NCBI GenBank assembly: GCA_027623195.1
Contig: JAQBUT010000008.1
Coordinates: 1-64,000, forward strand
DNA from: Chloroflexota bacterium
GTDB lineage: Bacteria > Chloroflexota > Dehalococcoidia > Lucifugimonadales > JADFKI01
Direction of reading: 5' to 3'
Length of the DNA: 64,000 nucleotides
Positions 1 through 64,000 of this stretch are shown in pieces. The stretch's first letter is position 1. Each line of letters begins with the position of its first letter. The notes under the pieces were generated by a model. The model was given only the letters and a program-made list of their open reading frames with translations. It was not told the DNA's origin and ran no database searches. Both the position numbers and the translations under genes were made by a program.

Positions 1-96
1 CGTGATTGTTTCATTTTCCTGCTCCTTTATTTCTGTCATTTTAGGAGCGGGACTCTCTCTTAGCTACCTGTCTAAAAAACCGATACCACCTCACAA

Positions 97-325
97 CCAG
101 AAGAACTACATGTCCCTCTACCTGATGAGCATTTACGCCGATGAGGAAAAGGCCAAAAAATTCGACGCTGAGTACGGCGCTAGCGGCAAGAAGATGGACA
201 GGGGCAAGGCCTGCGTTCGGTTCAAGAGGGCGGACGACCTGCCTCTGGACGTAATCGGCAATGCTGTCGCAGGTACGCCGTTAGATGCATTCATAAAAAT
301 GTATCAGAAGAGCCGCCGACGATAG
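97..325 (+). pseudogene. C-terminal part of a DUF1801 (YdhG-like) protein, apparently 5'-truncated
   Basis: QKNYMSLYLM...LDMGK(A)CVRFK-like motifs (here QKNYMSLYLMSIY and MDRGKACVRFKR); the in-frame sequence upstream does not resemble the family. Confidence 0.5.
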
Positions 326-431
326 GTATAGGGGAATTTCACAGGTGGCCCCAAGATTCGTCGTTGAAAAGGCTACCCCCGACTTTCCTTCCACACTACA
401 GGCCGTATACAATCTCTACTAGTCCCGGCGC

Positions 432-519
432 GGAGAGGTGCTAGAGTGGACGAATAGGCACGATTGGAAATCGTGTGTGCCGAAAGGTACCATGGGTTCG
501 AATCCCATCCTCTCCGCCA
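432..519 (+). tRNA. tRNA-Ser (GGA)
   Basis: Acceptor GGAGAGG/CCTCTCC, anticodon arm CACGA-TTGGAAA-TCGTG, long variable arm, GGTTCGAATCC, discriminator G plus encoded CCA. Confidence 0.97.
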
Positions 520-784
520 CCCAACATCCTTACTTACTCTCTTCAATACCAATTGTTTTTGCCATAATTCCACCCGATTTACTAGATAAATCAAGAAACG
601 CCCGCTATTAGACTGCCAATTGATGTTGTAGATTCTCTTCCAGCGGCGGTTTAGAATAACCCAGCTATTGCGCAACCGCCCCCAGATGTAATATGTTCAC
701 CACTCGTGGCGGGATAGGCTGAACTGATGCCACATTGCGTCGCGTAGAAGTCTTGTTCCGAAAACTCCATCTGAAGAACAAAAC

Positions 785-1909
785 ATGGAAGATGAAATCC
801 TAAAATACTGGTTGGCATTTAGCCGGGTGCCGGGCATCGGCCGGGCGCGATTCAAGCTGCTGGAGAGTCACTTCGGCACGTTGGACAACGCGTGGCGTGC
901 CAACGGCGCAGAGCTTCAAGCGGCTGGTCTGGACCAGCGCACCACGCTTTCTATAACGACGCTAAGAAGCAAACTGAACCCCGATGAGGAGCTGGAACGT
1001 CTAAATAGGAGCGGGGTGAAGGCGCTGACCTGGCACGATGCCGACTACCCTTCAAGGCTCAAGGAGATTTACGATCTACCGCCTATCCTTTACGTACGCG
1101 GCAACATGTGGCCAGACGATGACCGGTCTATTTCCGTTGTTGGCACCCGCAAACCTTCGGCATACGGCAGGGGAGTTGCGGACAGCCTGACAACCGGACT
1201 GGCTCGCGCCGGGGTGACCATCGTGAGCGGACTGGCCCGAGGCGTGGACGGAATAGCTCACAGGGCGGCGCTGGATGCCGGTCAACGTACGATCGCCGTC
1301 ATGGGCAGCGGTGTCGATGTCATATACCCTGGCGAGCATGCCAATTTGGCGGCGCGAATAGTAGAGAACGGGGCGCTGGTCTCAGAGCATCCTTTGGGGA
1401 CGAAGCCGGATGCCAGAAACTTCCCTAGACGCAATCGCATCTTGGCAGGTATGACGCTGGGGACACTGGTCATCGAGGCCGGAAGAAAGAGCGGCGCACT
1501 CATAACCGCGAAGCATGCGCTGGACGAAAATAGGGAGGTTTTTGCTGTGCCGGGGGATATTTCCCGTCCAAACAGTGAAGGCGTCAACTGGCTTATAAAA
1601 GAATCTGGTGCTAAGCTGGTAACTGATTGCAGCGATATTTTGCAAGAGTTGAACATCTCATCAGTAGGCGAACAACAGATAGAAATGGCAGCCTTGTTCC
1701 CCCATGATGAGAACGAATCCCAGGTGCTGAGGTATGTAACATACGACCCGGTCCATATTGATGAGGTTATACGCAACGTCGGATTGGGTATCTCAGTGGT
1801 CAGTGGGGCTCTCACCATGATGGAGCTAAAGGGTCTGGTTAGACAAGTAGGCGGAATGAATTACATAAGATTAAGGGAGGCCTCTGCCGAATATCAGACG
1901 GCAGTTTAA
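785..1909 (+). CDS. dprA: DNA-processing protein DprA
   Basis: YPSRLKEIYDLPP, VVGTR, VSGLARGVD, FPRRNRI, SGALITA motifs; C-terminal winged helix; directly upstream of topA. Confidence 0.96.
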   Translation: MEDEILKYWLAFSRVPGIGRARFKLLESHFGTLDNAWRANGAELQAAGLDQRTTLSITTLRSKLNPDEELERLNRSGVKALTWHDADYPSRLKEIYDLPPILYVRGNMWPDDDRSISVVGTRKPSAYGRGVADSLTTGLARAGVTIVSGLARGVDGIAHRAALDAGQRTIAVMGSGVDVIYPGEHANLAARIVENGALVSEHPLGTKPDARNFPRRNRILAGMTLGTLVIEAGRKSGALITAKHALDENREVFAVPGDISRPNSEGVNWLIKESGAKLVTDCSDILQELNISSVGEQQIEMAALFPHDENESQVLRYVTYDPVHIDEVIRNVGLGISVVSGALTMMELKGLVRQVGGMNYIRLREASAEYQTAV

Positions 1910-1912
1910 TAA

Positions 1913-4081
1913 ATGGCAAAAGATTTAGTAATAGTAGAATCACCAGCAAAAGCCCGTACAGTGGGGCGATTCCTGGGCGACAAATACGAGGCTTTGGCTT
2001 CGATGGGTCATGTTCGTGACCTGCCAAAAGGCAAGATGGGCGTGGAAATTGATGAAAAAGGCTTCCATGCCACTTACGACGTGTTGCCGGATAAGAAGAA
2101 AATTCTGGCCGAGCTCCGCAAGGCCTCCAAAGAGGCCAACATCGTATACCTGGCCACAGACCCGGATCGCGAAGGCGAGGCCATTTCTTGGCACCTTATT
2201 AATGCAATTAAGTTGAACCCGAATAAGGTGAAGCGGGTTGTCTTTCACGAGATAACTCAGGAGGCCATCAAAGAGGCCTTCGATCACCCTCGGGACCTAG
2301 ACCAACACCTTGTCGACGCCCAGCAGGCTCGCCGGATTCTGGATAGGCTGGTAGGCTATCGCCTCAGCCCTGTGCTTTGGGGCAAGGTGCGTCGTGGCTT
2401 ATCTGCGGGGCGGGTACAGTCCGTGGCTCTCCGCCTGGTTGTCGACCGAGAGCGCGAGATTGGCGCCTTTGAACCGGTAGAGTATTGGACCATTGATGCC
2501 AATGTTGCCAAGCATGGTGACACCGCCAAGAAGAGAATTGAGTTCAAGGCGGGCCTTTTCTCTGTCCTGGGCGACAAAAAAAAGATGGAGATCCCTAACG
2601 GGGACCGCGCAACGGAATTGACCACCGATTTGGAGGGCGCGGCCTACGTCGTGTCGTCGGTGCGAAAGCGGGAGACCAAGAGCAGGCCTTCGGCGCCGTT
2701 CATAACTTCGACAATGCAACAGGAAGCGTCTCGCAAATTACGCTTCACAGCCCGTCGCACAATGCAGGTTGCCCAGCAGCTTTACGAAGGCATGGAGATT
2801 GGCGACGAGGGCTCGGTGGGTCTCATTACCTACATGAGGACAGACTCCACTAACGTGGCGGAAGTAGCCCTTAAAGAGACTATCGAATACGTCAAAAGCA
2901 AGTATGGGGCCGATTATGTTCCCAGCACCCCCAGGGTGTACACCAAGAAGGTTAAAGGCGCGCAGGAGGCTCACGAAGCCATTAGGCCGACCTCGATTCT
3001 GAGGACTCCTGAGGCTATCCGGTCTCATCTCAGCAGCGAGCAGTTCAGGTTGTACGAACTCGTCTGGAAGCGCATGGTTGCAAGTCAGATGAGCGATGCG
3101 CTGTTCGATTCCACAACGGTGGAGATCGAGGCATCGAGCGTCAAGACTGATACCAAGTACGAATTTAGAGCCCGCGGTTCCGTCCTTAAGTTTGCAGGGT
3201 TCCGGACTCTATATATGGAAGACGTCGACGACTCTACTGGCGAAGATGAGGAGACAGCTCCTCTGCCCGTGCTGGAAAAAGAAGACGTTTTGGACTGCCT
3301 GGGGATATCCCCCGATCAGCACTTCACGCAGCCGCCCCCAAGATTTTCGGAGGCGACGCTGATACGGACCATGGAAGACCAGGGTATCGGTCGTCCCAGC
3401 ACCTATGCCCCAATTATGGCTACTATTCTGGACAGGGACTACGTGCTAAAGGAGCAGGGCAGGTTCATACCCACCAAGCTCGGCATTGCTGTCACCGACC
3501 TTCTGAAGGTACACTTCCCCGACATCATGGACGTGGGTTTCACTGCCAAGGTTGAGGACCAGTTGGACAACGTAGCAGAGGGCGAGCAAGAGTGGGAGCC
3601 CATGCTCAGGGCGTTCTACGAACCCTTCGACCTTTCAATCGAGAAGGCAATGAAGGAGGCGGAGCGGGTGCCTCGCGATCAGATCGACGAGGAGACCGAC
3701 GAGTCCTGCGAAGAGTGTGAACGGCCCATGGTCATCAAGTCGGGACGCTTCGGACGCTTCATGTCCTGCAGCGGCTTTCCGGAGTGCAAGAACTCCAAGC
3801 CGATTATCATTCGCGTGGGCGTGGCGTGCCCCGAATGCGGCAAGGACATATTGCAGCGCCGACAAAAGGGCCGTGGCGGCAAGGTCTTCTACGGCTGTTC
3901 GGGTTATCCAGACTGTAAGTTCGCGCTGAACCAGAAGCCTATTCCTCAAGAGTGTCCTGAGTGCGACGCGATGCTTGTGGCGTCAGGCCGTGAGAACGCT
4001 CGCTGCCTCACTTGCAAATGGAAGGGTCCACTGCCGGACACCGAAGAAGAGAAATCAGCAGCCCTTGAGGGAGCCGCGTAG
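1913..4081 (+). CDS. topA: DNA topoisomerase I
   Basis: LVIVESPAKA, ATDPDREGE, SAGRVQS, ITYMRTDS, AHEAIRPT; C-terminal C4 zinc ribbons. Confidence 0.98.
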   Translation: MAKDLVIVESPAKARTVGRFLGDKYEALASMGHVRDLPKGKMGVEIDEKGFHATYDVLPDKKKILAELRKASKEANIVYLATDPDREGEAISWHLINAIKLNPNKVKRVVFHEITQEAIKEAFDHPRDLDQHLVDAQQARRILDRLVGYRLSPVLWGKVRRGLSAGRVQSVALRLVVDREREIGAFEPVEYWTIDANVAKHGDTAKKRIEFKAGLFSVLGDKKKMEIPNGDRATELTTDLEGAAYVVSSVRKRETKSRPSAPFITSTMQQEASRKLRFTARRTMQVAQQLYEGMEIGDEGSVGLITYMRTDSTNVAEVALKETIEYVKSKYGADYVPSTPRVYTKKVKGAQEAHEAIRPTSILRTPEAIRSHLSSEQFRLYELVWKRMVASQMSDALFDSTTVEIEASSVKTDTKYEFRARGSVLKFAGFRTLYMEDVDDSTGEDEETAPLPVLEKEDVLDCLGISPDQHFTQPPPRFSEATLIRTMEDQGIGRPSTYAPIMATILDRDYVLKEQGRFIPTKLGIAVTDLLKVHFPDIMDVGFTAKVEDQLDNVAEGEQEWEPMLRAFYEPFDLSIEKAMKEAERVPRDQIDEETDESCEECERPMVIKSGRFGRFMSCSGFPECKNSKPIIIRVGVACPECGKDILQRRQKGRGGKVFYGCSGYPDCKFALNQKPIPQECPECDAMLVASGRENARCLTCKWKGPLPDTEEEKSAALEGAA

Positions 4082-4109
4082 GTTTTTGGCAACGAACGGA
4101 ATTTAATAT

Positions 4110-4147
4110 AAATAAGGGCGGGTTTTACAACCCGCCCTTATTTGTTT
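4110..4147. terminator. Bidirectional intrinsic terminator
   Basis: Inverted repeat AAATAAGGGCGGGTT / AACCCGCCCTTATTT between convergent genes. Confidence 0.85.
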
Positions 4148-4172
4148 CCCAGTTTTTATCGAGGTGTCACTA

Positions 4173-5174
4173 CTAAAGCTTAAACACCGGCTTGGCCACT
4201 TCGTTGATGAAATTCGCTCCCATAAGCTTGTAGCCGTCGGCGTTGGGGTGCAAATCGTCCGGCAGCATGTGGCCGAGGTCGGTGCCGAACAGCTTCAGGC
4301 CGTCCACGTAGTGCACGTTGCTGTCGCCGCAGGACTTCAGATCGTCGACCGCTTGCGCCACCTCCTGCCGCATATCGGTCAGGTTAAATTCCGCAGCGTT
4401 GCGCTCGGTCTCACGCGGCGGCGAGAAGATAGGTGAGATCACTGCGAGAGGCGTGTCGGGATGCTTCTCACGCAATATCTGCACGAAACCGATGATGCCA
4501 GGCCTGAAAGTACGGACGTTCATGCTCCCGCTGTTGTGCACATTGATACCCACCTTCATAGAGAGGTAGTCCGCAGGCAGGTCCCGGATCATGCGCGCCA
4601 TCATGGGCTCCAGGTGACAGTTGCCGCCGTAACCAAGGCAGGTTAGGTTCAGGTCCAGTGTCCGGGCAGCAATTGCGGGCCACGTCGTGCTGGGGCTTTC
4701 GGCTGCTCTGCAATGGGAGATGGAGCTGCCGTACGTTATCCACTTCGGTCGCCCGTCATCGTAACCGGACAGGCTCGCGCCGTCGTCTATTGCGAGGGAC
4801 TTCACCCTGACCTCGCCGTGATGAGGCAGCCACAGCTCCAGTAGTTTTTCGCCGGTGGGAAGATCTTCAACCCGCAGCGTCCTGGTTCCAGTAGCGTTCA
4901 AGGAGTCGCAGAGCTTGCCATCGGCGTATACATCCAGCTTCTGCGGGTCCTCCGACTGCACATCAACGTCTAGTGTTAATGACGAGGTGTTGCTGATGAA
5001 GGACAGGCGCACCCCCGCTGGCATGGCGGCCCGCTCCAGCAGAGCGTCTGGCGGGAATAGCCGTTTGGATTCGTAGGGAACGCGCCAGGGCATGACTCCG
5101 TCGTCGGTGCGGTGAAGAGATATTGCGCCTTGCCACGATAGCCGGGCGTCGTTTAGGTCGATTGTCTGGGACAT
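4173..5174 (-). CDS. SGNH/GDSL-family hydrolase
   Basis: YGSSISH block, GYGG, GIN and DDLHP motifs; GGAGG RBS before ATG at 5174. Confidence 0.85.
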   Translation of the reverse strand: MSQTIDLNDARLSWQGAISLHRTDDGVMPWRVPYESKRLFPPDALLERAAMPAGVRLSFISNTSSLTLDVDVQSEDPQKLDVYADGKLCDSLNATGTRTLRVEDLPTGEKLLELWLPHHGEVRVKSLAIDDGASLSGYDDGRPKWITYGSSISHCRAAESPSTTWPAIAARTLDLNLTCLGYGGNCHLEPMMARMIRDLPADYLSMKVGINVHNSGSMNVRTFRPGIIGFVQILREKHPDTPLAVISPIFSPPRETERNAAEFNLTDMRQEVAQAVDDLKSCGDSNVHYVDGLKLFGTDLGHMLPDDLHPNADGYKLMGANFINEVAKPVFKL

Positions 5175-5249
5175 GTGGCCCTCCGGTTTCAAGGGTTATT
5201 GGACGGGCATAATGTAACTCAGAGCCGGAGTTTTGGCTAATCACGCCGG

Positions 5250-6284
5250 TCAATCAAGGTAGCGGCTTTTTCCTGCGGAGGATATTTCTGTGCGGGTGCT
5301 CGACGTAAGGGCTTTTAGCTTCGAGAGGGATAGAAGGCCTTCTCGGGGCAGGAAAAACATAGCGAAGAATATCGGTGGCAGGAAAAGCACCGCATGCAAG
5401 AGCAGCGAGAAGGCGATGGCCTGCTCCTGGTCGATACCCCATAGCCCAAGCGAGTTCACTATGCCAAATTCGAACGTCCCCAGAGCCAGAGGCAGCCCTG
5501 GCACCGCGCTGCTGAAAAACAGCACGCCCAATGTGATGACGATCAGAACTTGTATGCCAAGGTCGATGTGCACCGCCTGCGCCACCATCCAGCCGGCCAG
5601 ACCGATCAGCAGGGCCTGGGCCACAGAAATCACGAAGGCCAAAACGGAACGACCAACGTCTTGCCTCAGAAGAATGACGGCGGAGGCGAACTGCGAGACC
5701 ACCCCCAGCTTGGACAGCGCCGGGACCCGGCGTAGGGCAGGACCTGCAGTGAAAAGCAAGATCAGGCTCAGGCTGCCGAGGACGATTCCGACGGTAAAGT
5801 AGGGCCAATATTGGCGCAGGGGTTCAAGCAGCAGCACGCCAATTCCCACAAGCAAAACGGTCGTGCCGAACTCGAACGTGCGTTGCAGGGCCAGCGTCGC
5901 GAGGATAGTGCCAAGCTTGAGCCTGTCCCTCAGCACCAGGATGCCGATCTCCACCAGCTCATCCAGCACCCGTATAGGGCTAAAGGTGTCCAACGCAGTG
6001 CCGGTCTGCTCGATGAGGAAGAGTCTGCCGGCGGTAACATCGGCGTTGCGCAGCACCAGACGCCAACGCAGTCCCCGCAGGTAGCCCGCCAGAACGTATA
6101 GCGCCAGCGCTACCAGGATAAGCCCGACGTTGGCAGACGACAGTGACGCACCCAACTCGTCCCACTGGATGTTGTTTATCACCAGCCAGCCCAGCGCTAT
6201 ACCTACCCCCGTGGCGAGCGCGCCGTAGGCGGCGACCATAGCGTAGGTGGGTGGTCTGCGTATTCGGAAGTCGCTCCAGGCCAT
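5250..6284 (-). CDS. Lysylphosphatidylglycerol synthase TM-domain / flippase-like membrane protein (UPF0104); start may be at 6362
   Basis: Multi-pass hydrophobic protein with RGLRWRL and PGLPLALGTFE motifs. Confidence 0.75.
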   Translation of the reverse strand: MAWSDFRIRRPPTYAMVAAYGALATGVGIALGWLVINNIQWDELGASLSSANVGLILVALALYVLAGYLRGLRWRLVLRNADVTAGRLFLIEQTGTALDTFSPIRVLDELVEIGILVLRDRLKLGTILATLALQRTFEFGTTVLLVGIGVLLLEPLRQYWPYFTVGIVLGSLSLILLFTAGPALRRVPALSKLGVVSQFASAVILLRQDVGRSVLAFVISVAQALLIGLAGWMVAQAVHIDLGIQVLIVITLGVLFFSSAVPGLPLALGTFEFGIVNSLGLWGIDQEQAIAFSLLLHAVLFLPPIFFAMFFLPREGLLSLSKLKALTSSTRTEISSAGKSRYLD

Positions 6285-6471
6285 GGGCTGCAGCCCCTCG
6301 TGAATTCGGAATGCGGACTGGTAATCGACGAAGAATCGGCAAGCGACGCTTATTCGGGTCATTCGCCGCCTTAAAGCCCTTAGTCCGACAGAGTTATAAC
6401 GCCTGGTACGGGTTAATGTCTAGCATGGAAATACTTGACCGAAGCCATACACGAGGGGAAACCTAAATTGC

Positions 6472-6789
6472 CTAATTTGGAGGTGGGGTAGCGCCGGGAT
6501 TAGCGCCGCCCGGCCCTCTGAACTGGCCACCTTGTCCGCCGCCCTGCTGGAACCTCTGTCGTAGCTGGTCAATCTCTTCCTGGGTGGCCTCGCCGGACTG
6601 GATGCGCTGACGCAATGCCTCGCGGTCCGCCGGGTCGAACGCGGCCTGATCTCCGCTGATGCCTGCCGTCTGTCCGGCCATGGCGTTGTCATCACCGGAG
6701 TTACCTACGGCTATGCCGCCCACAAAGGCCAGCGCTAGCGTGATCCCCCAGACGGCTGCGCCTATTAGAAGAACTTGGAATGGCTTCAT
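6472..6789 (-). CDS. Small membrane-anchored Gly/Gln-rich protein, last gene of the ABC exporter operon
   Basis: N-terminal TM helix, RBS AGGAG, co-oriented after the permease. Confidence 0.7.
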   Translation of the reverse strand: MKPFQVLLIGAAVWGITLALAFVGGIAVGNSGDDNAMAGQTAGISGDQAAFDPADREALRQRIQSGEATQEEIDQLRQRFQQGGGQGGQFRGPGGANPGATPPPN

Positions 6790-6836
6790 TGCTTTCTCCT
6801 GCTTACCTGTGCCCGATGAGGTATCGGGGCGAAAGA

Positions 6837-8078
6837 TTACTCATAACGCAGGGCGTCTATTGGGTGCATACGGGCCGCCCTTAGGGCCGGGTAAATTCCA
6901 GACAATAGGCCGATGGCTCCCGAAACAACCAGGGCGATGATAGCTATATCCAGGCTGAACCCGGTCTCGATGGGCCGGGGTCCCAGGACCGCTCGGCCAT
7001 TTAGGATAGGCCCGAAGCTGAGTCCTAAGATAAGCCCGATGACGCCCCCGCTCATTGTCAGGATTACAGCCTCTGTGATGAACTGGAACAGGATATCCCG
7101 CCTCTTTGCGCCGATGGCCTTTCTTATCCCGATCTCTCTGGTCCTCTCGGTGACCGATACCAGCATGATGTTCATTACGCCTATGCCGCCCACGAACAGC
7201 GAAATGCCCGCCACCGTGCCAAGAAAGAGCACAAGCGCCGTGGTTGTCTCGTTCAGCGTTTCGATAAGGCCCTGCTGGCTGCTGATTACGAAGTCGTCAT
7301 CGCCGGTGATCCGATGCCGCAGACGCAGAATCGTCGCGATCTCCAGTTCGGCGGTACTCATGTCCTCTTGACTGGTGGCCTCCACGTTGATGGACTGAAC
7401 GCTGATCCCCCCTTGGGCAGTGCGCTGGGAGGCCAGCCGGTAATAGGCTGTTGTAATCGGTATCAGAACCTGATTGCTTTGCCCGAAGCCGACGTTGTTG
7501 TCCTCCAGTATTCCCACGACAGTGAATTGTCGGCCGCTAATGCGGACTGTCTGTCCGACGGGACTGAGGAGCCCGAACAACTCCTCGGAAACGGAGGCGC
7601 TGAGGACGGCCACCTGGGAGTTGGCCAGAATGTCCCCAGAGGATACCAACCTACCGGTTTCGATGACCGCGTTTCGTACGAGGCCATACTCTGGCGTGAT
7701 ACCAATTACCTGGGCGTTGGTGTTCTCACGGCCCGCCACAATCTGTGCGTTTGTCGCAATCTGCGGGGACACAGCCTTAATGGATGGCGCGAATACGGGA
7801 TCCACCAGCGCGAAGGCGTCTTCTAGCGTGAGGGAAGAACCGCTGCCTTGGCCGCCGGATACTCCGCCGCTAGATGTGGAGCCCGGTTGGACGAAGAGCA
7901 AATTGGCGCCCTGGGACTCTATGCGGGAGGTTATGCCCTGTTGCACGCCGCGACCGATAGTCATCAGTGCAATTACCGCCGTGACACCGATGATAATTCC
8001 AAGCAACGTGAGCCCAGATCTGAGCTTGTTGCTTCCCAACGACCAGAGGGCAGTCCTTAGCACGTCCAGCGGTCTCAT
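6837..8078 (-). CDS. MacB/FtsX-family ABC transporter permease
   Basis: RSGLTLLGIIIGV, GGIGVMNIMLVSVTERTREIGIRKAIGA, PIDALRYE. Confidence 0.93.
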   Translation of the reverse strand: MRPLDVLRTALWSLGSNKLRSGLTLLGIIIGVTAVIALMTIGRGVQQGITSRIESQGANLLFVQPGSTSSGGVSGGQGSGSSLTLEDAFALVDPVFAPSIKAVSPQIATNAQIVAGRENTNAQVIGITPEYGLVRNAVIETGRLVSSGDILANSQVAVLSASVSEELFGLLSPVGQTVRISGRQFTVVGILEDNNVGFGQSNQVLIPITTAYYRLASQRTAQGGISVQSINVEATSQEDMSTAELEIATILRLRHRITGDDDFVISSQQGLIETLNETTTALVLFLGTVAGISLFVGGIGVMNIMLVSVTERTREIGIRKAIGAKRRDILFQFITEAVILTMSGGVIGLILGLSFGPILNGRAVLGPRPIETGFSLDIAIIALVVSGAIGLLSGIYPALRAARMHPIDALRYE

Positions 8079-8079
8079 G

Positions 8080-8775
8080 CTAAAGACCGTTCGAAGTGGA
8101 CGGCACTGCATGGGATTCGTCGCCCACTACAAGGCCGTCGCGCATGGTGATAGTGCGGTTGGCGTGTTCCGCTATGTCGGTCTCGTGTGTAACGATGATT
8201 ACGGTAATGCCTTCCGCATGTAACTCATGCAAGATTCTCATGACCTCGTCGCCGGAGCGGCTGTCCAGGTTGCCCGTTGGCTCGTCGGCCAGCAAAATCC
8301 CTGGGTTCTTCACCAGCGCCCTGGCGATTCCCACCCGCTGCTGCTGCCCACCGGAAAGCTCGGTTGGACGGTGCTTCACCCGGTCGCCCAGACCGACGCG
8401 TTCCAGAGCGTCAACTGCCCTCTGACGGCGGTTTCGGGAATCGCCGTACATTAACGCCAACTCTACGTTTCCCAGGGCCGTTAGCCTTGGCAGCAGGTTG
8501 TAGGTCTGAAAGACGAAGCCTATCTTGGTGTTGCGTATATTCGCCAGCCTGTTGTCGGGCAGTTTACCCACATCCTCGCCGTCCAGGATGTACCGTCCGG
8601 AAGTCGGCACATCCAGACAGCCCAAAACGTTCATGAGGGTGGACTTGCCGGAACCCGATGCGCCCATGACGGCGACCATCTCTCCGTCGGCGATGGTAAG
8701 GGTCACGCCTCCCAGCGCGGCAAGTTCGGTGTCGCCCATCTTGTATACCTTCGTTACGTTATCGATCTCAATCAT
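8080..8775 (-). CDS. ABC transporter ATP-binding protein (LolD/MacB type)
   Basis: GASGSGKS Walker A, LSGGQQQRV signature, LADEPTGNLD. Confidence 0.95.
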   Translation of the reverse strand: MIEIDNVTKVYKMGDTELAALGGVTLTIADGEMVAVMGASGSGKSTLMNVLGCLDVPTSGRYILDGEDVGKLPDNRLANIRNTKIGFVFQTYNLLPRLTALGNVELALMYGDSRNRRQRAVDALERVGLGDRVKHRPTELSGGQQQRVGIARALVKNPGILLADEPTGNLDSRSGDEVMRILHELHAEGITVIIVTHETDIAEHANRTITMRDGLVVGDESHAVPSTSNGL

Positions 8776-8806
8776 GTTTAGTACACCACAGGGGCCACTT
8801 TCAGGC

Positions 8807-11071
8807 CTACCGACCCCCGGTGTTTCCTCCCCCGCCGCCGCCAGGGTTGCCACCACCGCCACCGCCGAAGCCACGGAAGCCCAGTTGCTGTGCATTGGCG
8901 TCCTGTATCTCGATCATGTAGAGTTCGCCTTCGGAAAGTCCCTGTTGAACAATGGTCCAGAAGCCGTCGCTGCTGCCAAGCACAACGACTCGCTCTTCCA
9001 GAGAGCCTCCGTTACTCACCAGCACCTGAGGTTGCGAGAAGCTGCCGTGTATGGCCTGGTTCGGGACTAGCAGGCCTCGCTCTCGGCCCAGGGCAACGTT
9101 GGCTACTGCGCTCAACCCCTCCTGCAATCGCAGGTCTGCCGGTACGTTGACCACGATCTCCACGTCGAAAGTGACTACGCCCTGCTGATTGGAGGCCGCC
9201 GAACTGATAGTGGATACTGTCCCTATGAGGGTCTGGCCTGGGAGCGCATCCATGGACACGGTGGCCTGTGCGCCGCGTTGGAGCGACAGCACGTCAATCT
9301 CATCTACGATGCCTTCTACGACGACGATACTGGGATTGATGACCTCCACAATCTCGGCGGTTCCCTGGACATCCTGCCCTGCCTCCACGTGAACCGTCGA
9401 GACGAATCCAGGCCATGGAGCGGTCAAGGTGGAGTTTTCGAATCTTCGTCTTGCGCCGTCCAACAGCGCTTTGGCGGATGCGACTCGAGCCTCCTCCAGA
9501 GCTAGCTTCATCTGGTAAAGACCATTGGCATTCTCAGCTGCTCGTTTGGCTGCATCGGAATTGGACTGTGCAATCGCGACCTCCATCGGGTCCGGGTTGA
9601 TCACAGCATCCAGAGCCTTCACGGCGTTGTCATAGGCAGCCTGTGCTGCGGCGAGCAAAGCGCTTACTCTGGCTAGTTCCAGAGTATTTGGACCGAGGAC
9701 GTTTTCCAGGTCTTGCTCCGCGTCTGCCATAGCACGCGCTGCGATAATCAACTGATGCTGTAAAAGGTCTGATTCCGGGCCGCCATCAAGACCATCAAAG
9801 GCCTTTTCTGCGCTAATAACAGTAGCCTCGGCCTGGGTCAGATTCTTTTCGGCCTGGGCCACCTGTGTATCAAAAGCCAGGCGTTCGTCCTGCAGGGCCT
9901 GCCAGGTGTCCTCGGTGTCCCGTTCGATGCAGAATTGCTGTGCCGCCGATAGTGTGCTCCTGCCAGCAGTTGTGACTGTAACCTCTTCCGATTCGACGTC
10001 GCAGGTAATCTCGATGGCTGCGCTCGAAGGGTGCAACGCAACCCAGGCATACACTGTGAGTTCGTTCCACTTTGTATTGGGGGCATCGCCGAAAACCCCA
10101 TCGGGAAACAGATCATATCCCGACTTGTAAATGACGTTTGGATCGAAGTCCCAGGTCTCGAATAGCTCATCTGAGGTGTGTAGTAACTCTTCATCCGTTA
10201 AAGTCACACCGGTCCACTTTTTAATAGCGCCAGCGTAATCCTCCTCCGCCTGGTCCAGGGATGCCTGGGCGTCGTCGACAGAAATGGTAGCCTGCGCGAT
10301 TTTCAGCTCCTGCCTTGCGACGGAAAGGTCTTTTACGGCAGCGGTGAGGCTGTCGGAGGCTGTTAGTGAATCCCCACCCAGGGCGTCTTTGGCATCGCGA
10401 TACGCTATTTGCGCCTCGGCGAGGGCAGCCTGCGCCTCCGCGACGAATGCGGCCGACGGACCCGCTACATCATCGAAGGCCTCTTGCGCATCTCGTAAGG
10501 CGATGGCCGCATCCGCCGCTGCGCTCTCGGCGTCAGCCAGCGCCTGTGGGTCGGGGCCTACTAGGGCCTCAAACACGTCGAGGGCGGCTTGTAAATCCAG
10601 CTCCGCCTGTGCCAAAGGTAGATTGGAAGCACGAGCGGTATCCAAATCTGCCTTGGCCTGTAGATAATCCAGGTTCGCCTGCGCGTAGGATACCTGTAGT
10701 TGGGATGTTGTCTCTGCATCCAGCAGGACCAGAGGCTGGCCTTCCTCGACCTCCTGACCCTCGGCCACCAGCACCTCCGCCACGGTACCCTGAGAACCGA
10801 AGGTGAGGACCTCTTTCTTGGCGAATGTTATGCTGCCGTTGACTGCGACCTCATTTGTCAGATCGCCTACGCTAATGGGAAACAGGCGCTGATTCTCTTC
10901 CAGCGATTGCCCCCCGGCCGAGGTAGCCATAGAGTAGATTCCATAGGTCACCACGAAGGATGCCACCACCACGGTCGCCAGAATGGCTATCTGACGGCGG
11001 CTCAAATCCCGTAGGGCATCGGCCAGCCAATTCGAAAGCGCTCTAATTTCGTCGCCAGAGGTTAATCTCAT
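8807..11071 (-). CDS. Periplasmic adaptor / membrane fusion protein (HlyD/MacA-like), unusually long
   Basis: N-terminal TM; lipoyl halves GTVAEVLVAEGQEV and LTAPWPG..V..G; long Ala-rich coiled coil; VDEIDV beta-barrel. Confidence 0.85.
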   Translation of the reverse strand: MRLTSGDEIRALSNWLADALRDLSRRQIAILATVVVASFVVTYGIYSMATSAGGQSLEENQRLFPISVGDLTNEVAVNGSITFAKKEVLTFGSQGTVAEVLVAEGQEVEEGQPLVLLDAETTSQLQVSYAQANLDYLQAKADLDTARASNLPLAQAELDLQAALDVFEALVGPDPQALADAESAAADAAIALRDAQEAFDDVAGPSAAFVAEAQAALAEAQIAYRDAKDALGGDSLTASDSLTAAVKDLSVARQELKIAQATISVDDAQASLDQAEEDYAGAIKKWTGVTLTDEELLHTSDELFETWDFDPNVIYKSGYDLFPDGVFGDAPNTKWNELTVYAWVALHPSSAAIEITCDVESEEVTVTTAGRSTLSAAQQFCIERDTEDTWQALQDERLAFDTQVAQAEKNLTQAEATVISAEKAFDGLDGGPESDLLQHQLIIAARAMADAEQDLENVLGPNTLELARVSALLAAAQAAYDNAVKALDAVINPDPMEVAIAQSNSDAAKRAAENANGLYQMKLALEEARVASAKALLDGARRRFENSTLTAPWPGFVSTVHVEAGQDVQGTAEIVEVINPSIVVVEGIVDEIDVLSLQRGAQATVSMDALPGQTLIGTVSTISSAASNQQGVVTFDVEIVVNVPADLRLQEGLSAVANVALGRERGLLVPNQAIHGSFSQPQVLVSNGGSLEERVVVLGSSDGFWTIVQQGLSEGELYMIEIQDANAQQLGFRGFGGGGGGNPGGGGGGNTGGR

Positions 11072-11234
11072 AATCAAAATCGTACCAGATAACTGTTAAG
11101 ATCTTGTGAAGCATACTCACCATACCACCCAAGGTATTTACGCTGGAACGGGCCCGTGAGATTGGTCGGGATTCGCCCATCTCGATACTCTAGGCTCCTT
11201 GCGGGGTCGGGTTCCGTGAGGCTAGCCTGACGGT

Positions 11235-12191
11235 ATGGATGAGATGGCGTGGAATTCACTGTTGCAAGATTTTCAGAGGCACCTTAAGGCCGAGAAGGAT
11301 CTGGCGGACCTGACTATTCGCAACTACTCGACGGACATTCAGCCGCTGTACGAATTCATGCGCTTGAGGGGCATTTCTGAGCTGAGAGGCCTGGATAAGT
11401 TCGCTTTGCGCGGATACCTGGCCTGGCTGACCGAACTTGGATACGCCCGACCAAGCATCGTCCGAAAAACCAGCACGCTACGCACGTTCCTGGCTTGGCT
11501 TACACGCAAAGGAATCCTCGAAGGCGACCCACTTCCGCGAAGGGGCACCATGCGGAGCGAAAAGCGTTTGCCCCGGTTTCTCTCGCAAGAGAACGCCGAG
11601 AAGCTAATGGAAGCCCCTGATCCGACTACGTTGGTGGGAATACGGGACAGAGCGTTGCTTGAGGTTATCTACGGCGCAGGACTGCGTGTCAGCGAGGCAA
11701 GTGGCCTGGATGTCACGAATATGAATTTGCCAACCCGAGAGATACGCGTCACGGGCAAGGGCTCCAAGCAGCGTATCGTCCTGATTGGCGAGACGGCCAG
11801 GTTGTCCATGGCGCGCTACCTCAGGGAGGCCAGGCCCCACCTGGTCAGCGACAAAAGCAAGGTCATACTGTTTCTGAACCGGTTTGGAGGCCGCCTGAGC
11901 CAACGAAGCATTCAGGAGAAGGTCCGCCGCTACAGCATCAAGGCGGGGCTGCCAGACGGGGTGCATACCCATACGTTGCGGCACTCCTTTGCGACGCATT
12001 TGCTGGAAGGAGGCGCAGACCTGCGTGTGGTGCAGGACCTTATGGGCCACTCCAGCCCTGCTACGACGCAAATCTACACCCACGTCACGCAGAACGAGGC
12101 GAGAAGGGTTTACCTTACTGCCCACCCACGCTCTCAAGCCTCTGGGCTTACTAATCAGCAAGATAAGCCTGCCGAGGACCCCGAAGATTAG
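11235..12191 (+). CDS. xerC: Tyrosine recombinase, XerC/XerD family
   Basis: GLRVSE, GKGSK, HTLRHSFATH, LMGH, TTQIYTH catalytic set; xerC versus xerD not certain. Confidence 0.85.
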   Translation: MDEMAWNSLLQDFQRHLKAEKDLADLTIRNYSTDIQPLYEFMRLRGISELRGLDKFALRGYLAWLTELGYARPSIVRKTSTLRTFLAWLTRKGILEGDPLPRRGTMRSEKRLPRFLSQENAEKLMEAPDPTTLVGIRDRALLEVIYGAGLRVSEASGLDVTNMNLPTREIRVTGKGSKQRIVLIGETARLSMARYLREARPHLVSDKSKVILFLNRFGGRLSQRSIQEKVRRYSIKAGLPDGVHTHTLRHSFATHLLEGGADLRVVQDLMGHSSPATTQIYTHVTQNEARRVYLTAHPRSQASGLTNQQDKPAEDPED

Positions 12192-12257
12192 CTATATCCC
12201 CACAGCGTTTACTCTAGTTATCGACAACTAACGGCCCACTTTCCGTCCGGGGTATCC

Positions 12258-12338
12258 ATGAGAAAATTCTCCATAATCGTCGCCGCAAGTCTCATTACTT
12301 TTCTGGTTCTGCTGGGCCTGAACCAGTTCATCCAGTAA
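12258..12338 (+). CDS. Putative 26-aa single-TM small protein MRKFSIIVAASLITFLVLLGLNQFIQ
   Basis: ATG..TAA ORF below the track cutoff; GGGGT upstream; basic N-terminus then hydrophobic helix. Confidence 0.4.
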   Translation: MRKFSIIVAASLITFLVLLGLNQFIQ

Positions 12339-12517
12339 TTTTTCCACCTCTCCATTGGTTCCCCGCCCGCTTACTTTCGTATTACAATAGCCTTGGGTAT
12401 GGGACGATACAAAGGAATTGGCCTAACTCGACCTGAAGATCCGTGTGTATCGAGGAAGGCTTGCGTTTCGGCAGTGGCCGGAGCCGGGTCCGCGAGAAAA
12501 GCTGGATATAAAAAATC

Positions 12518-12955
12518 ATGAAAATCTTGGTTGTTAATGGGCCAAATCTCAACATGCTTGGTAAGAGGGAAGCCTCCTACTATGGCGTAAAGACTTTGGC
12601 CGACATCGAGGACCTGGTTAGCGACAAAGCCCGCGACCTGGCTGTGGACGTGGAGTTTTTCCAGTCCAACCATGAGGGCGCAATTGTCGACTACCTGCAG
12701 GAAGCTGCCCAGGACGCCGAAGGTATTATCATTAACGCCGGGGCCTTAACTCATTACGGCATATCAATGCGGGACGCGCTAACCGACTCCAGGCTTCCCG
12801 TTGTCGAAATCCACTTGTCGAATATCCACGCTCGAGAGGAGTTCCGCCACCACTCGGTGATCGCGGACATTGCCATTGGTCAGATAGCAGGGCTTGGTTG
12901 GCAAGGCTACGTATTCGCTCTTGAGTACCTGGCCTCACATCTGAAGCGGAGCTAA
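12518..12955 (+). CDS. aroQ: Type II 3-dehydroquinate dehydratase
   Basis: NGPNLNMLGKRE..YG, QSNHEG, EIHLSNIHAREEFRH. Confidence 0.97.
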   Translation: MKILVVNGPNLNMLGKREASYYGVKTLADIEDLVSDKARDLAVDVEFFQSNHEGAIVDYLQEAAQDAEGIIINAGALTHYGISMRDALTDSRLPVVEIHLSNIHAREEFRHHSVIADIAIGQIAGLGWQGYVFALEYLASHLKRS

Positions 12956-12993
12956 CCAAACCGTTAGGGCGAATACACAAAAAGAGGAATAGT

Positions 12994-14076
12994 ATGAGCA
13001 GCAACCTAAAACTCGAAAAGCTACGTGAGAAACTTCAGGAAGAAGGCCTGGACGCGATGCTAATATCGTCGCCCGATAACCGGCGCTACATGTCCGGATT
13101 CACAGGGTCGGCTGGTTACCTGATGATTTCGAAGGACGATGCTGTTCTGGCCACGGACTTTCGTTATGTGGAGCAGGCCGGGCAGCAGTCACCCGACTTT
13201 CGAGTACAACGAACGGCCTCCGGGCTGGGCTGGTTCTCAGAATGGACGTCAGCGCAAGGAGTGAAGAAGGTCGGATTCGAGAGCACCGAAATGACCGTCG
13301 CGCTACACGAGGCCTTCACCAAGGTCGCGGCCGATGGAGAGAAAACTAACAGGCCGGAGCTTGTGGGTGTAACGGGGGTAATAGAGCGGCTCCGGACCTT
13401 CAAGGATGCCGAGGAGCTAAGGCTTCTCACAAGGGCTGTTGAGATTGCTGATGAGGCTATTGACCAGGTAAGCCCTGGCATAGTGCCCGGTATGACCGAG
13501 GAAGCGGTAGCGTGGGAGCTGGAGAAGGCTATGCGCGAACGCGGCGCCGAAATGATCTCCTTCGACACAATCGTCGGCGCGGGGCCTAATGGAGCTCTGC
13601 CTCACCACAGGGCCGACGAAACGGTGATCAAAGACGGCGATGCCATCGTTATCGATATGGGTGCGAAGTACCATGGCTACTGCAGCGACCTTACCCGCAC
13701 GGTCTACGTTGGAACGCCCGACGGGAAGTTTAGGGAGATTTATGATATCGTCCTCCATGCGCAGGTAGAGGCCGAGGAAAAGGTGGAGGCGGGAATGACC
13801 GGCGAGCAGTGCGATGCGATCTCAAGGGACATCATCGTAAAGGCCGGTTATGGCGACGACTTCGGACACAGCCTCGGTCACGGCGTTGGCCTTGCAGTAC
13901 ACGAATTCCCGAGGGTTGGTCCCAGGGCGGACGATGTTCTAGCAGATGGCATGGTATTTACCATAGAGCCAGGGATTTACCTGTCAGGTTGGGGCGGGGT
14001 CCGCATTGAGGACATAGTCGTAATGGAGAACGGGCGGGCCCGGGTTATCAGCAAGGCACACAAATTGAAGTTCTAG
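12994..14076 (+). CDS. Xaa-Pro peptidase (M24B family)
   Basis: YCSDLTRT, FGHSLGHGVGL.VHE, TIEPGIY, GVRIED; common aroQ-peptidase-efp order. Confidence 0.93.
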   Translation: MSSNLKLEKLREKLQEEGLDAMLISSPDNRRYMSGFTGSAGYLMISKDDAVLATDFRYVEQAGQQSPDFRVQRTASGLGWFSEWTSAQGVKKVGFESTEMTVALHEAFTKVAADGEKTNRPELVGVTGVIERLRTFKDAEELRLLTRAVEIADEAIDQVSPGIVPGMTEEAVAWELEKAMRERGAEMISFDTIVGAGPNGALPHHRADETVIKDGDAIVIDMGAKYHGYCSDLTRTVYVGTPDGKFREIYDIVLHAQVEAEEKVEAGMTGEQCDAISRDIIVKAGYGDDFGHSLGHGVGLAVHEFPRVGPRADDVLADGMVFTIEPGIYLSGWGGVRIEDIVVMENGRARVISKAHKLKF

Positions 14077-14097
14077 GATTTAGGGCGGAGGGCGCAC

Positions 14098-14661
14098 ATG
14101 ACGGTCAATTACGGGAATCTGCGAAAGGGCATGGCCATTAAACTGGATGACCGGCCTTTTGTGGTGGTGGAGTACGAGCAGCAGAAAAAGCAGCAGCGTG
14201 CCCCTGTTATGCGAATCAAGTTCCGTGAGCTGACCACAGGACGGTTGGTAGAGCGCACCTTCTCCGGCTACGACGTTGATTTCACGCTGGCCGATGTGGA
14301 GCGGCATACCGCCCAGTACATCTACCAGGACGACGCCCTGTATTACTTCATGGATACGACGAGCTACGATCAGTTTCCGCTGGCCAGCGACCAAATTACC
14401 GATTCCTTGCCGTTCCTGGTGGAGCAGATCGAAGTGGAACTGGTTCTTTACCAGGGGAAACCCGTTGCCATCGAACTGCCTATCACGGTTGACCTTGCGG
14501 TGTCAGAAACGGTGCCTGGTGTGCGCGGCGACACCGCGCAGGGCGGGACCAAGCCAGCCACGCTGGAGACCGGCCATGTGCTGAACGTGCCGCTTTTCGT
14601 CAACGCCGGCGAAAAGGTAAAGGTCGACACTCGGACCGGTCAGTACCTCTCGCGAATCTAA
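14098..14661 (+). CDS. efp: Elongation factor P with non-canonical tip loop
   Basis: PGVRGDTA, KPATLETG, VPLFV, VDTRTGQY.SR C-terminal signature. Confidence 0.93.
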   Translation: MTVNYGNLRKGMAIKLDDRPFVVVEYEQQKKQQRAPVMRIKFRELTTGRLVERTFSGYDVDFTLADVERHTAQYIYQDDALYYFMDTTSYDQFPLASDQITDSLPFLVEQIEVELVLYQGKPVAIELPITVDLAVSETVPGVRGDTAQGGTKPATLETGHVLNVPLFVNAGEKVKVDTRTGQYLSRI

Positions 14662-14774
14662 ATCTCGTTTAGCGGTTGACTGCCGTTCGGGCTCAGCGTC
14701 GGCGACCTGATCTTGAACGGCGCACGCATATGCCATGGGATGCCTCCCTGCCCTTCTGCCAAGCCTCTTGTCCG

Positions 14775-16052
14775 CTAATTAACTGCCGCCCGACTTTTCA
14801 AAAAAGGCTCGCGGGAGATGGCCACCAGGGTCGCGCCGGTGATGTAGCTGACGATGATAGCCAGAAATGCCGGCTGGTAATTCTGGGCGAAGTCGAACCA
14901 CAACCCCACCAAAACCGGGCCTGCCGCTGCCCCGATTACCGTGGCCGGGTAGCTAATCCCTCTAATGGCGCCAATGTTTGCGCGTCCAAAGTACCTAGCC
15001 CAGATGAATTCGCTAAGCGGAATCGTTCCGCCAAAGCCGAAGCCGTAGAAGAAGAAACCCAGCAGAAGAAGCGGGAGACTTCCCGCTTGCGCGGCGACGA
15101 GCATTGTCGCTACACCAGTGCATGAGGCGGCGTTCGCAACTAATACCAGTCTCTTGGCCGGTACCCTCTGCAAACCGTAGCCCCATACGACCTTGGACGA
15201 TAGGTTCCCCAGTCCGTTCACTGCAAGCCCTAGCGCCGCCAAGCTCCTGGTGAATCCGGCGTCGGTGGCGAAGGGGATGGCGTGGATCAGCACGGACATA
15301 AGCGACATCTGGATCACGCCAAATCCCACGACCAGCAGCCAGAAGCTACTGGTGCGCACTGCCTGATGCCGCGTGAGCGATGGCGTTTCCGCTTGCCGAT
15401 GTCGGTCGACTTGGGCCTGTTCGTCTACGCTGTCGTCCGGCCCTGCATCACCGTCGGGGAGAAGCCCCATGTCCTCAGGAGTTCGTCTCATGATAAAGGC
15501 GATGGGTACAACGATAATGATGCAAAACGCGGCCAGCGCAGCGTAGCCCGTCCTCCACCCGAAGCCGTCCACAATTGCGGTCATGGAGACCGGTGCAATC
15601 AATCCGCCCAACGAGATGCCTGCAGAGCCAATGGCCAGGGCCCAGCCTCGTCTGCGTATGAACCACTTGTTCAACGTCGCGTTTATGACCAGCGGGCCGT
15701 ACAGTGTCCAGCCTAGGAGGCCCGATAGAACGTAAAGGCTTAGAAATATCCAGTACGTGGACTGGATGCTCAGCAGGTAAAAACAGATCGCGCTGACTGC
15801 GGCCCCCGTAATCAGAAGCGGACGCGGCCCGCGCTTATCTACGACATTGCCGGCGAAGATTCCTGATATCGCTCCAGCACCGACGGCCAGGGACGACCCC
15901 AGCGTGAACTGCCAAACCTGCCAGCCCAGATCGTCAGTTACTGGCCGTAAAAATACGCCCACCGTGGCCTGACCAGCCGTCATGAAGGCGAACTGGCTGA
16001 GTACGGCAGCGCCTACAATCCACCAGCCGTAGTAAGGCGTTTTCTTAATCAA
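14775..16052 (-). CDS. MFS transporter
   Basis: About 12 TM segments; G.VVDKRGPR motif A; WFIRRRG; YFGRANIG. Confidence 0.9.
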   Translation of the reverse strand: MIKKTPYYGWWIVGAAVLSQFAFMTAGQATVGVFLRPVTDDLGWQVWQFTLGSSLAVGAGAISGIFAGNVVDKRGPRPLLITGAAVSAICFYLLSIQSTYWIFLSLYVLSGLLGWTLYGPLVINATLNKWFIRRRGWALAIGSAGISLGGLIAPVSMTAIVDGFGWRTGYAALAAFCIIIVVPIAFIMRRTPEDMGLLPDGDAGPDDSVDEQAQVDRHRQAETPSLTRHQAVRTSSFWLLVVGFGVIQMSLMSVLIHAIPFATDAGFTRSLAALGLAVNGLGNLSSKVVWGYGLQRVPAKRLVLVANAASCTGVATMLVAAQAGSLPLLLLGFFFYGFGFGGTIPLSEFIWARYFGRANIGAIRGISYPATVIGAAAGPVLVGLWFDFAQNYQPAFLAIIVSYITGATLVAISREPFLKSRAAVN

Positions 16053-16226
16053 CGTAAGTTCCTGTTAATTGATCGTCCTGTCCCTGTTTAGGGCTCGGCC
16101 CCAAGGCCCGAAGTATGGCAAGTTTTGCAGGTCAGCCCATCCTGTGCAACGGATTCGGCACTAACACCTTGCCGGTGTATCATATGCAGACCGTCAAAAA
16201 GTTGCGATGAAAATACAGGAAATCGA

Positions 16227-17417
16227 ATGCCCGTTTACACCGTTGGCGAGGTCTCGTCTTACATAAAGGACACACTGGAAAGGGACACGCTGTTGCAGGA
16301 CGCCTGGGTCAGCGGCGAAGTCTCCAACCTGGCGCGACCTGGCTCCGGGCATTCGTACTTTACCCTGCGTGACGCCAAGGCTACGCTGCGGTGTGTCGCG
16401 TTTCGTGGCTCCCGTGGCGCGGAGCACCTAGATAATGGCGCCGCCGTCATAGTTCACGGCAGGGTATCCATGTATGAACCGCGCGGCGACCTTCAGCTCA
16501 TCGTCGATATAGTGCAGCCGGAGGGTGTGGGCGAGCTACAGCTAAAGCTAGAGCAGTTGCACCATAAGCTTGAAACAGAGGGCCTGTTCGAGCCGTCGCG
16601 AAAGCGGGAGCTTCCTGTGTTTCCACAGCGTATTGCCGTGGTGACATCCCCTACCGGCGCGGTCTGGCACGACATACAAACGGTGATCAACAGACGCTAC
16701 CCGCTGGTGGAGTTGGCGTTAGCGCCGTCTCCTGTTCAGGGCGACGGGGCCGCGCTCGCCATAGTAGAGGCCATATCAGCCGCCAACGCCGAACCAGACG
16801 TGGACATGATCATCTTGGCCAGAGGCGGGGGGTCGCTGGAGGACCTGTGGGCCTTCAACGAGGAGGCCGTAGCCAGGGCCATCTACGCAAGCAGAGTTCC
16901 TGTCATAAGCGCGGTGGGACATGAGACGGACTACACCATCGCCGACCTGGTGGCCGACCGCAGAGCCCCGACGCCCTCCGCAGCCGCCGAGATGGCTGTG
17001 CCTGCTCGCCGGGAGCTGATGGCGGGCATATTGGGGGCTGCGCAGACTTTGAACTCATTTATCGACGGGCAACTAACAGCCAAGGGCGAAGCTACGAGAC
17101 AACTGGAATCGCGGCTCCAGCGCGCCCTGCCCGACCTGGATACGCTTCGCATTCGGGTGGACGACCTGCTGAGGAACGTCGCCACGCATCTTCACCACGC
17201 CGTGAGTCTGAACTCGGAACGCCTGGGCGGTCTGCGTTTGCGCCTGGAGACGCTGAGCCCTAAGGACACGCTAAGGCGGGGCTACGCCATAGTTCAGAAA
17301 GCCGAGGATGGCGCTGTACTCACCGATGCATCGCAAGTTAAAGCAGGTGATTCCCTGGGCATCACGTTGGGGCAGGGCCTCTTGGATGCAGAGGTGACCG
17401 GAGTCCGAGACGGGTAA
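16227..17417 (+). CDS. xseA: Exodeoxyribonuclease VII large subunit
   Basis: GEVSN, SGHSYFTL, RGGGSLEDLWAFN, SAVGHETD, APTPSAAAE, LRRGYAIV. Confidence 0.97.
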   Translation: MPVYTVGEVSSYIKDTLERDTLLQDAWVSGEVSNLARPGSGHSYFTLRDAKATLRCVAFRGSRGAEHLDNGAAVIVHGRVSMYEPRGDLQLIVDIVQPEGVGELQLKLEQLHHKLETEGLFEPSRKRELPVFPQRIAVVTSPTGAVWHDIQTVINRRYPLVELALAPSPVQGDGAALAIVEAISAANAEPDVDMIILARGGGSLEDLWAFNEEAVARAIYASRVPVISAVGHETDYTIADLVADRRAPTPSAAAEMAVPARRELMAGILGAAQTLNSFIDGQLTAKGEATRQLESRLQRALPDLDTLRIRVDDLLRNVATHLHHAVSLNSERLGGLRLRLETLSPKDTLRRGYAIVQKAEDGAVLTDASQVKAGDSLGITLGQGLLDAEVTGVRDG

Positions 17418-17499
17418 AGCGCATTGCGAATGCAGAAATTAGCTATCTTCGCCCTGTGCTAGACTAGGGCCGATCTAAATTCTGTTTGGAAAATGAGGA

Positions 17500-18132
17500 G
17501 TGGCTATGACCTTACAGCACGAAATGTACCCCGTACAGTTCGACGTTGATTACCCCGTAGCACCGCTAAGTCGGGTCTCCACGTTCTTCAGGTTAGTGAC
17601 CGTCATTCCGATCAGCGTGGTGTTGATCTCACTTGGCGCGGGATGGGCAGGAGCCGCTGGGGTCCTATACCTTAGCGCTATTGGTGCCCTTCTAGTTTTC
17701 CCACCTCTTCTGATGATTCTATTCAAGCAGAAGTATCCCCGCTGGTGGTTCGATTGGAACCTGGAACTTATGAGGTTTGCCAGTCGTGTCGAGGTCTACA
17801 CGAACCTGCTACGAGACGAATACCCCTCCACCGATGAAGAGCAGGCGGTGCACCTGGACATGGCCTATCCAGACGTTCCGGGGCAGCTTAATCGCTGGCT
17901 CCCTTTGGTCAAGTGGATCCTGGCTGTCCCCCATTACATGGTGCTGTTCTTTCTAACAATTGCGGCGTTCATCGTCATCACCGTAGCATGGTTCGCGATC
18001 TTATTTACGGGACGCTACCCGAGAGATTTGTTCAACTTCGTCGTAGGTGTAATGCGTTGGTGGATTCGAGTCGTCGCATACGCATTTATAATGGCTACGG
18101 ACAAGTATCCGCCGTTTCATTTGAGCCAGTAG
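17500..18132 (+). CDS. DUF4389-type membrane protein
   Basis: Twice-repeated ILF..(K/R)YP...F....RV..Y....D.YP unit. Confidence 0.8.
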   Translation: MAMTLQHEMYPVQFDVDYPVAPLSRVSTFFRLVTVIPISVVLISLGAGWAGAAGVLYLSAIGALLVFPPLLMILFKQKYPRWWFDWNLELMRFASRVEVYTNLLRDEYPSTDEEQAVHLDMAYPDVPGQLNRWLPLVKWILAVPHYMVLFFLTIAAFIVITVAWFAILFTGRYPRDLFNFVVGVMRWWIRVVAYAFIMATDKYPPFHLSQ

Positions 18133-18165
18133 TCGGCAGTATCGAATAGCCAGAGAGGAAATTTC

Positions 18166-18489
18166 TTGCCCAAGGCCGAACCCAAAAAACCTAAGTCCAG
18201 TAAACCTGAATCCAACAAGGCTGATGCCGCTTTCAGCAAGCTAACCTTCGAGCAGGCCCTGACTCGTCTGGACGAGACGGTGCAGAACCTGGAAAAGGGT
18301 GGTCTGTCGCTTACCGACGCCACAAAGCTGTACGAAGACGGCATGAAGCTGGCTCGCATCTGCAATGAAACGCTGGCCTCCGCCGAGTTGCGCATTACCC
18401 GAATACAGACGGCGTACGGCGAGCAGATGCGCTTCATGGCGGATGAGGAACCTGATTCGGACGACCCAGACTCCGACGACGAAGAATGA
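18166..18489 (+). CDS. xseB: Exodeoxyribonuclease VII small subunit
   Basis: [22 protein letters not shown]...C...L..AE. Confidence 0.92.
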
Positions 18490-19052
18490 AGCCTTTCGTA
18501 CTTTTCGTAAAGGGCCTCAAGATAGCGATGCGAAGGCTGCGGACGCAGGGACCGCGCACCACGGCCATATGGGTTTACGCCCGGGGCATCCCGTACCTGA
18601 CCGGCAAGCCATTCCTGAGCTATAGCCGCATAACCTCTGAGATTTACGTTGGCCCCCAGTTCAGGCAGGGAGGCAAGCAGCTACTGGAGCGAGAAGGCAT
18701 ACACTATTCTGTCAACATGCGTGTGGAGTTCGACGACGCCGAGCATGGTCTGGCCTTGGAAAACTACTGCCATCTGCCAACAGTGGATGACACGCCGCCG
18801 TCTATGGAAGACCTGCAAAAAGGCATCGCTTTTATCTCAGATGCTGTCAACGGCGGGGGCAAAGTCTACATCCACTGCTCTGCCGGGGTGGGGCGCGCGC
18901 CAACCATGGCTGCGGCCTATTTTCTCAGCCAAGGGCACAGTCTGGACCAGGCCATCGCAATGATTAAACAGGTCCGTCCCTTCATAAATATCATGACACC
19001 ACAATTGGAGCTTCTCCATCAACTGGAAGCCGGCATGAAAATCCAGCCATAG
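18486..19052 (+). CDS. Dual-specificity protein phosphatase
   Basis: [12 protein letters not shown] (CX5R) active site; overlaps the xseB stop (ATGA). Confidence 0.9.
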
Positions 19053-19174
19053 GCCTTCGGTCTTATTGAAGCCATCCGCAATTCGGATGCAAGGTCAGGC
19101 ATGCAGCAGGCCCAGAATTCCGATCAACAAGTTCGAAACGAAACAGATTAGTATCCCTAGCACCGGAGGATAAG

Positions 19175-19966
19175 ATGTTGCCCAGTGAATACAGTGTAGA
19201 AGGCAAGACCGTAATCGTAACGGGAGCCGCCAGGGGCATAGGCAAGGGCATAGCCCGCGTACTGGCCGAGGCGGGCGCCAAGGTCATGGTCACGTCGCTG
19301 ACCGACCGCTACCTGACTCCCCTGGCAGAGGAGATGGCGTCGGAAGGCCACCCCATCGAGACGCTGACGGCTGACGCCACAAGTTCGGACGACTGGGCGC
19401 GAACGATGGAGTATGCGCTGGACAGGTGGGGCCACGTAGACGTGCTGATCAACAACCTTGGTGACGCCATTCGCCGGACCCTGGTGCCGTTGCCCGGCTC
19501 TCCAGGCGGGGAGCCTATCAGTGATGACGAGTGGCGGTCCGTGTTGGATATCAACCTGACCGAAGCCTTCAAGGGCTGTCGCGCCGTGGGAAGTCACTTT
19601 CTTGAGCGTCGGCAAGGCAAAGTAATCAACATCAGCGCCTTCGCGGCCAGAAAGGGCAGTCCCGAGATGCTGGTTTACTCCGTCGCTAAGGCCGGTCTGG
19701 CCCGCATGACTCAGACGCTGGCGCTGGAGTGGGCGCCTTACGGCGTCAACGTGAATTGCATCGCACCGGGGTTCTTTCCCGATGAGGTCACCAGCGGGCC
19801 GGAGGGTGTCGCGGCGGCCCAGGAGCGCGCGAAAAGGCTGGTTCCATTAGGCCGCGTTGGCGAGTTGCGGGAGGTTGGTCTGCTGGCACTATACCTGGCC
19901 TCCGACGCATCCAACTACATGACGGGTGAAACGCTGTACCTGGACGGCGGCTATAGCCATGCGTAG
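19175..19966 (+). CDS. SDR-family oxidoreductase
   Basis: TGAARGIG, YSVAK, VNCIAPG. Confidence 0.93.
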   Translation: MLPSEYSVEGKTVIVTGAARGIGKGIARVLAEAGAKVMVTSLTDRYLTPLAEEMASEGHPIETLTADATSSDDWARTMEYALDRWGHVDVLINNLGDAIRRTLVPLPGSPGGEPISDDEWRSVLDINLTEAFKGCRAVGSHFLERRQGKVINISAFAARKGSPEMLVYSVAKAGLARMTQTLALEWAPYGVNVNCIAPGFFPDEVTSGPEGVAAAQERAKRLVPLGRVGELREVGLLALYLASDASNYMTGETLYLDGGYSHA

Positions 19967-20128
19967 CAAGCTATTAGCCGTAAGCTGTCAGGTAAAAGAG
20001 GTTGCATCGCCGGTCGTTGACCTAAAATCGTGTTTTCCGGCATGTCCATAATCTCAAGCTAGCTTGAAGATGAAATTTTCTTCGGCGTTTCGTAATATGC
20101 GCTCAAATAAAATCGGAGGTAGCATGTC

Positions 20129-20930
20129 ATGACAAACGCGGGGAGTCAGGATCGATACACGATGGGCTTTGGCAAGGCCCACGACCTTATGAATACACGG
20201 ACCTCCGGGCAGCAGGCTGCTTTTTTCACACCTCATATCAGTTCGGGCATGCGTTTATTGGACTGCGGGTCCGGACCGGGCTCAATCACTCTGGGACTGG
20301 CGGAAATAGTTTCCCCGGGCGAGGTTATCGGAATCGACATAGAAGAGAGTCAGATTGAGCGGGCCACGAATCTTGCCAGAGAATCCGGCGCAACCAACGT
20401 CAGCTTCCAAAAAGAGTCTGTCTACGAACTACCCTTCCGGACGACTCGTTCGATGCCGTGTTCGCCAATGCTGTATTGGAGCATCTGGGCGAGCCATTAA
20501 AGGCGCTGTCGGAAATGAAACGAGTGGTGAAATCCGGAGGCGTGGTGGGGGTCAGAGACACCGATCAGGGCAGTCACGTATATCCAGAGTCACTCAAGGT
20601 ATATTTGGCGGCGATGCAACAAATGTGGAAGCACAACGACGGCAATCCCTTTATAGGCAGAGAACTGAGGCCACTCCTGGTTCAAGCCGGGTTTGTTTCC
20701 ACGCAGGGCTCCGCAACTGTCGACTGTTTCGGGACCGCAGAGGGCGTGAAGTTCTACGCCGAGACGAATCAGTCCATGATCAGGGGTAGCTACGGAAGCA
20801 CTATGGTAGAACGGGGCATCGCGACACGGACTGAATTGGAATCGTTCGATGATGCGTTCGAGCAATGGAAAAAACGGCCCGACGCCTTTGCTGGAATCTG
20901 CTACTGTGAAGCTTTGGGCTGGAAGGCGTG
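20129..20930 (+). pseudogene. Class I SAM-dependent methyltransferase split by a 1-nt frameshift near 20437 (pseudogene or sequence error)
   Basis: LLDCGSGPG in the first ORF; restoring one base in CCCTTCCGGACGAC gives LPFxDDSFDAVFANAVLEHL, joining both ORFs. Confidence 0.8.
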
Positions 20931-20980
20931 ACGAGCCAATAGCAGTCCGCTTTCGGCAGCAGGGATTAGGCGCGTTGGGC

Positions 20981-21250
20981 CTACTCTCGGAATGGCTGGA
21001 CTTCCTCTTCAACGACTAGCCCCTGAGTACCCTCGAAAAGGTCCCACGGAGTGAAGGACTCTACGAACTCCTTGGCCTGCTCCAAAGTGGGTATTCCTTT
21101 TACCGCGCGGCCAGGGTCGTAGCCAAAGGTTTTGGCAAAGGCGTCATAGACGTCCTTGTTCAGGCGCACGCCGCCTATCTCTTGCTCCGCGCCTTCTTCG
21201 CCCATCACCAGGCGCTGGCCCCGTCGCACTTCTCTCCAGTAAAGCTTCAT
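20981..21250 (-). CDS. Hypothetical protein (89 aa)
   Basis: ATG with GGGAG RBS; protein-like composition; follows the FAH gene. Confidence 0.65.
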   Translation of the reverse strand: MKLYWREVRRGQRLVMGEEGAEQEIGGVRLNKDVYDAFAKTFGYDPGRAVKGIPTLEQAKEFVESFTPWDLFEGTQGLVVEEEVQPFRE

Positions 21251-21322
21251 ACTAAGTCTCCCACGTTCGATTCATTCTAGATGCCACTATCTCGACTGGT
21301 TGATGGCCTGTTTCCAGCGAAC

Positions 21323-22225
21323 TCAGACGACCATGACCTCGTTCTCCAGAACCCCTATGCCTTCTATCGTTATGACCACCTGGTCTCCCTCCTGCAGGGT
21401 GAACTCGGGCGGCGGCACGATGGCTGTCCCCGTGAGAACGGTAGTCATATTAGGCATATAGTTGTGGCGCTGTATCCAGTCCGCCAGCTCGTCGCATGTG
21501 CGGGCCATTTCCGATGTTGAAGTCTCGCCACTGAAAACATCTTCGCCGTTGCGGACGATGACGCAACTTACACTCAGGTCATGCGGGTTTCCGATAGACT
21601 CTGCCGTCACGAAACAGGGGCCTATGGCGCAGCAGCGATCGAATACTTTGGCCTGTGGCAAGTAGAGCGGGTTCTCTCCTTCGATGGTCCTGCTGCTCAT
21701 GTCGTTTCCAATGGTATAGCCAATTATTTCGCCCTTGTAGAGCACGAAGGCTAGCTCAGGCTCTGGTACGTCCCAGGCGGAGTCTTCGCGAATGCCGACG
21801 AACTCGAAGGGGCCTACGCATCGGGCTGGCGTCGCTTTGAAGAAGAACTCGGGCCTGTCGGCGGCGTAAACCTTGGAGTATACGTCCGGTGTTTCGCTCT
21901 CCCTGCGACGCTCCATCTCGCTGGTCTTGTAGGTAACCCCGGCGGCCCAGACCTCCGGCGGATCGAATGGACGGTCCAGCTGGTAGCCGGATTCGCTAGA
22001 CGTATCCAGTACGTCCTCCAGATATATTATGTCCGGTTGGCCGGACTGCATCAGCTTCTCGGTTATCTCGTCTATGGTGGAGCCGGATATGGACGCGGCT
22101 GAAGCCAAGTCCTCCAGGTCTGTCAGGTCCTCATCCAGGGAGGTAAGGTCGGTCAGCACGCCCTCTTGGGTCTCTACAGCTAACCTGGTGCCGTCTTCGG
22201 CGGATATCAAACGGTAATATTTCAT
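21323..22225 (-). CDS. Fumarylacetoacetate hydrolase family protein (2-keto-3-deoxy-pentonate dehydratase-like)
   Basis: EVWAAGVTY, RPEFFFK, VPEPEL, GNDMSSRTIEGENPLYLPQAK. Confidence 0.88.
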   Translation of the reverse strand: MKYYRLISAEDGTRLAVETQEGVLTDLTSLDEDLTDLEDLASAASISGSTIDEITEKLMQSGQPDIIYLEDVLDTSSESGYQLDRPFDPPEVWAAGVTYKTSEMERRRESETPDVYSKVYAADRPEFFFKATPARCVGPFEFVGIREDSAWDVPEPELAFVLYKGEIIGYTIGNDMSSRTIEGENPLYLPQAKVFDRCCAIGPCFVTAESIGNPHDLSVSCVIVRNGEDVFSGETSTSEMARTCDELADWIQRHNYMPNMTTVLTGTAIVPPPEFTLQEGDQVVITIEGIGVLENEVMVV

Positions 22226-22407
22226 GCCTTCTCCACCATTGTGAATTATCTATCAAAGGGCCATACTATTCTTATCCCTCTGGTAGGTCGGAAGTAGACT
22301 AGGATTACATTGGCTACATCAAAAGTTAGGGCAGTTGACTCTCCGCAGTCAAGTTAGATGGCGACTTCACAGAAGAGATCATAATGACCTCATGTAAAAT
22401 CAGCCAT

Positions 22408-24267
22408 ATGCCTCGCATGTCGGTCTTGCTATTGCTGGCCCTGGTTTTCGCCGTACTAACGGCATGCCAGGCCACGCAATCGCCGGATATACAGGCCACA
22501 GTGGCTTCAGCAGTTCAAACCGCCCTGCCCGACCAGGCTCCTACCGCTACCCTCGATATACAGGCCACAATCGCTGCAGGTGTGGAGGCGACTGTTCAGG
22601 CGTTACCCACGGTAACTGCCAGTAATGTCCGAGATGTCACGCCAACGCCTACTCGAACTCAAACGCCAACCGTGACCCCAATCTTAACGCCGACGCCTAG
22701 CCCAGAGGCCACATCAACGCCGTTACCTGTGGACACAGCGACCCCGCTAGCCACCGCGACGCCGACTCTGTCCCAGCTAGTCGAGAAAATCGAGCCATCT
22801 GTTGTGCAGATAATTACCTCTACGGGCAAAGGGTCGGGGTTCGTTGTCGGCGCTGACGGCTGGATTGTCACGAATGCCCATGTAGTCAACGGTTTTACCC
22901 ATGTGTTTGTCACTGGGAAAGGGCGCTCCGAGACCACTGGCACGGTAGTGGGACTGGACGAGGAGCTGGACCTGGCAGTGATTCAAGTGGACGATGATAA
23001 CCTCAAGCCTCTGACCTTCGCGGATTCAGACGGAGTGTCGGTGGGGGACGATGTCGCGGCAGTCGGATTTCCCCTGGGTACAATATTGGGAACCTCCGCC
23101 AGCGTTACGAAGGGGGTAGTGTCGGCCAAACGCCAGTCCAACGGCGTGAACTACTTGCAGACTGACGCCGCTATCAACCCGGGCAATAGTGGAGGGCCGC
23201 TAATTGACGACCAGGGCCGGGTCGTTGGCATCAATACCTCTAGAGTGGAGCGGGTCTTCGGCAACTCGGTGCAAGGCATCGGCCTGGCGATCACCTCCGA
23301 CCACATTAGCAATGCGTTGCCATCACTAATGTCAGGGGAGCTAGCCCCCGATTACTCCGCAACGTTGGGCGCCGCATCCGAATTGACCGGTGGAGATTAC
23401 GTCAACGAAAAGCACTGGTATAGCCTGCAGGTGCCTGATGGCTGGCGGCTTAACGACGACAACCCGGACCAGGTATTCATGACGTCGGGGACGGACGGGG
23501 GTATTGTATGGATTTCCGTAGAAAGAATTGATCCTGACAGCTTCTACTCTCTGGACATGTATTTGCGATCAGGCTTCAAACCTGCGCCAGACCCTCGCTG
23601 GACCAGCTGGACTATATTGTCGGAGCGGCGAATCCGCACCGCCGTTGGTCAACCTCAGTGGGAAGCGCAGGAGTTTGATTACACTTTTACGGACGAGAAG
23701 GGCGCTGAAGGAAGGGGGCGATTGCTATGGCTGCTGCAAGGTAGCCAATTTTTCTCACTGGATGCCCTATCCAGCGCTGATATCTGGAATGGCAATCCCG
23801 CTGTTCGGACCGACATGCTTGGCGTGCAGTCCTCTTTCGACCCATGGACCTACTTCGATAATGATTTGGGCTATTCGTTGGCCCATCCCGTGAATTGGGC
23901 CAGGGTGCATGGGACGTTCTCTGATTACATGACGGCCGATTCCGGAACGTCAGCAGTCCTGTGGACAGACGTGGTTTCAGATGATGGGCACACCAGTGCC
24001 GGGAGCTACGGGGCAGAGGCAAAAATAAGAGACTCTTCGTTCAGCATAATCAAGAGACAAGTGGTCTTTACAAAAAGGGAATCGCCTGCATACCGCATAG
24101 ATTACTTCGGCACAACGCCTGAGGGAGTGGTCTTACGGGGAGCGCTGCTGATCAGCCTCGGTGGGGGAAATGCCTTATGGACCATTATTCAGGCTGAAGC
24201 CGAAGACTGGAAAGAGATATATCCTTACGTTGAGGATGTTTTCCTGCGGGTGTCGGTTCGGCCTTAG
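22408..24267 (+). CDS. Lipoprotein trypsin-like (S1C) serine protease with P/T-rich linker and C-terminal domains
   Basis: Lipobox LTAC; TNAHV, DLAVI, TDAAINPGNSGGP catalytic triad; start uncertain (22384 or 22408). Confidence 0.88.
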   Translation: MPRMSVLLLLALVFAVLTACQATQSPDIQATVASAVQTALPDQAPTATLDIQATIAAGVEATVQALPTVTASNVRDVTPTPTRTQTPTVTPILTPTPSPEATSTPLPVDTATPLATATPTLSQLVEKIEPSVVQIITSTGKGSGFVVGADGWIVTNAHVVNGFTHVFVTGKGRSETTGTVVGLDEELDLAVIQVDDDNLKPLTFADSDGVSVGDDVAAVGFPLGTILGTSASVTKGVVSAKRQSNGVNYLQTDAAINPGNSGGPLIDDQGRVVGINTSRVERVFGNSVQGIGLAITSDHISNALPSLMSGELAPDYSATLGAASELTGGDYVNEKHWYSLQVPDGWRLNDDNPDQVFMTSGTDGGIVWISVERIDPDSFYSLDMYLRSGFKPAPDPRWTSWTILSERRIRTAVGQPQWEAQEFDYTFTDEKGAEGRGRLLWLLQGSQFFSLDALSSADIWNGNPAVRTDMLGVQSSFDPWTYFDNDLGYSLAHPVNWARVHGTFSDYMTADSGTSAVLWTDVVSDDGHTSAGSYGAEAKIRDSSFSIIKRQVVFTKRESPAYRIDYFGTTPEGVVLRGALLISLGGGNALWTIIQAEAEDWKEIYPYVEDVFLRVSVRP

Positions 24268-24277
24268 CGGTTAGGCG

Positions 24278-25204
24278 TCACGCCAGGGGATCGTACCCGG
24301 AGGCCTCGAATATGGTGGACGCGGGTATGCCTATCATCCCTGCCACCGAGGCATCGCCGTTCACTTCCATATATCGCCGAACAATGTGGTGGCCTATTGT
24401 GTACCCCGTCCAGGTGGGTATCCTGTCATTGTCACCAAAAAGCATCCTGCGGATTTCCGACGGGTCCGACACCGATAGACGCCTGAGAACCTTCGGCCAG
24501 ATGCGCCGCTCAACGTCGGGCGATAGAGCTTCGGTCCAAGGCGGGTCAGCATGCTCCACGATTCCCAAGGCGAATGTGTCTGCCAATCCTTCGACGATCA
24601 TGGCATCCAGCAAGGTCTCGGGTTCCTGAGTACGCATGTAGACGAGGCGTCCGCCCGCCAAGCCTCTGGGAAAGAGGTGGTTACGCACCAGGTGGGCGTA
24701 CTCGTGGGTCATCGTGTAGCCAAGCCAGCGCTGCCAGTTTTCGGTTGGCCAAACGAAAGTCAGGACCACCTGAGCACCCAGGCTGAACCCCAGAACGCCT
24801 TTCATCTGCTGCACCAGCACCGTGCTTTCGCTGTCTCCTGGCAAAATCACCACGCGGGCGTTGATATCCGGCCTGGGAAGGTGCGTAGCTGCTATGCGAA
24901 GGGCTTCTTCGGCGATCTCTTTGGCGCTGCCCGCCTCCATCTCGGATAGGGCCTGCACGAGTTTGCCGGGGTCTGGATCACCCAAATGTGTGATCGCCGA
25001 ACGTTCCCCTAGCTCAGCGAAGGACGGATGCAAATTGGACAGCAGGTTCCTGACGTATGGTCTGAGTTCCTGCTCAATAGCGTCGCCTGCTTCCGAGGGT
25101 GAAAGGTGCATTGCCTGTCGGGCGAACTTGGCCACGACCCGGTGTGCCGGCACTACTGATATGCCCACGCTAAACGGCCCCTGTTCCGTGCGATCGCTTC
25201 GCAC
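24278..25204 (-). CDS. DUF2268-type putative Zn-dependent protease
   Basis: HEYAH, EGLAD, P.WTGY.IG motifs; start uncertain. Confidence 0.78.
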   Translation of the reverse strand: MRSDRTEQGPFSVGISVVPAHRVVAKFARQAMHLSPSEAGDAIEQELRPYVRNLLSNLHPSFAELGERSAITHLGDPDPGKLVQALSEMEAGSAKEIAEEALRIAATHLPRPDINARVVILPGDSESTVLVQQMKGVLGFSLGAQVVLTFVWPTENWQRWLGYTMTHEYAHLVRNHLFPRGLAGGRLVYMRTQEPETLLDAMIVEGLADTFALGIVEHADPPWTEALSPDVERRIWPKVLRRLSVSDPSEIRRMLFGDNDRIPTWTGYTIGHHIVRRYMEVNGDASVAGMIGIPASTIFEASGYDPLA

Positions 25205-25336
25205 TTGAGGTAGGAGGGAAACAGTAAGCTACCGCCGGACCGATAAGAACGTCGATTTTGCCAGTCTGAAACGCCATGAAGAGTCATCCACCGGTTGAGC
25301 AATCTTAATTAAATCGAAAAATGGGGCAAAAAAACA

Positions 25337-25365
25337 TTGACAGCCCCCTTGTATTCAGTTAGGAT
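25337..25365 (+). promoter_or_regulatory. Sigma70-type promoter of rpoBC
   Basis: TTGACA-17 nt-TAGGAT. Confidence 0.75.
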
Positions 25366-25527
25366 TAGATATTGGTCGAGCTATGTCTCTTTTTGCCACG
25401 AGGTATCTTTCACCACATAAAAGCCGTCAACCAGTTCCTAATGGTGCTGCGTTTCTTTTTACCTCTTTTACGCCTCAGCGTCAATAACGCCGTAATAATC
25501 TAACACGTGCGAGGAGTGTAACAGCTT

Positions 25528-28500
25528 ATGGCATCTGCTAAGCAGGTCGTCAAGTTTCCCGCTATCAGGACTTTGGTTCCGAGAAGGCAATCCTATGCCA
25601 AGCTACCCAGCATTCTAGATGTGCCAAATCTCATTCAAGTCCAGCTGGACTCATTTAACTGGTTCAAGACGGAAGGTCTCAGGGAGTTATTCGACGAGAT
25701 TTCTCCGATAGAAGACTTCGCGGGTGGGCGCTTCGAGCTAACGTTCGAAAACCACTATTTCGAGCAGCCCAAGTACACGGAGCAGGAGTGCCGAGAAAAA
25801 GAGGTAACATTTTCGGCTCCTTTGCACGTAACAGTAAAGTTGAAGATTAACGCGGCCGGACCTGGCCAGGGCGAGGTCAAGGAGCAGACGTTGTTCATCG
25901 GTGACATACCGATGATGACGATCAACGGCACTTTCGTCATTAACGGCGCCGAACGAGTGGTGGTCAGCCAGCTCGTCCGCTCGCCGGGTGTATATTTCAC
26001 TGTCGATTCCGACGCCAACACGGGTCGTCGATTGTCCTCCGCCAAGTTGATTCCTTATCGCGGCGCATGGATGGAATTCGAAACCAGCAACAGAGACGTG
26101 CTTTCTGTAAAAGTTGACCGTAAGAGGAAGACTCCTGTAAGCACCCTGCTGCGCAGCATTGGCTTCGCGACCGACGAAGAGCTTCTTGGTCTGTTTGCCG
26201 ATGTGGATACGAATCCAGACCATCAGTACATGAAGACAACCATAGAAAAGGACAGCGCTGTAACCAACGAAGAGGACGCGCTTCTCGAATTCTACCGCAG
26301 GCTACGACCAGGCGAGCCTCCCAGTGTGGACAACGCCAAGAACCTGCTGGACAACCTGTTTTTCAACGAACGCCGATACGACTTGGGTCGTGTTGGTCGT
26401 TACAAGCTGAACAGGCGGTTGGACCGTGATACTCCTGCCACGACGCGGATACTGGAGGCAGAGGACCTGGTCACCTTGATGAAGGTGATGATTCAGATCA
26501 ACAACGGCGACGCCCACGCCGACGACATTGACCACCTGGCCAACAGGCGGGTCCGGGCCGTAGGCGAGCTTATCCAAAATCAGGTAAGGGTAGGCCTTCT
26601 GCGTATGGAGCGCGTCATCAAGGAGCGCATGACTACGCAGATGGACCCTGCGACCACTACCCCTGCAGCGCTGATAAACATTCGGCCTGTCGTGGCCGCC
26701 GTTCGGGAGTTCTTCGGCGGGTCGCAGCTATCGCAGTTCATGGACCAGACGAATCCGCTAGCGGAGCTGACCCACAAGCGCAGGCTGTCCGCACTGGGGC
26801 CTGGCGGCCTCTCGCGAGAGCGGGCTGGCTTCGATGTGCGCGACGTTCATCACTCGCATTACGGACGCATATGTCCTATTGAGACACCTGAGGGGCCGAA
26901 CATTGGTTTGCTGGGCTCCCTGGCGACTTACGCCCGCACCAACGAGTACGGCTTTATCGAAACTCCGTATCGTAAGGTTTTCAAGGAGATAGAAAGCGAT
27001 AGCTCAAGGCTTGAAGGCCGAACTCTTACTCAGGATATTCTCGATGAAACGGGGAAAACGATCCTGAAGAATGGCAGCACCATCTCCCGTAGGTACGTCA
27101 ATCGGGTGATGAAGTTGCCGAAGCAGACGCTGACGGTGAAGCCTTATGTTTCGCCGGATCCTGCTGATATTGAGTATCTTTCCGCTGATGCTGAGGAGAA
27201 GGTGCACATCGCTCAGGCAAACTCACCCGTTCAGGCGGGCGGTGAATTTCTTGGGGAAAGGGTAGAGACCCGCAAGGGCGATCTCGTAGGCGTGGAGTTC
27301 ACCGACAACGTCGAATACATGGACGTTTCGCCTATGCAGCTTGTCAGCGTGTCTACTTCTCTGATTCCGTTCCTGGAGCACGACGACGCCAACCGTGCGC
27401 TAATGGGCTCCAACATGCAGAGGCAGGCGGTACCTCTCCTAAAGCCCCAGCCACCTCTGGTGGGTACGGGCATGGAGGGCCGAGTCGCAAGGGACAGTGG
27501 CCAGGTGGTTATCAGCCGTACGGCTGGTGTTGTCACCGAGTCCACTAGTGAGGAAATTGTAGTCACGGACGCGGAAGGCGAGTCCATAACATACAAGCTG
27601 CTCAAATTCCTTCGCAGCAACCAGGGCACCTGCATAAACCAGCGATCCATCGTGCGCAGGGGCGACGTGGTGAAGGGCGGAGACGTCCTGGCCGATAGCT
27701 CTTCCACTGGGCAGGGTGAACTGGCACTGGGCCAGAACGTGCTGGTGGCCTTCATGAGTTGGGAGGGGTATAACTTTGAGGATGCCATTATCCTCAGCGA
27801 AAAGCTAGTTAAAGATGACCGCTTCACCTCAATCCACATTGAGAGGCACGAGGTTGAGGCCAGGGACACCAAGTTGGGTCCCGAAGAGATAACACGAGAT
27901 ATACCTAACGTGGGTGAGGACAGCCTTCGAGACCTGGACGAGGATGGCATCATTCGCGTAGGAGCGGAGATCGGCCCCGGAGACATCCTGGTGGGTAAGA
28001 TTACTCCTAAGGGTGAGACGGAGTTGAGCGCTGAAGAGAAGCTTCTGCGAGCCATATTTGGTGAGAAGGCCAGGGACGTCAAGGACACCTCTCTGCGCGT
28101 TCCCCACGGAGAGCGGGGCAGGATCATCGGCGTAAAGGTACTAACCAGGGCTAATAAGGCCGAGCTTCCTCCTGGCGTAAACAAGATGGTCCGGCTTTGG
28201 ATTGCTCAGACTCGCAAGATCACTGAGGGCGACAAGATGGCTGGACGCCACGGCAACAAGGGCGTCATCGCCAAGATCATGCCTGAAGAAGATATGCCGT
28301 TTCTGCCCGACGGTACGCCAGTAGATATCATCCTAAATCCAATTGGAGTGCCATCTCGCATGAACCTGGGTCAGGTGCTGGAAACCCATCTCGGATGGGC
28401 CGCCCATAACATGGGCTTCCGGGCCGTCACGCCAGTTTTCGACGGGGCTCCGGACGTGGCTATCGAGGATGCCTTGGCGCAGGCTTGGATTGTGGAAAAA

Positions 28501-29346
28501 TCGGGCGCAATCGACCCAAGGTCTGCAGCGGGAGTCAAAGAGATTAATATAAGGGTCGTGCGGGAGTGGCTTGCTGATCGCGGCCGAAGCTTCAGTTCGA
28601 TCTTTACCAAGCCTGTGGCAGGTGAGGCCACCAAGGCCTGCCATGCCATCTGGTTAAAAGAAGATATGGGGCGAGACACCTCAGGCATGACCGTGGCGGA
28701 AATCAGGGAAGAGGTGTTGCGACTTAATAGGGAGCAGCAGATTTCAGCGCCCACGACAGGTAAGTCGATACTCTACGACGGTCGTACTGGAGAGGCTTAT
28801 GACCAGCCGATCGCTGTAGGAATGATCTACATGCTGAAGCTCATTCACCTGGTGGAGGATAAGATTCACGCGCGGTCCACCGGCCCGTACTCCCTGATCA
28901 CGCAGCAGCCGCTGGGTGGTAAGGCGCAGTTTGGTGGTCAGCGCTTCGGTGAAATGGAGGTATGGGCGCTTGAGGCTTACAGCGCTGCATACAACTTGCA
29001 GGAGATGCTGACTGTGAAGTCCGACGACGTGGTCGGCAGAGTAAAGACTTACGAGGCCATAGTGAAGGGCGAGGACGTAATTCAGCCGGGCATACCGGAG
29101 TCCTTCCATGTGCTGCTGAAGGAATTGCAGAGCCTGGGCCTTTCCGTGGAGCTACTCCACGAGGAGGCCCAGCACCTAGACCTGGATGAAATTGATGAGG
29201 ATGTTTACCAGAATGGCGAAACCATGCTGGAGGCCGTTCCGTCGCTAGATTTCGTGGAGGATACATTCCCGCCAGTAGTGGCGCCTGTCGACGTGATACC
29301 CACTTCGCAAAGTGTTATTGCCGACGATGTATCTGAGGACGAATAA
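25528..29346 (+). CDS. rpoB: RNA polymerase beta subunit
   Basis: [49 protein letters not shown]. Confidence 0.99.
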
Positions 29347-29573
29347 ATTAGCGACGAGGATGACATTGATGAATCTGATGATGCAGAAGAGGAGGAGGTT
29401 GCATCTGAAGAAGCCGAAGAAATTGTGACAGGGGATGACGACTAGTTATTCGGATTTTCTTGGATAGGTTGGAATCAGCGTCGCTCACCTAATCTGGCGT
29501 TGGGACCAGTAAAAGAATTCGGACGACCACTTAGGATTTGCAGGAAGAATAATAACTCTACGGAGTGTGAAAC

Positions 29574-32500
29574 ATGGCCCAAGGCGGCAACGAATTTAAC
29601 GCAATTAGGATTTCTCTAGCGTCACCCGATCAGATGCGAATCTGGTCCTACGGTGAGGTCACGAAGCCTGAGACAATTAACTACCGCACGCTGCGACCGG
29701 AAAAGGATGGTCTTTTCTGCGAGCGAATATTCGGTCCGACTAAGGACTGGGAGTGCTACTGCGGTAAGTACAAGAAGATACGTTATAAGGGTGTCATCTG
29801 CGACAGGTGCGGCGTAGAAGTAGCCCGATCCAAGGTGCGTCGCGAGCGCATGGGGCACATAGCCCTGGCAGCGCCTGTGGCACATATCTGGTTCTCCAAG
29901 GGCACACCTAGCCGACTGGGCCTGCTGTTGGACCTATCACCGCGAAACCTGGATAGGGTCCTGTACTTCGCGCAATACCTTGTAACCAACGTGGATATAG
30001 ACCTCCGCGCCGCCGCTGTCGATCGACTGGAGGGCGGACTGGAAGAGGGGGTTGAAAAGCTCGATTCCGAGGCTAGCGAAAAGGTCCAGGCGGTTCGAGG
30101 GCAATTTGGCCTCACTGCCGAGGTTGCTGAAGGCGCCGAAGTTGAAGAGGGTGCGGAAGATGTGGCGCCAGAGGCTGAAGCCGAAGTAGAGATATCCGAG
30201 GACAAGCGGGAGTCCATCGAGACTGAAATTCGACAGATCAACATGAAGCTTGATGCGGACAAGAGCGAGCTGGAGACAGATATATCAGGGCAGATTGATG
30301 AGTTGGAAAGCCTGAGCATTGGCCAGCTCCTGAGGGAGAGCCGTTACCGGGAGTTGCGTGACAGCCACGGAGAGGTTTTCAGGGCCAGCATGGGCGCCGA
30401 GGCAGTCCTGGAAATTCTGAAGGGCCTGGATATGGCCAAGCTTCGGGACGACTTGCAAGAGGAAATTAGGTCCACGTCGGGCCAGCGCCGCAAGAAGGCC
30501 ATCAACCGCCTACGTGTGATTGAGGCCTTCCGAAAGAGCGAGAATCGCCCGGAATGGATGGTCTTCACAACCTTGCCGGTTTTGCCGCCTGAGTTGCGGC
30601 CAATGGTCCAGTTGGACGGCGGACGCTTCGCCACCAGCGACCTGAACGATTTGTATCGCAGGGTAATTAACAGGAATAACCGGCTGAAGAGGCTGATTGA
30701 GCTTCAGGCACCGGAGATCATAGTACGTAACGAGAAGCGCATGCTTCAGGAGGCTGTGGACGCACTGGTGGACAACGGTCGCCGAGGTCGCGCCGTATCC
30801 GGAAGCCACAACCACAAGCTAAAGTCGCTTTCTGACCTGCTGCGAGGCAAGCAGGGCCGGTTCCGCCAGAACCTGCTGGGCAAGCGCGTGGACTATAGCG
30901 GTCGCTCTGTAATTATCGTCGGCCCGGAGTTGAAGCTGCACCAGTGTGGCCTGCCCCGGCGCATGGCGTTGGAGCTGTTCAAACCTTTTGTAATGAATCG
31001 CCTGGTGATGAAGGGCTACGCCCACAACATCAAAAGCGCCAAGAGGCTGGCCGAGAGGGCCCGCCCCGAGGTGTGGGACATCCTGGAAGAGGTAGTGAAG
31101 GACAGGCCAGTTCTTCTAAACCGAGCCCCTACCCTTCACAGGCTGGGTATTCAGGCATTCCATCCGGTGCTTATAGAGGGTAGCGCCATAAGGCTTCACC
31201 CGCTGGTGACGACGGCTTTTAACGCCGACTTCGACGGAGACCAGATGGCTGTGCACGTACCCCTTTCTAGGGAGGCGGTGCAAGAGGCCAACCGGATGAT
31301 GCTTAGCACTTACAACATGTTGGCGCCTAGCTCGGGTGAACCTATAGTCGCGCCAACCCTGGACATGGTGCTCGGCTGCTTCTACATGACGCAGATCGAG
31401 GAAGGCGCCAAAGGCACCGGTCATGAGTTCTCCGACTTCGAGGACGCCCGTTTGGCTTACGAGGTAGGCGTGGTGGACCTTAGGGCATTGGTCAAGATCA
31501 AGCATGGGCCCGAGTCTTTGGTAAACGCCGAAACAAACGTGTCGGGTTCGTTGGAGACAACCGTGGGCCGCATGATCTTTAACGAGAATGTGCCTGACGA
31601 GCTTGGTTACCGCAACGGAGAGATAGACAAGGACGCGCTGAAATCCATCACGTCTGAGGCGCACACTATCCTAGGCAACGTGAAGACGGCAGTGATTTTG
31701 GACGCATTCAAGGATTTGGGCTTCCATTACGCATCCAAGGCCGGCATCACCATAGCCATTAATGACATTGAGATCTCGCCTGAAAAGGACGTGATCGTGG
31801 GCTTGGCCGAAACCAAGGTCACTCAACTGGAACAGCAGTACATGGACGGCCTCATCACAGAAGATGAGCGTTACCGTACTGCAGTGGACATCTGGACCAG
31901 GGCCAGTGACGACGTTACCCAGATGGTGCAGGACAACCTGAAGAACTACGGTGGCATCTACGTTATGGCCGCCTCGGGCGCCAAGGGTAACATCGCGCAG
32001 ATAAAGCAGATGGCCGGTATGCGTGGACTGATGTCGGACCCCAAGGGACGTATTATTGAGCGGCCCATCAAGGCAAACTTCCGCGAGGGACTGAGTGTTC
32101 TGGAGTATTTCCTTTCGACGCACGGTGCTCGTAAGGGACTGGCTGACACGGCCCTGAGAACTGCGGACAGCGGCTATCTGACCAGGCGTCTCATCGACGT
32201 AGCCCAGGAGATCATCGTATTGTCCGACGACTGCGAGACTGCAGGCGGCATATGGGTAGAGAACGGTGTGCAGGATTCTCTGCTTACGCCGTTTACGGAC
32301 AAGGTTCGCGGCCGTTATCTGGCTGCGCCTGTTGCTGATGCAGAAACAGGCGAAATCATCGTCGACAAAGGAGAGTTGCTTAACGACATAACTCTCGCGA
32401 AGCTGCAGGAGGCAAATACGCCTGGAGTGTTCGCACGATCACCTTTGGCCTGCGAGGCTCGACGTGGTGTATGCAGGTTGTGCTATGGCGTATCCATGGC

Positions 32501-33704
32501 CACGTGGGACCCCGTCCTCATCGGTGAGGCGGTAGGCATTATCGCAGCACAAAGCATTGGTGAGCCTGGCACGCAGCTTACTATGCGTACCTTCCACACA
32601 GGAGGTATCGCCGGTGCCGACATCACCAGCGGTCTGCCCAGGGTGGAGGAGCTATTTGAGGCTCGTACACCTAAGGGTGAAGCGGTGCTTTCTGAGATTG
32701 ACGGTACCGTGGAAGTCCATGACTCCACTGAAGGTCGCACAATACAGGTGATAAGTACTGAAGACTTCAGTGACGAGTACATCTTGCCGGCCGGCTATCA
32801 GGTGCAGGTCAGCGAGGGTGACATCGTTAATGTCGGCGCGCAACTGGCAGTCAATGGCGAAGAGGAAAGTGGTGAAGAAACCACAGCGCTGGCGTCCAAC
32901 GATATCATCGCCAGGGTCTCAGGTGTCGTCCGGATAGAAGGCGATACCCTGAGCATAAGTTGGACCGACGAGGACCAAAGAGAGTACGTGATTCCTGCTG
33001 CTTCCCACATCATGGTGGCGTCAGGGGACCAGGTGGCAGCCGGAGAAACATTAACGGCAGGCCCCAAAAACCCGCAGCAGATCCTGAGAATACAGGGTCG
33101 CGAGGCCGTGCAGCAATACCTCATTGAAGAGGTTCAGAAGGTGTATCGGTCCCAGGGTGTGACCATTCATAACAAACACATAGAGGTCATCATTTCCCAG
33201 ATGCTGCGCAAGGTGAGGATCGATAGTCCTGGCGACACGGGGTTGCTGCCGGGTGAGCTGGTGGACCGCCAACCCTACGAGGACATAAACGCCGGCATAT
33301 TGGCGGAGGGTGGAGAGCCTGCTACGGCTAGCCCTGTTCTCCTGGGTATAACCAGAGCCTCCCTCAACATGGAAAGCTTCTTGGCCGCGGCGTCCTTCCA
33401 GGAGACCACACGGGTGCTCACAGAGGCTGCAGTTAATGGCCAAGTGGACTACCTCCGAGGTCTAAAAGAGAACGTCATAATCGGTAGGTTGATACCTGCC
33501 CGCCTGGATGGCACCGTGGAAGGACGCAAATACCTGGGCATTCCCGAGGAGCCGGAACTAGAGCCAATCGGAATACTATCGAACCCTCTTGACGGGGACG
33601 GTTTCCAAGAAGGCGAGTCCGGTGAAATTGTGGAAGACCAGATTGCTCCAGCAGGATTTGACATGGAAAAGGCTGTGGAGGAAACGCCGGTGGGTGACGA
33701 CTAG
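29574..33704 (+). CDS. rpoC: RNA polymerase beta' subunit
   Basis: PETINYRT, Zn-binding [32 protein letters not shown]. Confidence 0.99.
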
Positions 33705-33733
33705 GCACAGGTAGACAAGTAAAAGTTAATTGT

Positions 33734-33760
33734 GGGGGCAGGCTTAACAAGCTTGCCCCC
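33734..33760 (+). terminator. Hairpin after rpoC, probable terminator
   Basis: GGGGGCAGGCTT-AAC-AAGCTTGCCCCC; weak U tract. Confidence 0.5.
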
Positions 33761-33813
33761 TGGTGTTAGTACGAACTCAGGTCATGCCACCCCCCTGTAT
33801 CTTTTCTGAATTA

Positions 33814-33843
33814 TTGACCTGGGTTTTGTTCCCTTGCTACACT
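33814..33843 (+). promoter_or_regulatory. Promoter of tRNA-Val
   Basis: TTGACC-18 nt-TACACT with extended -10 TG. Confidence 0.6.
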
Positions 33844-33866
33844 TTGTAGGCGTAAGAATACTTTTT

Positions 33867-33943
<77 letters not shown>

Positions 33944-34032
33944 TGCATCTAATCAGTTAGATAGCCCATCCCCCTTTAGCTTCCTTAGTTATGTTAAGGG
34001 GAAGATGCTTTCCATATAGAGAGGAGTACTCC

Positions 34033-34458
34033 TTGGCAGACCAACCTAGCGAAAAGTCGATGGACCGAATGCGCAAAATGGTTGATAAGTTTTGCGAGAA
34101 GTCCGGAACCTTTAAGCATCCTGGCGAGGGTATCACCGAATCTGTCGTCCTCGGCCTTGCACAGAATATGGACGAACTTGGCAGGCCATTATGTCCCTGT
34201 AGGTTCTACCCGGACAAGAACGAGGAAGCCAAACATCGCACGTGGATGTGCCCCTGCGATGACATGCAGATATACAAGTACTGCCATTGAATGCTTTTTG
34301 TGACGGAAGAGGGTCTTCCGATAACGGAGCATCTGCCTGAGGATCACGAAGGGCTTCAAATGTACGGTGAGGTGAAAGATCCCACCCCGAACAAGGGCAG
34401 GGCATTACGAGATAAGGCGGAAGAGCGCGAGATAGAACGAAAAGAACGCCCTTCTTAA
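34033..34458 (+). CDS. ftrC: Ferredoxin:thioredoxin reductase catalytic subunit, selenoprotein (Sec at TGA 34288-34290), about 141 aa
   Basis: CPC...CPC...CH(TGA) matches FTR CPC/CPC/CHC; frame continues MLFVTEEGLP... to TAA 34456-34458; GAGGAG RBS before TTG; trxA directly downstream. Confidence 0.85.
34304..34320 (+). promoter_or_regulatory. Candidate SECIS hairpin of the FTR gene
   Basis: CGGAAGA-GGG-TCTTCCG, apex 20 nt after TGA. Confidence 0.65.
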
Positions 34459-34497
34459 ATCAACCAAATTGATGCGGCAAAAGACATGGAGGTCTAG

Positions 34498-34827
34498 ATG
34501 GCAGTACCAATAGCGGTAACAGACGCAAATTTCGACGAAGAAGTATTACAGTCGGACATCCCCGTTCTGGTGGACTTTTGGGCGGAGTGGTGTGGCCCAT
34601 GCAAGATGATATCGCCCGTAGTAGATGAGCTGGCGGAAGAGTATGACGGCAAGGTGAAATTCACCAAAGTCGACGTGGACTCCAATCCCAAGACAGCCAT
34701 GAATTACGGCATCCGAGGCATTCCTGCACTGCTTATCTTCGATGGCGGCAAAGTGGCCAAACAGGTCGTTGGCGCTGTGCCTAAGGCCTCCCTGAAGAAA
34801 AGTATCGACGAAGCCATCGGGGGGTAA
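34498..34827 (+). CDS. trxA: Thioredoxin
   Basis: DFWAEWCGPCK, GIRGIPAL. Confidence 0.97.
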   Translation: MAVPIAVTDANFDEEVLQSDIPVLVDFWAEWCGPCKMISPVVDELAEEYDGKVKFTKVDVDSNPKTAMNYGIRGIPALLIFDGGKVAKQVVGAVPKASLKKSIDEAIGG

Positions 34828-34861
34828 CGGGCCAGAACCCTCCCTCCTATTTAGGAAATCG

Positions 34862-34915
34862 AATGGGCCTGCCGCTTCGGTAAAGAGTCGGGTGCGGCAG
34901 GCCCATTATTTTGTT
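34862..34915 (+). terminator. Intrinsic terminator after trxA
   Basis: AATGGGCCTGCCGC / GCGGCAGGCCCATT stem followed by ATTTTGTT. Confidence 0.75.
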
Positions 34916-34958
34916 CGCGTATTTTGGGTTCCGGTAATCAAATGCGCTGCCATAACGG

Positions 34959-34987
34959 TTGACCAGGCGCCCTAGAGCGGCTAACAT
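34959..34987 (+). promoter_or_regulatory. Promoter of tRNA-Asp
   Basis: TTGACC-17 nt-TAACAT. Confidence 0.5.
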
Positions 34988-35036
34988 TTAATTGGGCGTT
35001 TAGGCTCAATTTTTTGAGCACTCAGCTCATATTCGC

Positions 35037-35113
35037 GGCCCCGTGGTGTAGTGGTTTAACATGCAGCCCTGTCAAGGCTGAGATCGCCGGTTCGAATCCG
35101 GTCGGGGTCGCCA
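35037..35113 (+). tRNA. tRNA-Asp (GTC)
   Basis: GGCCCCG/CGGGGTC acceptor, CAGCC-CTGTCAA-GGCTG anticodon arm, GGTTCGAATCC, GCCA. Confidence 0.97.
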
Positions 35114-35426
35114 CCAGTTCAAACTTCAGCCATCGTTGTATTTCTCAATTTGCCTCCAAGATATTCTTAGCGCTTCCCTTCGCAGGCTTGTAATTCGGTC
35201 GTAATCAGGGAAACTCCGTCTAGCCACGCCACGTTTTTCCAAACTGTGCACCTCTGCTCACCGACTCCCAATTCCCACTCATTTATGCTGCCGACCGCCA
35301 CGCAAAAAATGGGCTGGCGGACCTATTTATCCTTTCTGCCTAAATCGGTATATACTGTTGCCCAATCGGGTATGCCGACGAACGGCATGACTTTTAGCAA
35401 GAGTGGTATAGAAGGAGGTCCGGAGT

Positions 35427-37115
35427 ATGGCCAAGGTAGAAGGCAGCTACTTAGTAGCTAAGGCGATTCAAAATGAGGGCATAACCACGCTTTTCGGGTT
35501 ACCCGGGGGGCCGGTGGTGGAGGTAATAGGATTTGCGGCTCAGCTAGGCGTAAGGCCAATTAGCGTAAGGCATGAGCAGGCCGCCGCGCTCTCAGCCGCC
35601 GCATACGGCTATGTCAGGAACGAGGTTGGCGTTTGCGTGCTGGCTGCAGGGCCTGGTGTAACGAACGCTTTGACAGGCGCGCACGTGGCCTTCGACAACG
35701 GCCTACCCATAGTGCTCCTGGGAGGGTCCGGCCCTCAGCATGGGCGTTACTCCGGCACGTTCCAAGAGACAGATAACGTGCCGATGTTCAAGAGTATTAC
35801 CAAGATGTCGGTTCAGATAGATAGCGCAGCCCGCATTCCTGAATACATGTCCATGGCGTTCCGGAAGGCCCGAAGCGGCCGTCCTGGACCAGTCTACCTG
35901 GACCTTCCTTCAGACGTTCTTCAGGCAGAGGTCGAGGAAGATGACGTCAAGTGGCCGGTGAATTATTTCGCGGACGTGCATCCCATGGGCGACGCCAATC
36001 AGGTGAAGAAGGCCGCCGAACTGCTGCTAAACGCTGAAAGGCCGTTGATGATTGTCGGCAAGGGCGTTCGCTGGTCTGAGCCTACTGAAGAGCTCAAGGG
36101 TCTGGTTGAGGAACTGGGCATGCCTTTCATATCGTCACCAATGGGACGCGGCTTCATTCCGGACGACCATCCCTTGAATGCTGCTGCCGCTCGTAGCACA
36201 GCAATCCGAGGTGCAGATGTTGTTCTTATGGTCGGCGCCAGGATGAACTGGATGTTCGATTTCGGTCGAGGGTTTGCACCCGATGCCAAGATCATCCACG
36301 TAGACATCGAGCCGGGAGAAATCGGTATCAACCGAGCCGTTGAGGTCGGCATTGTAGGCGACGCCAAGGGCGTTCTGCAGCAGATATTGACGGAGATTGA
36401 TGGCAAGACGGACGGCATAGCGGATAAGGCCGAAGAAGGGCCGTGGCTAACATCTATCCGCGACAAGGCCGCTTCCAACGGAGCCGCTATCGAGCCCCTT
36501 TTGAACTCTGACAGCGATCCTATCCGCACATTCAGGATGATGAAGGAGATTCGCGACGTCTTCCCCAGGGATACCATCTACTGCGTGGACGGCCAGATGA
36601 CTTTGGGCACAGGTCGGCAGGTGCTCCAAAGCTACACACCGGCAAGTCGCCTAAACTCAGGCTCCAATGGCTGCGTGGGCGTGGGAGTGCCCTTCGCTGT
36701 TGGCGCCAAGCTTGGCCGACCGGACGTGCCTGTTGTTAGCATCAACGGCGACTGCGCCTTCGGATTCAACGCCATGGAGATGGAGACGGCGGTACGCCAC
36801 GGTATTCCCGCGATATTCATCATCAACAACAACTCGGGCATCGTTGGTGGCACTATGGAGGCGAAAATGGGCCTTCCCGAAGGATACGGTGAGAGAGTGG
36901 CGACCTATGTTCAGGACATTCGCTACGACAAGATTATCGAAGCCTTTGGTGGATATGCAGAGAACGTTACCCATCCAGAGGAGCTACGACCTGCCCTGGA
37001 GCGGGCGTACGAGGCGACAAAGGCCGGCAAGGTTGCATGCATTAATGTCATTTCTGAGCATATGGAGATGATGGTCAACACTGCCACACGGGCCAGCGCC
37101 CTGATGGGTTACTAA
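35427..37115 (+). CDS. ThDP-dependent enzyme, oxalyl-CoA decarboxylase / 2-hydroxyacyl-CoA lyase-like
   Basis: VRHEQAA, AGPG, GRPGPVYLDLP, GDCAFGFNAMEMET...NNN ThDP motif. Confidence 0.85.
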   Translation: MAKVEGSYLVAKAIQNEGITTLFGLPGGPVVEVIGFAAQLGVRPISVRHEQAAALSAAAYGYVRNEVGVCVLAAGPGVTNALTGAHVAFDNGLPIVLLGGSGPQHGRYSGTFQETDNVPMFKSITKMSVQIDSAARIPEYMSMAFRKARSGRPGPVYLDLPSDVLQAEVEEDDVKWPVNYFADVHPMGDANQVKKAAELLLNAERPLMIVGKGVRWSEPTEELKGLVEELGMPFISSPMGRGFIPDDHPLNAAAARSTAIRGADVVLMVGARMNWMFDFGRGFAPDAKIIHVDIEPGEIGINRAVEVGIVGDAKGVLQQILTEIDGKTDGIADKAEEGPWLTSIRDKAASNGAAIEPLLNSDSDPIRTFRMMKEIRDVFPRDTIYCVDGQMTLGTGRQVLQSYTPASRLNSGSNGCVGVGVPFAVGAKLGRPDVPVVSINGDCAFGFNAMEMETAVRHGIPAIFIINNNSGIVGGTMEAKMGLPEGYGERVATYVQDIRYDKIIEAFGGYAENVTHPEELRPALERAYEATKAGKVACINVISEHMEMMVNTATRASALMGY

Positions 37116-37137
37116 ACCCGAGATTAGGAATTAGAGT

Positions 37138-37185
37138 GAGCCGGGTACAAGCTGAGCTTCAGCCTGTGCCCGGCTCTTTGGTTTT
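37138..37185 (+). terminator. Hairpin/terminator after the ThDP enzyme gene
   Basis: GAGCCGGGTACA...TGTGCCCGGCTC followed by TTTGGTTTT. Confidence 0.6.
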
Positions 37186-37211
37186 ATCAACATGACAAAT
37201 TGGAGGATAGC

Positions 37212-37763
37212 ATGGCTAGAATACCGCAACTGACGACGAAAGAGGATGTGCCCCAGGAGCACCAGCACATCGTTGAAGAGATTATGGGGAGCCGAGGCGG
37301 TCGCATAAGCGGGCCCTTCTCGGTCCTTTTGCATAACCCGGAGGCTGCAGGGCGATCGGCCCATCTGGGAAGCGCGCTACGATTCGACTCCACCACCCTC
37401 ACCAAAGACCTGTTGGAGATTGCCATCAACACCGCGGCCAGGGAGAGCGACTGCGGTTACCAGTGGGCAGGACACTATAAGCTGGCTCGGGAAGCCGGCG
37501 TCAGCGAGGCCACGTTGGACGTCATAGCCAACCACGGCTCGCTGGGCTCTCTCTCCGAGGACGAGGCCCTGGTAGTGCAGTACGGCAGAGAGCTATTTCG
37601 CGATCACAGGATATCCGAGGCCACTTACGCTGCTGCTTCTGAGCGGTTCGGCACGCGCGGACTGGTTGATCTAACGGCCCTGATGGGTTATTACGGCATG
37701 CTTGCGTGTTCCCTAAACGCCTTTGACGTGCAACCTCCGTCTGACGCTCCTAAGCTGCCCTAG
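37212..37763 (+). CDS. Carboxymuconolactone decarboxylase / AhpD-like protein
   Basis: GPF..LLH.P, E.AI..AR, YQW..H..LA..AG, DL..L.GYY pattern; GGAGG RBS. Confidence 0.85.
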   Translation: MARIPQLTTKEDVPQEHQHIVEEIMGSRGGRISGPFSVLLHNPEAAGRSAHLGSALRFDSTTLTKDLLEIAINTAARESDCGYQWAGHYKLAREAGVSEATLDVIANHGSLGSLSEDEALVVQYGRELFRDHRISEATYAAASERFGTRGLVDLTALMGYYGMLACSLNAFDVQPPSDAPKLP

Positions 37764-38027
37764 CGTCCTTAAATATACGATGCTGTGGCCAGGTTGTGCG
37801 GCAAATCATGGCCTTCTGGTAATGCCTAGTCGGCCCCCGTCGCCGACCTGCCGAACGATGAACCTGGCCACGCTTTACCCTTTCACCATCCTCTGGTATA
37901 TTGTGCTCCGTAGGCCGAATACGTGCGTGGGAAAACATTATTATGGTCTGGAAATATGGGATTTTCCCACTTACATTTAATTCGGTCATCACTGGAGAAT
38001 TTGTTAGCTAGATAGAGAGGGATATTT

Positions 38028-39320
38028 ATGGCAAAGAAGGTAGGTCAGTATATAGAGCGGCCCGGCAGGCAGCCTGGTGATGCCCCGATCATCATTCCGG
38101 TGGCCGAAAGCTTAATGACGGAGCCAGGCATCCCAACTCGTGAGCGAGACGTTTCGTTCTTCAGTCGAGAAGACCCAATAGAAAACATGGCTCTTTCTGA
38201 GAGCGCCTCGGCTGAGTGGTCAAGGGAAGAGCGCATCCAGCATTCACCTGAGGCCAACGAATTCTTCGACAAGCATGAGGAGAATATGGGGCCAATTGTA
38301 GAGTGGGTGAGGCACAGTGGTGACCTTGAGCCCACCGGCTCCCCCTCAGGTGTTGATGTCTCGGAGGCAATTCGAGAGAAGGCCCGAGAGCTTGGCTATG
38401 GCGAGGTAGGATTTACCCGAAACGACGCACACTACGTTTACCAGAGCCGCAAGCGCCCGCTAAGGAACGACCTGCCGCATGCAATATGTCTTGCGTTGGA
38501 ACAGGACTATGTTAAGACGCAGACCATTCCTAGTATGGATGCTGAGGACACCCATTTCGGCACCTATGAAGATCAGGGACCGAAGTCCCAGGAGCTTACC
38601 GACTTTATAAGGGACCTTGGGTACAGCATTCAGGTCTCTGGTCCTACGTGGCATTACGGGCCTATGATTCCGCTGTTTGTTCAGGCGGGCCTTGGCCAGC
38701 TTGGCGCCAACGGCCAGTTGCTGTCACCTCACTTCGGCTCCCGCGCGCGACTGCAGATCATCTATACCGATGCGAAGGTCACCTACGACGAGCCTATCGA
38801 CTACGGCATTCACCAGTTTTGTAACGAGTGCCAGGTATGCGTCAACCGCTGCCCTGGCCGCGCTCTTATGGCCGATAAGGTCTGGTACAGAGGCGTCGAG
38901 AAGAACAAGCTGGTATTCAAGCGGTGCAGGCCGGTCATGGCCAGGTACCTCGGCTGTGGTGTCTGCATGAAGGTCTGCCCTATCCAGAAGTACGGAATGA
39001 AGCCCGTAATGGAACATTACGTCGAGACCGATGGCGAAATACTGGGCAAGAATACAGATAACCTTGAAGGCTACTCGTTCCCAGATAAAGGTTACTTCGG
39101 TCCAGGTCAGCTTCCCACATTTGAGCGAACGTTCTTCGATATGCCCAAAGGTCGAGCAGAGGACTGGCTGCTGCTGGAATTCCGCGACAAGCTCTTCGAG
39201 AATGCCGCGGCTGAGGGCAAGGATAAAGAGGATATGTGGACGGAGTTCCGAGAAAAGGTAGAGCAGTCCATGGACCGTCGAGGCATGGCCGTTGATATGG
39301 GCATGGATCTGGGGGTTTAG
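38028..39320 (+). CDS. Reductive dehalogenase / epoxyqueuosine reductase (QueG) superfamily cobalamin-Fe-S protein
   Basis: A.ELG..EVG; AGLGQLG.NG.L.SP.FG.R.RL; FCNECQVCVNRCP and C-x9-CGVCMKVCP; no Tat signal. Confidence 0.8.
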   Translation: MAKKVGQYIERPGRQPGDAPIIIPVAESLMTEPGIPTRERDVSFFSREDPIENMALSESASAEWSREERIQHSPEANEFFDKHEENMGPIVEWVRHSGDLEPTGSPSGVDVSEAIREKARELGYGEVGFTRNDAHYVYQSRKRPLRNDLPHAICLALEQDYVKTQTIPSMDAEDTHFGTYEDQGPKSQELTDFIRDLGYSIQVSGPTWHYGPMIPLFVQAGLGQLGANGQLLSPHFGSRARLQIIYTDAKVTYDEPIDYGIHQFCNECQVCVNRCPGRALMADKVWYRGVEKNKLVFKRCRPVMARYLGCGVCMKVCPIQKYGMKPVMEHYVETDGEILGKNTDNLEGYSFPDKGYFGPGQLPTFERTFFDMPKGRAEDWLLLEFRDKLFENAAAEGKDKEDMWTEFREKVEQSMDRRGMAVDMGMDLGV

Positions 39321-39366
39321 CCGCTCCGGAGGCAATCAACGACCAGGCTAATATGGTTGGTAACTT

Positions 39367-39405
39367 GGCGGGGACGCTTTTCATATGCGTCCCCGCCTTT
39401 ATTTT
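39367..39405 (+). terminator. Intrinsic terminator
   Basis: GGCGGGGACGC / GCGTCCCCGCC followed by TTTATTTT. Confidence 0.85.
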
Positions 39406-39559
39406 AGGCGGAGATTCTTGACCGCCATGCACCCGTCTACATCGCACCGCATGGCGTTTGACGAGCAAATCACGCCGGTGCTACACTGGGGTAATTTCGC
39501 TCCGACTATTTCCGTCCTAACGTTGGGCAACTACCCAAAAAAACGTCCGAAACGAGGGT

Positions 39560-41305
39560 ATGTTTCGATTTTCGCCAAATCCCAACAGAGCGCACCTTGT
39601 TAACTGGCGCGAGTGGGGCCTGGAAGCATTCGAGGAGGCCCAGCGACAGGACAAGCTGGTCATGCTCTACCTCGGCGCCTTCTGGTGCGGCTTTTGTCAG
39701 CGTATGGACGAGACCACGCTGTCCGTTGATGAGACCCAAACTCTGCTAAATGCCTACTTCATTCCAGTGCGCGTAGAGGATGCTCAGAGACCCGATCTCA
39801 ACGCTCGCTATAGCCAGAACGGCTGGCCAACCATCGTCTTCATGACTCCACAGGGCGATCATGTGGCCAGTGTGAACTACATGCCGCCCAACGATTTTTG
39901 TGATGTTCTGGTTCGGCTTTACCAGATGTACACGGAGCAAAGGCAGGAGTTGGAGCAATCGCTTGCCGAGGCCAACCAGCAGTCATCCCAGGTTAGCACG
40001 ACGTCTGAGCCTGCCAGCCCGCGTTCAGAGTCCGTCGCCGAGATCGCTGAAACGCTCATGGGTTTGGCAGACCCTATCTACGGCGGCTACGGACCGGACC
40101 ACAAGTTCCTGCATCCTGAGGCGCACCAGTTTCTGCTGTCCCGTTACCATGCTACCGGGGACCGTGCCTACGTAAACCATGTGGCCCTGTCTCTGGAGCA
40201 AATGAGGCGAAGCCAGACTCACGATAACCAGGACGGCGGGTTTCACCGCTACTCCTCAAAACGCGATTGGACAGAGCCCCACCAGGAGAAGCTGCTGGCA
40301 GACCATGCCGGATTGTTGAGCACATACCTCCACATGCTCGTCATTACTGGAGAGGCCAGGTACGAAGAAATGGCTCAGGAGATTATCGATTTTCTTGATC
40401 GAAGGCTCTCTGATGCTGATGGCGTGGCGTTTCTAGGCTGTCAGGACTACGTTCGCGCAGTGACCAGGCGCATCTCCGAAGGCCAGGAGGCAACCCCCCG
40501 AGAACCCGGCAGCACTTTTTGGATAATCGACGATTGGGTCTACACCGACGCCAACGCCCAGGCAGCCTCCGCCTACCTGCACGCATACCAGATACTTGGC
40601 GAATCTCGGCTAAGGGAAAGAGCTCTCAATGCTTTGGACTTTTTGTGGGAACATTGCCGGGACTCGGAAGGTCGCGTGTGCCACTACTTTGACGGTAGTC
40701 CCTACGTTCCGGGTCTTCTAATCGATAAGACGCATTTGGCCCATGCCAACTTGGATGCCCACGCCGTCACCGGTGAGCCTGGGTATTTGGAACGTGCAAC
40801 GGCTCTAGGCCAAAGCATTCTCAGCGAGCACAAGAACCCCGCGGGCGGCTTCTACGACATTAGCGAGAATGGACCGGGACATCTTCGGCACAAGTTGACG
40901 TTGCTTACGGAGAACGGCCTGGTGGCCTCGCTAATGCTCCGGCTGTCGGATGTCACTAGCGACATCTCTTTTGGCGAGGGCGCGACGTGGGCGCTGGGGG
41001 CCTTTACCGATGACCTGTCCCCCTACGGAGTATTCGCTTCGGACTTCGGAATGGCCATGGCTGGGTACATGTCCTCTCCCCTCACCGTGACGCTGGAAGC
41101 AGCGCCGGGAGACCCCCAGGCTCGTGTGTTAGCGTTGTCCGCCATGGACCGATTGACTGAACGCCGCGTCACCTGGATTTTTCGACCGCCGGATGAAAAG
41201 GCGAAGGCTGCTTTATACCTGGAGGATGGCGACTCCAAAGTAGGGCCAATATATGAACCGGCACAGTTAACGCCGGACCTGCTAACGGCGGCCCGTCTGT
41301 CTTAA
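39560..41305 (+). CDS. DUF255/YyaL-like protein (thioredoxin-like domain plus alpha/alpha barrel)
   Basis: VNWREWG.EAF..A, WCGFC..M, RPDL, GWPT..F.TP, GGFHRYS...W..PH.EKLL.D. Confidence 0.85.
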   Translation: MFRFSPNPNRAHLVNWREWGLEAFEEAQRQDKLVMLYLGAFWCGFCQRMDETTLSVDETQTLLNAYFIPVRVEDAQRPDLNARYSQNGWPTIVFMTPQGDHVASVNYMPPNDFCDVLVRLYQMYTEQRQELEQSLAEANQQSSQVSTTSEPASPRSESVAEIAETLMGLADPIYGGYGPDHKFLHPEAHQFLLSRYHATGDRAYVNHVALSLEQMRRSQTHDNQDGGFHRYSSKRDWTEPHQEKLLADHAGLLSTYLHMLVITGEARYEEMAQEIIDFLDRRLSDADGVAFLGCQDYVRAVTRRISEGQEATPREPGSTFWIIDDWVYTDANAQAASAYLHAYQILGESRLRERALNALDFLWEHCRDSEGRVCHYFDGSPYVPGLLIDKTHLAHANLDAHAVTGEPGYLERATALGQSILSEHKNPAGGFYDISENGPGHLRHKLTLLTENGLVASLMLRLSDVTSDISFGEGATWALGAFTDDLSPYGVFASDFGMAMAGYMSSPLTVTLEAAPGDPQARVLALSAMDRLTERRVTWIFRPPDEKAKAALYLEDGDSKVGPIYEPAQLTPDLLTAARLS

Positions 41306-41341
41306 TAGACCCTGCACCCGTTTAATGAGAGGTAATAAGTT

Positions 41342-42622
41342 ATGCGTTTGACCTTAGCCCGCCACCCGGTAACGGAGATAAAATTCGGCGACGAGACGTC
41401 ACTTGATGGAACGGCGCTGTCGATAAACGAAAGCGAGCTCCGCGCGCTACTGTTGGAGGACCAACGCCTGGAAAGCGTAGGCTTGGACGTCGTGCGTCCG
41501 GGAGAGAACTGCCGGGCAGGGCCTGTCTTCGACATCATAGAGCCCAGGGCCAAGGCGGATGGAGGCAGCCCGGACTTCCCTGGAGTACTGGGGCCATCAG
41601 CCATAGCTGGCATTGGCACGACCCACGTCCTGGAGGGCGCGGCCGTTACGGTGGTGGATTGCCGTCCCACTGTCACAGCGCGTGCGGCCAAGCGCAGCAT
41701 ACTGGAGATGAGTGGAGAGGGGGCGGCCCGTTCACCCTACTCTGCCCTGCAACACCTGGTTTTGACTCCGCGTTCGAGAGCCGATGTACCGTCCCATTCG
41801 GCCCTAAACGCAACGCGCATGGCCGGGCTTAAGGCAGCGGTCTACATGGCGCAGGCCGCACGAACCAGGCAGCCCATCACCACCGAGACGCTGGGTCCGA
41901 TAGGGCCGACGGAACCGGGACGCGAGGGCCTGCATCGAGTGGCCTACATCGGACAGATCTACTCCCGGCAGCGCTCTCCGGAGATTGATGAGCATATCTT
42001 CTACGGCCTGAACACAACTGGCATGTTGCCGGTGCTCACTAACCCCAACGAGTGGTTGGACGGCGCTGTTTTGCCCTCTTATGACACGTCGTTGGGCGGC
42101 GCGGAGACGTATTTTTACCAGAACCATCCTGTGATTACAGACCTCTATCGACGCCACAACGAAGGCGAACTGAACTTTGTCGGCGCAGTCGCGTCCATAT
42201 CCGGTCTGGACAACGAAGACCGGGATCGGTTGTGCCAGGTGGCGGCGCACCTCGTCAAATGGGGACTCAACGCCGATGCGGCGGTACTCACCAAGCACGG
42301 CGGTGGAGTGCCCCACGCCGACATGGCGCAGACGGCCCGCCTGCTAGAGCGCATGGAGGTCAGCACGGCCGTTATGGTGTCCGATATGTCCAGGGACCGC
42401 CGCGTAGAATCCGCGCTGCTTTTTAACTTCCCCGAGGTGAACGCCATCGTATACTGCGGCGGCGGCGACACAAAGTGGACGGTTCCGGCTGTGGAGCGCA
42501 TCATCGCGGGCAATCCGCAGGTGGAGGAGATGTTGGCACAATCGCAAGAACTCATGGCCTCCAGCATAGCCGGCGTCGTGAATCAGCAGGGCGCCAGCCA
42601 CGTAAGAGCGATGACCTACTAG
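41342..42622 (+). CDS. Glycine/sarcosine/betaine reductase component B proprotein (GrdE/GrdG/GrdI family), divergent
   Basis: D.IEPRAK, PDFPG, G.GTTHVLEGAAV, PNEWLDGAV, TY.YQNHPVI..LY.RH..ELNFVG; directly upstream of grdB. Confidence 0.88.
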   Translation: MRLTLARHPVTEIKFGDETSLDGTALSINESELRALLLEDQRLESVGLDVVRPGENCRAGPVFDIIEPRAKADGGSPDFPGVLGPSAIAGIGTTHVLEGAAVTVVDCRPTVTARAAKRSILEMSGEGAARSPYSALQHLVLTPRSRADVPSHSALNATRMAGLKAAVYMAQAARTRQPITTETLGPIGPTEPGREGLHRVAYIGQIYSRQRSPEIDEHIFYGLNTTGMLPVLTNPNEWLDGAVLPSYDTSLGGAETYFYQNHPVITDLYRRHNEGELNFVGAVASISGLDNEDRDRLCQVAAHLVKWGLNADAAVLTKHGGGVPHADMAQTARLLERMEVSTAVMVSDMSRDRRVESALLFNFPEVNAIVYCGGGDTKWTVPAVERIIAGNPQVEEMLAQSQELMASSIAGVVNQQGASHVRAMTY

Positions 42623-42700
42623 TCGGGTTTGGTGAAAGATATATAATCTTGATACATGCCCTGGCCTGGTTCATATGGTTAATGGGGCAGGAGGAAGAAA

Positions 42701-43984
42701 ATGAAAATAGTCCACTACGTCAATCAGTTCTTCGGAGGCATCGGCGCCGAGGAGGAGGCTGGTAGGCCGTTGGAGATCCGGGAGGGCGCTGTTGGACCCG
42801 GGCGTCTGTTGGAACAGCTATTCGGAGACGGCTCTCAGGTTCTCACGACGTTCGTGTGTGGCGATAACTACGCTGTGGAACAGCAGGACCAACTCATCAC
42901 CGATGTGTTGAACCACCTGCGCGCTTCAGGAGCAGACCTGTTCGTAGCAGGGCCATGCTTCGAGGCGGGACGATACGGCATGGCCGCCGGCGCTCTGTGC
43001 TCTGCAGTGCAGGCCGAGCTTCATATTCCTGCTGTAACGGCTATGGGTGGGGAGAATCCCGGCGTCGACCTGTACCGCGAGGAGCTATTCATCGTGGATT
43101 CCGGCGCCAGTGCATCGGCCATGAGCCAGGTGGTCACCCGTATGGTGGCGCTGGGCAAGAAGCTAGTAGCCGGTGAAGAGATTGGCACACCTGCCGACGA
43201 GGGCTACATTCCCAGAGGGCTTATTCGGGATGCCTTCGTTGAGCAGAACGCGGGCCAGCGTCTTGTTGCCATGGTCATGGACAAGGTCAATGGCGATCCA
43301 TTTGAGTCCGAGATGATGTCCACCTCATTCGAGCCAATACCCATGCCGGCAGCAGTGGCCGACATATCCAAGGCCCGGGTTATGGTCATTACCGATGGCG
43401 GCCTGGTGCCCTCGGGCAACCCTGACGGCATCGAGGGCATGGCCGCCACCCGCTGGGGAACCTACAGCATTAAAGACAAGGATGGCCTGGACGGCAAAGA
43501 CTACGAGATCTCCCACGGCGGCTACGACCCCAGGTTCGTCGAAGCGGACCCCGACAGGCTTGTGCCTCTAGACGCTCTCCGTCAGATGGAGAAAGAGGGC
43601 ATCATTGGGGAGTTGCACAACGAGTTTATTTCCACATCCGGGTTGGCCAATCCTCTCTCCAATACTCGGCGCATGGGCAAGGAGATGGCCCAGAGGGTCA
43701 AAGAATTGGGGGTGGACGCGGTAATCGTCACATCCACCTGAGGCACCAGCACTCGCAGCGGCGCTGCGATAACGACCGAACTGGAGAAGGCTGGCATACC
43801 GGTAGTGCAGATTACGTCAGCTCTGCCAATAGCCAAGATGGTGGGCTCAAACAGGGTAGTTCTTGGGAACGGGATTGTTCATGTTGCCGGAGACCCCAAT
43901 CTGCCCGTCAACGAAGAGAAAGACCTGCGACGCCGACTGGTGCAGAAGGCGCTGGACGCTCTGGAGTCGGAGGCGAAAGAATAA
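42701..43984 (+). CDS. grdB: Glycine/betaine/sarcosine reductase family selenoprotein B (Sec at TGA 43739-43741), about 427 aa
   Basis: MKIVHYVNQFFGGIG.EE.A, CGDNY, GP.F.AGRYG, HGGYD, DAVIVTST(TGA)GT; frame continues ELEKAGIPVVQI...VGSNRV to TAA 43982-43984. Confidence 0.93.
43753..43769 (+). promoter_or_regulatory. Candidate SECIS hairpin of grdB
   Basis: TCGCAGC-GGC-GCTGCGA, apex 18 nt after TGA. Confidence 0.65.
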
Positions 43985-44024
43985 CCTGTCGAAAGTCTTA
44001 TAAGCGACCCGAGGTGCACCAGAG

Positions 44025-45482
44025 ATGATGGGCATGACATCTCCAGGCAGGTTGCCGGTTATCACAGGCGTGCGACATTTTCTTGCCCATACGCCCGGGT
44101 TGGTGCGATATGGACACAAGCCGTCGCTGGATATCGCCAGAAACGCGGCCGTCGCAGAGAACATCGCGGGCCACCTGCGAACCTTTTCTGAGGCAGTCGC
44201 CTACCCGCCTAATCGCGCATACCTCGGCTCCATCTACCCTGACCAGCTTCGGGATATTCCCAGGCCCTGGTTCCTGCAAAACGGTCCTGCGGAACGCCGA
44301 CAGCCTCATGGGGACATGATGCCGGAGGAAGAGTTTTACGCCATTTTGAAAATGGCTGACGACTTCGACATCGTCTGGCTGACTGAAGATTTTGTGAAAG
44401 AAGCAACGCAGAATCTGCAGGATAACCCTCTGATCAGTTCCGCAGACTTGGACAAGCTTACCGATGGCCACCAGCAATCCGGCATAGAGCAACGGATCGC
44501 CCAAGAAAGCTCTTTACCCCTCACTTTGAAGGATGGGCGGCTCATTGGCTGCGTAACTGGGGCTGCGGGCAGCGACGAACTCAACGCCGGGGTGCTGCTG
44601 GAGAACCTGGCCTGTAAAGCCACTGCTGCCATGGCGCTGCGCACGCTACTCCACGATGGTGGCTTCGATGCGACTCAGGTGCAATACATCCTTAATACGG
44701 GCGAGGAGGCCGTGGGCGACTCCTTCCAACGCGGCGGTGGCAACATGGCCAAGGCCGTTGGGGAGTTATGCGGTCTTGCTGGCGCTACCGGCTCCGACGT
44801 GAAGGCCTTCTGCTGCGCGCCCGTGCACGCACTGGCTATCGCTGGTTCTATGGTGACCTCTGGCTTGTATGACCGCGTGGTTGTGATAGGGGGATGCTCG
44901 CTGGCCAAGCTGGGTATGAACTACACCGGCCACCTGGACGCGGACCAGCCGGTGCTCGAAGACGTCCTCGCGGCATTCGCAGTGATGGTCGAGCCTGACG
45001 ACGGTAAGAGCCCTGTGATTCGCCTGGACTCGGTCGGAGGGCACAACATCGGGGCCGGTTCGTCGTTGCGTGCCATATCCCGAACCCTCATGACTGATCC
45101 CTTGGCGAGGTTGGGATTTCGCTTCCAGGACATAGATAAATTCGCCATCGAGCTTCAGAACCCGGAGATCACCGAGCCAGCAGGTGGCGGCGACGTAACG
45201 GAGCGCAACTACCGAGTCATAGCGGGGCTGGCCGTTCAGAACCACGAGATTGATAGGTTGGACATACCCACATTCTCGGCACGGCACGGCATGCCTGGCT
45301 TCTCGTCGACGCAAGGGCACATCGCTTCTGCGGTGCCTTTCTTGGGTCACGCTGTGGACCACATTGGCTCTGGTGACATGCAGAGGGCTATGTTCGTGGC
45401 GAAGGGAAGCCTGTTCCTGGGCCGCATGACGCAAATGTCGGATGGTTTCTCTTTTATACTGGAGCGCAACCCTGCCCGCTAA
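44025..45482 (+). CDS. grdC: Glycine reductase complex component C, beta subunit (FabH-like fold)
   Basis: AVAYPPN.AY.G, MMPEEEF, LLENLACKA, EEAVGD..QRGGGN.AKA, ELQNPEITEPAG.GDV, GMPGF..TQGHI, KGSLFLGRMT. Confidence 0.93.
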   Translation: MMGMTSPGRLPVITGVRHFLAHTPGLVRYGHKPSLDIARNAAVAENIAGHLRTFSEAVAYPPNRAYLGSIYPDQLRDIPRPWFLQNGPAERRQPHGDMMPEEEFYAILKMADDFDIVWLTEDFVKEATQNLQDNPLISSADLDKLTDGHQQSGIEQRIAQESSLPLTLKDGRLIGCVTGAAGSDELNAGVLLENLACKATAAMALRTLLHDGGFDATQVQYILNTGEEAVGDSFQRGGGNMAKAVGELCGLAGATGSDVKAFCCAPVHALAIAGSMVTSGLYDRVVVIGGCSLAKLGMNYTGHLDADQPVLEDVLAAFAVMVEPDDGKSPVIRLDSVGGHNIGAGSSLRAISRTLMTDPLARLGFRFQDIDKFAIELQNPEITEPAGGGDVTERNYRVIAGLAVQNHEIDRLDIPTFSARHGMPGFSSTQGHIASAVPFLGHAVDHIGSGDMQRAMFVAKGSLFLGRMTQMSDGFSFILERNPAR

Positions 45483-45554
45483 AGATGCACAACATGCAAT
45501 AATGGGGCCTGCTTTAACAGGTCTGGAATTTGGTGAACCACGGAGGCCAATGGA

Positions 45555-46025
45555 ATGGATTTGAAGGGGAAGAAGGTCATAGCCCTGGGAGAGAGGGATG
45601 GCGTTCAGAGCGGTTCTATTGTCGAATGTGTTAAGAGCGCCGGGGCCGAAGTGGTGATGGAGTTCACTGCCTGTTTCGTCTGAACGTCCGCTGGTGCGCT
45701 TGACCTGGAGGGTCAAGAGATGATCAAGAGGGCGGCAGATCGGGTCGGCACCGAAGACCTCGTCGTAGTGTTGGGCACTCCCACCGCTAACAGCAGCAAG
45801 CTTTTCGCCATGACAGTCACGGAAGGCGATCCCACATGGGCTGGTCCTTTGGCCGGCGCTGGGTTAGGTATCCCCGCCTACCATGTCATGGAAGACGAGA
45901 TCAAATCTCAGGTAGACGAATCGGTTTACGAGGACGAGGTTGGTCTAACCGAAATGACTATTGAGAACCCTGACGAAATTCTCGCAGCCGTCAAAGCGGT
46001 GCGGGAGAGCAACGGCTTAGCCTAG
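45555..46025 (+). CDS. grdA: Glycine/sarcosine/betaine reductase selenoprotein A (Sec at TGA 45681-45683), about 156 aa
   Basis: MDLKGKKVIALGERDGV...TACFV(TGA)TSAGALDLE.Q continues in frame into ORF 45720 with TVTEGDPTWAGPLAG. Confidence 0.95.
45699..45717 (+). promoter_or_regulatory. Candidate SECIS hairpin of grdA
   Basis: CTTGACCT-GGA-GGGTCAAG (U-G closing pair), apex 23 nt after TGA. Confidence 0.65.
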
Positions 46026-46113
46026 GATTTTTTCAGGGCGTTTTACGGGTGGAGTCTCTTGGCAGCCCAGGCGAGAGTTCGGTTATTGAAATTCAACGTA
46101 AGCGAGGTTCGAG

Positions 46114-47013
46114 ATGGATTACCAGGTTTGGGTTAACGGCGAATACGTGGCACGCAGCCAGGCCACCATCAGCATGATGGACCGTGGCTTCAGGCTCGGC
46201 GACGTAGTATTCGATACGTCACGCACCTTCAATGGTAAGGTCTTTCGGCTGCGGGACCACCTTGATAGGCTGTACCGGTCGCTGCAATACACCCGCATAG
46301 ACCCCGGTCTGAGCAAGGACGAGATGGAACTTATCACGCTGGGTGTGGTACAGCAAAACGAGGCCATGCGGGAGGGGGCTGGCGACGACTATCAGATTAC
46401 TCAGATCATAACGCGAGGCGTCGGGCCGATACAGAACCCGTCCAGTCCCAATGTCTCCATCTGGATTGACCCGTTGGGCGGGCCTCGTTTCGCCCCTCTA
46501 TACAAGACGGGCGCTCACGTCGTAATTCCCAAGACCCGCAGCTACACTGCCGAGCAGATCGATCCCAAGGTCAAGCACTACAGCAGGCTCAACTTCGTGA
46601 TGGCGGAGCTTGAGGCCACCGACGTAGACCCCGAAGCCCTCCCCCTTCTTTTGGACACCGACGGCAACATCACCGAGGGCATTGGCGCGAACTTCTTCAT
46701 GGTTAGCAATGGCGTGCTGAAGACCGCCAGAGACAACGACATATTGCAGGGCGTATCCCGCATGACCGTTTTCAATTTGGCTGAGCAGCTAGGCATACCT
46801 GTTGTCGAGGAAGACCTCCAGCCTTACGACGTTTACACCGCAGACGAAGCGTTTCTCTGCAGTACCCCTTACTGCATTTTGCCGGTGGGCCGAGTCGACA
46901 ACCGAGCCTTGGGAGAGGGCGCTCCCGGTCCGATAACCAACCAGCTGCTAGCTGCCTGGAGCGAAAGAGTAGGCCTCGATATAGTTGATCAACTTGGCAG
47001 ATTGACTCAGTAG
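46114..47013 (+). CDS. Aminotransferase class IV (branched-chain / D-amino acid transaminase family)
   Basis: DRGFRLGDVVFD, H.DRL.RS, K(HYSRLN), EG..ANFF, ILQGVSR, ADEAFL. Confidence 0.9.
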   Translation: MDYQVWVNGEYVARSQATISMMDRGFRLGDVVFDTSRTFNGKVFRLRDHLDRLYRSLQYTRIDPGLSKDEMELITLGVVQQNEAMREGAGDDYQITQIITRGVGPIQNPSSPNVSIWIDPLGGPRFAPLYKTGAHVVIPKTRSYTAEQIDPKVKHYSRLNFVMAELEATDVDPEALPLLLDTDGNITEGIGANFFMVSNGVLKTARDNDILQGVSRMTVFNLAEQLGIPVVEEDLQPYDVYTADEAFLCSTPYCILPVGRVDNRALGEGAPGPITNQLLAAWSERVGLDIVDQLGRLTQ

Positions 47014-47101
47014 CTCACGATTTGAGACCTTCGCCATCCCAGGTTTATCCCTCTGTTGTACCGTTATCGGCCAAATCAATAATCTGTGAACCTGAAACGA
47101 A

Positions 47102-47130
47102 TTGTCATATCCCTACTTCCGTGGTACTAT
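47102..47130 (+). promoter_or_regulatory. Sigma70-type promoter upstream of infA region
   Basis: TTGTCA-17 nt-TACTAT with extended -10 TG. Confidence 0.55.
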
Positions 47131-47360
47131 GACCGTGCTTCTCATTGAGACCTTGGTTGGTATCGCCAAAATATGGCGTGGACAAGCCTGCCACGGGTGC
47201 CTAATGGGAATCCAGAGCGGCATGCGAGATTTTACCTGGAACGGAAACGCATGCCTGAATTGGCGTCTGTGGGGATTGCCTAGGTAAGAGCCCTTCAGTT
47301 TTCGTCAAAGTCTGGTATTGTTAATGTATAAGGTTCTGTTTAGTCGTAACAGGGAGTTGT

Positions 47361-47579
47361 ATGGCAAAAAAAGAGGTGATTGAGGTTGAAGGAACGGTTT
47401 CGGAATCCCTTCCGAACGCTTCTTTCAGAGTGGAATTAGCCAATGGTCACCAGGTGCTTGCCTATGCTTCGGGCAAGATACGCCGCTTCTTCATCCGCGT
47501 CTTGCCGGGTGATAGGGTTCTCGTGGAACTCTCGCCATATGATTTGACTAGAGGCAGAATAACCTACAGGTTCAAGTAA
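47361..47579 (+). CDS. infA: Translation initiation factor IF-1
   Basis: [24 protein letters not shown]...SGK.R...[24 protein letters not shown]. Confidence 0.98.
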
Positions 47580-47671
47580 CCCCGTATCTATTGGCAGGTG
47601 ACCGCACGTCTACTTTTTGTCGGTGTGTCCCTGTCTCGTTGCCTATGAAGAATTTGGGAGGCGTTTGAGAT

Positions 47672-49156
47672 ATGTACCGAAAGACGGACGAAGACGGAGT
47701 CGATGAGTATCTCTGGAAGCCATTTGATAGGACCGGCAATTCTTCAGATTCCCTAGAGCGTATTGTTAGGGCCAATGGGCAGGAGCAAATGGCCGACGGC
47801 GCCGCCCTTGCTGGCCCCGACGAGACCCAATCCCAAACCGGCCTCGATGCAGACTGGGAGAAGGATCTCGAAACTGTTGAAATTGACGACCCAATCCGCA
47901 TGTACCTGAGGGAGATCGGTAGGGTAAGCCTTCTTAAGAAATCGGATGAGCGAACGCTAGCCAGGCGCATAGAGGCCTGCAAGCACATCCAAAACGTAGA
48001 GAAGGACCTTGCAGAAGCGGAAGTCGAGTCTTCGCGAGCTTGGGTAAATATCGCTTTCATGGTCAAGCGCCTGGGCGATGGCAGCTCTCTTTTGAATGCA
48101 CTTTGCAGGTACCTCGGATTCGAACGTGAGCCTACGCTCTCCGATGCCATGGCTGACCCCGTCCTACGAGAAGCTCTTGATGGTGAACTTCCTGAAGAGC
48201 TTTTGAACTTCGTTTCTGAGATGCTCAACAAGGAACCTGAGGATGTTAAGGCCGAGTTACAACGACTCTCCTTGGACAGCCGCTTGCTTCCCAGGGAGAT
48301 TAACGAGCTTGTTAACCCCGAGACAGATGTTAAGCATCTGAGCATAGTGGCACAGAAAGAAGAATTCATAGAATCACTGAAATCCTATGAGCTTATATTC
48401 AATAGCCATTTGGAAAGGTTAAAGGACGAAGGCGTCCGGGCCGGACGCCATCTGGCGGAGGCCAACCTCCGATTGGTAGTCAGCGTTTGCAAGAAGTACG
48501 TTGGTCGAGGCCTTTCCCTGCTGGACCTTATCCAAGAGGGAAACATCGGCCTTATGCGCGGCGTCGAGAAGTTCGATTACCGCAAGGGCTACAAGTTCAG
48601 CACCTACGCTCACTGGTGGATTCGACAGGCGACCACCAGGGCCATCGCCGACCAGTCCCGGACCATTCGACTACCGGTGCACATGGTTGAGGTCATTAAC
48701 AAGCTACTCCGCGTCAGCCGACAGCTGGTTCAAGAGAATGGCCGAGAGCCTACCAGCGCCGAGATCGGCATTGCGATGGAGGTCTCCGAGGAGAGAGTCA
48801 AAGAAATTCTGAAGCTTACGCAATCGCCATTTTCACTGGAGACGCCTATTGGCGAAGAAGAGTCCAGCCAGCTAGGCGATTTCATCGAGGACAAGGACGC
48901 CCTGGCGCCAGCCGACGCAGCCTCATACCAGCTTCTCCGAGAGCAGGTAGATGACGTGCTCTACACCCTGAGCGACCGCGAGGCTCGAGTACTCCAACTT
49001 AGGTTTGGCCTGCTGGACGGCAGGACACGTACATTGGAAGAGGTTGGCCGGAACTTCGGCGTAACACGAGAGCGAATCCGACAGATCGAGGCTAAGGCTC
49101 TGAGGAAGCTCAGGCACCCCAGCCGTTCCAAGAAGCTTCGAGACTTTTTGGATTAG
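47672..49156 (+). CDS. RpoD/SigA-family sigma70 factor (possibly a paralog)
   Basis: [59 protein letters not shown]. Confidence 0.92.
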
Positions 49157-49313
49157 TTGGACTGGCGGGGCTTCGAATCCCTATCGCCCACTGGTGGACG
49201 AATAGTCCCTACAGAAACCATATAAAGCATATACGAGGTGCGGACGAGCCATCGACTCAGATGGCCCATCCGCACCTTTTGATTTGTCCGCGATCCGGAA
49301 GCAGCGTTTAAGC

Positions 49314-50069
49314 ATGGATGCATTTAGCCTTATACAGATTCTGGTTGCCGTGCTTGCCACTTTGGCCGGTTCCACCGTGCTCGCTTCTCTGGGCTTCGGT
49401 ATAGGGATGGTGGCAACTCCCATCCTGCTTCTTGTGTTGGACCCCCAGACAGCCGTGGTCGTGTTAAACGCGGTCAGCGTTCCCATAACAGGACTGCTGG
49501 TCTGGCAGACTCGCCGCCACCTCCGATTGAAGGATGCCATCCCTGTGGCCGCGTTGGGATTGGCCGGCGCTCTGATTGGCGCATATGTGCTGTCCGCCTC
49601 GGGCGAACGAGTCCTTCGCCTGAGCATCGTAGTCTTCATTATTCTCCTCACTGCTGCCACTGCCTTTAATCCTGTTGGCCTACAAGGGAAGGTCCCCTAC
49701 CCCAAAGTGGTCGGCGGGGCAATAGGCTTCCTGGTCGGGGTAATGCTGGGGGCGCTGGCTATTGGCGGGCCGCTGCTGGTCCTGTTCGTCCTTAGCCAGG
49801 GCTGGGACCGGCACCGAATTCGCGCCTTTCTGTCGTTATATCTATTCGTGATAATGTCCTCCGCCACGGTTGGGTACATCCCCACGGGGCTGTTCACCCC
49901 AGACCGCATCGTCTTGGCGCTGGTGGCCCTGGGGCCTGTGCTTCTGGGCTTCTGGGTAGGCAGTCGGGTGGCAGGCCGTTTGAACGAGGAGCTTTTCCGG
50001 CGTGTGGCCATTGGCGTTATCGTGGCGTCCAGCCTGTCAGTGTTAGTGCGAGAGCTAACCAGCCTTTAG
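49314..50069 (+). CDS. TauE/SafE-family (sulfite exporter-like) membrane protein
   Basis: GFG.G.VA.P.L and IGGP repeats; about 8 TM segments. Confidence 0.85.
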   Translation: MDAFSLIQILVAVLATLAGSTVLASLGFGIGMVATPILLLVLDPQTAVVVLNAVSVPITGLLVWQTRRHLRLKDAIPVAALGLAGALIGAYVLSASGERVLRLSIVVFIILLTAATAFNPVGLQGKVPYPKVVGGAIGFLVGVMLGALAIGGPLLVLFVLSQGWDRHRIRAFLSLYLFVIMSSATVGYIPTGLFTPDRIVLALVALGPVLLGFWVGSRVAGRLNEELFRRVAIGVIVASSLSVLVRELTSL

Positions 50070-50142
50070 GCTCCTATACGGGGTCGCCTACTTGATGCGG
50101 AGAGAGACGCTGAGATCGGGCCAAAAAACGCAGTTGGCTGGT

Positions 50143-50171
50143 TTGACATGGGTTTAAGGGCCTCCTATACT
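50143..50171 (+). promoter_or_regulatory. Near-consensus sigma70 promoter of the DUF1800 operon
   Basis: TTGACA-17 nt-TATACT. Confidence 0.75.
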
Positions 50172-50288
50172 TGCCTTAAATTGGCTTAGAACTCCCCATG
50201 TCTGACCTCTCCTGATGTGCATTGATTGGATTCGACCCGGGGCTTGATGTCCGCGGGGCGCAGACCGTTCATCTGAAAGGCTCAAAGC

Positions 50289-51695
50289 ATGCCTAATAAA
50301 GAAGACATTGCCCTGATGGCCCACCTGATGAGGCGAGCCGGTTTCGGCGCAACTTACGATGAGTTGGAAATCCTCGCTGAGCGTGGTTACGACGCTACTG
50401 TGGAAGAGTTGCTCCAGCCCGAGGTTCAGGAGCCGGTGGACCGGTACGACCTTCTTCGATACCATCCCTGGTCCTGGAAACCAGGCACCATACAGGGCAC
50501 CGGCCACGCGACATGGCTGTTCGACATGGTGAACACCAGGGCACCGCTGCTGGAGAAGATGACCGTATTCTGGCATGGCATATTTGCTACCGGGGTCTCC
50601 AAGGTCGACCACTGGGACGAGATCGTCGACATGGTTGACATGTTCCGTGATAAGGGCTTGGGCAGCTACAAAGAAATGCTGATCGAGGTGGCCAAAAGCC
50701 CGGCCATGCTGTACTGGCTAGACAACAACGAGAACCACGCCGGCGCTCCTAACGAGAATTGGGGCCGGGAGCTTCTGGAGCTATTCAGCATGGGCGTTGG
50801 CAACTACACCGAAAAGGACGTCTACGAATGCTCCAGGGCCTTCACGGGCTGGACGATTACCCCGAAACTGCCGCGCTTTCCCATGGGGCGGTTCGACTGG
50901 TCTTTCGAATACCGCGAAGAGGACCACGATGGAGATGAGAAGTCATTCCTTGGAAACAGGGGAAACTTCAACGGTGAGGACATAATCGATATCATATGCC
51001 GCCAGCCGGCCACGGCCCGATTCATGGCCCGCCACCTGTACAACTTCTTTGTGGCCGACGAGGCGCAGGTGCCTGCCTGGCAAACGGTACCGCCCCGGGA
51101 CCCTGAAGCGATACAGGTCTTGGTGGACGCCTTCGTGGCGAACGACTATGACATGCGAGAGGTTCTCCGGGTGCTGTTCAACTCCGATTTCTTCAAAGAG
51201 GCCCGTTTCTCCCGAATCAAGAGTCCGGTTGAGGTTGTGGTGAATACCCTGAGGTTCGTCGGAGGTCACGAATTCCCTGCGCCCGGCATAGGAAACCTGG
51301 GACGGCAGACGGGTTACATGGGGCAGGAGGTCCTCAACCCGCCGAGCGTGGAGGGGTGGCATACGGGCCGCGAATGGATAAACAGCGGCTCGCTGATGCG
51401 CCGAATTAATTTCGTTGCCGATCTTGTGGGCGACGTTAACTTGCCAGGAGTGCAGGCCATACTAGGTCGATTGCGAGGCGCAGGGGAGATGCCGCCCGAT
51501 GGGTTCGTGGACATGTGCCTGGAGCAGATGGGCCCGCTGGACCTGGACACGCAGACTCGTCAGGAATTGATAGACCACGCCGCACCGGATGGCAACCTGT
51601 CCTGGGATACACCAACGCAGGCTGATCTCTCGACTCAGAGGGTAAGTGAGATGCTACAACTGATCGTATCTTTGAGAGATTTCCAGTACGCATAG
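50289..51695 (+). CDS. DUF1800-domain protein
   Basis: HLMRRAGFG, EKMTVFWH..FAT, PAML.WLD, PNENWGRELLELFSMG, PPSVEGW. Confidence 0.9.
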   Translation: MPNKEDIALMAHLMRRAGFGATYDELEILAERGYDATVEELLQPEVQEPVDRYDLLRYHPWSWKPGTIQGTGHATWLFDMVNTRAPLLEKMTVFWHGIFATGVSKVDHWDEIVDMVDMFRDKGLGSYKEMLIEVAKSPAMLYWLDNNENHAGAPNENWGRELLELFSMGVGNYTEKDVYECSRAFTGWTITPKLPRFPMGRFDWSFEYREEDHDGDEKSFLGNRGNFNGEDIIDIICRQPATARFMARHLYNFFVADEAQVPAWQTVPPRDPEAIQVLVDAFVANDYDMREVLRVLFNSDFFKEARFSRIKSPVEVVVNTLRFVGGHEFPAPGIGNLGRQTGYMGQEVLNPPSVEGWHTGREWINSGSLMRRINFVADLVGDVNLPGVQAILGRLRGAGEMPPDGFVDMCLEQMGPLDLDTQTRQELIDHAAPDGNLSWDTPTQADLSTQRVSEMLQLIVSLRDFQYA

Positions 51696-51778
51696 CTGGG
51701 TGACAGGGATAAACAAAGGGCGAATGATGGCTTCGCTGAAAAGCCTGGCCAACCCGCGTATGGCCCAGAAAGACGGAG

Positions 51779-52921
51779 ATGAACATGACCACCGTGGATA
51801 AGAAAGACCCTGTACTGGTCGTTGTGCAGTTATCCGGAGGTAACGATTACCTCAATACAGTCATCCCCTATGGCAACGACCTATACTACGATTACAGGCC
51901 GTCCGTGGGCATACCCCAGGACAAGGTGTTGCACATAGATAATGAGATGGGGTTGCACCCTAATCTCGCGCCTATTAGGGGCATGTATCAGGGGGGAAAC
52001 GTGGCAATCATCCACGGCGTTGGATACGAGAACTCGCCTCGTTCCCACTTCCGCTCCATGGATATCTGGCATACGTGTGAGCCGGATGACGTGGGCACGG
52101 AAGGCTGGCTGGGCCGTGTGATTCGCGAGCTGGATCCCCACAAGGAAAACGTCGTAACCGGCGTGAGCTTTGGGCCGAGCATGTTTAGGGCAATGGCCGT
52201 TCCCGGTGTTCCCATTGCCGTAGTGGAGAACCTGGAGGACTACGGTCTGCTGCCGGGCATCAGCATGGCGGACCAGCGGCAGAGGATACTTGATAGGTTC
52301 TCCCGTCTGTATGGCCCGGCCATCGGTCGAGGCCCCGTAATGGAATTCCTGGGCCAGACGGGACTGGACGCGTTGAGGGGCGCTGACATTCTTAAGATTG
52401 CGCCGAAAAACTACTCATCGACGGTTGAGTACGCCGACACCACGTTGGCCAAGAAGCTGAAGGGCATCGCTCAGGTGCACCTGGCCGGTCTGGGAACCCG
52501 CGTCTTCTACTGTGACCATGGCAGCTACGATTCGCACGCGGGACAGCCCAGCATGCTGTCCGTACTGTTTGATGACCTGTCAGCCTCCATCCGGGACTTC
52601 TTCGACGACCTGCGAGAGCACGACGCTGCTGATAACGTAATCATGCTGCTGTTCTCAGAGTTCGGTCGTCGAACCCATGACAATGGGTCTGGCACAGACC
52701 ATGGCGCGGCGGGAGTTGCTTTCCTGATAGGCGACCGGATTAAGGGCGGCCAGTACAGCGTCATGCCGTCACTCAAGTCGCAAGACTTACAACAGGGCGA
52801 CCCGGTGCCCAATCTGGACTTCCGAAGCCTGTACACCACCATTCTGGAAAACTGGATGTTGATTGACGCCAATCCCATTGTTGGCAGGGCCTTCGAGAAG
52901 CTGGACCTGGTAGGGGCTTGA
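51779..52921 (+). CDS. DUF1501-domain protein
   Basis: LVVVQLSGGND.LNTVIP, RSHFRSMDIW, GWLGR, SEFGRR..NGSGTDHG, DFRSLY. Confidence 0.9.
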   Translation: MNMTTVDKKDPVLVVVQLSGGNDYLNTVIPYGNDLYYDYRPSVGIPQDKVLHIDNEMGLHPNLAPIRGMYQGGNVAIIHGVGYENSPRSHFRSMDIWHTCEPDDVGTEGWLGRVIRELDPHKENVVTGVSFGPSMFRAMAVPGVPIAVVENLEDYGLLPGISMADQRQRILDRFSRLYGPAIGRGPVMEFLGQTGLDALRGADILKIAPKNYSSTVEYADTTLAKKLKGIAQVHLAGLGTRVFYCDHGSYDSHAGQPSMLSVLFDDLSASIRDFFDDLREHDAADNVIMLLFSEFGRRTHDNGSGTDHGAAGVAFLIGDRIKGGQYSVMPSLKSQDLQQGDPVPNLDFRSLYTTILENWMLIDANPIVGRAFEKLDLVGA

Positions 52922-52963
52922 ATCCTCGAAGCGCTGCCAAGTTATTAAATTGCAGGTGAAAAA

Positions 52964-53998
52964 ATGCTCACGACCGTAGTCGCAGGACGGACTTTTGATT
53001 ATAGTCACGCCGTTGGCGGGCTTTATATGCCTATGCCGGTGGCGGTGGCATGCGGGTCAGGTGATAAGGTCTACGTCGTCAGCCGGCAGTATGAGCAGAT
53101 TCTGGATGTGCCTTGGAACCAGACTGCCACCTTCGCCCAGGTTAACGTGTTCAACATCACCACCACTCCAGGCGAAGAGGAGCACCTCGTCAAAATAAGC
53201 CGGTACGGCGACGCTGAAGGTCAGCTTATTTGGCCGGCAGGAATCGCGCTAGACTCGGACGACAATGTTTTCGTGACCGACGAGTGGATGAACCGCGTCT
53301 CGGTATTCACCAGTGCCGGGGAGTTCGTGAAGTGCTGGGGAACCCCCGGCGCTGGACACGGGGAATTCAATCGCCCCTCTGGCATCGCCATGGATTCCGA
53401 CGGCACCCTGCTGGTATCCGATAGCCTCAACCACAGAGTGCAACGTCTGACCGTCGACGGGGAATTCATATCTGCCTTTGGCGGATACGGAAGTGGCGAA
53501 GGAAAGTTAGACTCGCCCTGGGGCGTAACCACCGACAAAGACGGGTTCGTCTATGTTGCAGACCACAAGAATCACCGCGCGCAGAAGTTTACGACAGATG
53601 GCGAGTTCGTCATGTCCTTCGGCAGCTTCGGTGATGGCAAAGGCCAGCTAACCCGTCCCAGCGACGTGGTCGTGGATAACGACGGCGACGTCTACGTATG
53701 TGATTGGGCTAACGACCGCGTAGAGGTCTTTACTCCCCAGGGCCGGTTCCTCACCAGCCTAAGGGGAGATGCCCAGGACCTGGCCAAGTGGCATCGGGAA
53801 CAGGTGGAGGCCAACGCCGACGTAGAGAAGGCCCGCCGACGCGTGTACACGCTGGAGCCCGAATGGCGGTTCGCTATGCCCACTGGACTAGCCTTTGACG
53901 AGTCGAAGTCTCGTATAATAATTACGGATACGCAGCGGGGCCGCGTCCAGATTTACAACAAGCTTCATGACTATATGGAGCCACAGTTCAATCTTTAG
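52964..53998 (+). CDS. NHL-repeat beta-propeller protein
   Basis: Repeated G.G.G.(L/F)..P.G(I/V)..D.DG.(V/L).V.D..N.RVQ.F units. Confidence 0.9.
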   Translation: MLTTVVAGRTFDYSHAVGGLYMPMPVAVACGSGDKVYVVSRQYEQILDVPWNQTATFAQVNVFNITTTPGEEEHLVKISRYGDAEGQLIWPAGIALDSDDNVFVTDEWMNRVSVFTSAGEFVKCWGTPGAGHGEFNRPSGIAMDSDGTLLVSDSLNHRVQRLTVDGEFISAFGGYGSGEGKLDSPWGVTTDKDGFVYVADHKNHRAQKFTTDGEFVMSFGSFGDGKGQLTRPSDVVVDNDGDVYVCDWANDRVEVFTPQGRFLTSLRGDAQDLAKWHREQVEANADVEKARRRVYTLEPEWRFAMPTGLAFDESKSRIIITDTQRGRVQIYNKLHDYMEPQFNL

Positions 53999-54013
53999 GC
54001 CGGATGGAAGGCA

Positions 54014-54946
54014 ATGATCTGTCTGAATTGTCAGTATAATAACCTCGAGTCCGCCGTGTTCTGTCAGAGCTGCGGAAACAAATTACCGGATCACGAAGGC
54101 ATATCTGCCCGTGCTACGCCTCAGGCTCAGCCATTCAGGGCCTCCGCTGTGAGTGTCGAGGGGAATGTGGTTCAACTGGCCCGCAGGGCCCTTGGTGACC
54201 TCATTGGGCAAACCATTTCAATCTATAAACTTCACTTCTTGGTATTCTTCGCACTGGCAGTGATTCCGCAGATACCGGTCGTTATTCTTACTATGCTGGT
54301 GCCGGAGTTAGGCTCAGGATTCACAGCGGATAATGAAGGCGAGACGTTCGACTTTCCACAGCTTGGAGAGCTGGCGGGCACTGTGTTTGTGCTGGTCGTG
54401 GCCACGATCGTTTTATCTTTGCTGTCCATAGGCGGAATAATTTACGCCACCGGACAACACTATCTGGGCAGGAACGTGGAATTTCTCGCCGTATTAGGAG
54501 CCGCAGCCAGTAAATTCGTAGCGCTGCTTCTTGTCGCAATACTTCTTGTGCTGATATTCCTCATCCCGGCGGCGCTTACGTTGATATTAATTGGCTTGCC
54601 TGTACTGATCTTCGCGATGGTTCGTCTATATTTTGCGTTCGATGCCCTGGTGCTGGAGGACCTTAGGCCCGTGGACTCAATCAGAAGGAGCTGGCGTCTG
54701 GTTGAAGGTCACTGGTGGAGAACATTCGGAATCGGCATAATCTTCTTCCTGATGGTCTTCGGGGCGACCTTCGTGGGCTCGCTACTGTTGTTACCTCTAG
54801 ATTCCTTGGGCGGCACAGCTCTGAGCAGCATTGTTTCTGGCCTGATTAGCGCCATCGTGGCGCCTTTCATGCACATAGGAGCCACCCTGGTTTACCTGGA
54901 CCTTCGAGTGCGCCAAGAGGGTGGTAGCGTAAAAATCGTCGGCTGA
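54014..54946 (+). CDS. Zinc-ribbon plus multi-pass membrane protein (GDPD membrane-domain-like)
   Basis: N-terminal CxxC...FCxxCG; hydrophobic helices; RSWRLV.G.WWR; LVY.DLRVR.EG. Confidence 0.78.
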   Translation: MICLNCQYNNLESAVFCQSCGNKLPDHEGISARATPQAQPFRASAVSVEGNVVQLARRALGDLIGQTISIYKLHFLVFFALAVIPQIPVVILTMLVPELGSGFTADNEGETFDFPQLGELAGTVFVLVVATIVLSLLSIGGIIYATGQHYLGRNVEFLAVLGAAASKFVALLLVAILLVLIFLIPAALTLILIGLPVLIFAMVRLYFAFDALVLEDLRPVDSIRRSWRLVEGHWWRTFGIGIIFFLMVFGATFVGSLLLLPLDSLGGTALSSIVSGLISAIVAPFMHIGATLVYLDLRVRQEGGSVKIVG

Positions 54947-55063
54947 GGTTTCGTTCCCTGGTGGCAGGCCTTAGACGAAGCCAGCCTCCGCCTCATAGTC
55001 AGGAAGACGCGGCGTGGCCAAATTCAGATCTTCACACAGCCAGTGCTACTAAATAGTTGAGGG

Positions 55064-55939
55064 CTAGGCCTCGACCACTCGTACCTCTTCGCCCACCTCT
55101 ATACTCATGAGATCGTGGCCTATGACGAATGGCCCGTCATACGTCTCCGCAGTGCCGATGTTGATTTCGTTTATGGTGGCGTCTCCAAACGGACCTACGA
55201 TGTGCGAGTAGACCGCGAGCTTTGGTCGGACTCTGCTAAATACCTCTCCCGCCTGTTGCGGAGTGGTGTGGTGTGCGACGATCTGATCGACGATAAAGTC
55301 CGTTGTCCGCCCGCTCCTTGCGGCACGGCGGGCCTCCGGCGCAACGACCTCGTGGATGAGCAGGTCCGCGCCCTGAGCATGAGTTACCAGATTTTCCGAC
55401 TGTCGGGCGTCGCCGGAAAGGACTACCGACCTTCCCTCGTACTCGACTCGAAACCCGAAGGAGGGTACCTCCGGAATGTGCTCCACATCGAAGGTACTCA
55501 ATCTGAAACCACTTTCTTCGAAGACGAAGCTCGACTGAATGTCCTGGGCGACGAACTCGATACCGGCCGCCGGAAGTCTCGTGTCCATGTCCCGGCGCAT
55601 CATGATGTCCGGCTGGAAGGCCTGCGCCAGGTGCTCCATCATGTTGACTGTTCCCTGAGGGCCCCATACTCTCAACGGGGTGTCCCGGCCCGCAACCCAT
55701 GCAGACAACCAGAGGTCCGGCAAGCCCACCAGGTGGTCAGAATGCAAGTGCGTTAGGAATAGCTTGTCCACCGTCCCAAGCGGCAAGGCCAACTGCCGCA
55801 GGCGTTGTAGCGCGCCGCGACCGCAGTCAATTAGAAGCTTGGTGCCGCCGGCCTCAATTAGAGTACTCATGCCGAACCGCTCAATGCCCGGAACGGGTGA
55901 GCCTGTGCCAAGTAGGGTTACTGTCATACCGGTCGCCAT
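55064..55939 (-). CDS. MBL-fold metallo-hydrolase (RNase Z/AtsA-like)
   Basis: LLGTGSP, DCGRG, THLHSDH, SGD, LLIHE, HTT. Confidence 0.88.
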   Translation of the reverse strand: MATGMTVTLLGTGSPVPGIERFGMSTLIEAGGTKLLIDCGRGALQRLRQLALPLGTVDKLFLTHLHSDHLVGLPDLWLSAWVAGRDTPLRVWGPQGTVNMMEHLAQAFQPDIMMRRDMDTRLPAAGIEFVAQDIQSSFVFEESGFRLSTFDVEHIPEVPSFGFRVEYEGRSVVLSGDARQSENLVTHAQGADLLIHEVVAPEARRAARSGRTTDFIVDQIVAHHTTPQQAGEVFSRVRPKLAVYSHIVGPFGDATINEINIGTAETYDGPFVIGHDLMSIEVGEEVRVVEA

Positions 55940-56021
55940 TTACCTATCTCCTGTGCATTTGGTTGGGCATAGTTTGCCGTAGGGAGTGGGGATTCTGGTG
56001 ATTTCATTCTCCCACGGCAGT

Positions 56022-56062
56022 AAAAAGGCAGGCCAGGCTCGCAATCCGAGCCTGGCCTGCCT
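56022..56062 (-). terminator. Intrinsic terminator after the substrate-binding protein gene
   Basis: 16-bp stem AGGCAGGCCAGGCTCG / CGAGCCTGGCCTGCCT with an A-run on the + strand (U tract on -). Confidence 0.85.
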
Positions 56063-56108
56063 ATGTTGTGAATCTACAGATTTTCTAGGCTAACTCTAAG
56101 TGGGTGGG

Positions 56109-57473
56109 TTAGCTCTCGTTCGCGAGTGCGGCGTTAACGGCATTCGCGGCCTGGGGTGTTATCCAGCTCTCCCAAACATCATTGTTATTCAGGAACCAGA
56201 CAGCGGCTTCGGATGCCTCGCTGCCGGGGTTGGCGTCCATCCACTGGAAGATGCCTTTGTACAGGTCTATGGTGAATTCCCAGTTCTGAAGCATCGCGAT
56301 AACATCGGGTGCGCGAGGCAGCAGACTCTGGTTGACTGCCACCAGCACCAGCGATTCAGAGAATGCGCGGCCCTTGTCTGTGTCCCAGCATTCCGTGCTA
56401 AATGGGGGCTCTTCCAGCCGGACCAGGTCCAGCTTCAAGGCGGGGTCGCCGGTGCCCCACATGTAGCCCAGCCACGGCTCTTCCTTATCGTAAGCAGTGT
56501 AAAGGTCGGCGAACATGGCCTCTTGAGAGCCTGGATTGATCACGTGAAGAGAGTCGATGAGGCCGTACGTCTCTATTTGCGCTGTGTTTACGCCCTCACA
56601 TGACCAGCCAATGACACACGACACGTGACGTGCCTTGCCTCGACTATCGTCCGTAGAGAAAAGTTCCTGGTACTCTGCTTTCGCCAGGTCCTGGGGCGTC
56701 TTGAGGTCCGGGTACTCGTCCGCGAGGTACTGGGGTATGACGAACGTGCTTTGCCAGTCGCCAACCAGGCTTGTGCCTACTGAGACGACCTCACCCAGCT
56801 CTACTGCTTTTTCCTAGCCGATGGACTGGTTGGGTAGCCATATCTCCAGGGCAACATCGATGTCACCCTTCTGCAGTCCCTGGAAGTTGGGCAGTGTGCC
56901 TCCGAAGATGGTGTCTGTGGGGTATCCGTATCCATTCTCGATAATATACTGCGCGATGCGGTTCTGCACCTGCGCGCTGGTCCAGTTAAGGTCGGAGAAG
57001 ACGATCGTATCCTTGGCAGGCTATCCTGCAGCTAAGGCCTCGTCGAGAATTTCCTGGATCTCCATAGCCGTAAGGGAGTTTGAAGCCGCATCCATGACTG
57101 CGGATGATACGGCAGCCTCCACGTCTTGGATCGTAACGGCGTTAGCCTGGGCCTCCATGACCGCACGGTCGATTGCCGTCTGAACGTCCGCGGCTGTGAC
57201 GGCGCCGGACGTGGCGGAGTCCACTGCGGCCCGGATATCTGCGGCGGTAACGCCACCAGACGCGGCCGAATCTATCATCGCCTGAATCTCTGCGGCTGTT
57301 ATCTGGGGTTGCGCGGCGGGCTGCGACTGGGCTACGGCATCCGCCACAATCTTGCTAAGCTGGGCCTCGTCAATGGCTGGCGCAGCTGATGAGCAGGCCA
57401 CCGCTGCCAGGGCAAATATGGCTAGCAGCACACCTACTATTGTGAACCTCTTGGTCGAAATGCGACCTAACAT
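56109..57473 (-). pseudogene. Glycine betaine/proline-type ABC substrate-binding lipoprotein (ProX/OpuAC-like) with two in-frame TAG codons
   Basis: One frame from ATG 57473 (GGAGGAG RBS, lipobox VAC) to TAA 56109, TAG at 57021-57023 and 56814-56816; IVFSDLNWTSA..QN, GDIDVALEIW, C..GWSC, AAVWFL....W.SW. Confidence 0.85.
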
Positions 57474-57622
57474 ATGTTCTCCTCCCAATTAATAATTTTC
57501 GTTGTCTAGTGAGTTAGCTTTTACGTATTTGCTCTCGCTCGACCCCCTCTACGACAGTTGCCCTCGCATAATCACGCCTCAATGCTTCCAACGGATTCAA
57601 AGGCACTGCAAGCATAAATGTG

Positions 57623-58143
57623 CTATTCCCCTGTCAGCGCGCGTTGGCGCTCGCGGGCTACCGACTGGGTGACGCGGTCAATTATGATTGCTATCGCGAC
57701 GATAGCCAGGCCCGCGATTAAGCTATTGCCGGCCTCCCCCCTACCCATCGCACGCAGCACGGCCTCGCCCAGGCCACCCGCGCCCACCAGGGAGGCGACC
57801 ACTACCATGGCCAGCGCCATCATGATCGTCTGGTTTATGCCCGCCATGATGGTTGGCAAGGCCATTGGCACCTGCACTTTTGTTAGCATTTGGATTGGCG
57901 TTGTCCCGAAGGAGCGGGCCGCTTCCACGGCCTCGGGTGAGACTTGTCTTATGCCCAGATTGGTGAGCCGAATCACTGGAGCAACCGCGTAGATAACCGT
58001 GGCCATCACGGCCGGCACGTTACCCAGGCGCTGCTTCGGAACCCTCAACAGACGGTTGGCCTTGGCCTCCTCATCCGCGAACGCCGTATTCAGCATCTCG
58101 GTGTCTATAGGTCCGGGATGCACCGAATTGCAGCGTATGTCGT
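57623..58143 (-). pseudogene. Chimeric remnant: SDR C-terminal fragment fused in frame to the 3' part of a ProW-like betaine ABC permease
   Basis: [15 protein letters not shown]...VPKQRLG (SDR) joined to [30 protein letters not shown]...[17 protein letters not shown] (ProW). Confidence 0.8.
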
Positions 58144-58237
58144 TTTAGAGAAAAATGGCTCAATAGTTTGATGGCTCTCTTCACTTGGGCTGCCAAAGTG
58201 TACAGGTATTCAGTTTAATCCATACTCAGGAGAATTG

Positions 58238-59002
58238 ATGAAGCTACCCCAAATCCGGCACCCGCTTACATTCGTTGTAAGTGGGGTTTTCTTGGCATTA
58301 GCTATGACCAGCGTTGTGGCATGTACAACGGTCAATGTAGACAAAGGACTGACCGATGCTGCAACGACAGTTTCTTCTCCATCTGATGCAGCGACATCGG
58401 CTCCAGCGCCCACTGATGCTACAACATCGACTACAAATCCAGCCGCCCAGGCGACAGAGACACCAACCTCAACGCCGGAGTCAACTGAAACACAGACTCC
58501 TGAACCAACTTCAACGCCGAAGCCAACTGAGACACAGACTCCTGAACCAACTTCAACTGAAACCCCGGCAGATGTAACATTAGCCGACGGGACCTGGACG
58601 ATAAAGATGGTCACATCACGTGGGAATTCTTTCTACCCCACCATTGCTGTGAATTTCAAGCAGTACCCCGACGGAACCCCCAGTGGAGAGCTGGAAGGAA
58701 CACCGTACACCTATAGCAGCGGGGGCACGACCCTGATTACACAAGTCACCGATGGTACAGTAGATAGCTTGGGTAATGTGGAATTAGATTTCACTGTTCA
58801 TGAGGGTACCGCTTTTCGTGCTAGCTTCACCTTTACCGGTAAAGCAGGGCCCTCTACTCGGCCAATCCGTAATCAGATCAGTGGTGACCCGACGCCAGAA
58901 GCTAATTCAGGGTTCGAACGGTGTACTGATGGCTGTGGTTATGAAGCCACTTTTCCGGATGGGAGTACAGAGACAGGATTCTTTACAATGTCTAGCCAAT
59001 AA
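58238..59002 (+). CDS. Hypothetical lipoprotein with Pro/Thr-rich repeat linker
   Basis: AGGAG RBS, signal peptide with VVAC lipobox, TETQTPEPTSTP repeats. Confidence 0.75.
   Translation: MKLPQIRHPLTFVVSGVFLALAMTSVVACTTVNVDKGLTDAATTVSSPSDAATSAPAPTDATTSTTNPAAQATETPTSTPESTETQTPEPTSTPKPTETQTPEPTSTETPADVTLADGTWTIKMVTSRGNSFYPTIAVNFKQYPDGTPSGELEGTPYTYSSGGTTLITQVTDGTVDSLGNVELDFTVHEGTAFRASFTFTGKAGPSTRPIRNQISGDPTPEANSGFERCTDGCGYEATFPDGSTETGFFTMSSQ
58463..58560 (+). repeat. 42-bp coding tandem repeat, about 2.3 copies
   Basis: CCAAC(C/T)TCAAC recurs at 58463, 58505 and 58547. Confidence 0.85.
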
Positions 59003-60180
59003 CCGAGGCGAAAATTGAGGCCAATGTACCCTTGCGGTGAGACTGTCACGCCATGAGGGGGCATATTATTGCAATCCGTTGACATGCCCACTACAAGCGG
59101 ATAAAGGGGCGTTAGACATCGACCGGGAGCAGGTCAACGCCCGGATCACCACGGCCAAGTGGTACTGGTCAAGGCGAGAGATGATCAAGCAGCACTACAT
59201 CCTGGAAGCTGATGAGCTGCCCCTGATCATCGAGGTGAGGAAAATGCCCTCGGTGAAATTTTCGGTCCGAAATACTGCTTCGGAGGTGGAAGCGTTTGGA
59301 GGTCAGTGAATATTCCAGTATTCTCTTGAGACAATATCACCTGCTAGCAACAATGCGTTCTTCCTCAGGGGTTATGGTTCTCGTCGAAGCTCCCCGTATC
59401 ATGCCCGAATCTTGATATCTGAGAAGCGCTGCTAGTGGCTGCTCGATTAACAATTGACGTGTTGGGGCCAAGTCATCCTCGGTGGTGCCGGCAATCTGGA
59501 ATATCGTGAATTAATTATGCGGAGACAATTCTCAAGATCTACCTGCGGCACCCGCTTTGCTGCTCCGTCCTAGGCCTCGATAACCGCTAGTTATGTTGCT
59601 GCGGCTTTGGCACTCATTTTTGATATTAATGCCGCTTGCAAAAGGACTAAGTTATAATACGCGGCAATGTTGCTGACGGTGCTCTCCGGAACTCAGATTG
59701 ATCTGGGAAATACCGGCTAAATAAACATCGACACGTACGTTAACGGCCTGTTGCTCCCTAACCTCCGTAACGGCGCGTGGGTCTGCTTGGATGGGACTCC
59801 ACTTATATAGGATAAGGATGTCAACCAATTTGCAGATCAATACGGGAAGGGGGCATTGGGAGTGCCCAAATATGAAGTTGTGTTAGGCGACCTACGGTTC
59901 GTGAGCCGTGATTGAAATGTCGATCTTCCGTATTCGGTTAGAAGAAACCATGGAGTTACTTTCCTGTGCCACCCAGCAAGTCCGCCCGCATTTCTCGTCA
60001 AGGGGTGGTCGATATCCAGAATCAAGGATGCTATAGATAGCCTTGGAACCCGGTTTCGACCCTGCGCTACTTTCGGCACTCGTTTTATCATGTTCGAGTA
60101 GCGCATGTCAAATTCAAGGTGGCTTACTGCCAGAGGGAAAGCAAGGTATAGTAAGAGCTATATTAGGGAATTATTGATTC

Positions 60181-60510
60181 CATGTGGAAAACAGGATAGT
60201 AACCCTCATATCAAATGAGCCTGGCACGTTGAAGGCCTTCAGCGCCTAACTGTTCAGAGAACTTAACGATGTCTTAGACTCCGTCCACTTGGCTCATGAT
60301 GTCAATCTGCTGGTATTGACGGGCGTGGGGCAGGCATTTCCCTCATGTTTGGACATCTTCCGGCGGCAGACCTATGAGGGTATTCTTCCAATGGAGGACG
60401 CATTGCCGGAGGCGGAGACGCTTAAAGCCTTCTGGATGGGACAGGATATGCGAGCCTTCCTGCGGGCCCGGGTGGCAGCAATTCAGGAAGACTCCCCGCT
60501 ATCGAAGTGA
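60181..60510 (+). pseudogene. Degenerate enoyl-CoA hydratase/isomerase N-terminal remnant
   Basis: HVENRIVTLISNEPGTLKAFSA*LFRELNDVLD...VNLLVLTGVGQAFPSCLDI resembles the crotonase start; internal TAA at 60247-60249. Confidence 0.6.
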
Positions 60511-60565
60511 CTGGATCGGTGCGTTTCTAGCGCATTTAACATTGGTGAAACGTTACCGTGTCCCC

Positions 60566-62410
60566 TTACTCAGCCAGCGCGTTGCCCTCGGTTAACGCAG
60601 GGTCCAGTTGCCGTTCCTCTTCGTTGGCCGTGATCTGAATATGCAGGTCCTCTAGCTGTGACTGCTCGACCACGTTTGGCGCTTCGAACAGCGGGTCGAA
60701 ACCGCTCTGGGTCTTGGGGAAGGCGATGACGTCGCGGATGTTGTCTTTACCCATCAACACCATGAGCAGGCGGTCTATGCCGGGGGCGATGCCGCCGTGA
60801 GGTGGCGTTCCATACTCGAATGCAGTCAGCAATTGGTCGAAACGCTCGGCCACCTGCTCCTTGCTGTACCCCAGCACCTTGAAGACCCGCTCCTGAAGCT
60901 CCCGTTTGTGGATTCGAATGCTCCCGCTGGCCAACTCAGACCCGTTAGCCACCAGGTCGTACAACTTGCCCAATACCCTGCCGGGGTCGGTCTCTAAGAA
61001 CTGCTCGTGGCCTTCTTTGGGCATGGAGAAGGCGTGATGCATGGCGTCCCAGGTGCCATCATCATCGTTGTACTCGAAAAGAGGGAAGTCGGTTACGAAT
61101 GCAAGTGCCACCTGGTTGGGGTCCGCTAGTCCCAATCGCTGACCCATCTCATGACGCAGGAGGCTTAGAGCAAGGTTGGTGCTCTTGGCAGGCCCCGCCA
61201 CGATAAGCATCATGTCGCCGGGTTGGGCCTCCACCCTGCGGGCCATCTCCTTCACCTGCTCGACGGTAAGAAAGCGCGATGCTCCGGACCTGATCTGCTC
61301 CTCTGTGAGATCGTCAAGGTCACCTTCACCGGTCAGGGAGATGGTCACCAGCCCTTGGGCTCCTCTCGCCTTAACGAAGTCGATTAACTCGTCGGTCTGC
61401 CTGCGGGAGTACGTGGCGCAGCCTGGAGCGTTGAAGCCCTTGACTATGCCTCCGCTTTCCACCACAGAGGTGAATACGCGAAACTCCGTCTGGGTGCCGA
61501 CATCAGAAAGATCGGCCATATCCAGGTCGAAACGCATGTCCGGCTTGTCAGTGCCGTATAACGCCATGGACTCTTCATAGGTAAGCCGGGGAAATGGCTT
61601 GACCAGCCACTTTTCTGGAAACAGGGCCTCTATGAGCTTGGTGTACAGCTCTTCGATGAGGTTGAGGACGTCGTCCTCCTCCACGAAGCTCATTTCGAGG
61701 TCAAGCTGCGTATGCTCTGGCTGCCTGTCTGCGCGCGGGTCTTCGTCTCGGAAACACCTGGCAATCTGAAAATAGCGCTCCACGCCTGCCGCCATAAGAA
61801 GTTGCTTTAGCTGTTGCGGTGATTGAGGCAGGGCGTAAAACCGGCCTGGATAGAGCCTACTGGGCACCAGATAGTCGCGGGCGCCTTCGGGCGTGCTCTT
61901 GATCAGAATGGGTGTCTCGATCTCCAAAAAGCCACGCTCATCCAGAAAATCCCTTATGAACTTGACCACCTTGTGCCGCATGATAATCATGTCGCGCATG
62001 GCGGGCCGACGCAGGTCCATGTATCGATACTTTAGACGAATAAACTCGTCCACCTCGCTCTCCTCGTTGATGTAGAAGGGAGGGGTCTTGGACTCATTCA
62101 GTACGGTTATCTGGTTTATGGCGACTTCAATCTGTCCGGTAGGAAGGTTTGGGTTTTCGCTGCCTTCGGGTCGTTTGGTTACTTCGCCTATGACCTGAAC
62201 AACCCATTCGCTCCTTAGCTGTTCGGCTATGCCGTGTGCCTCCGGAGCGTTTTCGGGGTTGAATACCACCTGCACAAGACCTTCGCGGTCTCGCAAATCT
62301 ATGAAGATAAGGCTCCCGTGGTCCCTGCGGCGGTTAACCCACCCGGCCAGGGTTACAGTTTTACCTATGTGTTCGGCGCGCACGTCGCCACAGCTGATGG
62401 TCTTAAGCAA
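60566..62410 (-). CDS. aspS: Aspartate--tRNA ligase (probably non-discriminating)
   Basis: GWV.RRRDHG.L.FIDLRD, STPEGARDYLVPSR, LPQSPQ, CFRDED.RADRQPE, PPHGGIA.GIDR; RDHG and RPEG suggest the Asp/Asn type. Confidence 0.97.
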   Translation of the reverse strand: MLKTISCGDVRAEHIGKTVTLAGWVNRRRDHGSLIFIDLRDREGLVQVVFNPENAPEAHGIAEQLRSEWVVQVIGEVTKRPEGSENPNLPTGQIEVAINQITVLNESKTPPFYINEESEVDEFIRLKYRYMDLRRPAMRDMIIMRHKVVKFIRDFLDERGFLEIETPILIKSTPEGARDYLVPSRLYPGRFYALPQSPQQLKQLLMAAGVERYFQIARCFRDEDPRADRQPEHTQLDLEMSFVEEDDVLNLIEELYTKLIEALFPEKWLVKPFPRLTYEESMALYGTDKPDMRFDLDMADLSDVGTQTEFRVFTSVVESGGIVKGFNAPGCATYSRRQTDELIDFVKARGAQGLVTISLTGEGDLDDLTEEQIRSGASRFLTVEQVKEMARRVEAQPGDMMLIVAGPAKSTNLALSLLRHEMGQRLGLADPNQVALAFVTDFPLFEYNDDDGTWDAMHHAFSMPKEGHEQFLETDPGRVLGKLYDLVANGSELASGSIRIHKRELQERVFKVLGYSKEQVAERFDQLLTAFEYGTPPHGGIAPGIDRLLMVLMGKDNIRDVIAFPKTQSGFDPLFEAPNVVEQSQLEDLHIQITANEEERQLDPALTEGNALAE

Positions 62411-62628
62411 GGTCGTATCCCCTTCGGAAGTGTATTGAGGTGGTTAACGCCGATTCATAGGTTAAGCACCCGCCTGGCGGGCCAGGGATGGGCGCACTAT
62501 CGCCTGGAATCGGTACCTTTTGTCTGGAGATTATACAGGTTTTCGAGGTAGGCAGGCCAAATAATGGCGTCCTGGTTTTGCGGGAGGGCACCATTATTTA
62601 ATGATTGCGGTTGGGATGGGGACCACGG

Positions 62629-63069
62629 CTAGCCGCCTGAGCCGAATCCTCGCTTCTTCACGGTAAGATTCACGAAGGTTTCGGTGCGCCGGACGCCGGC
62701 AATTGCGCCTATCTTGGTTCGTAGGAAGATTCCGAGGTCCTCGGCCGTAGGAAGCGCCGTCCAGGCGAAGACGTCGTAAGCGCCCGTGGTGACGGCAACC
62801 CAGGCTACCTCATCCAGCTTGGATATGTCTTCTGCAACGCTGTCAACCTTGTCTGGGTCGACTGTTACCCCTACAAGGGCTTCAGGCCTATACCCAAGCT
62901 TGCCGGGGTCCAGCATTGCGATTACGTGGATATACTCTTCATCGATTAATCGCTTGAGTCTTCTTCTTACTGTCCCTTCGCTGACGCCGACTCTTCTGGC
63001 AATTCCAGAATTAGATGCTCTCCCGTCTTCTTGGAGGATCGAGATTATATTTGAGTCCAAATCATCCAT
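62629..63069 (-). CDS. Lrp/AsnC-family transcriptional regulator
   Basis: MDDLD..I...LQEDGR.S...IA..VGVSEGTV.RR..RL; TG.YD. Confidence 0.93.
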   Translation of the reverse strand: MDDLDSNIISILQEDGRASNSGIARRVGVSEGTVRRRLKRLIDEEYIHVIAMLDPGKLGYRPEALVGVTVDPDKVDSVAEDISKLDEVAWVAVTTGAYDVFAWTALPTAEDLGIFLRTKIGAIAGVRRTETFVNLTVKKRGFGSGG

Positions 63070-63357
63070 ATTTCAAAGCACCTAGAAAAGTCACGCTATT
63101 GGCCCGAATCATACCTATTCTGGAAGAATATGTCAATGACGGTCCTTTAGTACGGTGTAAATATTGGAGCCTAAATTCATCTGCCTTCAACCCGAATTCT
63201 ACCATTTTGGAGGCTGTATGTTGTCAAGTAGTGACACGAACAACATTCGTGCAAAGCTAACGATGGCTTAACTATTTGGTGTGGTAAGGGTGTTGGCTAA
63301 TGCTGCACAGTCTGGAGGGAGAATTCTCTATACCGCAGTGAGCAGGCGGCGGCGTTG

Positions 63358-63861
63358 CTAGAAGCGGCGAATGGATAGCCAGAATGCTGCGGCGATTCCC
63401 ATGACCAGCATCAGCGGAAGGTGCCCCAAGACGCTGATTATTGCGAGGGTTAATGGGAAGGAAGCCAATAACATGCTGCCGGAGCTTACGAATTTTAAGG
63501 TTCGACCCTTCTTCCGATTTACCGAAAAGGAGACTGCTTCTCCTATGGCGTAGCCTATACCCGCCACTATGGCGACGTGCAGGTATGGGAACAGGAATGG
63601 CACGAAGAGGAGGATGGGGTTTAAAAACCAGAAAGCGAGACCCAATGCAAACGCTGATACAACACCTGCTGCGATTCCCCTGGCCAGATAAGCGGGAGTA
63701 ACGTTGTACGTTGGTATCGGGGTTGTTCTCGCGCATGTAGGGCAGCGGGCGCCCACGGGCGTTTGCACCATGCAGTCCGTGCAGATGAACTCATCGCAAC
63801 GGCTGCACCTGAGGTTGGTCTCGTTTCGAGGGTTCCTGGGGCAGTAATTAAGCTGAGACAT
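63358..63861 (-). CDS. B-box-like zinc finger plus membrane segments (rhomboid N-terminus-like)
   Basis: T.LRCSRC..FIC..CM..TPVGARCP.C followed by hydrophobic helices. Confidence 0.78.
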   Translation of the reverse strand: MSQLNYCPRNPRNETNLRCSRCDEFICTDCMVQTPVGARCPTCARTTPIPTYNVTPAYLARGIAAGVVSAFALGLAFWFLNPILLFVPFLFPYLHVAIVAGIGYAIGEAVSFSVNRKKGRTLKFVSSGSMLLASFPLTLAIISVLGHLPLMLVMGIAAAFWLSIRRF

Positions 63862-63885
63862 GTTTTTGTGCCTGAGTATTGCCGC

Positions 63886-64000
63886 TTAAAATTTGTCTGG
63901 TACGTCGGGAAGACGTTGAGTCCATTGGTCTTTTCTGGCCACGTCTCTATCCCATAAAACGCGATACAGATAAACCAGATAGCGCCCTTGCCGTCGATCC
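63886..64000 (-). CDS. Possible 3' end of a gene entering from the window edge
   Basis: Open frame DRRQGRYLVYLYRVLW...PDKF* ending 24 nt before the next co-oriented start. Confidence 0.35.
   Translation of the reverse strand, partial: DRRQGRYLVYLYRVLWDRDVARKDQWTQRLPDVPDKF

Follow-up and report, generated by a model that had tools for sequence, protein, structure and literature searches.

A probable Grd-type selenoenzyme of an uncharacterised, GrdD-less lineage encoded in a Chloroflexota genome

Introduction

Grd-type selenoenzymes are textbook enzymes of strictly anaerobic amino-acid fermentation, in which a pyruvoyl group binds the amine and GrdD, the alpha subunit of component C, makes acetyl phosphate for ATP. 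A departure from this scheme is the fluoroacetate reductase FarBE of Cloacibacillus porcorum MFA1. As set out in part of the report on this system, FarB has no CxxC after its selenocysteine (Sec), FarE has no processing cysteines, and the substrate is unable to form a Schiff base, so that the motif losses go together with a substrate without Schiff-base chemistry; a figure legend shows both grdC and grdD in the Cloacibacillus clusters (PMC10838667). In addition, sections of another study report glycine reductases in some Dehalococcoidia and give a GrdB motif (Nobu et al. 2022, PMC9751293).

Here we compare these systems with a gene cluster from a Chloroflexota bacterium (assembly GCA_027623195.1), lying in a stretch of 64,000 nucleotides of contig JAQBUT010000008.1 (the window). 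Judged from its sequence, the cluster probably encodes a functional selenoenzyme of the Grd type, from an uncharacterised, cysteine-poor and GrdD-less lineage, acting by the mechanism proposed below. Our literature search found no paper describing this lineage.

Layout of the locus

The domain scan of the locus covered 12 proteins of the window (35427-51695), and the cluster comprises the following features.

39560..41305, + strand: DUF255 / Thioredox_DsbH protein, 581 aa (Pfam PF03190, 92 bits)
41342..42622, + strand: GrdE-like subunit of component B, 426 aa (Gly_reductase, Pfam PF09338, 257 bits)
42701..43984, + strand: GrdB-like selenoprotein, 427 aa (GRDB, 428 bits)
43753..43769, + strand: SECIS-like hairpin of GrdB, 12-14 nt 3' of the TGA (RNA fold and conservation)
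44025..45482, + strand: GrdC, component C beta subunit, 485 aa (NF040746, 604 bits against a cut-off of 450)
45555..46025, + strand: GrdA, selenoprotein A, 156 aa (NF040748, 192 bits against a cut-off of 130)
45699..45717, + strand: candidate SECIS hairpin of GrdA, an 8-bp stem 3' of the TGA
46114..47013, + strand: class IV aminotransferase, 299 aa (Aminotran_4, Pfam PF01063, 135 bits)

The first-pass annotation had described this co-oriented series from DUF255 to the aminotransferase, and order, strand and coordinates all agree with ours, apart from the end of the GrdB-like gene, which is corrected to 43984 (TAA at 43982-43984). Immediately upstream of the cluster, at 38028-39320, the window also has a gene resembling reductive dehalogenases (TIGR02486, 104 bits).

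Selenocysteine decoding

Standard ORF calling splits both grdB and grdA at a TGA, as had been noted earlier, and this TGA is the sole interruption of each frame: 43739-43741 in the GrdB-like frame (codon 347, Sec347) and 45681-45683 in the GrdA frame (codon 43, Sec43). Taken by itself, such splitting might suggest decaying pseudogenes. However, profile searches of the genome identified selA (554 bits), selB (311 bits) and selD (385 bits), and a tRNA-SeC is encoded on contig C46 of the same genome. Thus, the Sec machinery is complete, and the TGA codons are read as selenocysteine in genes that are not pseudogenes.

Conservation also speaks against decay. In 70 related loci, all 72 GrdB-like genes have the TGA, and 71 of them also have the Ser/Ser motif; reading frame and motif are conserved past the TGA. 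The GrdB hairpin (stem CGCAGC / GCTGCG, loop GGC) is conserved at synonymous sites: the 69 distinct stretches compared have fixed synonymous third positions within the stem, with columns 27 and 30 invariant and columns 18 and 21 at least 90% conserved, whereas synonymous positions beyond the stem (columns 6, 9, 15, 33 and 36) vary. The GrdA hairpin, with a fold of -21.5 kcal/mol and a z of -1.59, is weak taken alone. Moreover, the same cluster occurs on contigs of an independent study with both TGA codons unchanged and zero indels; the 40 differences listed for this second strain comprise 25 synonymous, 12 non-synonymous and 3 intergenic ones, and those 3' of both TGA codons are synonymous. 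No RNA run was found to hold this stretch. Taken together, the chance that the two genes are decaying is practically negligible.

GrdC, GrdA and the missing GrdD

The shared components of the system are well preserved. GrdC is thiolase/KAS-III-like, its Cys263 is unchanged across all 15 clade rows and both canonical GrdC proteins, and it was found in all five genomes tested. GrdA keeps its CFVU motif, and all 14 GrdA genes from related loci have both CFVU and the TGA.

The genes grdD and trxB are missing from the window, as the first-pass annotation had stated. A search of the whole genome, whose 87% completeness leaves absence unproven, found no GrdD either (no match to NF040747; best tblastn E-value 1.5), with GrdD of A. 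noterae as positive control at 580 bits. GrdD was above the cut-off in none of ten other Grd-bearing genomes, chromosome-level assemblies among them. The acetate kinase gene ackA was likewise not found in the genome, with the same reservation about its 87% completeness; the ten further genomes bear on the absence of grdD only. Neither trxA nor trxB is among the 12 window proteins scanned, and two trxB-like genes are located on other contigs (335 and 328 bits, both below the cut-off of 343). The host genome also contains two COX1 genes, encoding haem-copper oxidases. The host is aerobic, and the lineage is found mostly in oxygen-respiring environmental bacteria.

A distinct GrdB clade

The GrdB-like protein belongs to the wider family, since it exceeds the TIGR01918 subfamily model (466 bits against a cut-off of 65) and its Sec347 aligns with the reference Sec. 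It falls below all three equivalog cut-offs, namely those for GrdF (NF040794, 478 against 800), GrdH (NF040795, 441 against 775) and GrdB (TIGR01917, 429 against 602), the last of which the control GrdB of A. noterae passes with 946 bits. Its identity is 45% to GrdF, 42% to GrdB and 41.5% to GrdH. D-proline reductase PrdAB was considered as a separate candidate and rejected (PrdB TIGR04483, 82 bits against a cut-off of 300; PrdA TIGR04480, 26 bits against 700).

The altered motifs that had been claimed for both component-B subunits are borne out by comparison with reference proteins. In GrdB, the Sec motif reads TSTUGTSTRSG, whereas the canonical GrdB, GrdF and GrdH references have UGTCTRCG. 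Moreover, the protein has an invariant, clade-specific Cys86 within GPCFEAGRYG; GPC is present in all 71 SxxS rows and in none of the 14 others. In a tree of 162 rows, all 71 SxxS rows, together with one row ending before the motif, form one branch with an SH-like support of 99, and the GrdB+GrdF and GrdH clades are placed elsewhere. The GrdB-like protein therefore nests in neither the glycine/sarcosine nor the betaine clades, and the GrdE/GrdB pair is a well-supported, uncharacterised clade separate from the enzymes for glycine, sarcosine and betaine. Its hosts include SAR202/Dehalococcoidia, Nitrospinota, Binatia, Entotheonella and others. The cluster had been assigned to a Dehalococcoidia-like organism; it is indeed distinct, but not peculiar to that organism, since it belongs to a large multi-phylum lineage.

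One may argue that the locus is an ordinary but diverged glycine reductase, serving either Stickland-type energy conservation or the reductive glycine pathway. GrdA and GrdC do exceed the curated equivalog cut-offs, close homologues are labelled 'glycine reductase' or 'betaine reductase' in public sources, and glycine reductases have been reported, in the sections cited above, for some Dehalococcoidia (Nobu et al. 2022, PMC9751293). However, the pyruvoyl-forming Cys is absent, the TIGR01917 score lies far from that of the control, neither GrdD nor AckA was found, and the host has haem-copper oxidases. In addition, compared with the motif given in those sections, the window protein has GAE for GGE, GPCFE for GPxF[NF], RLVP for RV[IL]P and TSGLANPL for TxGNxTxV (PMC9751293). 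A glycine reductase is thus highly improbable here.

The GrdE-like subunit

The second subunit of component B is altered as well. In the alignment, PSYD stands at the processing site where the GrdE and GrdG references have SGNC and GrdI has SGSF, and a cysteine in the pyruvoyl column is found in 0 of 77 clade GrdE rows. Without the pyruvoyl-forming Cys, the GrdE-like subunit is probably unprocessed rather than a self-cleaving proprotein. A non-conserved Cys is located 1-3 columns off the canonical site in 16 of the 77 rows, so some members of the clade may yet process themselves. The residue at the former pyruvoyl site differs among subclades. The protein scores 203 against a cut-off of 780 for GrdG (NCBIfam NF040793) and 156 against 675 for FarE (NF053623), and its identity to GrdE, GrdG and GrdI is 28-31%.

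The missing cysteine recalls betaine-type reductases with a GrdHI-like function. Such an enzyme would split glycine betaine, or a related osmolyte with a quaternary ammonium or sulfonium group, into an acetyl unit and either a trialkylamine or a sulfide. GrdI and the GrdE-like subunit both have a processing site free of cysteine, the GrdE-like subunit is slightly nearer to the GrdI-like protein of E. gilvus (31%) than to GrdE or GrdG (28%), and many hosts are marine; quaternary ammonium and sulfonium osmolytes are common in marine settings. Nevertheless, this reading is unlikely, because GrdH retains UGTCTRCG, a long distance separates the clade from the GrdH branch, and the GrdH model falls well short of its cut-off (NF040795, above). 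Moreover, the betaine cluster used as reference includes grdD and trxB, and no BCCT transporter is encoded in the window or the annotated loci, whereas one lies directly downstream in both reference clusters.

An enzyme resembling FarBE, removing the halide from fluoro-, chloro- or bromoacetate by reductive dehalogenation, is another candidate. FarB, compared by description and not by sequence, and FarE show the same two deviations in the part of the report cited above (PMC10838667), and the reductive-dehalogenase-like gene lies just upstream. However, the FarE model score is below even that of the GrdG model, the representative with the most FarE-like GrdE part (P0147, 359 bits) is not sister to the clade, and neither the radical-SAM nor the antiporter gene of the far operon is among the 12 window proteins scanned. 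The varying residue at the former pyruvoyl site also suggests several substrates rather than one. We thus regard a haloacetate dehalogenase as distinctly unlikely.

Neighbouring genes

DUF255 denotes the SPATA20/YyaL family of unassigned function. The protein of the window has an N-terminal thioredoxin fold with a CxxC (FWCGFCQR, Cys43 and Cys46), which is present in 34 of 34 homologues from related loci, and an alpha/alpha-barrel-like C-terminal part; its closest solved structure is 7tkv_A (E 2.6e-30). DUF255 is a frequent neighbour: of 49 sufficiently flanked loci, 22 encode a homologue no more than 2.5 kb away from the grdE/grdB pair, and the other 27 do not. The protein is likely a dedicated redox partner of component B.

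The class IV aminotransferase, which had been counted as part of the cluster, lies next to it in the same orientation but does not belong to the conserved system: all 80 related loci are without a homologue. Of the NCBIfam models, that of the BCAT subfamily fits it best, with 207 bits where 363 are required. Neighbours in related loci are mixed and include amidohydrolases, luciferase-like monooxygenases, Rieske oxygenases, solute-binding proteins and CoA-transferases. Such heterogeneous neighbourhoods indicate no single substrate.

Proposed mechanism and implications

Since a pyruvoyl group cannot form, the substrate would not be held as a Schiff base, and an alpha-substituted acetate that does without one is the most likely candidate. 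The GrdE-like and GrdB-like proteins would constitute the substrate-specific B component, and the substrate would probably be X-CH2-COO-, with a leaving group that requires no amine chemistry, such as a quaternary ammonium, a sulfonium, a halide, a sulfonate or similar. Sec347 of GrdB would attack the alpha carbon and displace X, after which the carboxymethyl group would move to Sec43 of GrdA. Cys40 of GrdA would then close an Se-S bond, and the two-carbon unit would end as a thioester on Cys263 of GrdC. As neither GrdD nor acetate kinase was found, the acyl group would not be released as acetyl phosphate; we infer that it leaves by hydrolysis or is passed to CoA. Electrons could come from NADPH via the trxB-like reductases. 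The adjoining DUF255 protein would probably use its CxxC to reduce or protect the selenol, a task that the lost CxxC of GrdB may have performed, and Cys86 of GrdB may serve as a resolving thiol.

A broader reading, which we put forward tentatively and hold to be rather doubtful as a whole, is that the lineage in oxygen-respiring SAR202, Nitrospinota, Binatia and Entotheonella represents a selenium-dependent reductive C-X lyase and not an enzyme of ATP-yielding fermentation. Substrate-specific GrdE/GrdB paralogues would strip carboxymethyl groups from non-amine compounds (sulfoacetate, haloacetates, carboxymethyl ethers or thioethers, onium compounds), the product would pass from GrdA through a GrdD-less GrdC to acetyl-CoA, and the DUF255 CxxC and the relocated Cys86 would keep the selenol reduced under oxygen.

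The earlier proposal of a distinct Grd-type reductase stands, with another substrate and another product chemistry as the best reading of the sequence data, given that the GrdB-like protein falls outside the characterised clades, no grdD was found in the genome and the Sec machinery is complete. The cluster belongs to a large lineage without pyruvoyl group or GrdD, whose hosts encode haem-copper oxidases and reach high abundance in the deep ocean, in soils and in groundwater. Part of a recent review states that aerobic bacteria rarely retain selenoproteins (PMC13188914). If these enzymes do cleave small organic acids reductively, a selenium-dependent step would be added to the turnover of dissolved organic matter, there would be a reason for these organisms to keep the costly Sec machinery, and DUF255 would gain a concrete partner for testing.

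Comparison with known systems

The glycine reductase complex GrdABCDE with TrxAB (Acetoanaerobium / Peptoclostridium type) has homologous GrdE, GrdB (Sec), GrdA (Sec, CxxU) and GrdC, with identities to the window proteins of 42% for GrdB and 28% for GrdE, and shares the STUG context of Sec. In contrast, the window cluster has UxxSxxS in place of UxxCxxC, the extra Cys86, a GrdE-like subunit without the pyruvoyl-precursor Cys and no trxA or trxB in the cluster, and its aerobic host has no detected grdD or ackA. The GrdHI system of Enterococcus gilvus pCR1A (NZ_CP030933) is similar in having an unprocessed GrdE-family subunit and a Sec-containing B subunit that feeds GrdA and GrdC, but its cluster includes trxB, thioredoxin, grdD and a BCCT transporter, and its GrdH has UGTCTRCG.

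The nearest relative in the tree is a sister clade with UxxSxxC from other Chloroflexota (loci L109-L115, of which row L113 comes from the unpublished genome G038), with a joint support of 91. Its members are 49-53% identical to the window GrdB-like protein and share its STSGLxNP-type loop, but they keep the second cysteine (UGTSTRCG) and lack Cys86, with the canonical GPAFNAGRYG in its place; searches of two genomes from this sister clade likewise found no GrdD. Finally, FarBE shares with the window a selenoprotein without CxxC after Sec and a GrdE-like protein without processing cysteines, as far as the cited part of the report describes them (PMC10838667). The paired motif losses are therefore already published for FarBE, yet the window enzyme is not FarBE: its lineage lies in a different clade, is GrdD-less and resides in aerobic environmental hosts rather than gut anaerobes.

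The gene cluster

Six genes in one orientation on the + strand span 39560-47013 of the window.

Genes of the cluster, with best-matching model and score
39560-41305, + strand, DUF255 / Thioredox_DsbH, 581 aa (PF03190, 92 bits)
41342-42622, + strand, GrdE-like, 426 aa (PF09338, 257 bits)
42701-43984, + strand, GrdB-like, 427 aa (PF07355, 428 bits)
44025-45482, + strand, GrdC, 485 aa (NF040746, 604 bits; cut-off 450)
45555-46025, + strand, GrdA, 156 aa (NF040748, 192 bits; cut-off 130)
46114-47013, + strand, class IV aminotransferase, 299 aa (PF01063, 135 bits)

The sole interruption of the GrdB-like frame is a TGA at codon 347 (43739-43741), and that of the GrdA frame a TGA at codon 43 (45681-45683). 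The co-oriented cluster with TGA-broken grdB and grdA thus stands as the first-pass annotation described it, and only the end of the GrdB-like gene had to be moved, to 43984. The promoter/terminator scan returned 6 sites against a shuffle mean of 5.0 and 14 against 9.9, no excess over shuffled sequence, and hence no operon boundaries are claimed. A look-up of RNA runs listed none that covers the cluster.

Selenocysteine decoding

The two TGA codons could be read as selenocysteine or as marks of pseudogenes. The window, contig C37, belongs to an assembly of 65 contigs (2.99 Mb, 87% complete), and a search of the rest of this genome for sel genes, as proposed earlier, found selA (554 bits), selB (311 bits), selD (385 bits) and, on contig C46, a tRNA-SeC with anticodon TCA. 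Related loci were fetched with the GrdE-like protein, and 70 of these 80 loci hold 72 GrdB-like genes, with TGA at the Sec position in 72/72 and TS[TA]UGTSTRSG in 71/72. Moreover, an alignment of the 66 nt from the GrdB TGA onward (69 distinct versions) contains a hairpin, CGCAGC-GGN-GCTGCG, at columns 16-30. Synonymous third positions in its stem are invariant at columns 27 and 30 and at least 90% conserved at columns 18 and 21, while those outside the stem (columns 6, 9, 15, 33 and 36) vary freely. To judge from the alignment, the fixed stem sites bear the mark of an RNA constraint added to the coding constraint, as expected of a bacterial SECIS. Folding energies by themselves are unconvincing (z -0.51 for GrdB, z -1.59 for GrdA), and the putative GrdB hairpin draws its support from conservation, to which they add none. 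Finally, a contig from a second study covers the whole stretch (12,328 nt) with 42 differences, no indels and both TGA codons unchanged; the 40 listed differences comprise 25 synonymous, 12 non-synonymous and 3 intergenic ones, and those 3' of both TGA codons are synonymous. The Sec machinery, TGA conservation, hairpin and second-study contig together therefore lead us to reject the pseudogene reading, and both TGA codons, in GrdB-like and in GrdA, are assigned to selenocysteine.

Within the same genome, selA, selD and the tRNA-SeC gene lie together on contig C46, and selD contains an in-frame TGA as well. A second probable selenoprotein, PrdB-like, is encoded on contig C56 (locus L002:1201-1971, - strand) with a TGA at codon 160 (VPVUPNCTRA); past the TGA its frame remains open over 97 residues or more, and the gene adjoins a copper nitrite reductase gene. 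A similar TGA-bearing PrdB-like gene is found just upstream of grdC in related locus L093.

Placement and distribution

References were GrdG and GrdF of Peptoclostridium acidaminophilum and the GrdI-like protein and GrdH of Enterococcus gilvus, all from annotated records, and grdE-grdA-grdB-grdC-grdD of Acetoanaerobium noterae, whose record is unannotated there and whose genes were identified in this analysis. The E. gilvus cluster also contains trxB, thioredoxin, grdA, grdC, grdD and a BCCT transporter, and the A. noterae controls scored 946 bits for GrdB (TIGR01917) and 580 bits for GrdD (NF040747). The GrdB-like protein passes the cut-off only of the broad subfamily model TIGR01918 (466 bits) and falls below those of the specific models for GrdF (478 vs 800), GrdH (441 vs 775) and GrdB (429 vs 602); the GrdE-like protein is likewise below the cut-offs for GrdG (203 vs 780) and FarE (156 vs 675). 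GrdB-like is 45% identical to GrdF, 42% to GrdB and 41.5% to GrdH, and identities to the references are 28-31% for GrdE-like, about 42% for GrdC and 47-48% for GrdA. Sequence search at E up to 0.01 found no solved structure for GrdB-like or GrdE-like.

A FastTree of 162 GrdB-family rows combined 85 rows of the loci and references with 77 that a search of 1.84 billion representatives supplied; it is a quick tree with local (SH-like) support only, in which most representative rows end at Sec. One branch (support 99) unites all 71 rows with UGTSTRSG in place of UGTCTRCG, hereafter Ser/Ser, and one row ending before the motif; its sister, a UxxSxxC clade with support 96, comes from other Chloroflexota, and the two join with support 91. 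GrdB+GrdF and GrdH each form a clade (99 in both cases) in another part of the tree, and the comparison with characterised enzymes that the first-pass annotation called for thus sets the window protein apart from them. The closest relatives of the window GrdB-like protein come from one SAR202 MAG (80% identity), one Dehalococcoidia MAG and MAGs of Nitrospinota. Members of at least six phyla are intermingled in its subclade, so the genes have passed from one lineage to another. Judged by models and tree, the cluster is not a characterised enzyme but a widespread, experimentally unstudied variant of the Grd enzymes.

In a word-based search, 2,566 of 8,000 scored proteins came in at E up to 0.001; the best 120 of these 2,566 are 67-91% identical, and nearly all end at Sec in databases. 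A GrdB-family match with E no higher than 1e-30 occurs in 19 of the 401 sampled Chloroflexota genomes, and every full match carries one TGA. Two of the 19, G038 and G272, are unpublished; the sister-clade row L113 comes from G038, and no conclusion depends on these two by themselves. None of the 19 exceeds the TIGR01917 glycine-reductase cut-off, and a canonical Chloroflexota glycine reductase was accordingly dropped as an internal reference. Only about five of 85 representatives scanned closely resemble GrdB, GrdF or GrdH; the GrdB family is for the most part uncharacterised. Our literature search found no description of a cysteine-poor, GrdD-less lineage, though subscription journals and other PMC articles may hold one.

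Natural fusions of GrdE-like and GrdB-like parts also occur (representative proteins P0135, P0147, P0167 and P0223; 774-798 aa, ending at the Sec position), and among their N-terminal parts that of P0147 comes closest to FarE (359 bits). In some loci, a second, more distant grdE/grdB pair lies beside the first: that at L036:10669-13465 (-) retains Ser/Ser at 51% and 57% identity, and that at L034:12861-15429 (+), with 36% and 44% identity, has UGSSTRCG.

Gene partners and neighbourhood

In 77 of the 80 loci grdB directly follows grdE, and the remaining 3 loci end there. Within 2.5 kb, in the 49 loci having at least 2.5 kb on either side, a DUF255 homologue occurs in 22, GrdC in 12 and GrdA in 11. 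Synteny therefore holds for the grdE-grdB pair, often with DUF255 nearby; it does not extend to the class IV aminotransferase, of which 0/80 loci have a homologue. The FWCxxCQ motif of DUF255 is present in 34/34 homologues, and its closest solved relative is 7tkv_A. Genomes have one GrdC and one to three GrdB-family genes, in keeping with the established pattern in which multiple B components supply a single A and a single C.

Other neighbours vary by subclade: Amidohydro_2 (24 loci, in most of them immediately upstream in divergent orientation), luciferase-like monooxygenases (17), NMT1-type binding proteins (17), SBP_bac_5 (13), dienelactone hydrolase (13), Rieske oxygenase subunits (9 and 8) and, further, PrpD, FAA hydrolase, hydantoinases and CoA-transferase III. 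No BCCT transporter is found in the annotated neighbourhoods. The gene content indicates an aerobic catabolic setting and names no substrate; choosing one from the neighbours was rejected, the contexts being unlike between subclades.

Several genes flank the cluster in the window itself. Directly upstream of DUF255, 38028-39320 (+) encodes a reductive-dehalogenase-like protein with two 4Fe-4S motifs (TIGR02486, 104 bits against a cut-off of 160; also a QueG-like match), with no homologue in the 80 related loci. Also upstream, 37200-37763 (+) encodes a CMD/AhpD-like protein that may serve as a further thiol-redox helper; its homologue at L036:1879-2433 (39% identity) is near grdA-grdC of the closest Dehalococcoidia locus, and no other locus has one. 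The TPP enzyme at 35427-37115 (+) most resembles oxalyl-CoA decarboxylase or 2-hydroxyacyl-CoA lyase (413 bits; cut-off 557), with weaker sulfoacetaldehyde acetyltransferase scores. Downstream by 2.3 kb, a TauE/SafE-family membrane protein (sulfite exporter family annotation; 49284-50069, +) follows an RpoD-type sigma factor (47672-49156); the TauE/SafE gene is not conserved near the cluster in related loci. TauE/SafE and the weak Xsc-like scores of the TPP enzyme hint at sulfoacetate, a candidate set aside for lack of conservation: TauE, TPP and CMD homologues each occur in none or almost none of the 80 loci.

GrdD and the fate of the acyl group

A grdD gene, first noted as missing from the window, was not found in the rest of the genome (87% complete) either, where the GrdD model NF040747 has no match and tblastn with E. 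gilvus GrdD reaches a best E-value of 1.5; the same tblastn finds nothing in 91 related loci and recovers the GrdD of A. noterae, encoded immediately downstream of grdC, with 50% identity. Of five clade-bearing genomes, three are Dehalococcoidia assemblies in which the contigs concerned were submitted as chromosomes, one is from Entotheonella, and one, of 7.3 Mb, is labelled 'delta proteobacterium'; a single GrdC is found in 5/5 and GrdD in 0/5. Another five Chloroflexota genomes carry Grd-family genes, in part of the CxxC type, and likewise give GrdD in 0/5; with the window's own genome, the total is 0/11. The cysteine that forms acetyl phosphate is carried by GrdD, as Kohlstock et al. reportedly found in 2001. 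The consistent absence of GrdD argues against acetyl phosphate as the end product. Acetate kinase was not found in the window's genome (87% complete), which has two haem-copper oxidase subunit I genes (540 and 466 bits); according to a passage in a 2026 review, selenoproteins are rarely kept by aerobic bacteria (PMC13188914).

The thiolase-type Cys263 of GrdC is present in 15/15 clade rows and both references, and GrdC is therefore predicted to take up the acyl group still, which would then be released by hydrolysis or to CoA, as its KAS-III-like fold suggests. Separately, the GrdD model matches PlsX in 6 of 14 control genomes; its lack of any match in the window's genome suggests that a PlsX homologue may likewise be missing or unassembled there.

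Altered motifs and comparison with fluoroacetate reductase

Both component-B subunits have altered catalytic motifs, as had been noticed in the window and is now seen in the alignments. TSTUGTCTRCGATM of the GrdB, GrdF and GrdH references is replaced by UGTSTRSGAAI in the window and its clade, and the loop TVGNGTS (GrdB), TTGTGTS (GrdF) or TVGTGTT (GrdH) by STSGLANPLSNTRR in the window protein; one passage of the 2026 review takes UxxCxxC as the GrdB motif (PMC13188914). Cys86, in GPCFxAGRYG, is present in 71/71 Ser/Ser rows, against GPAF in 14/14 other rows; the motif holding this position is given as fully conserved in GrdB and GrdF in a section of Nobu et al. (PMC9751293). The loss of two cysteines in GrdB-like thus coincides with the gain of Cys86, a correlation and not a test, because it reflects one evolutionary event. 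The sister clade (loci L109-L115) has UGTSTRCG, intermediate with one of the two cysteines, and the canonical GPAFNAGRYG.

In GrdE, the processing site is SGNC (as in GrdG), in GrdI SGSF, and in the window protein PSYD. No cysteine occupies this column in 77 clade rows (H 43, Q 10, N 9, others); 61/77 have none within columns -4 to +5, the other 16 have a nearby non-conserved one, and 77/77 have a gap at the column of the second cysteine. The residue at the former pyruvoyl site differs among subclades, consistent with several substrate specificities.

Taken together, the cluster is real, and models, tree, motifs and the failure to find GrdD support its interpretation in the first-pass annotation as a distinct Grd-type reductase; what it acts on, where the acyl group goes and what DUF255 and Cys86 contribute are inferences. 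The same two deviations are in print, in the portion of the source that deals with them, for the fluoroacetate reductase FarBE of Cloacibacillus porcorum (PMC10838667), and the changes in GrdB and GrdE are thus a known type of variation. Although FarBE shares both deviations with the window pair, identity with it is rejected, as neither the FarE score (156 vs 675) nor the tree agrees.
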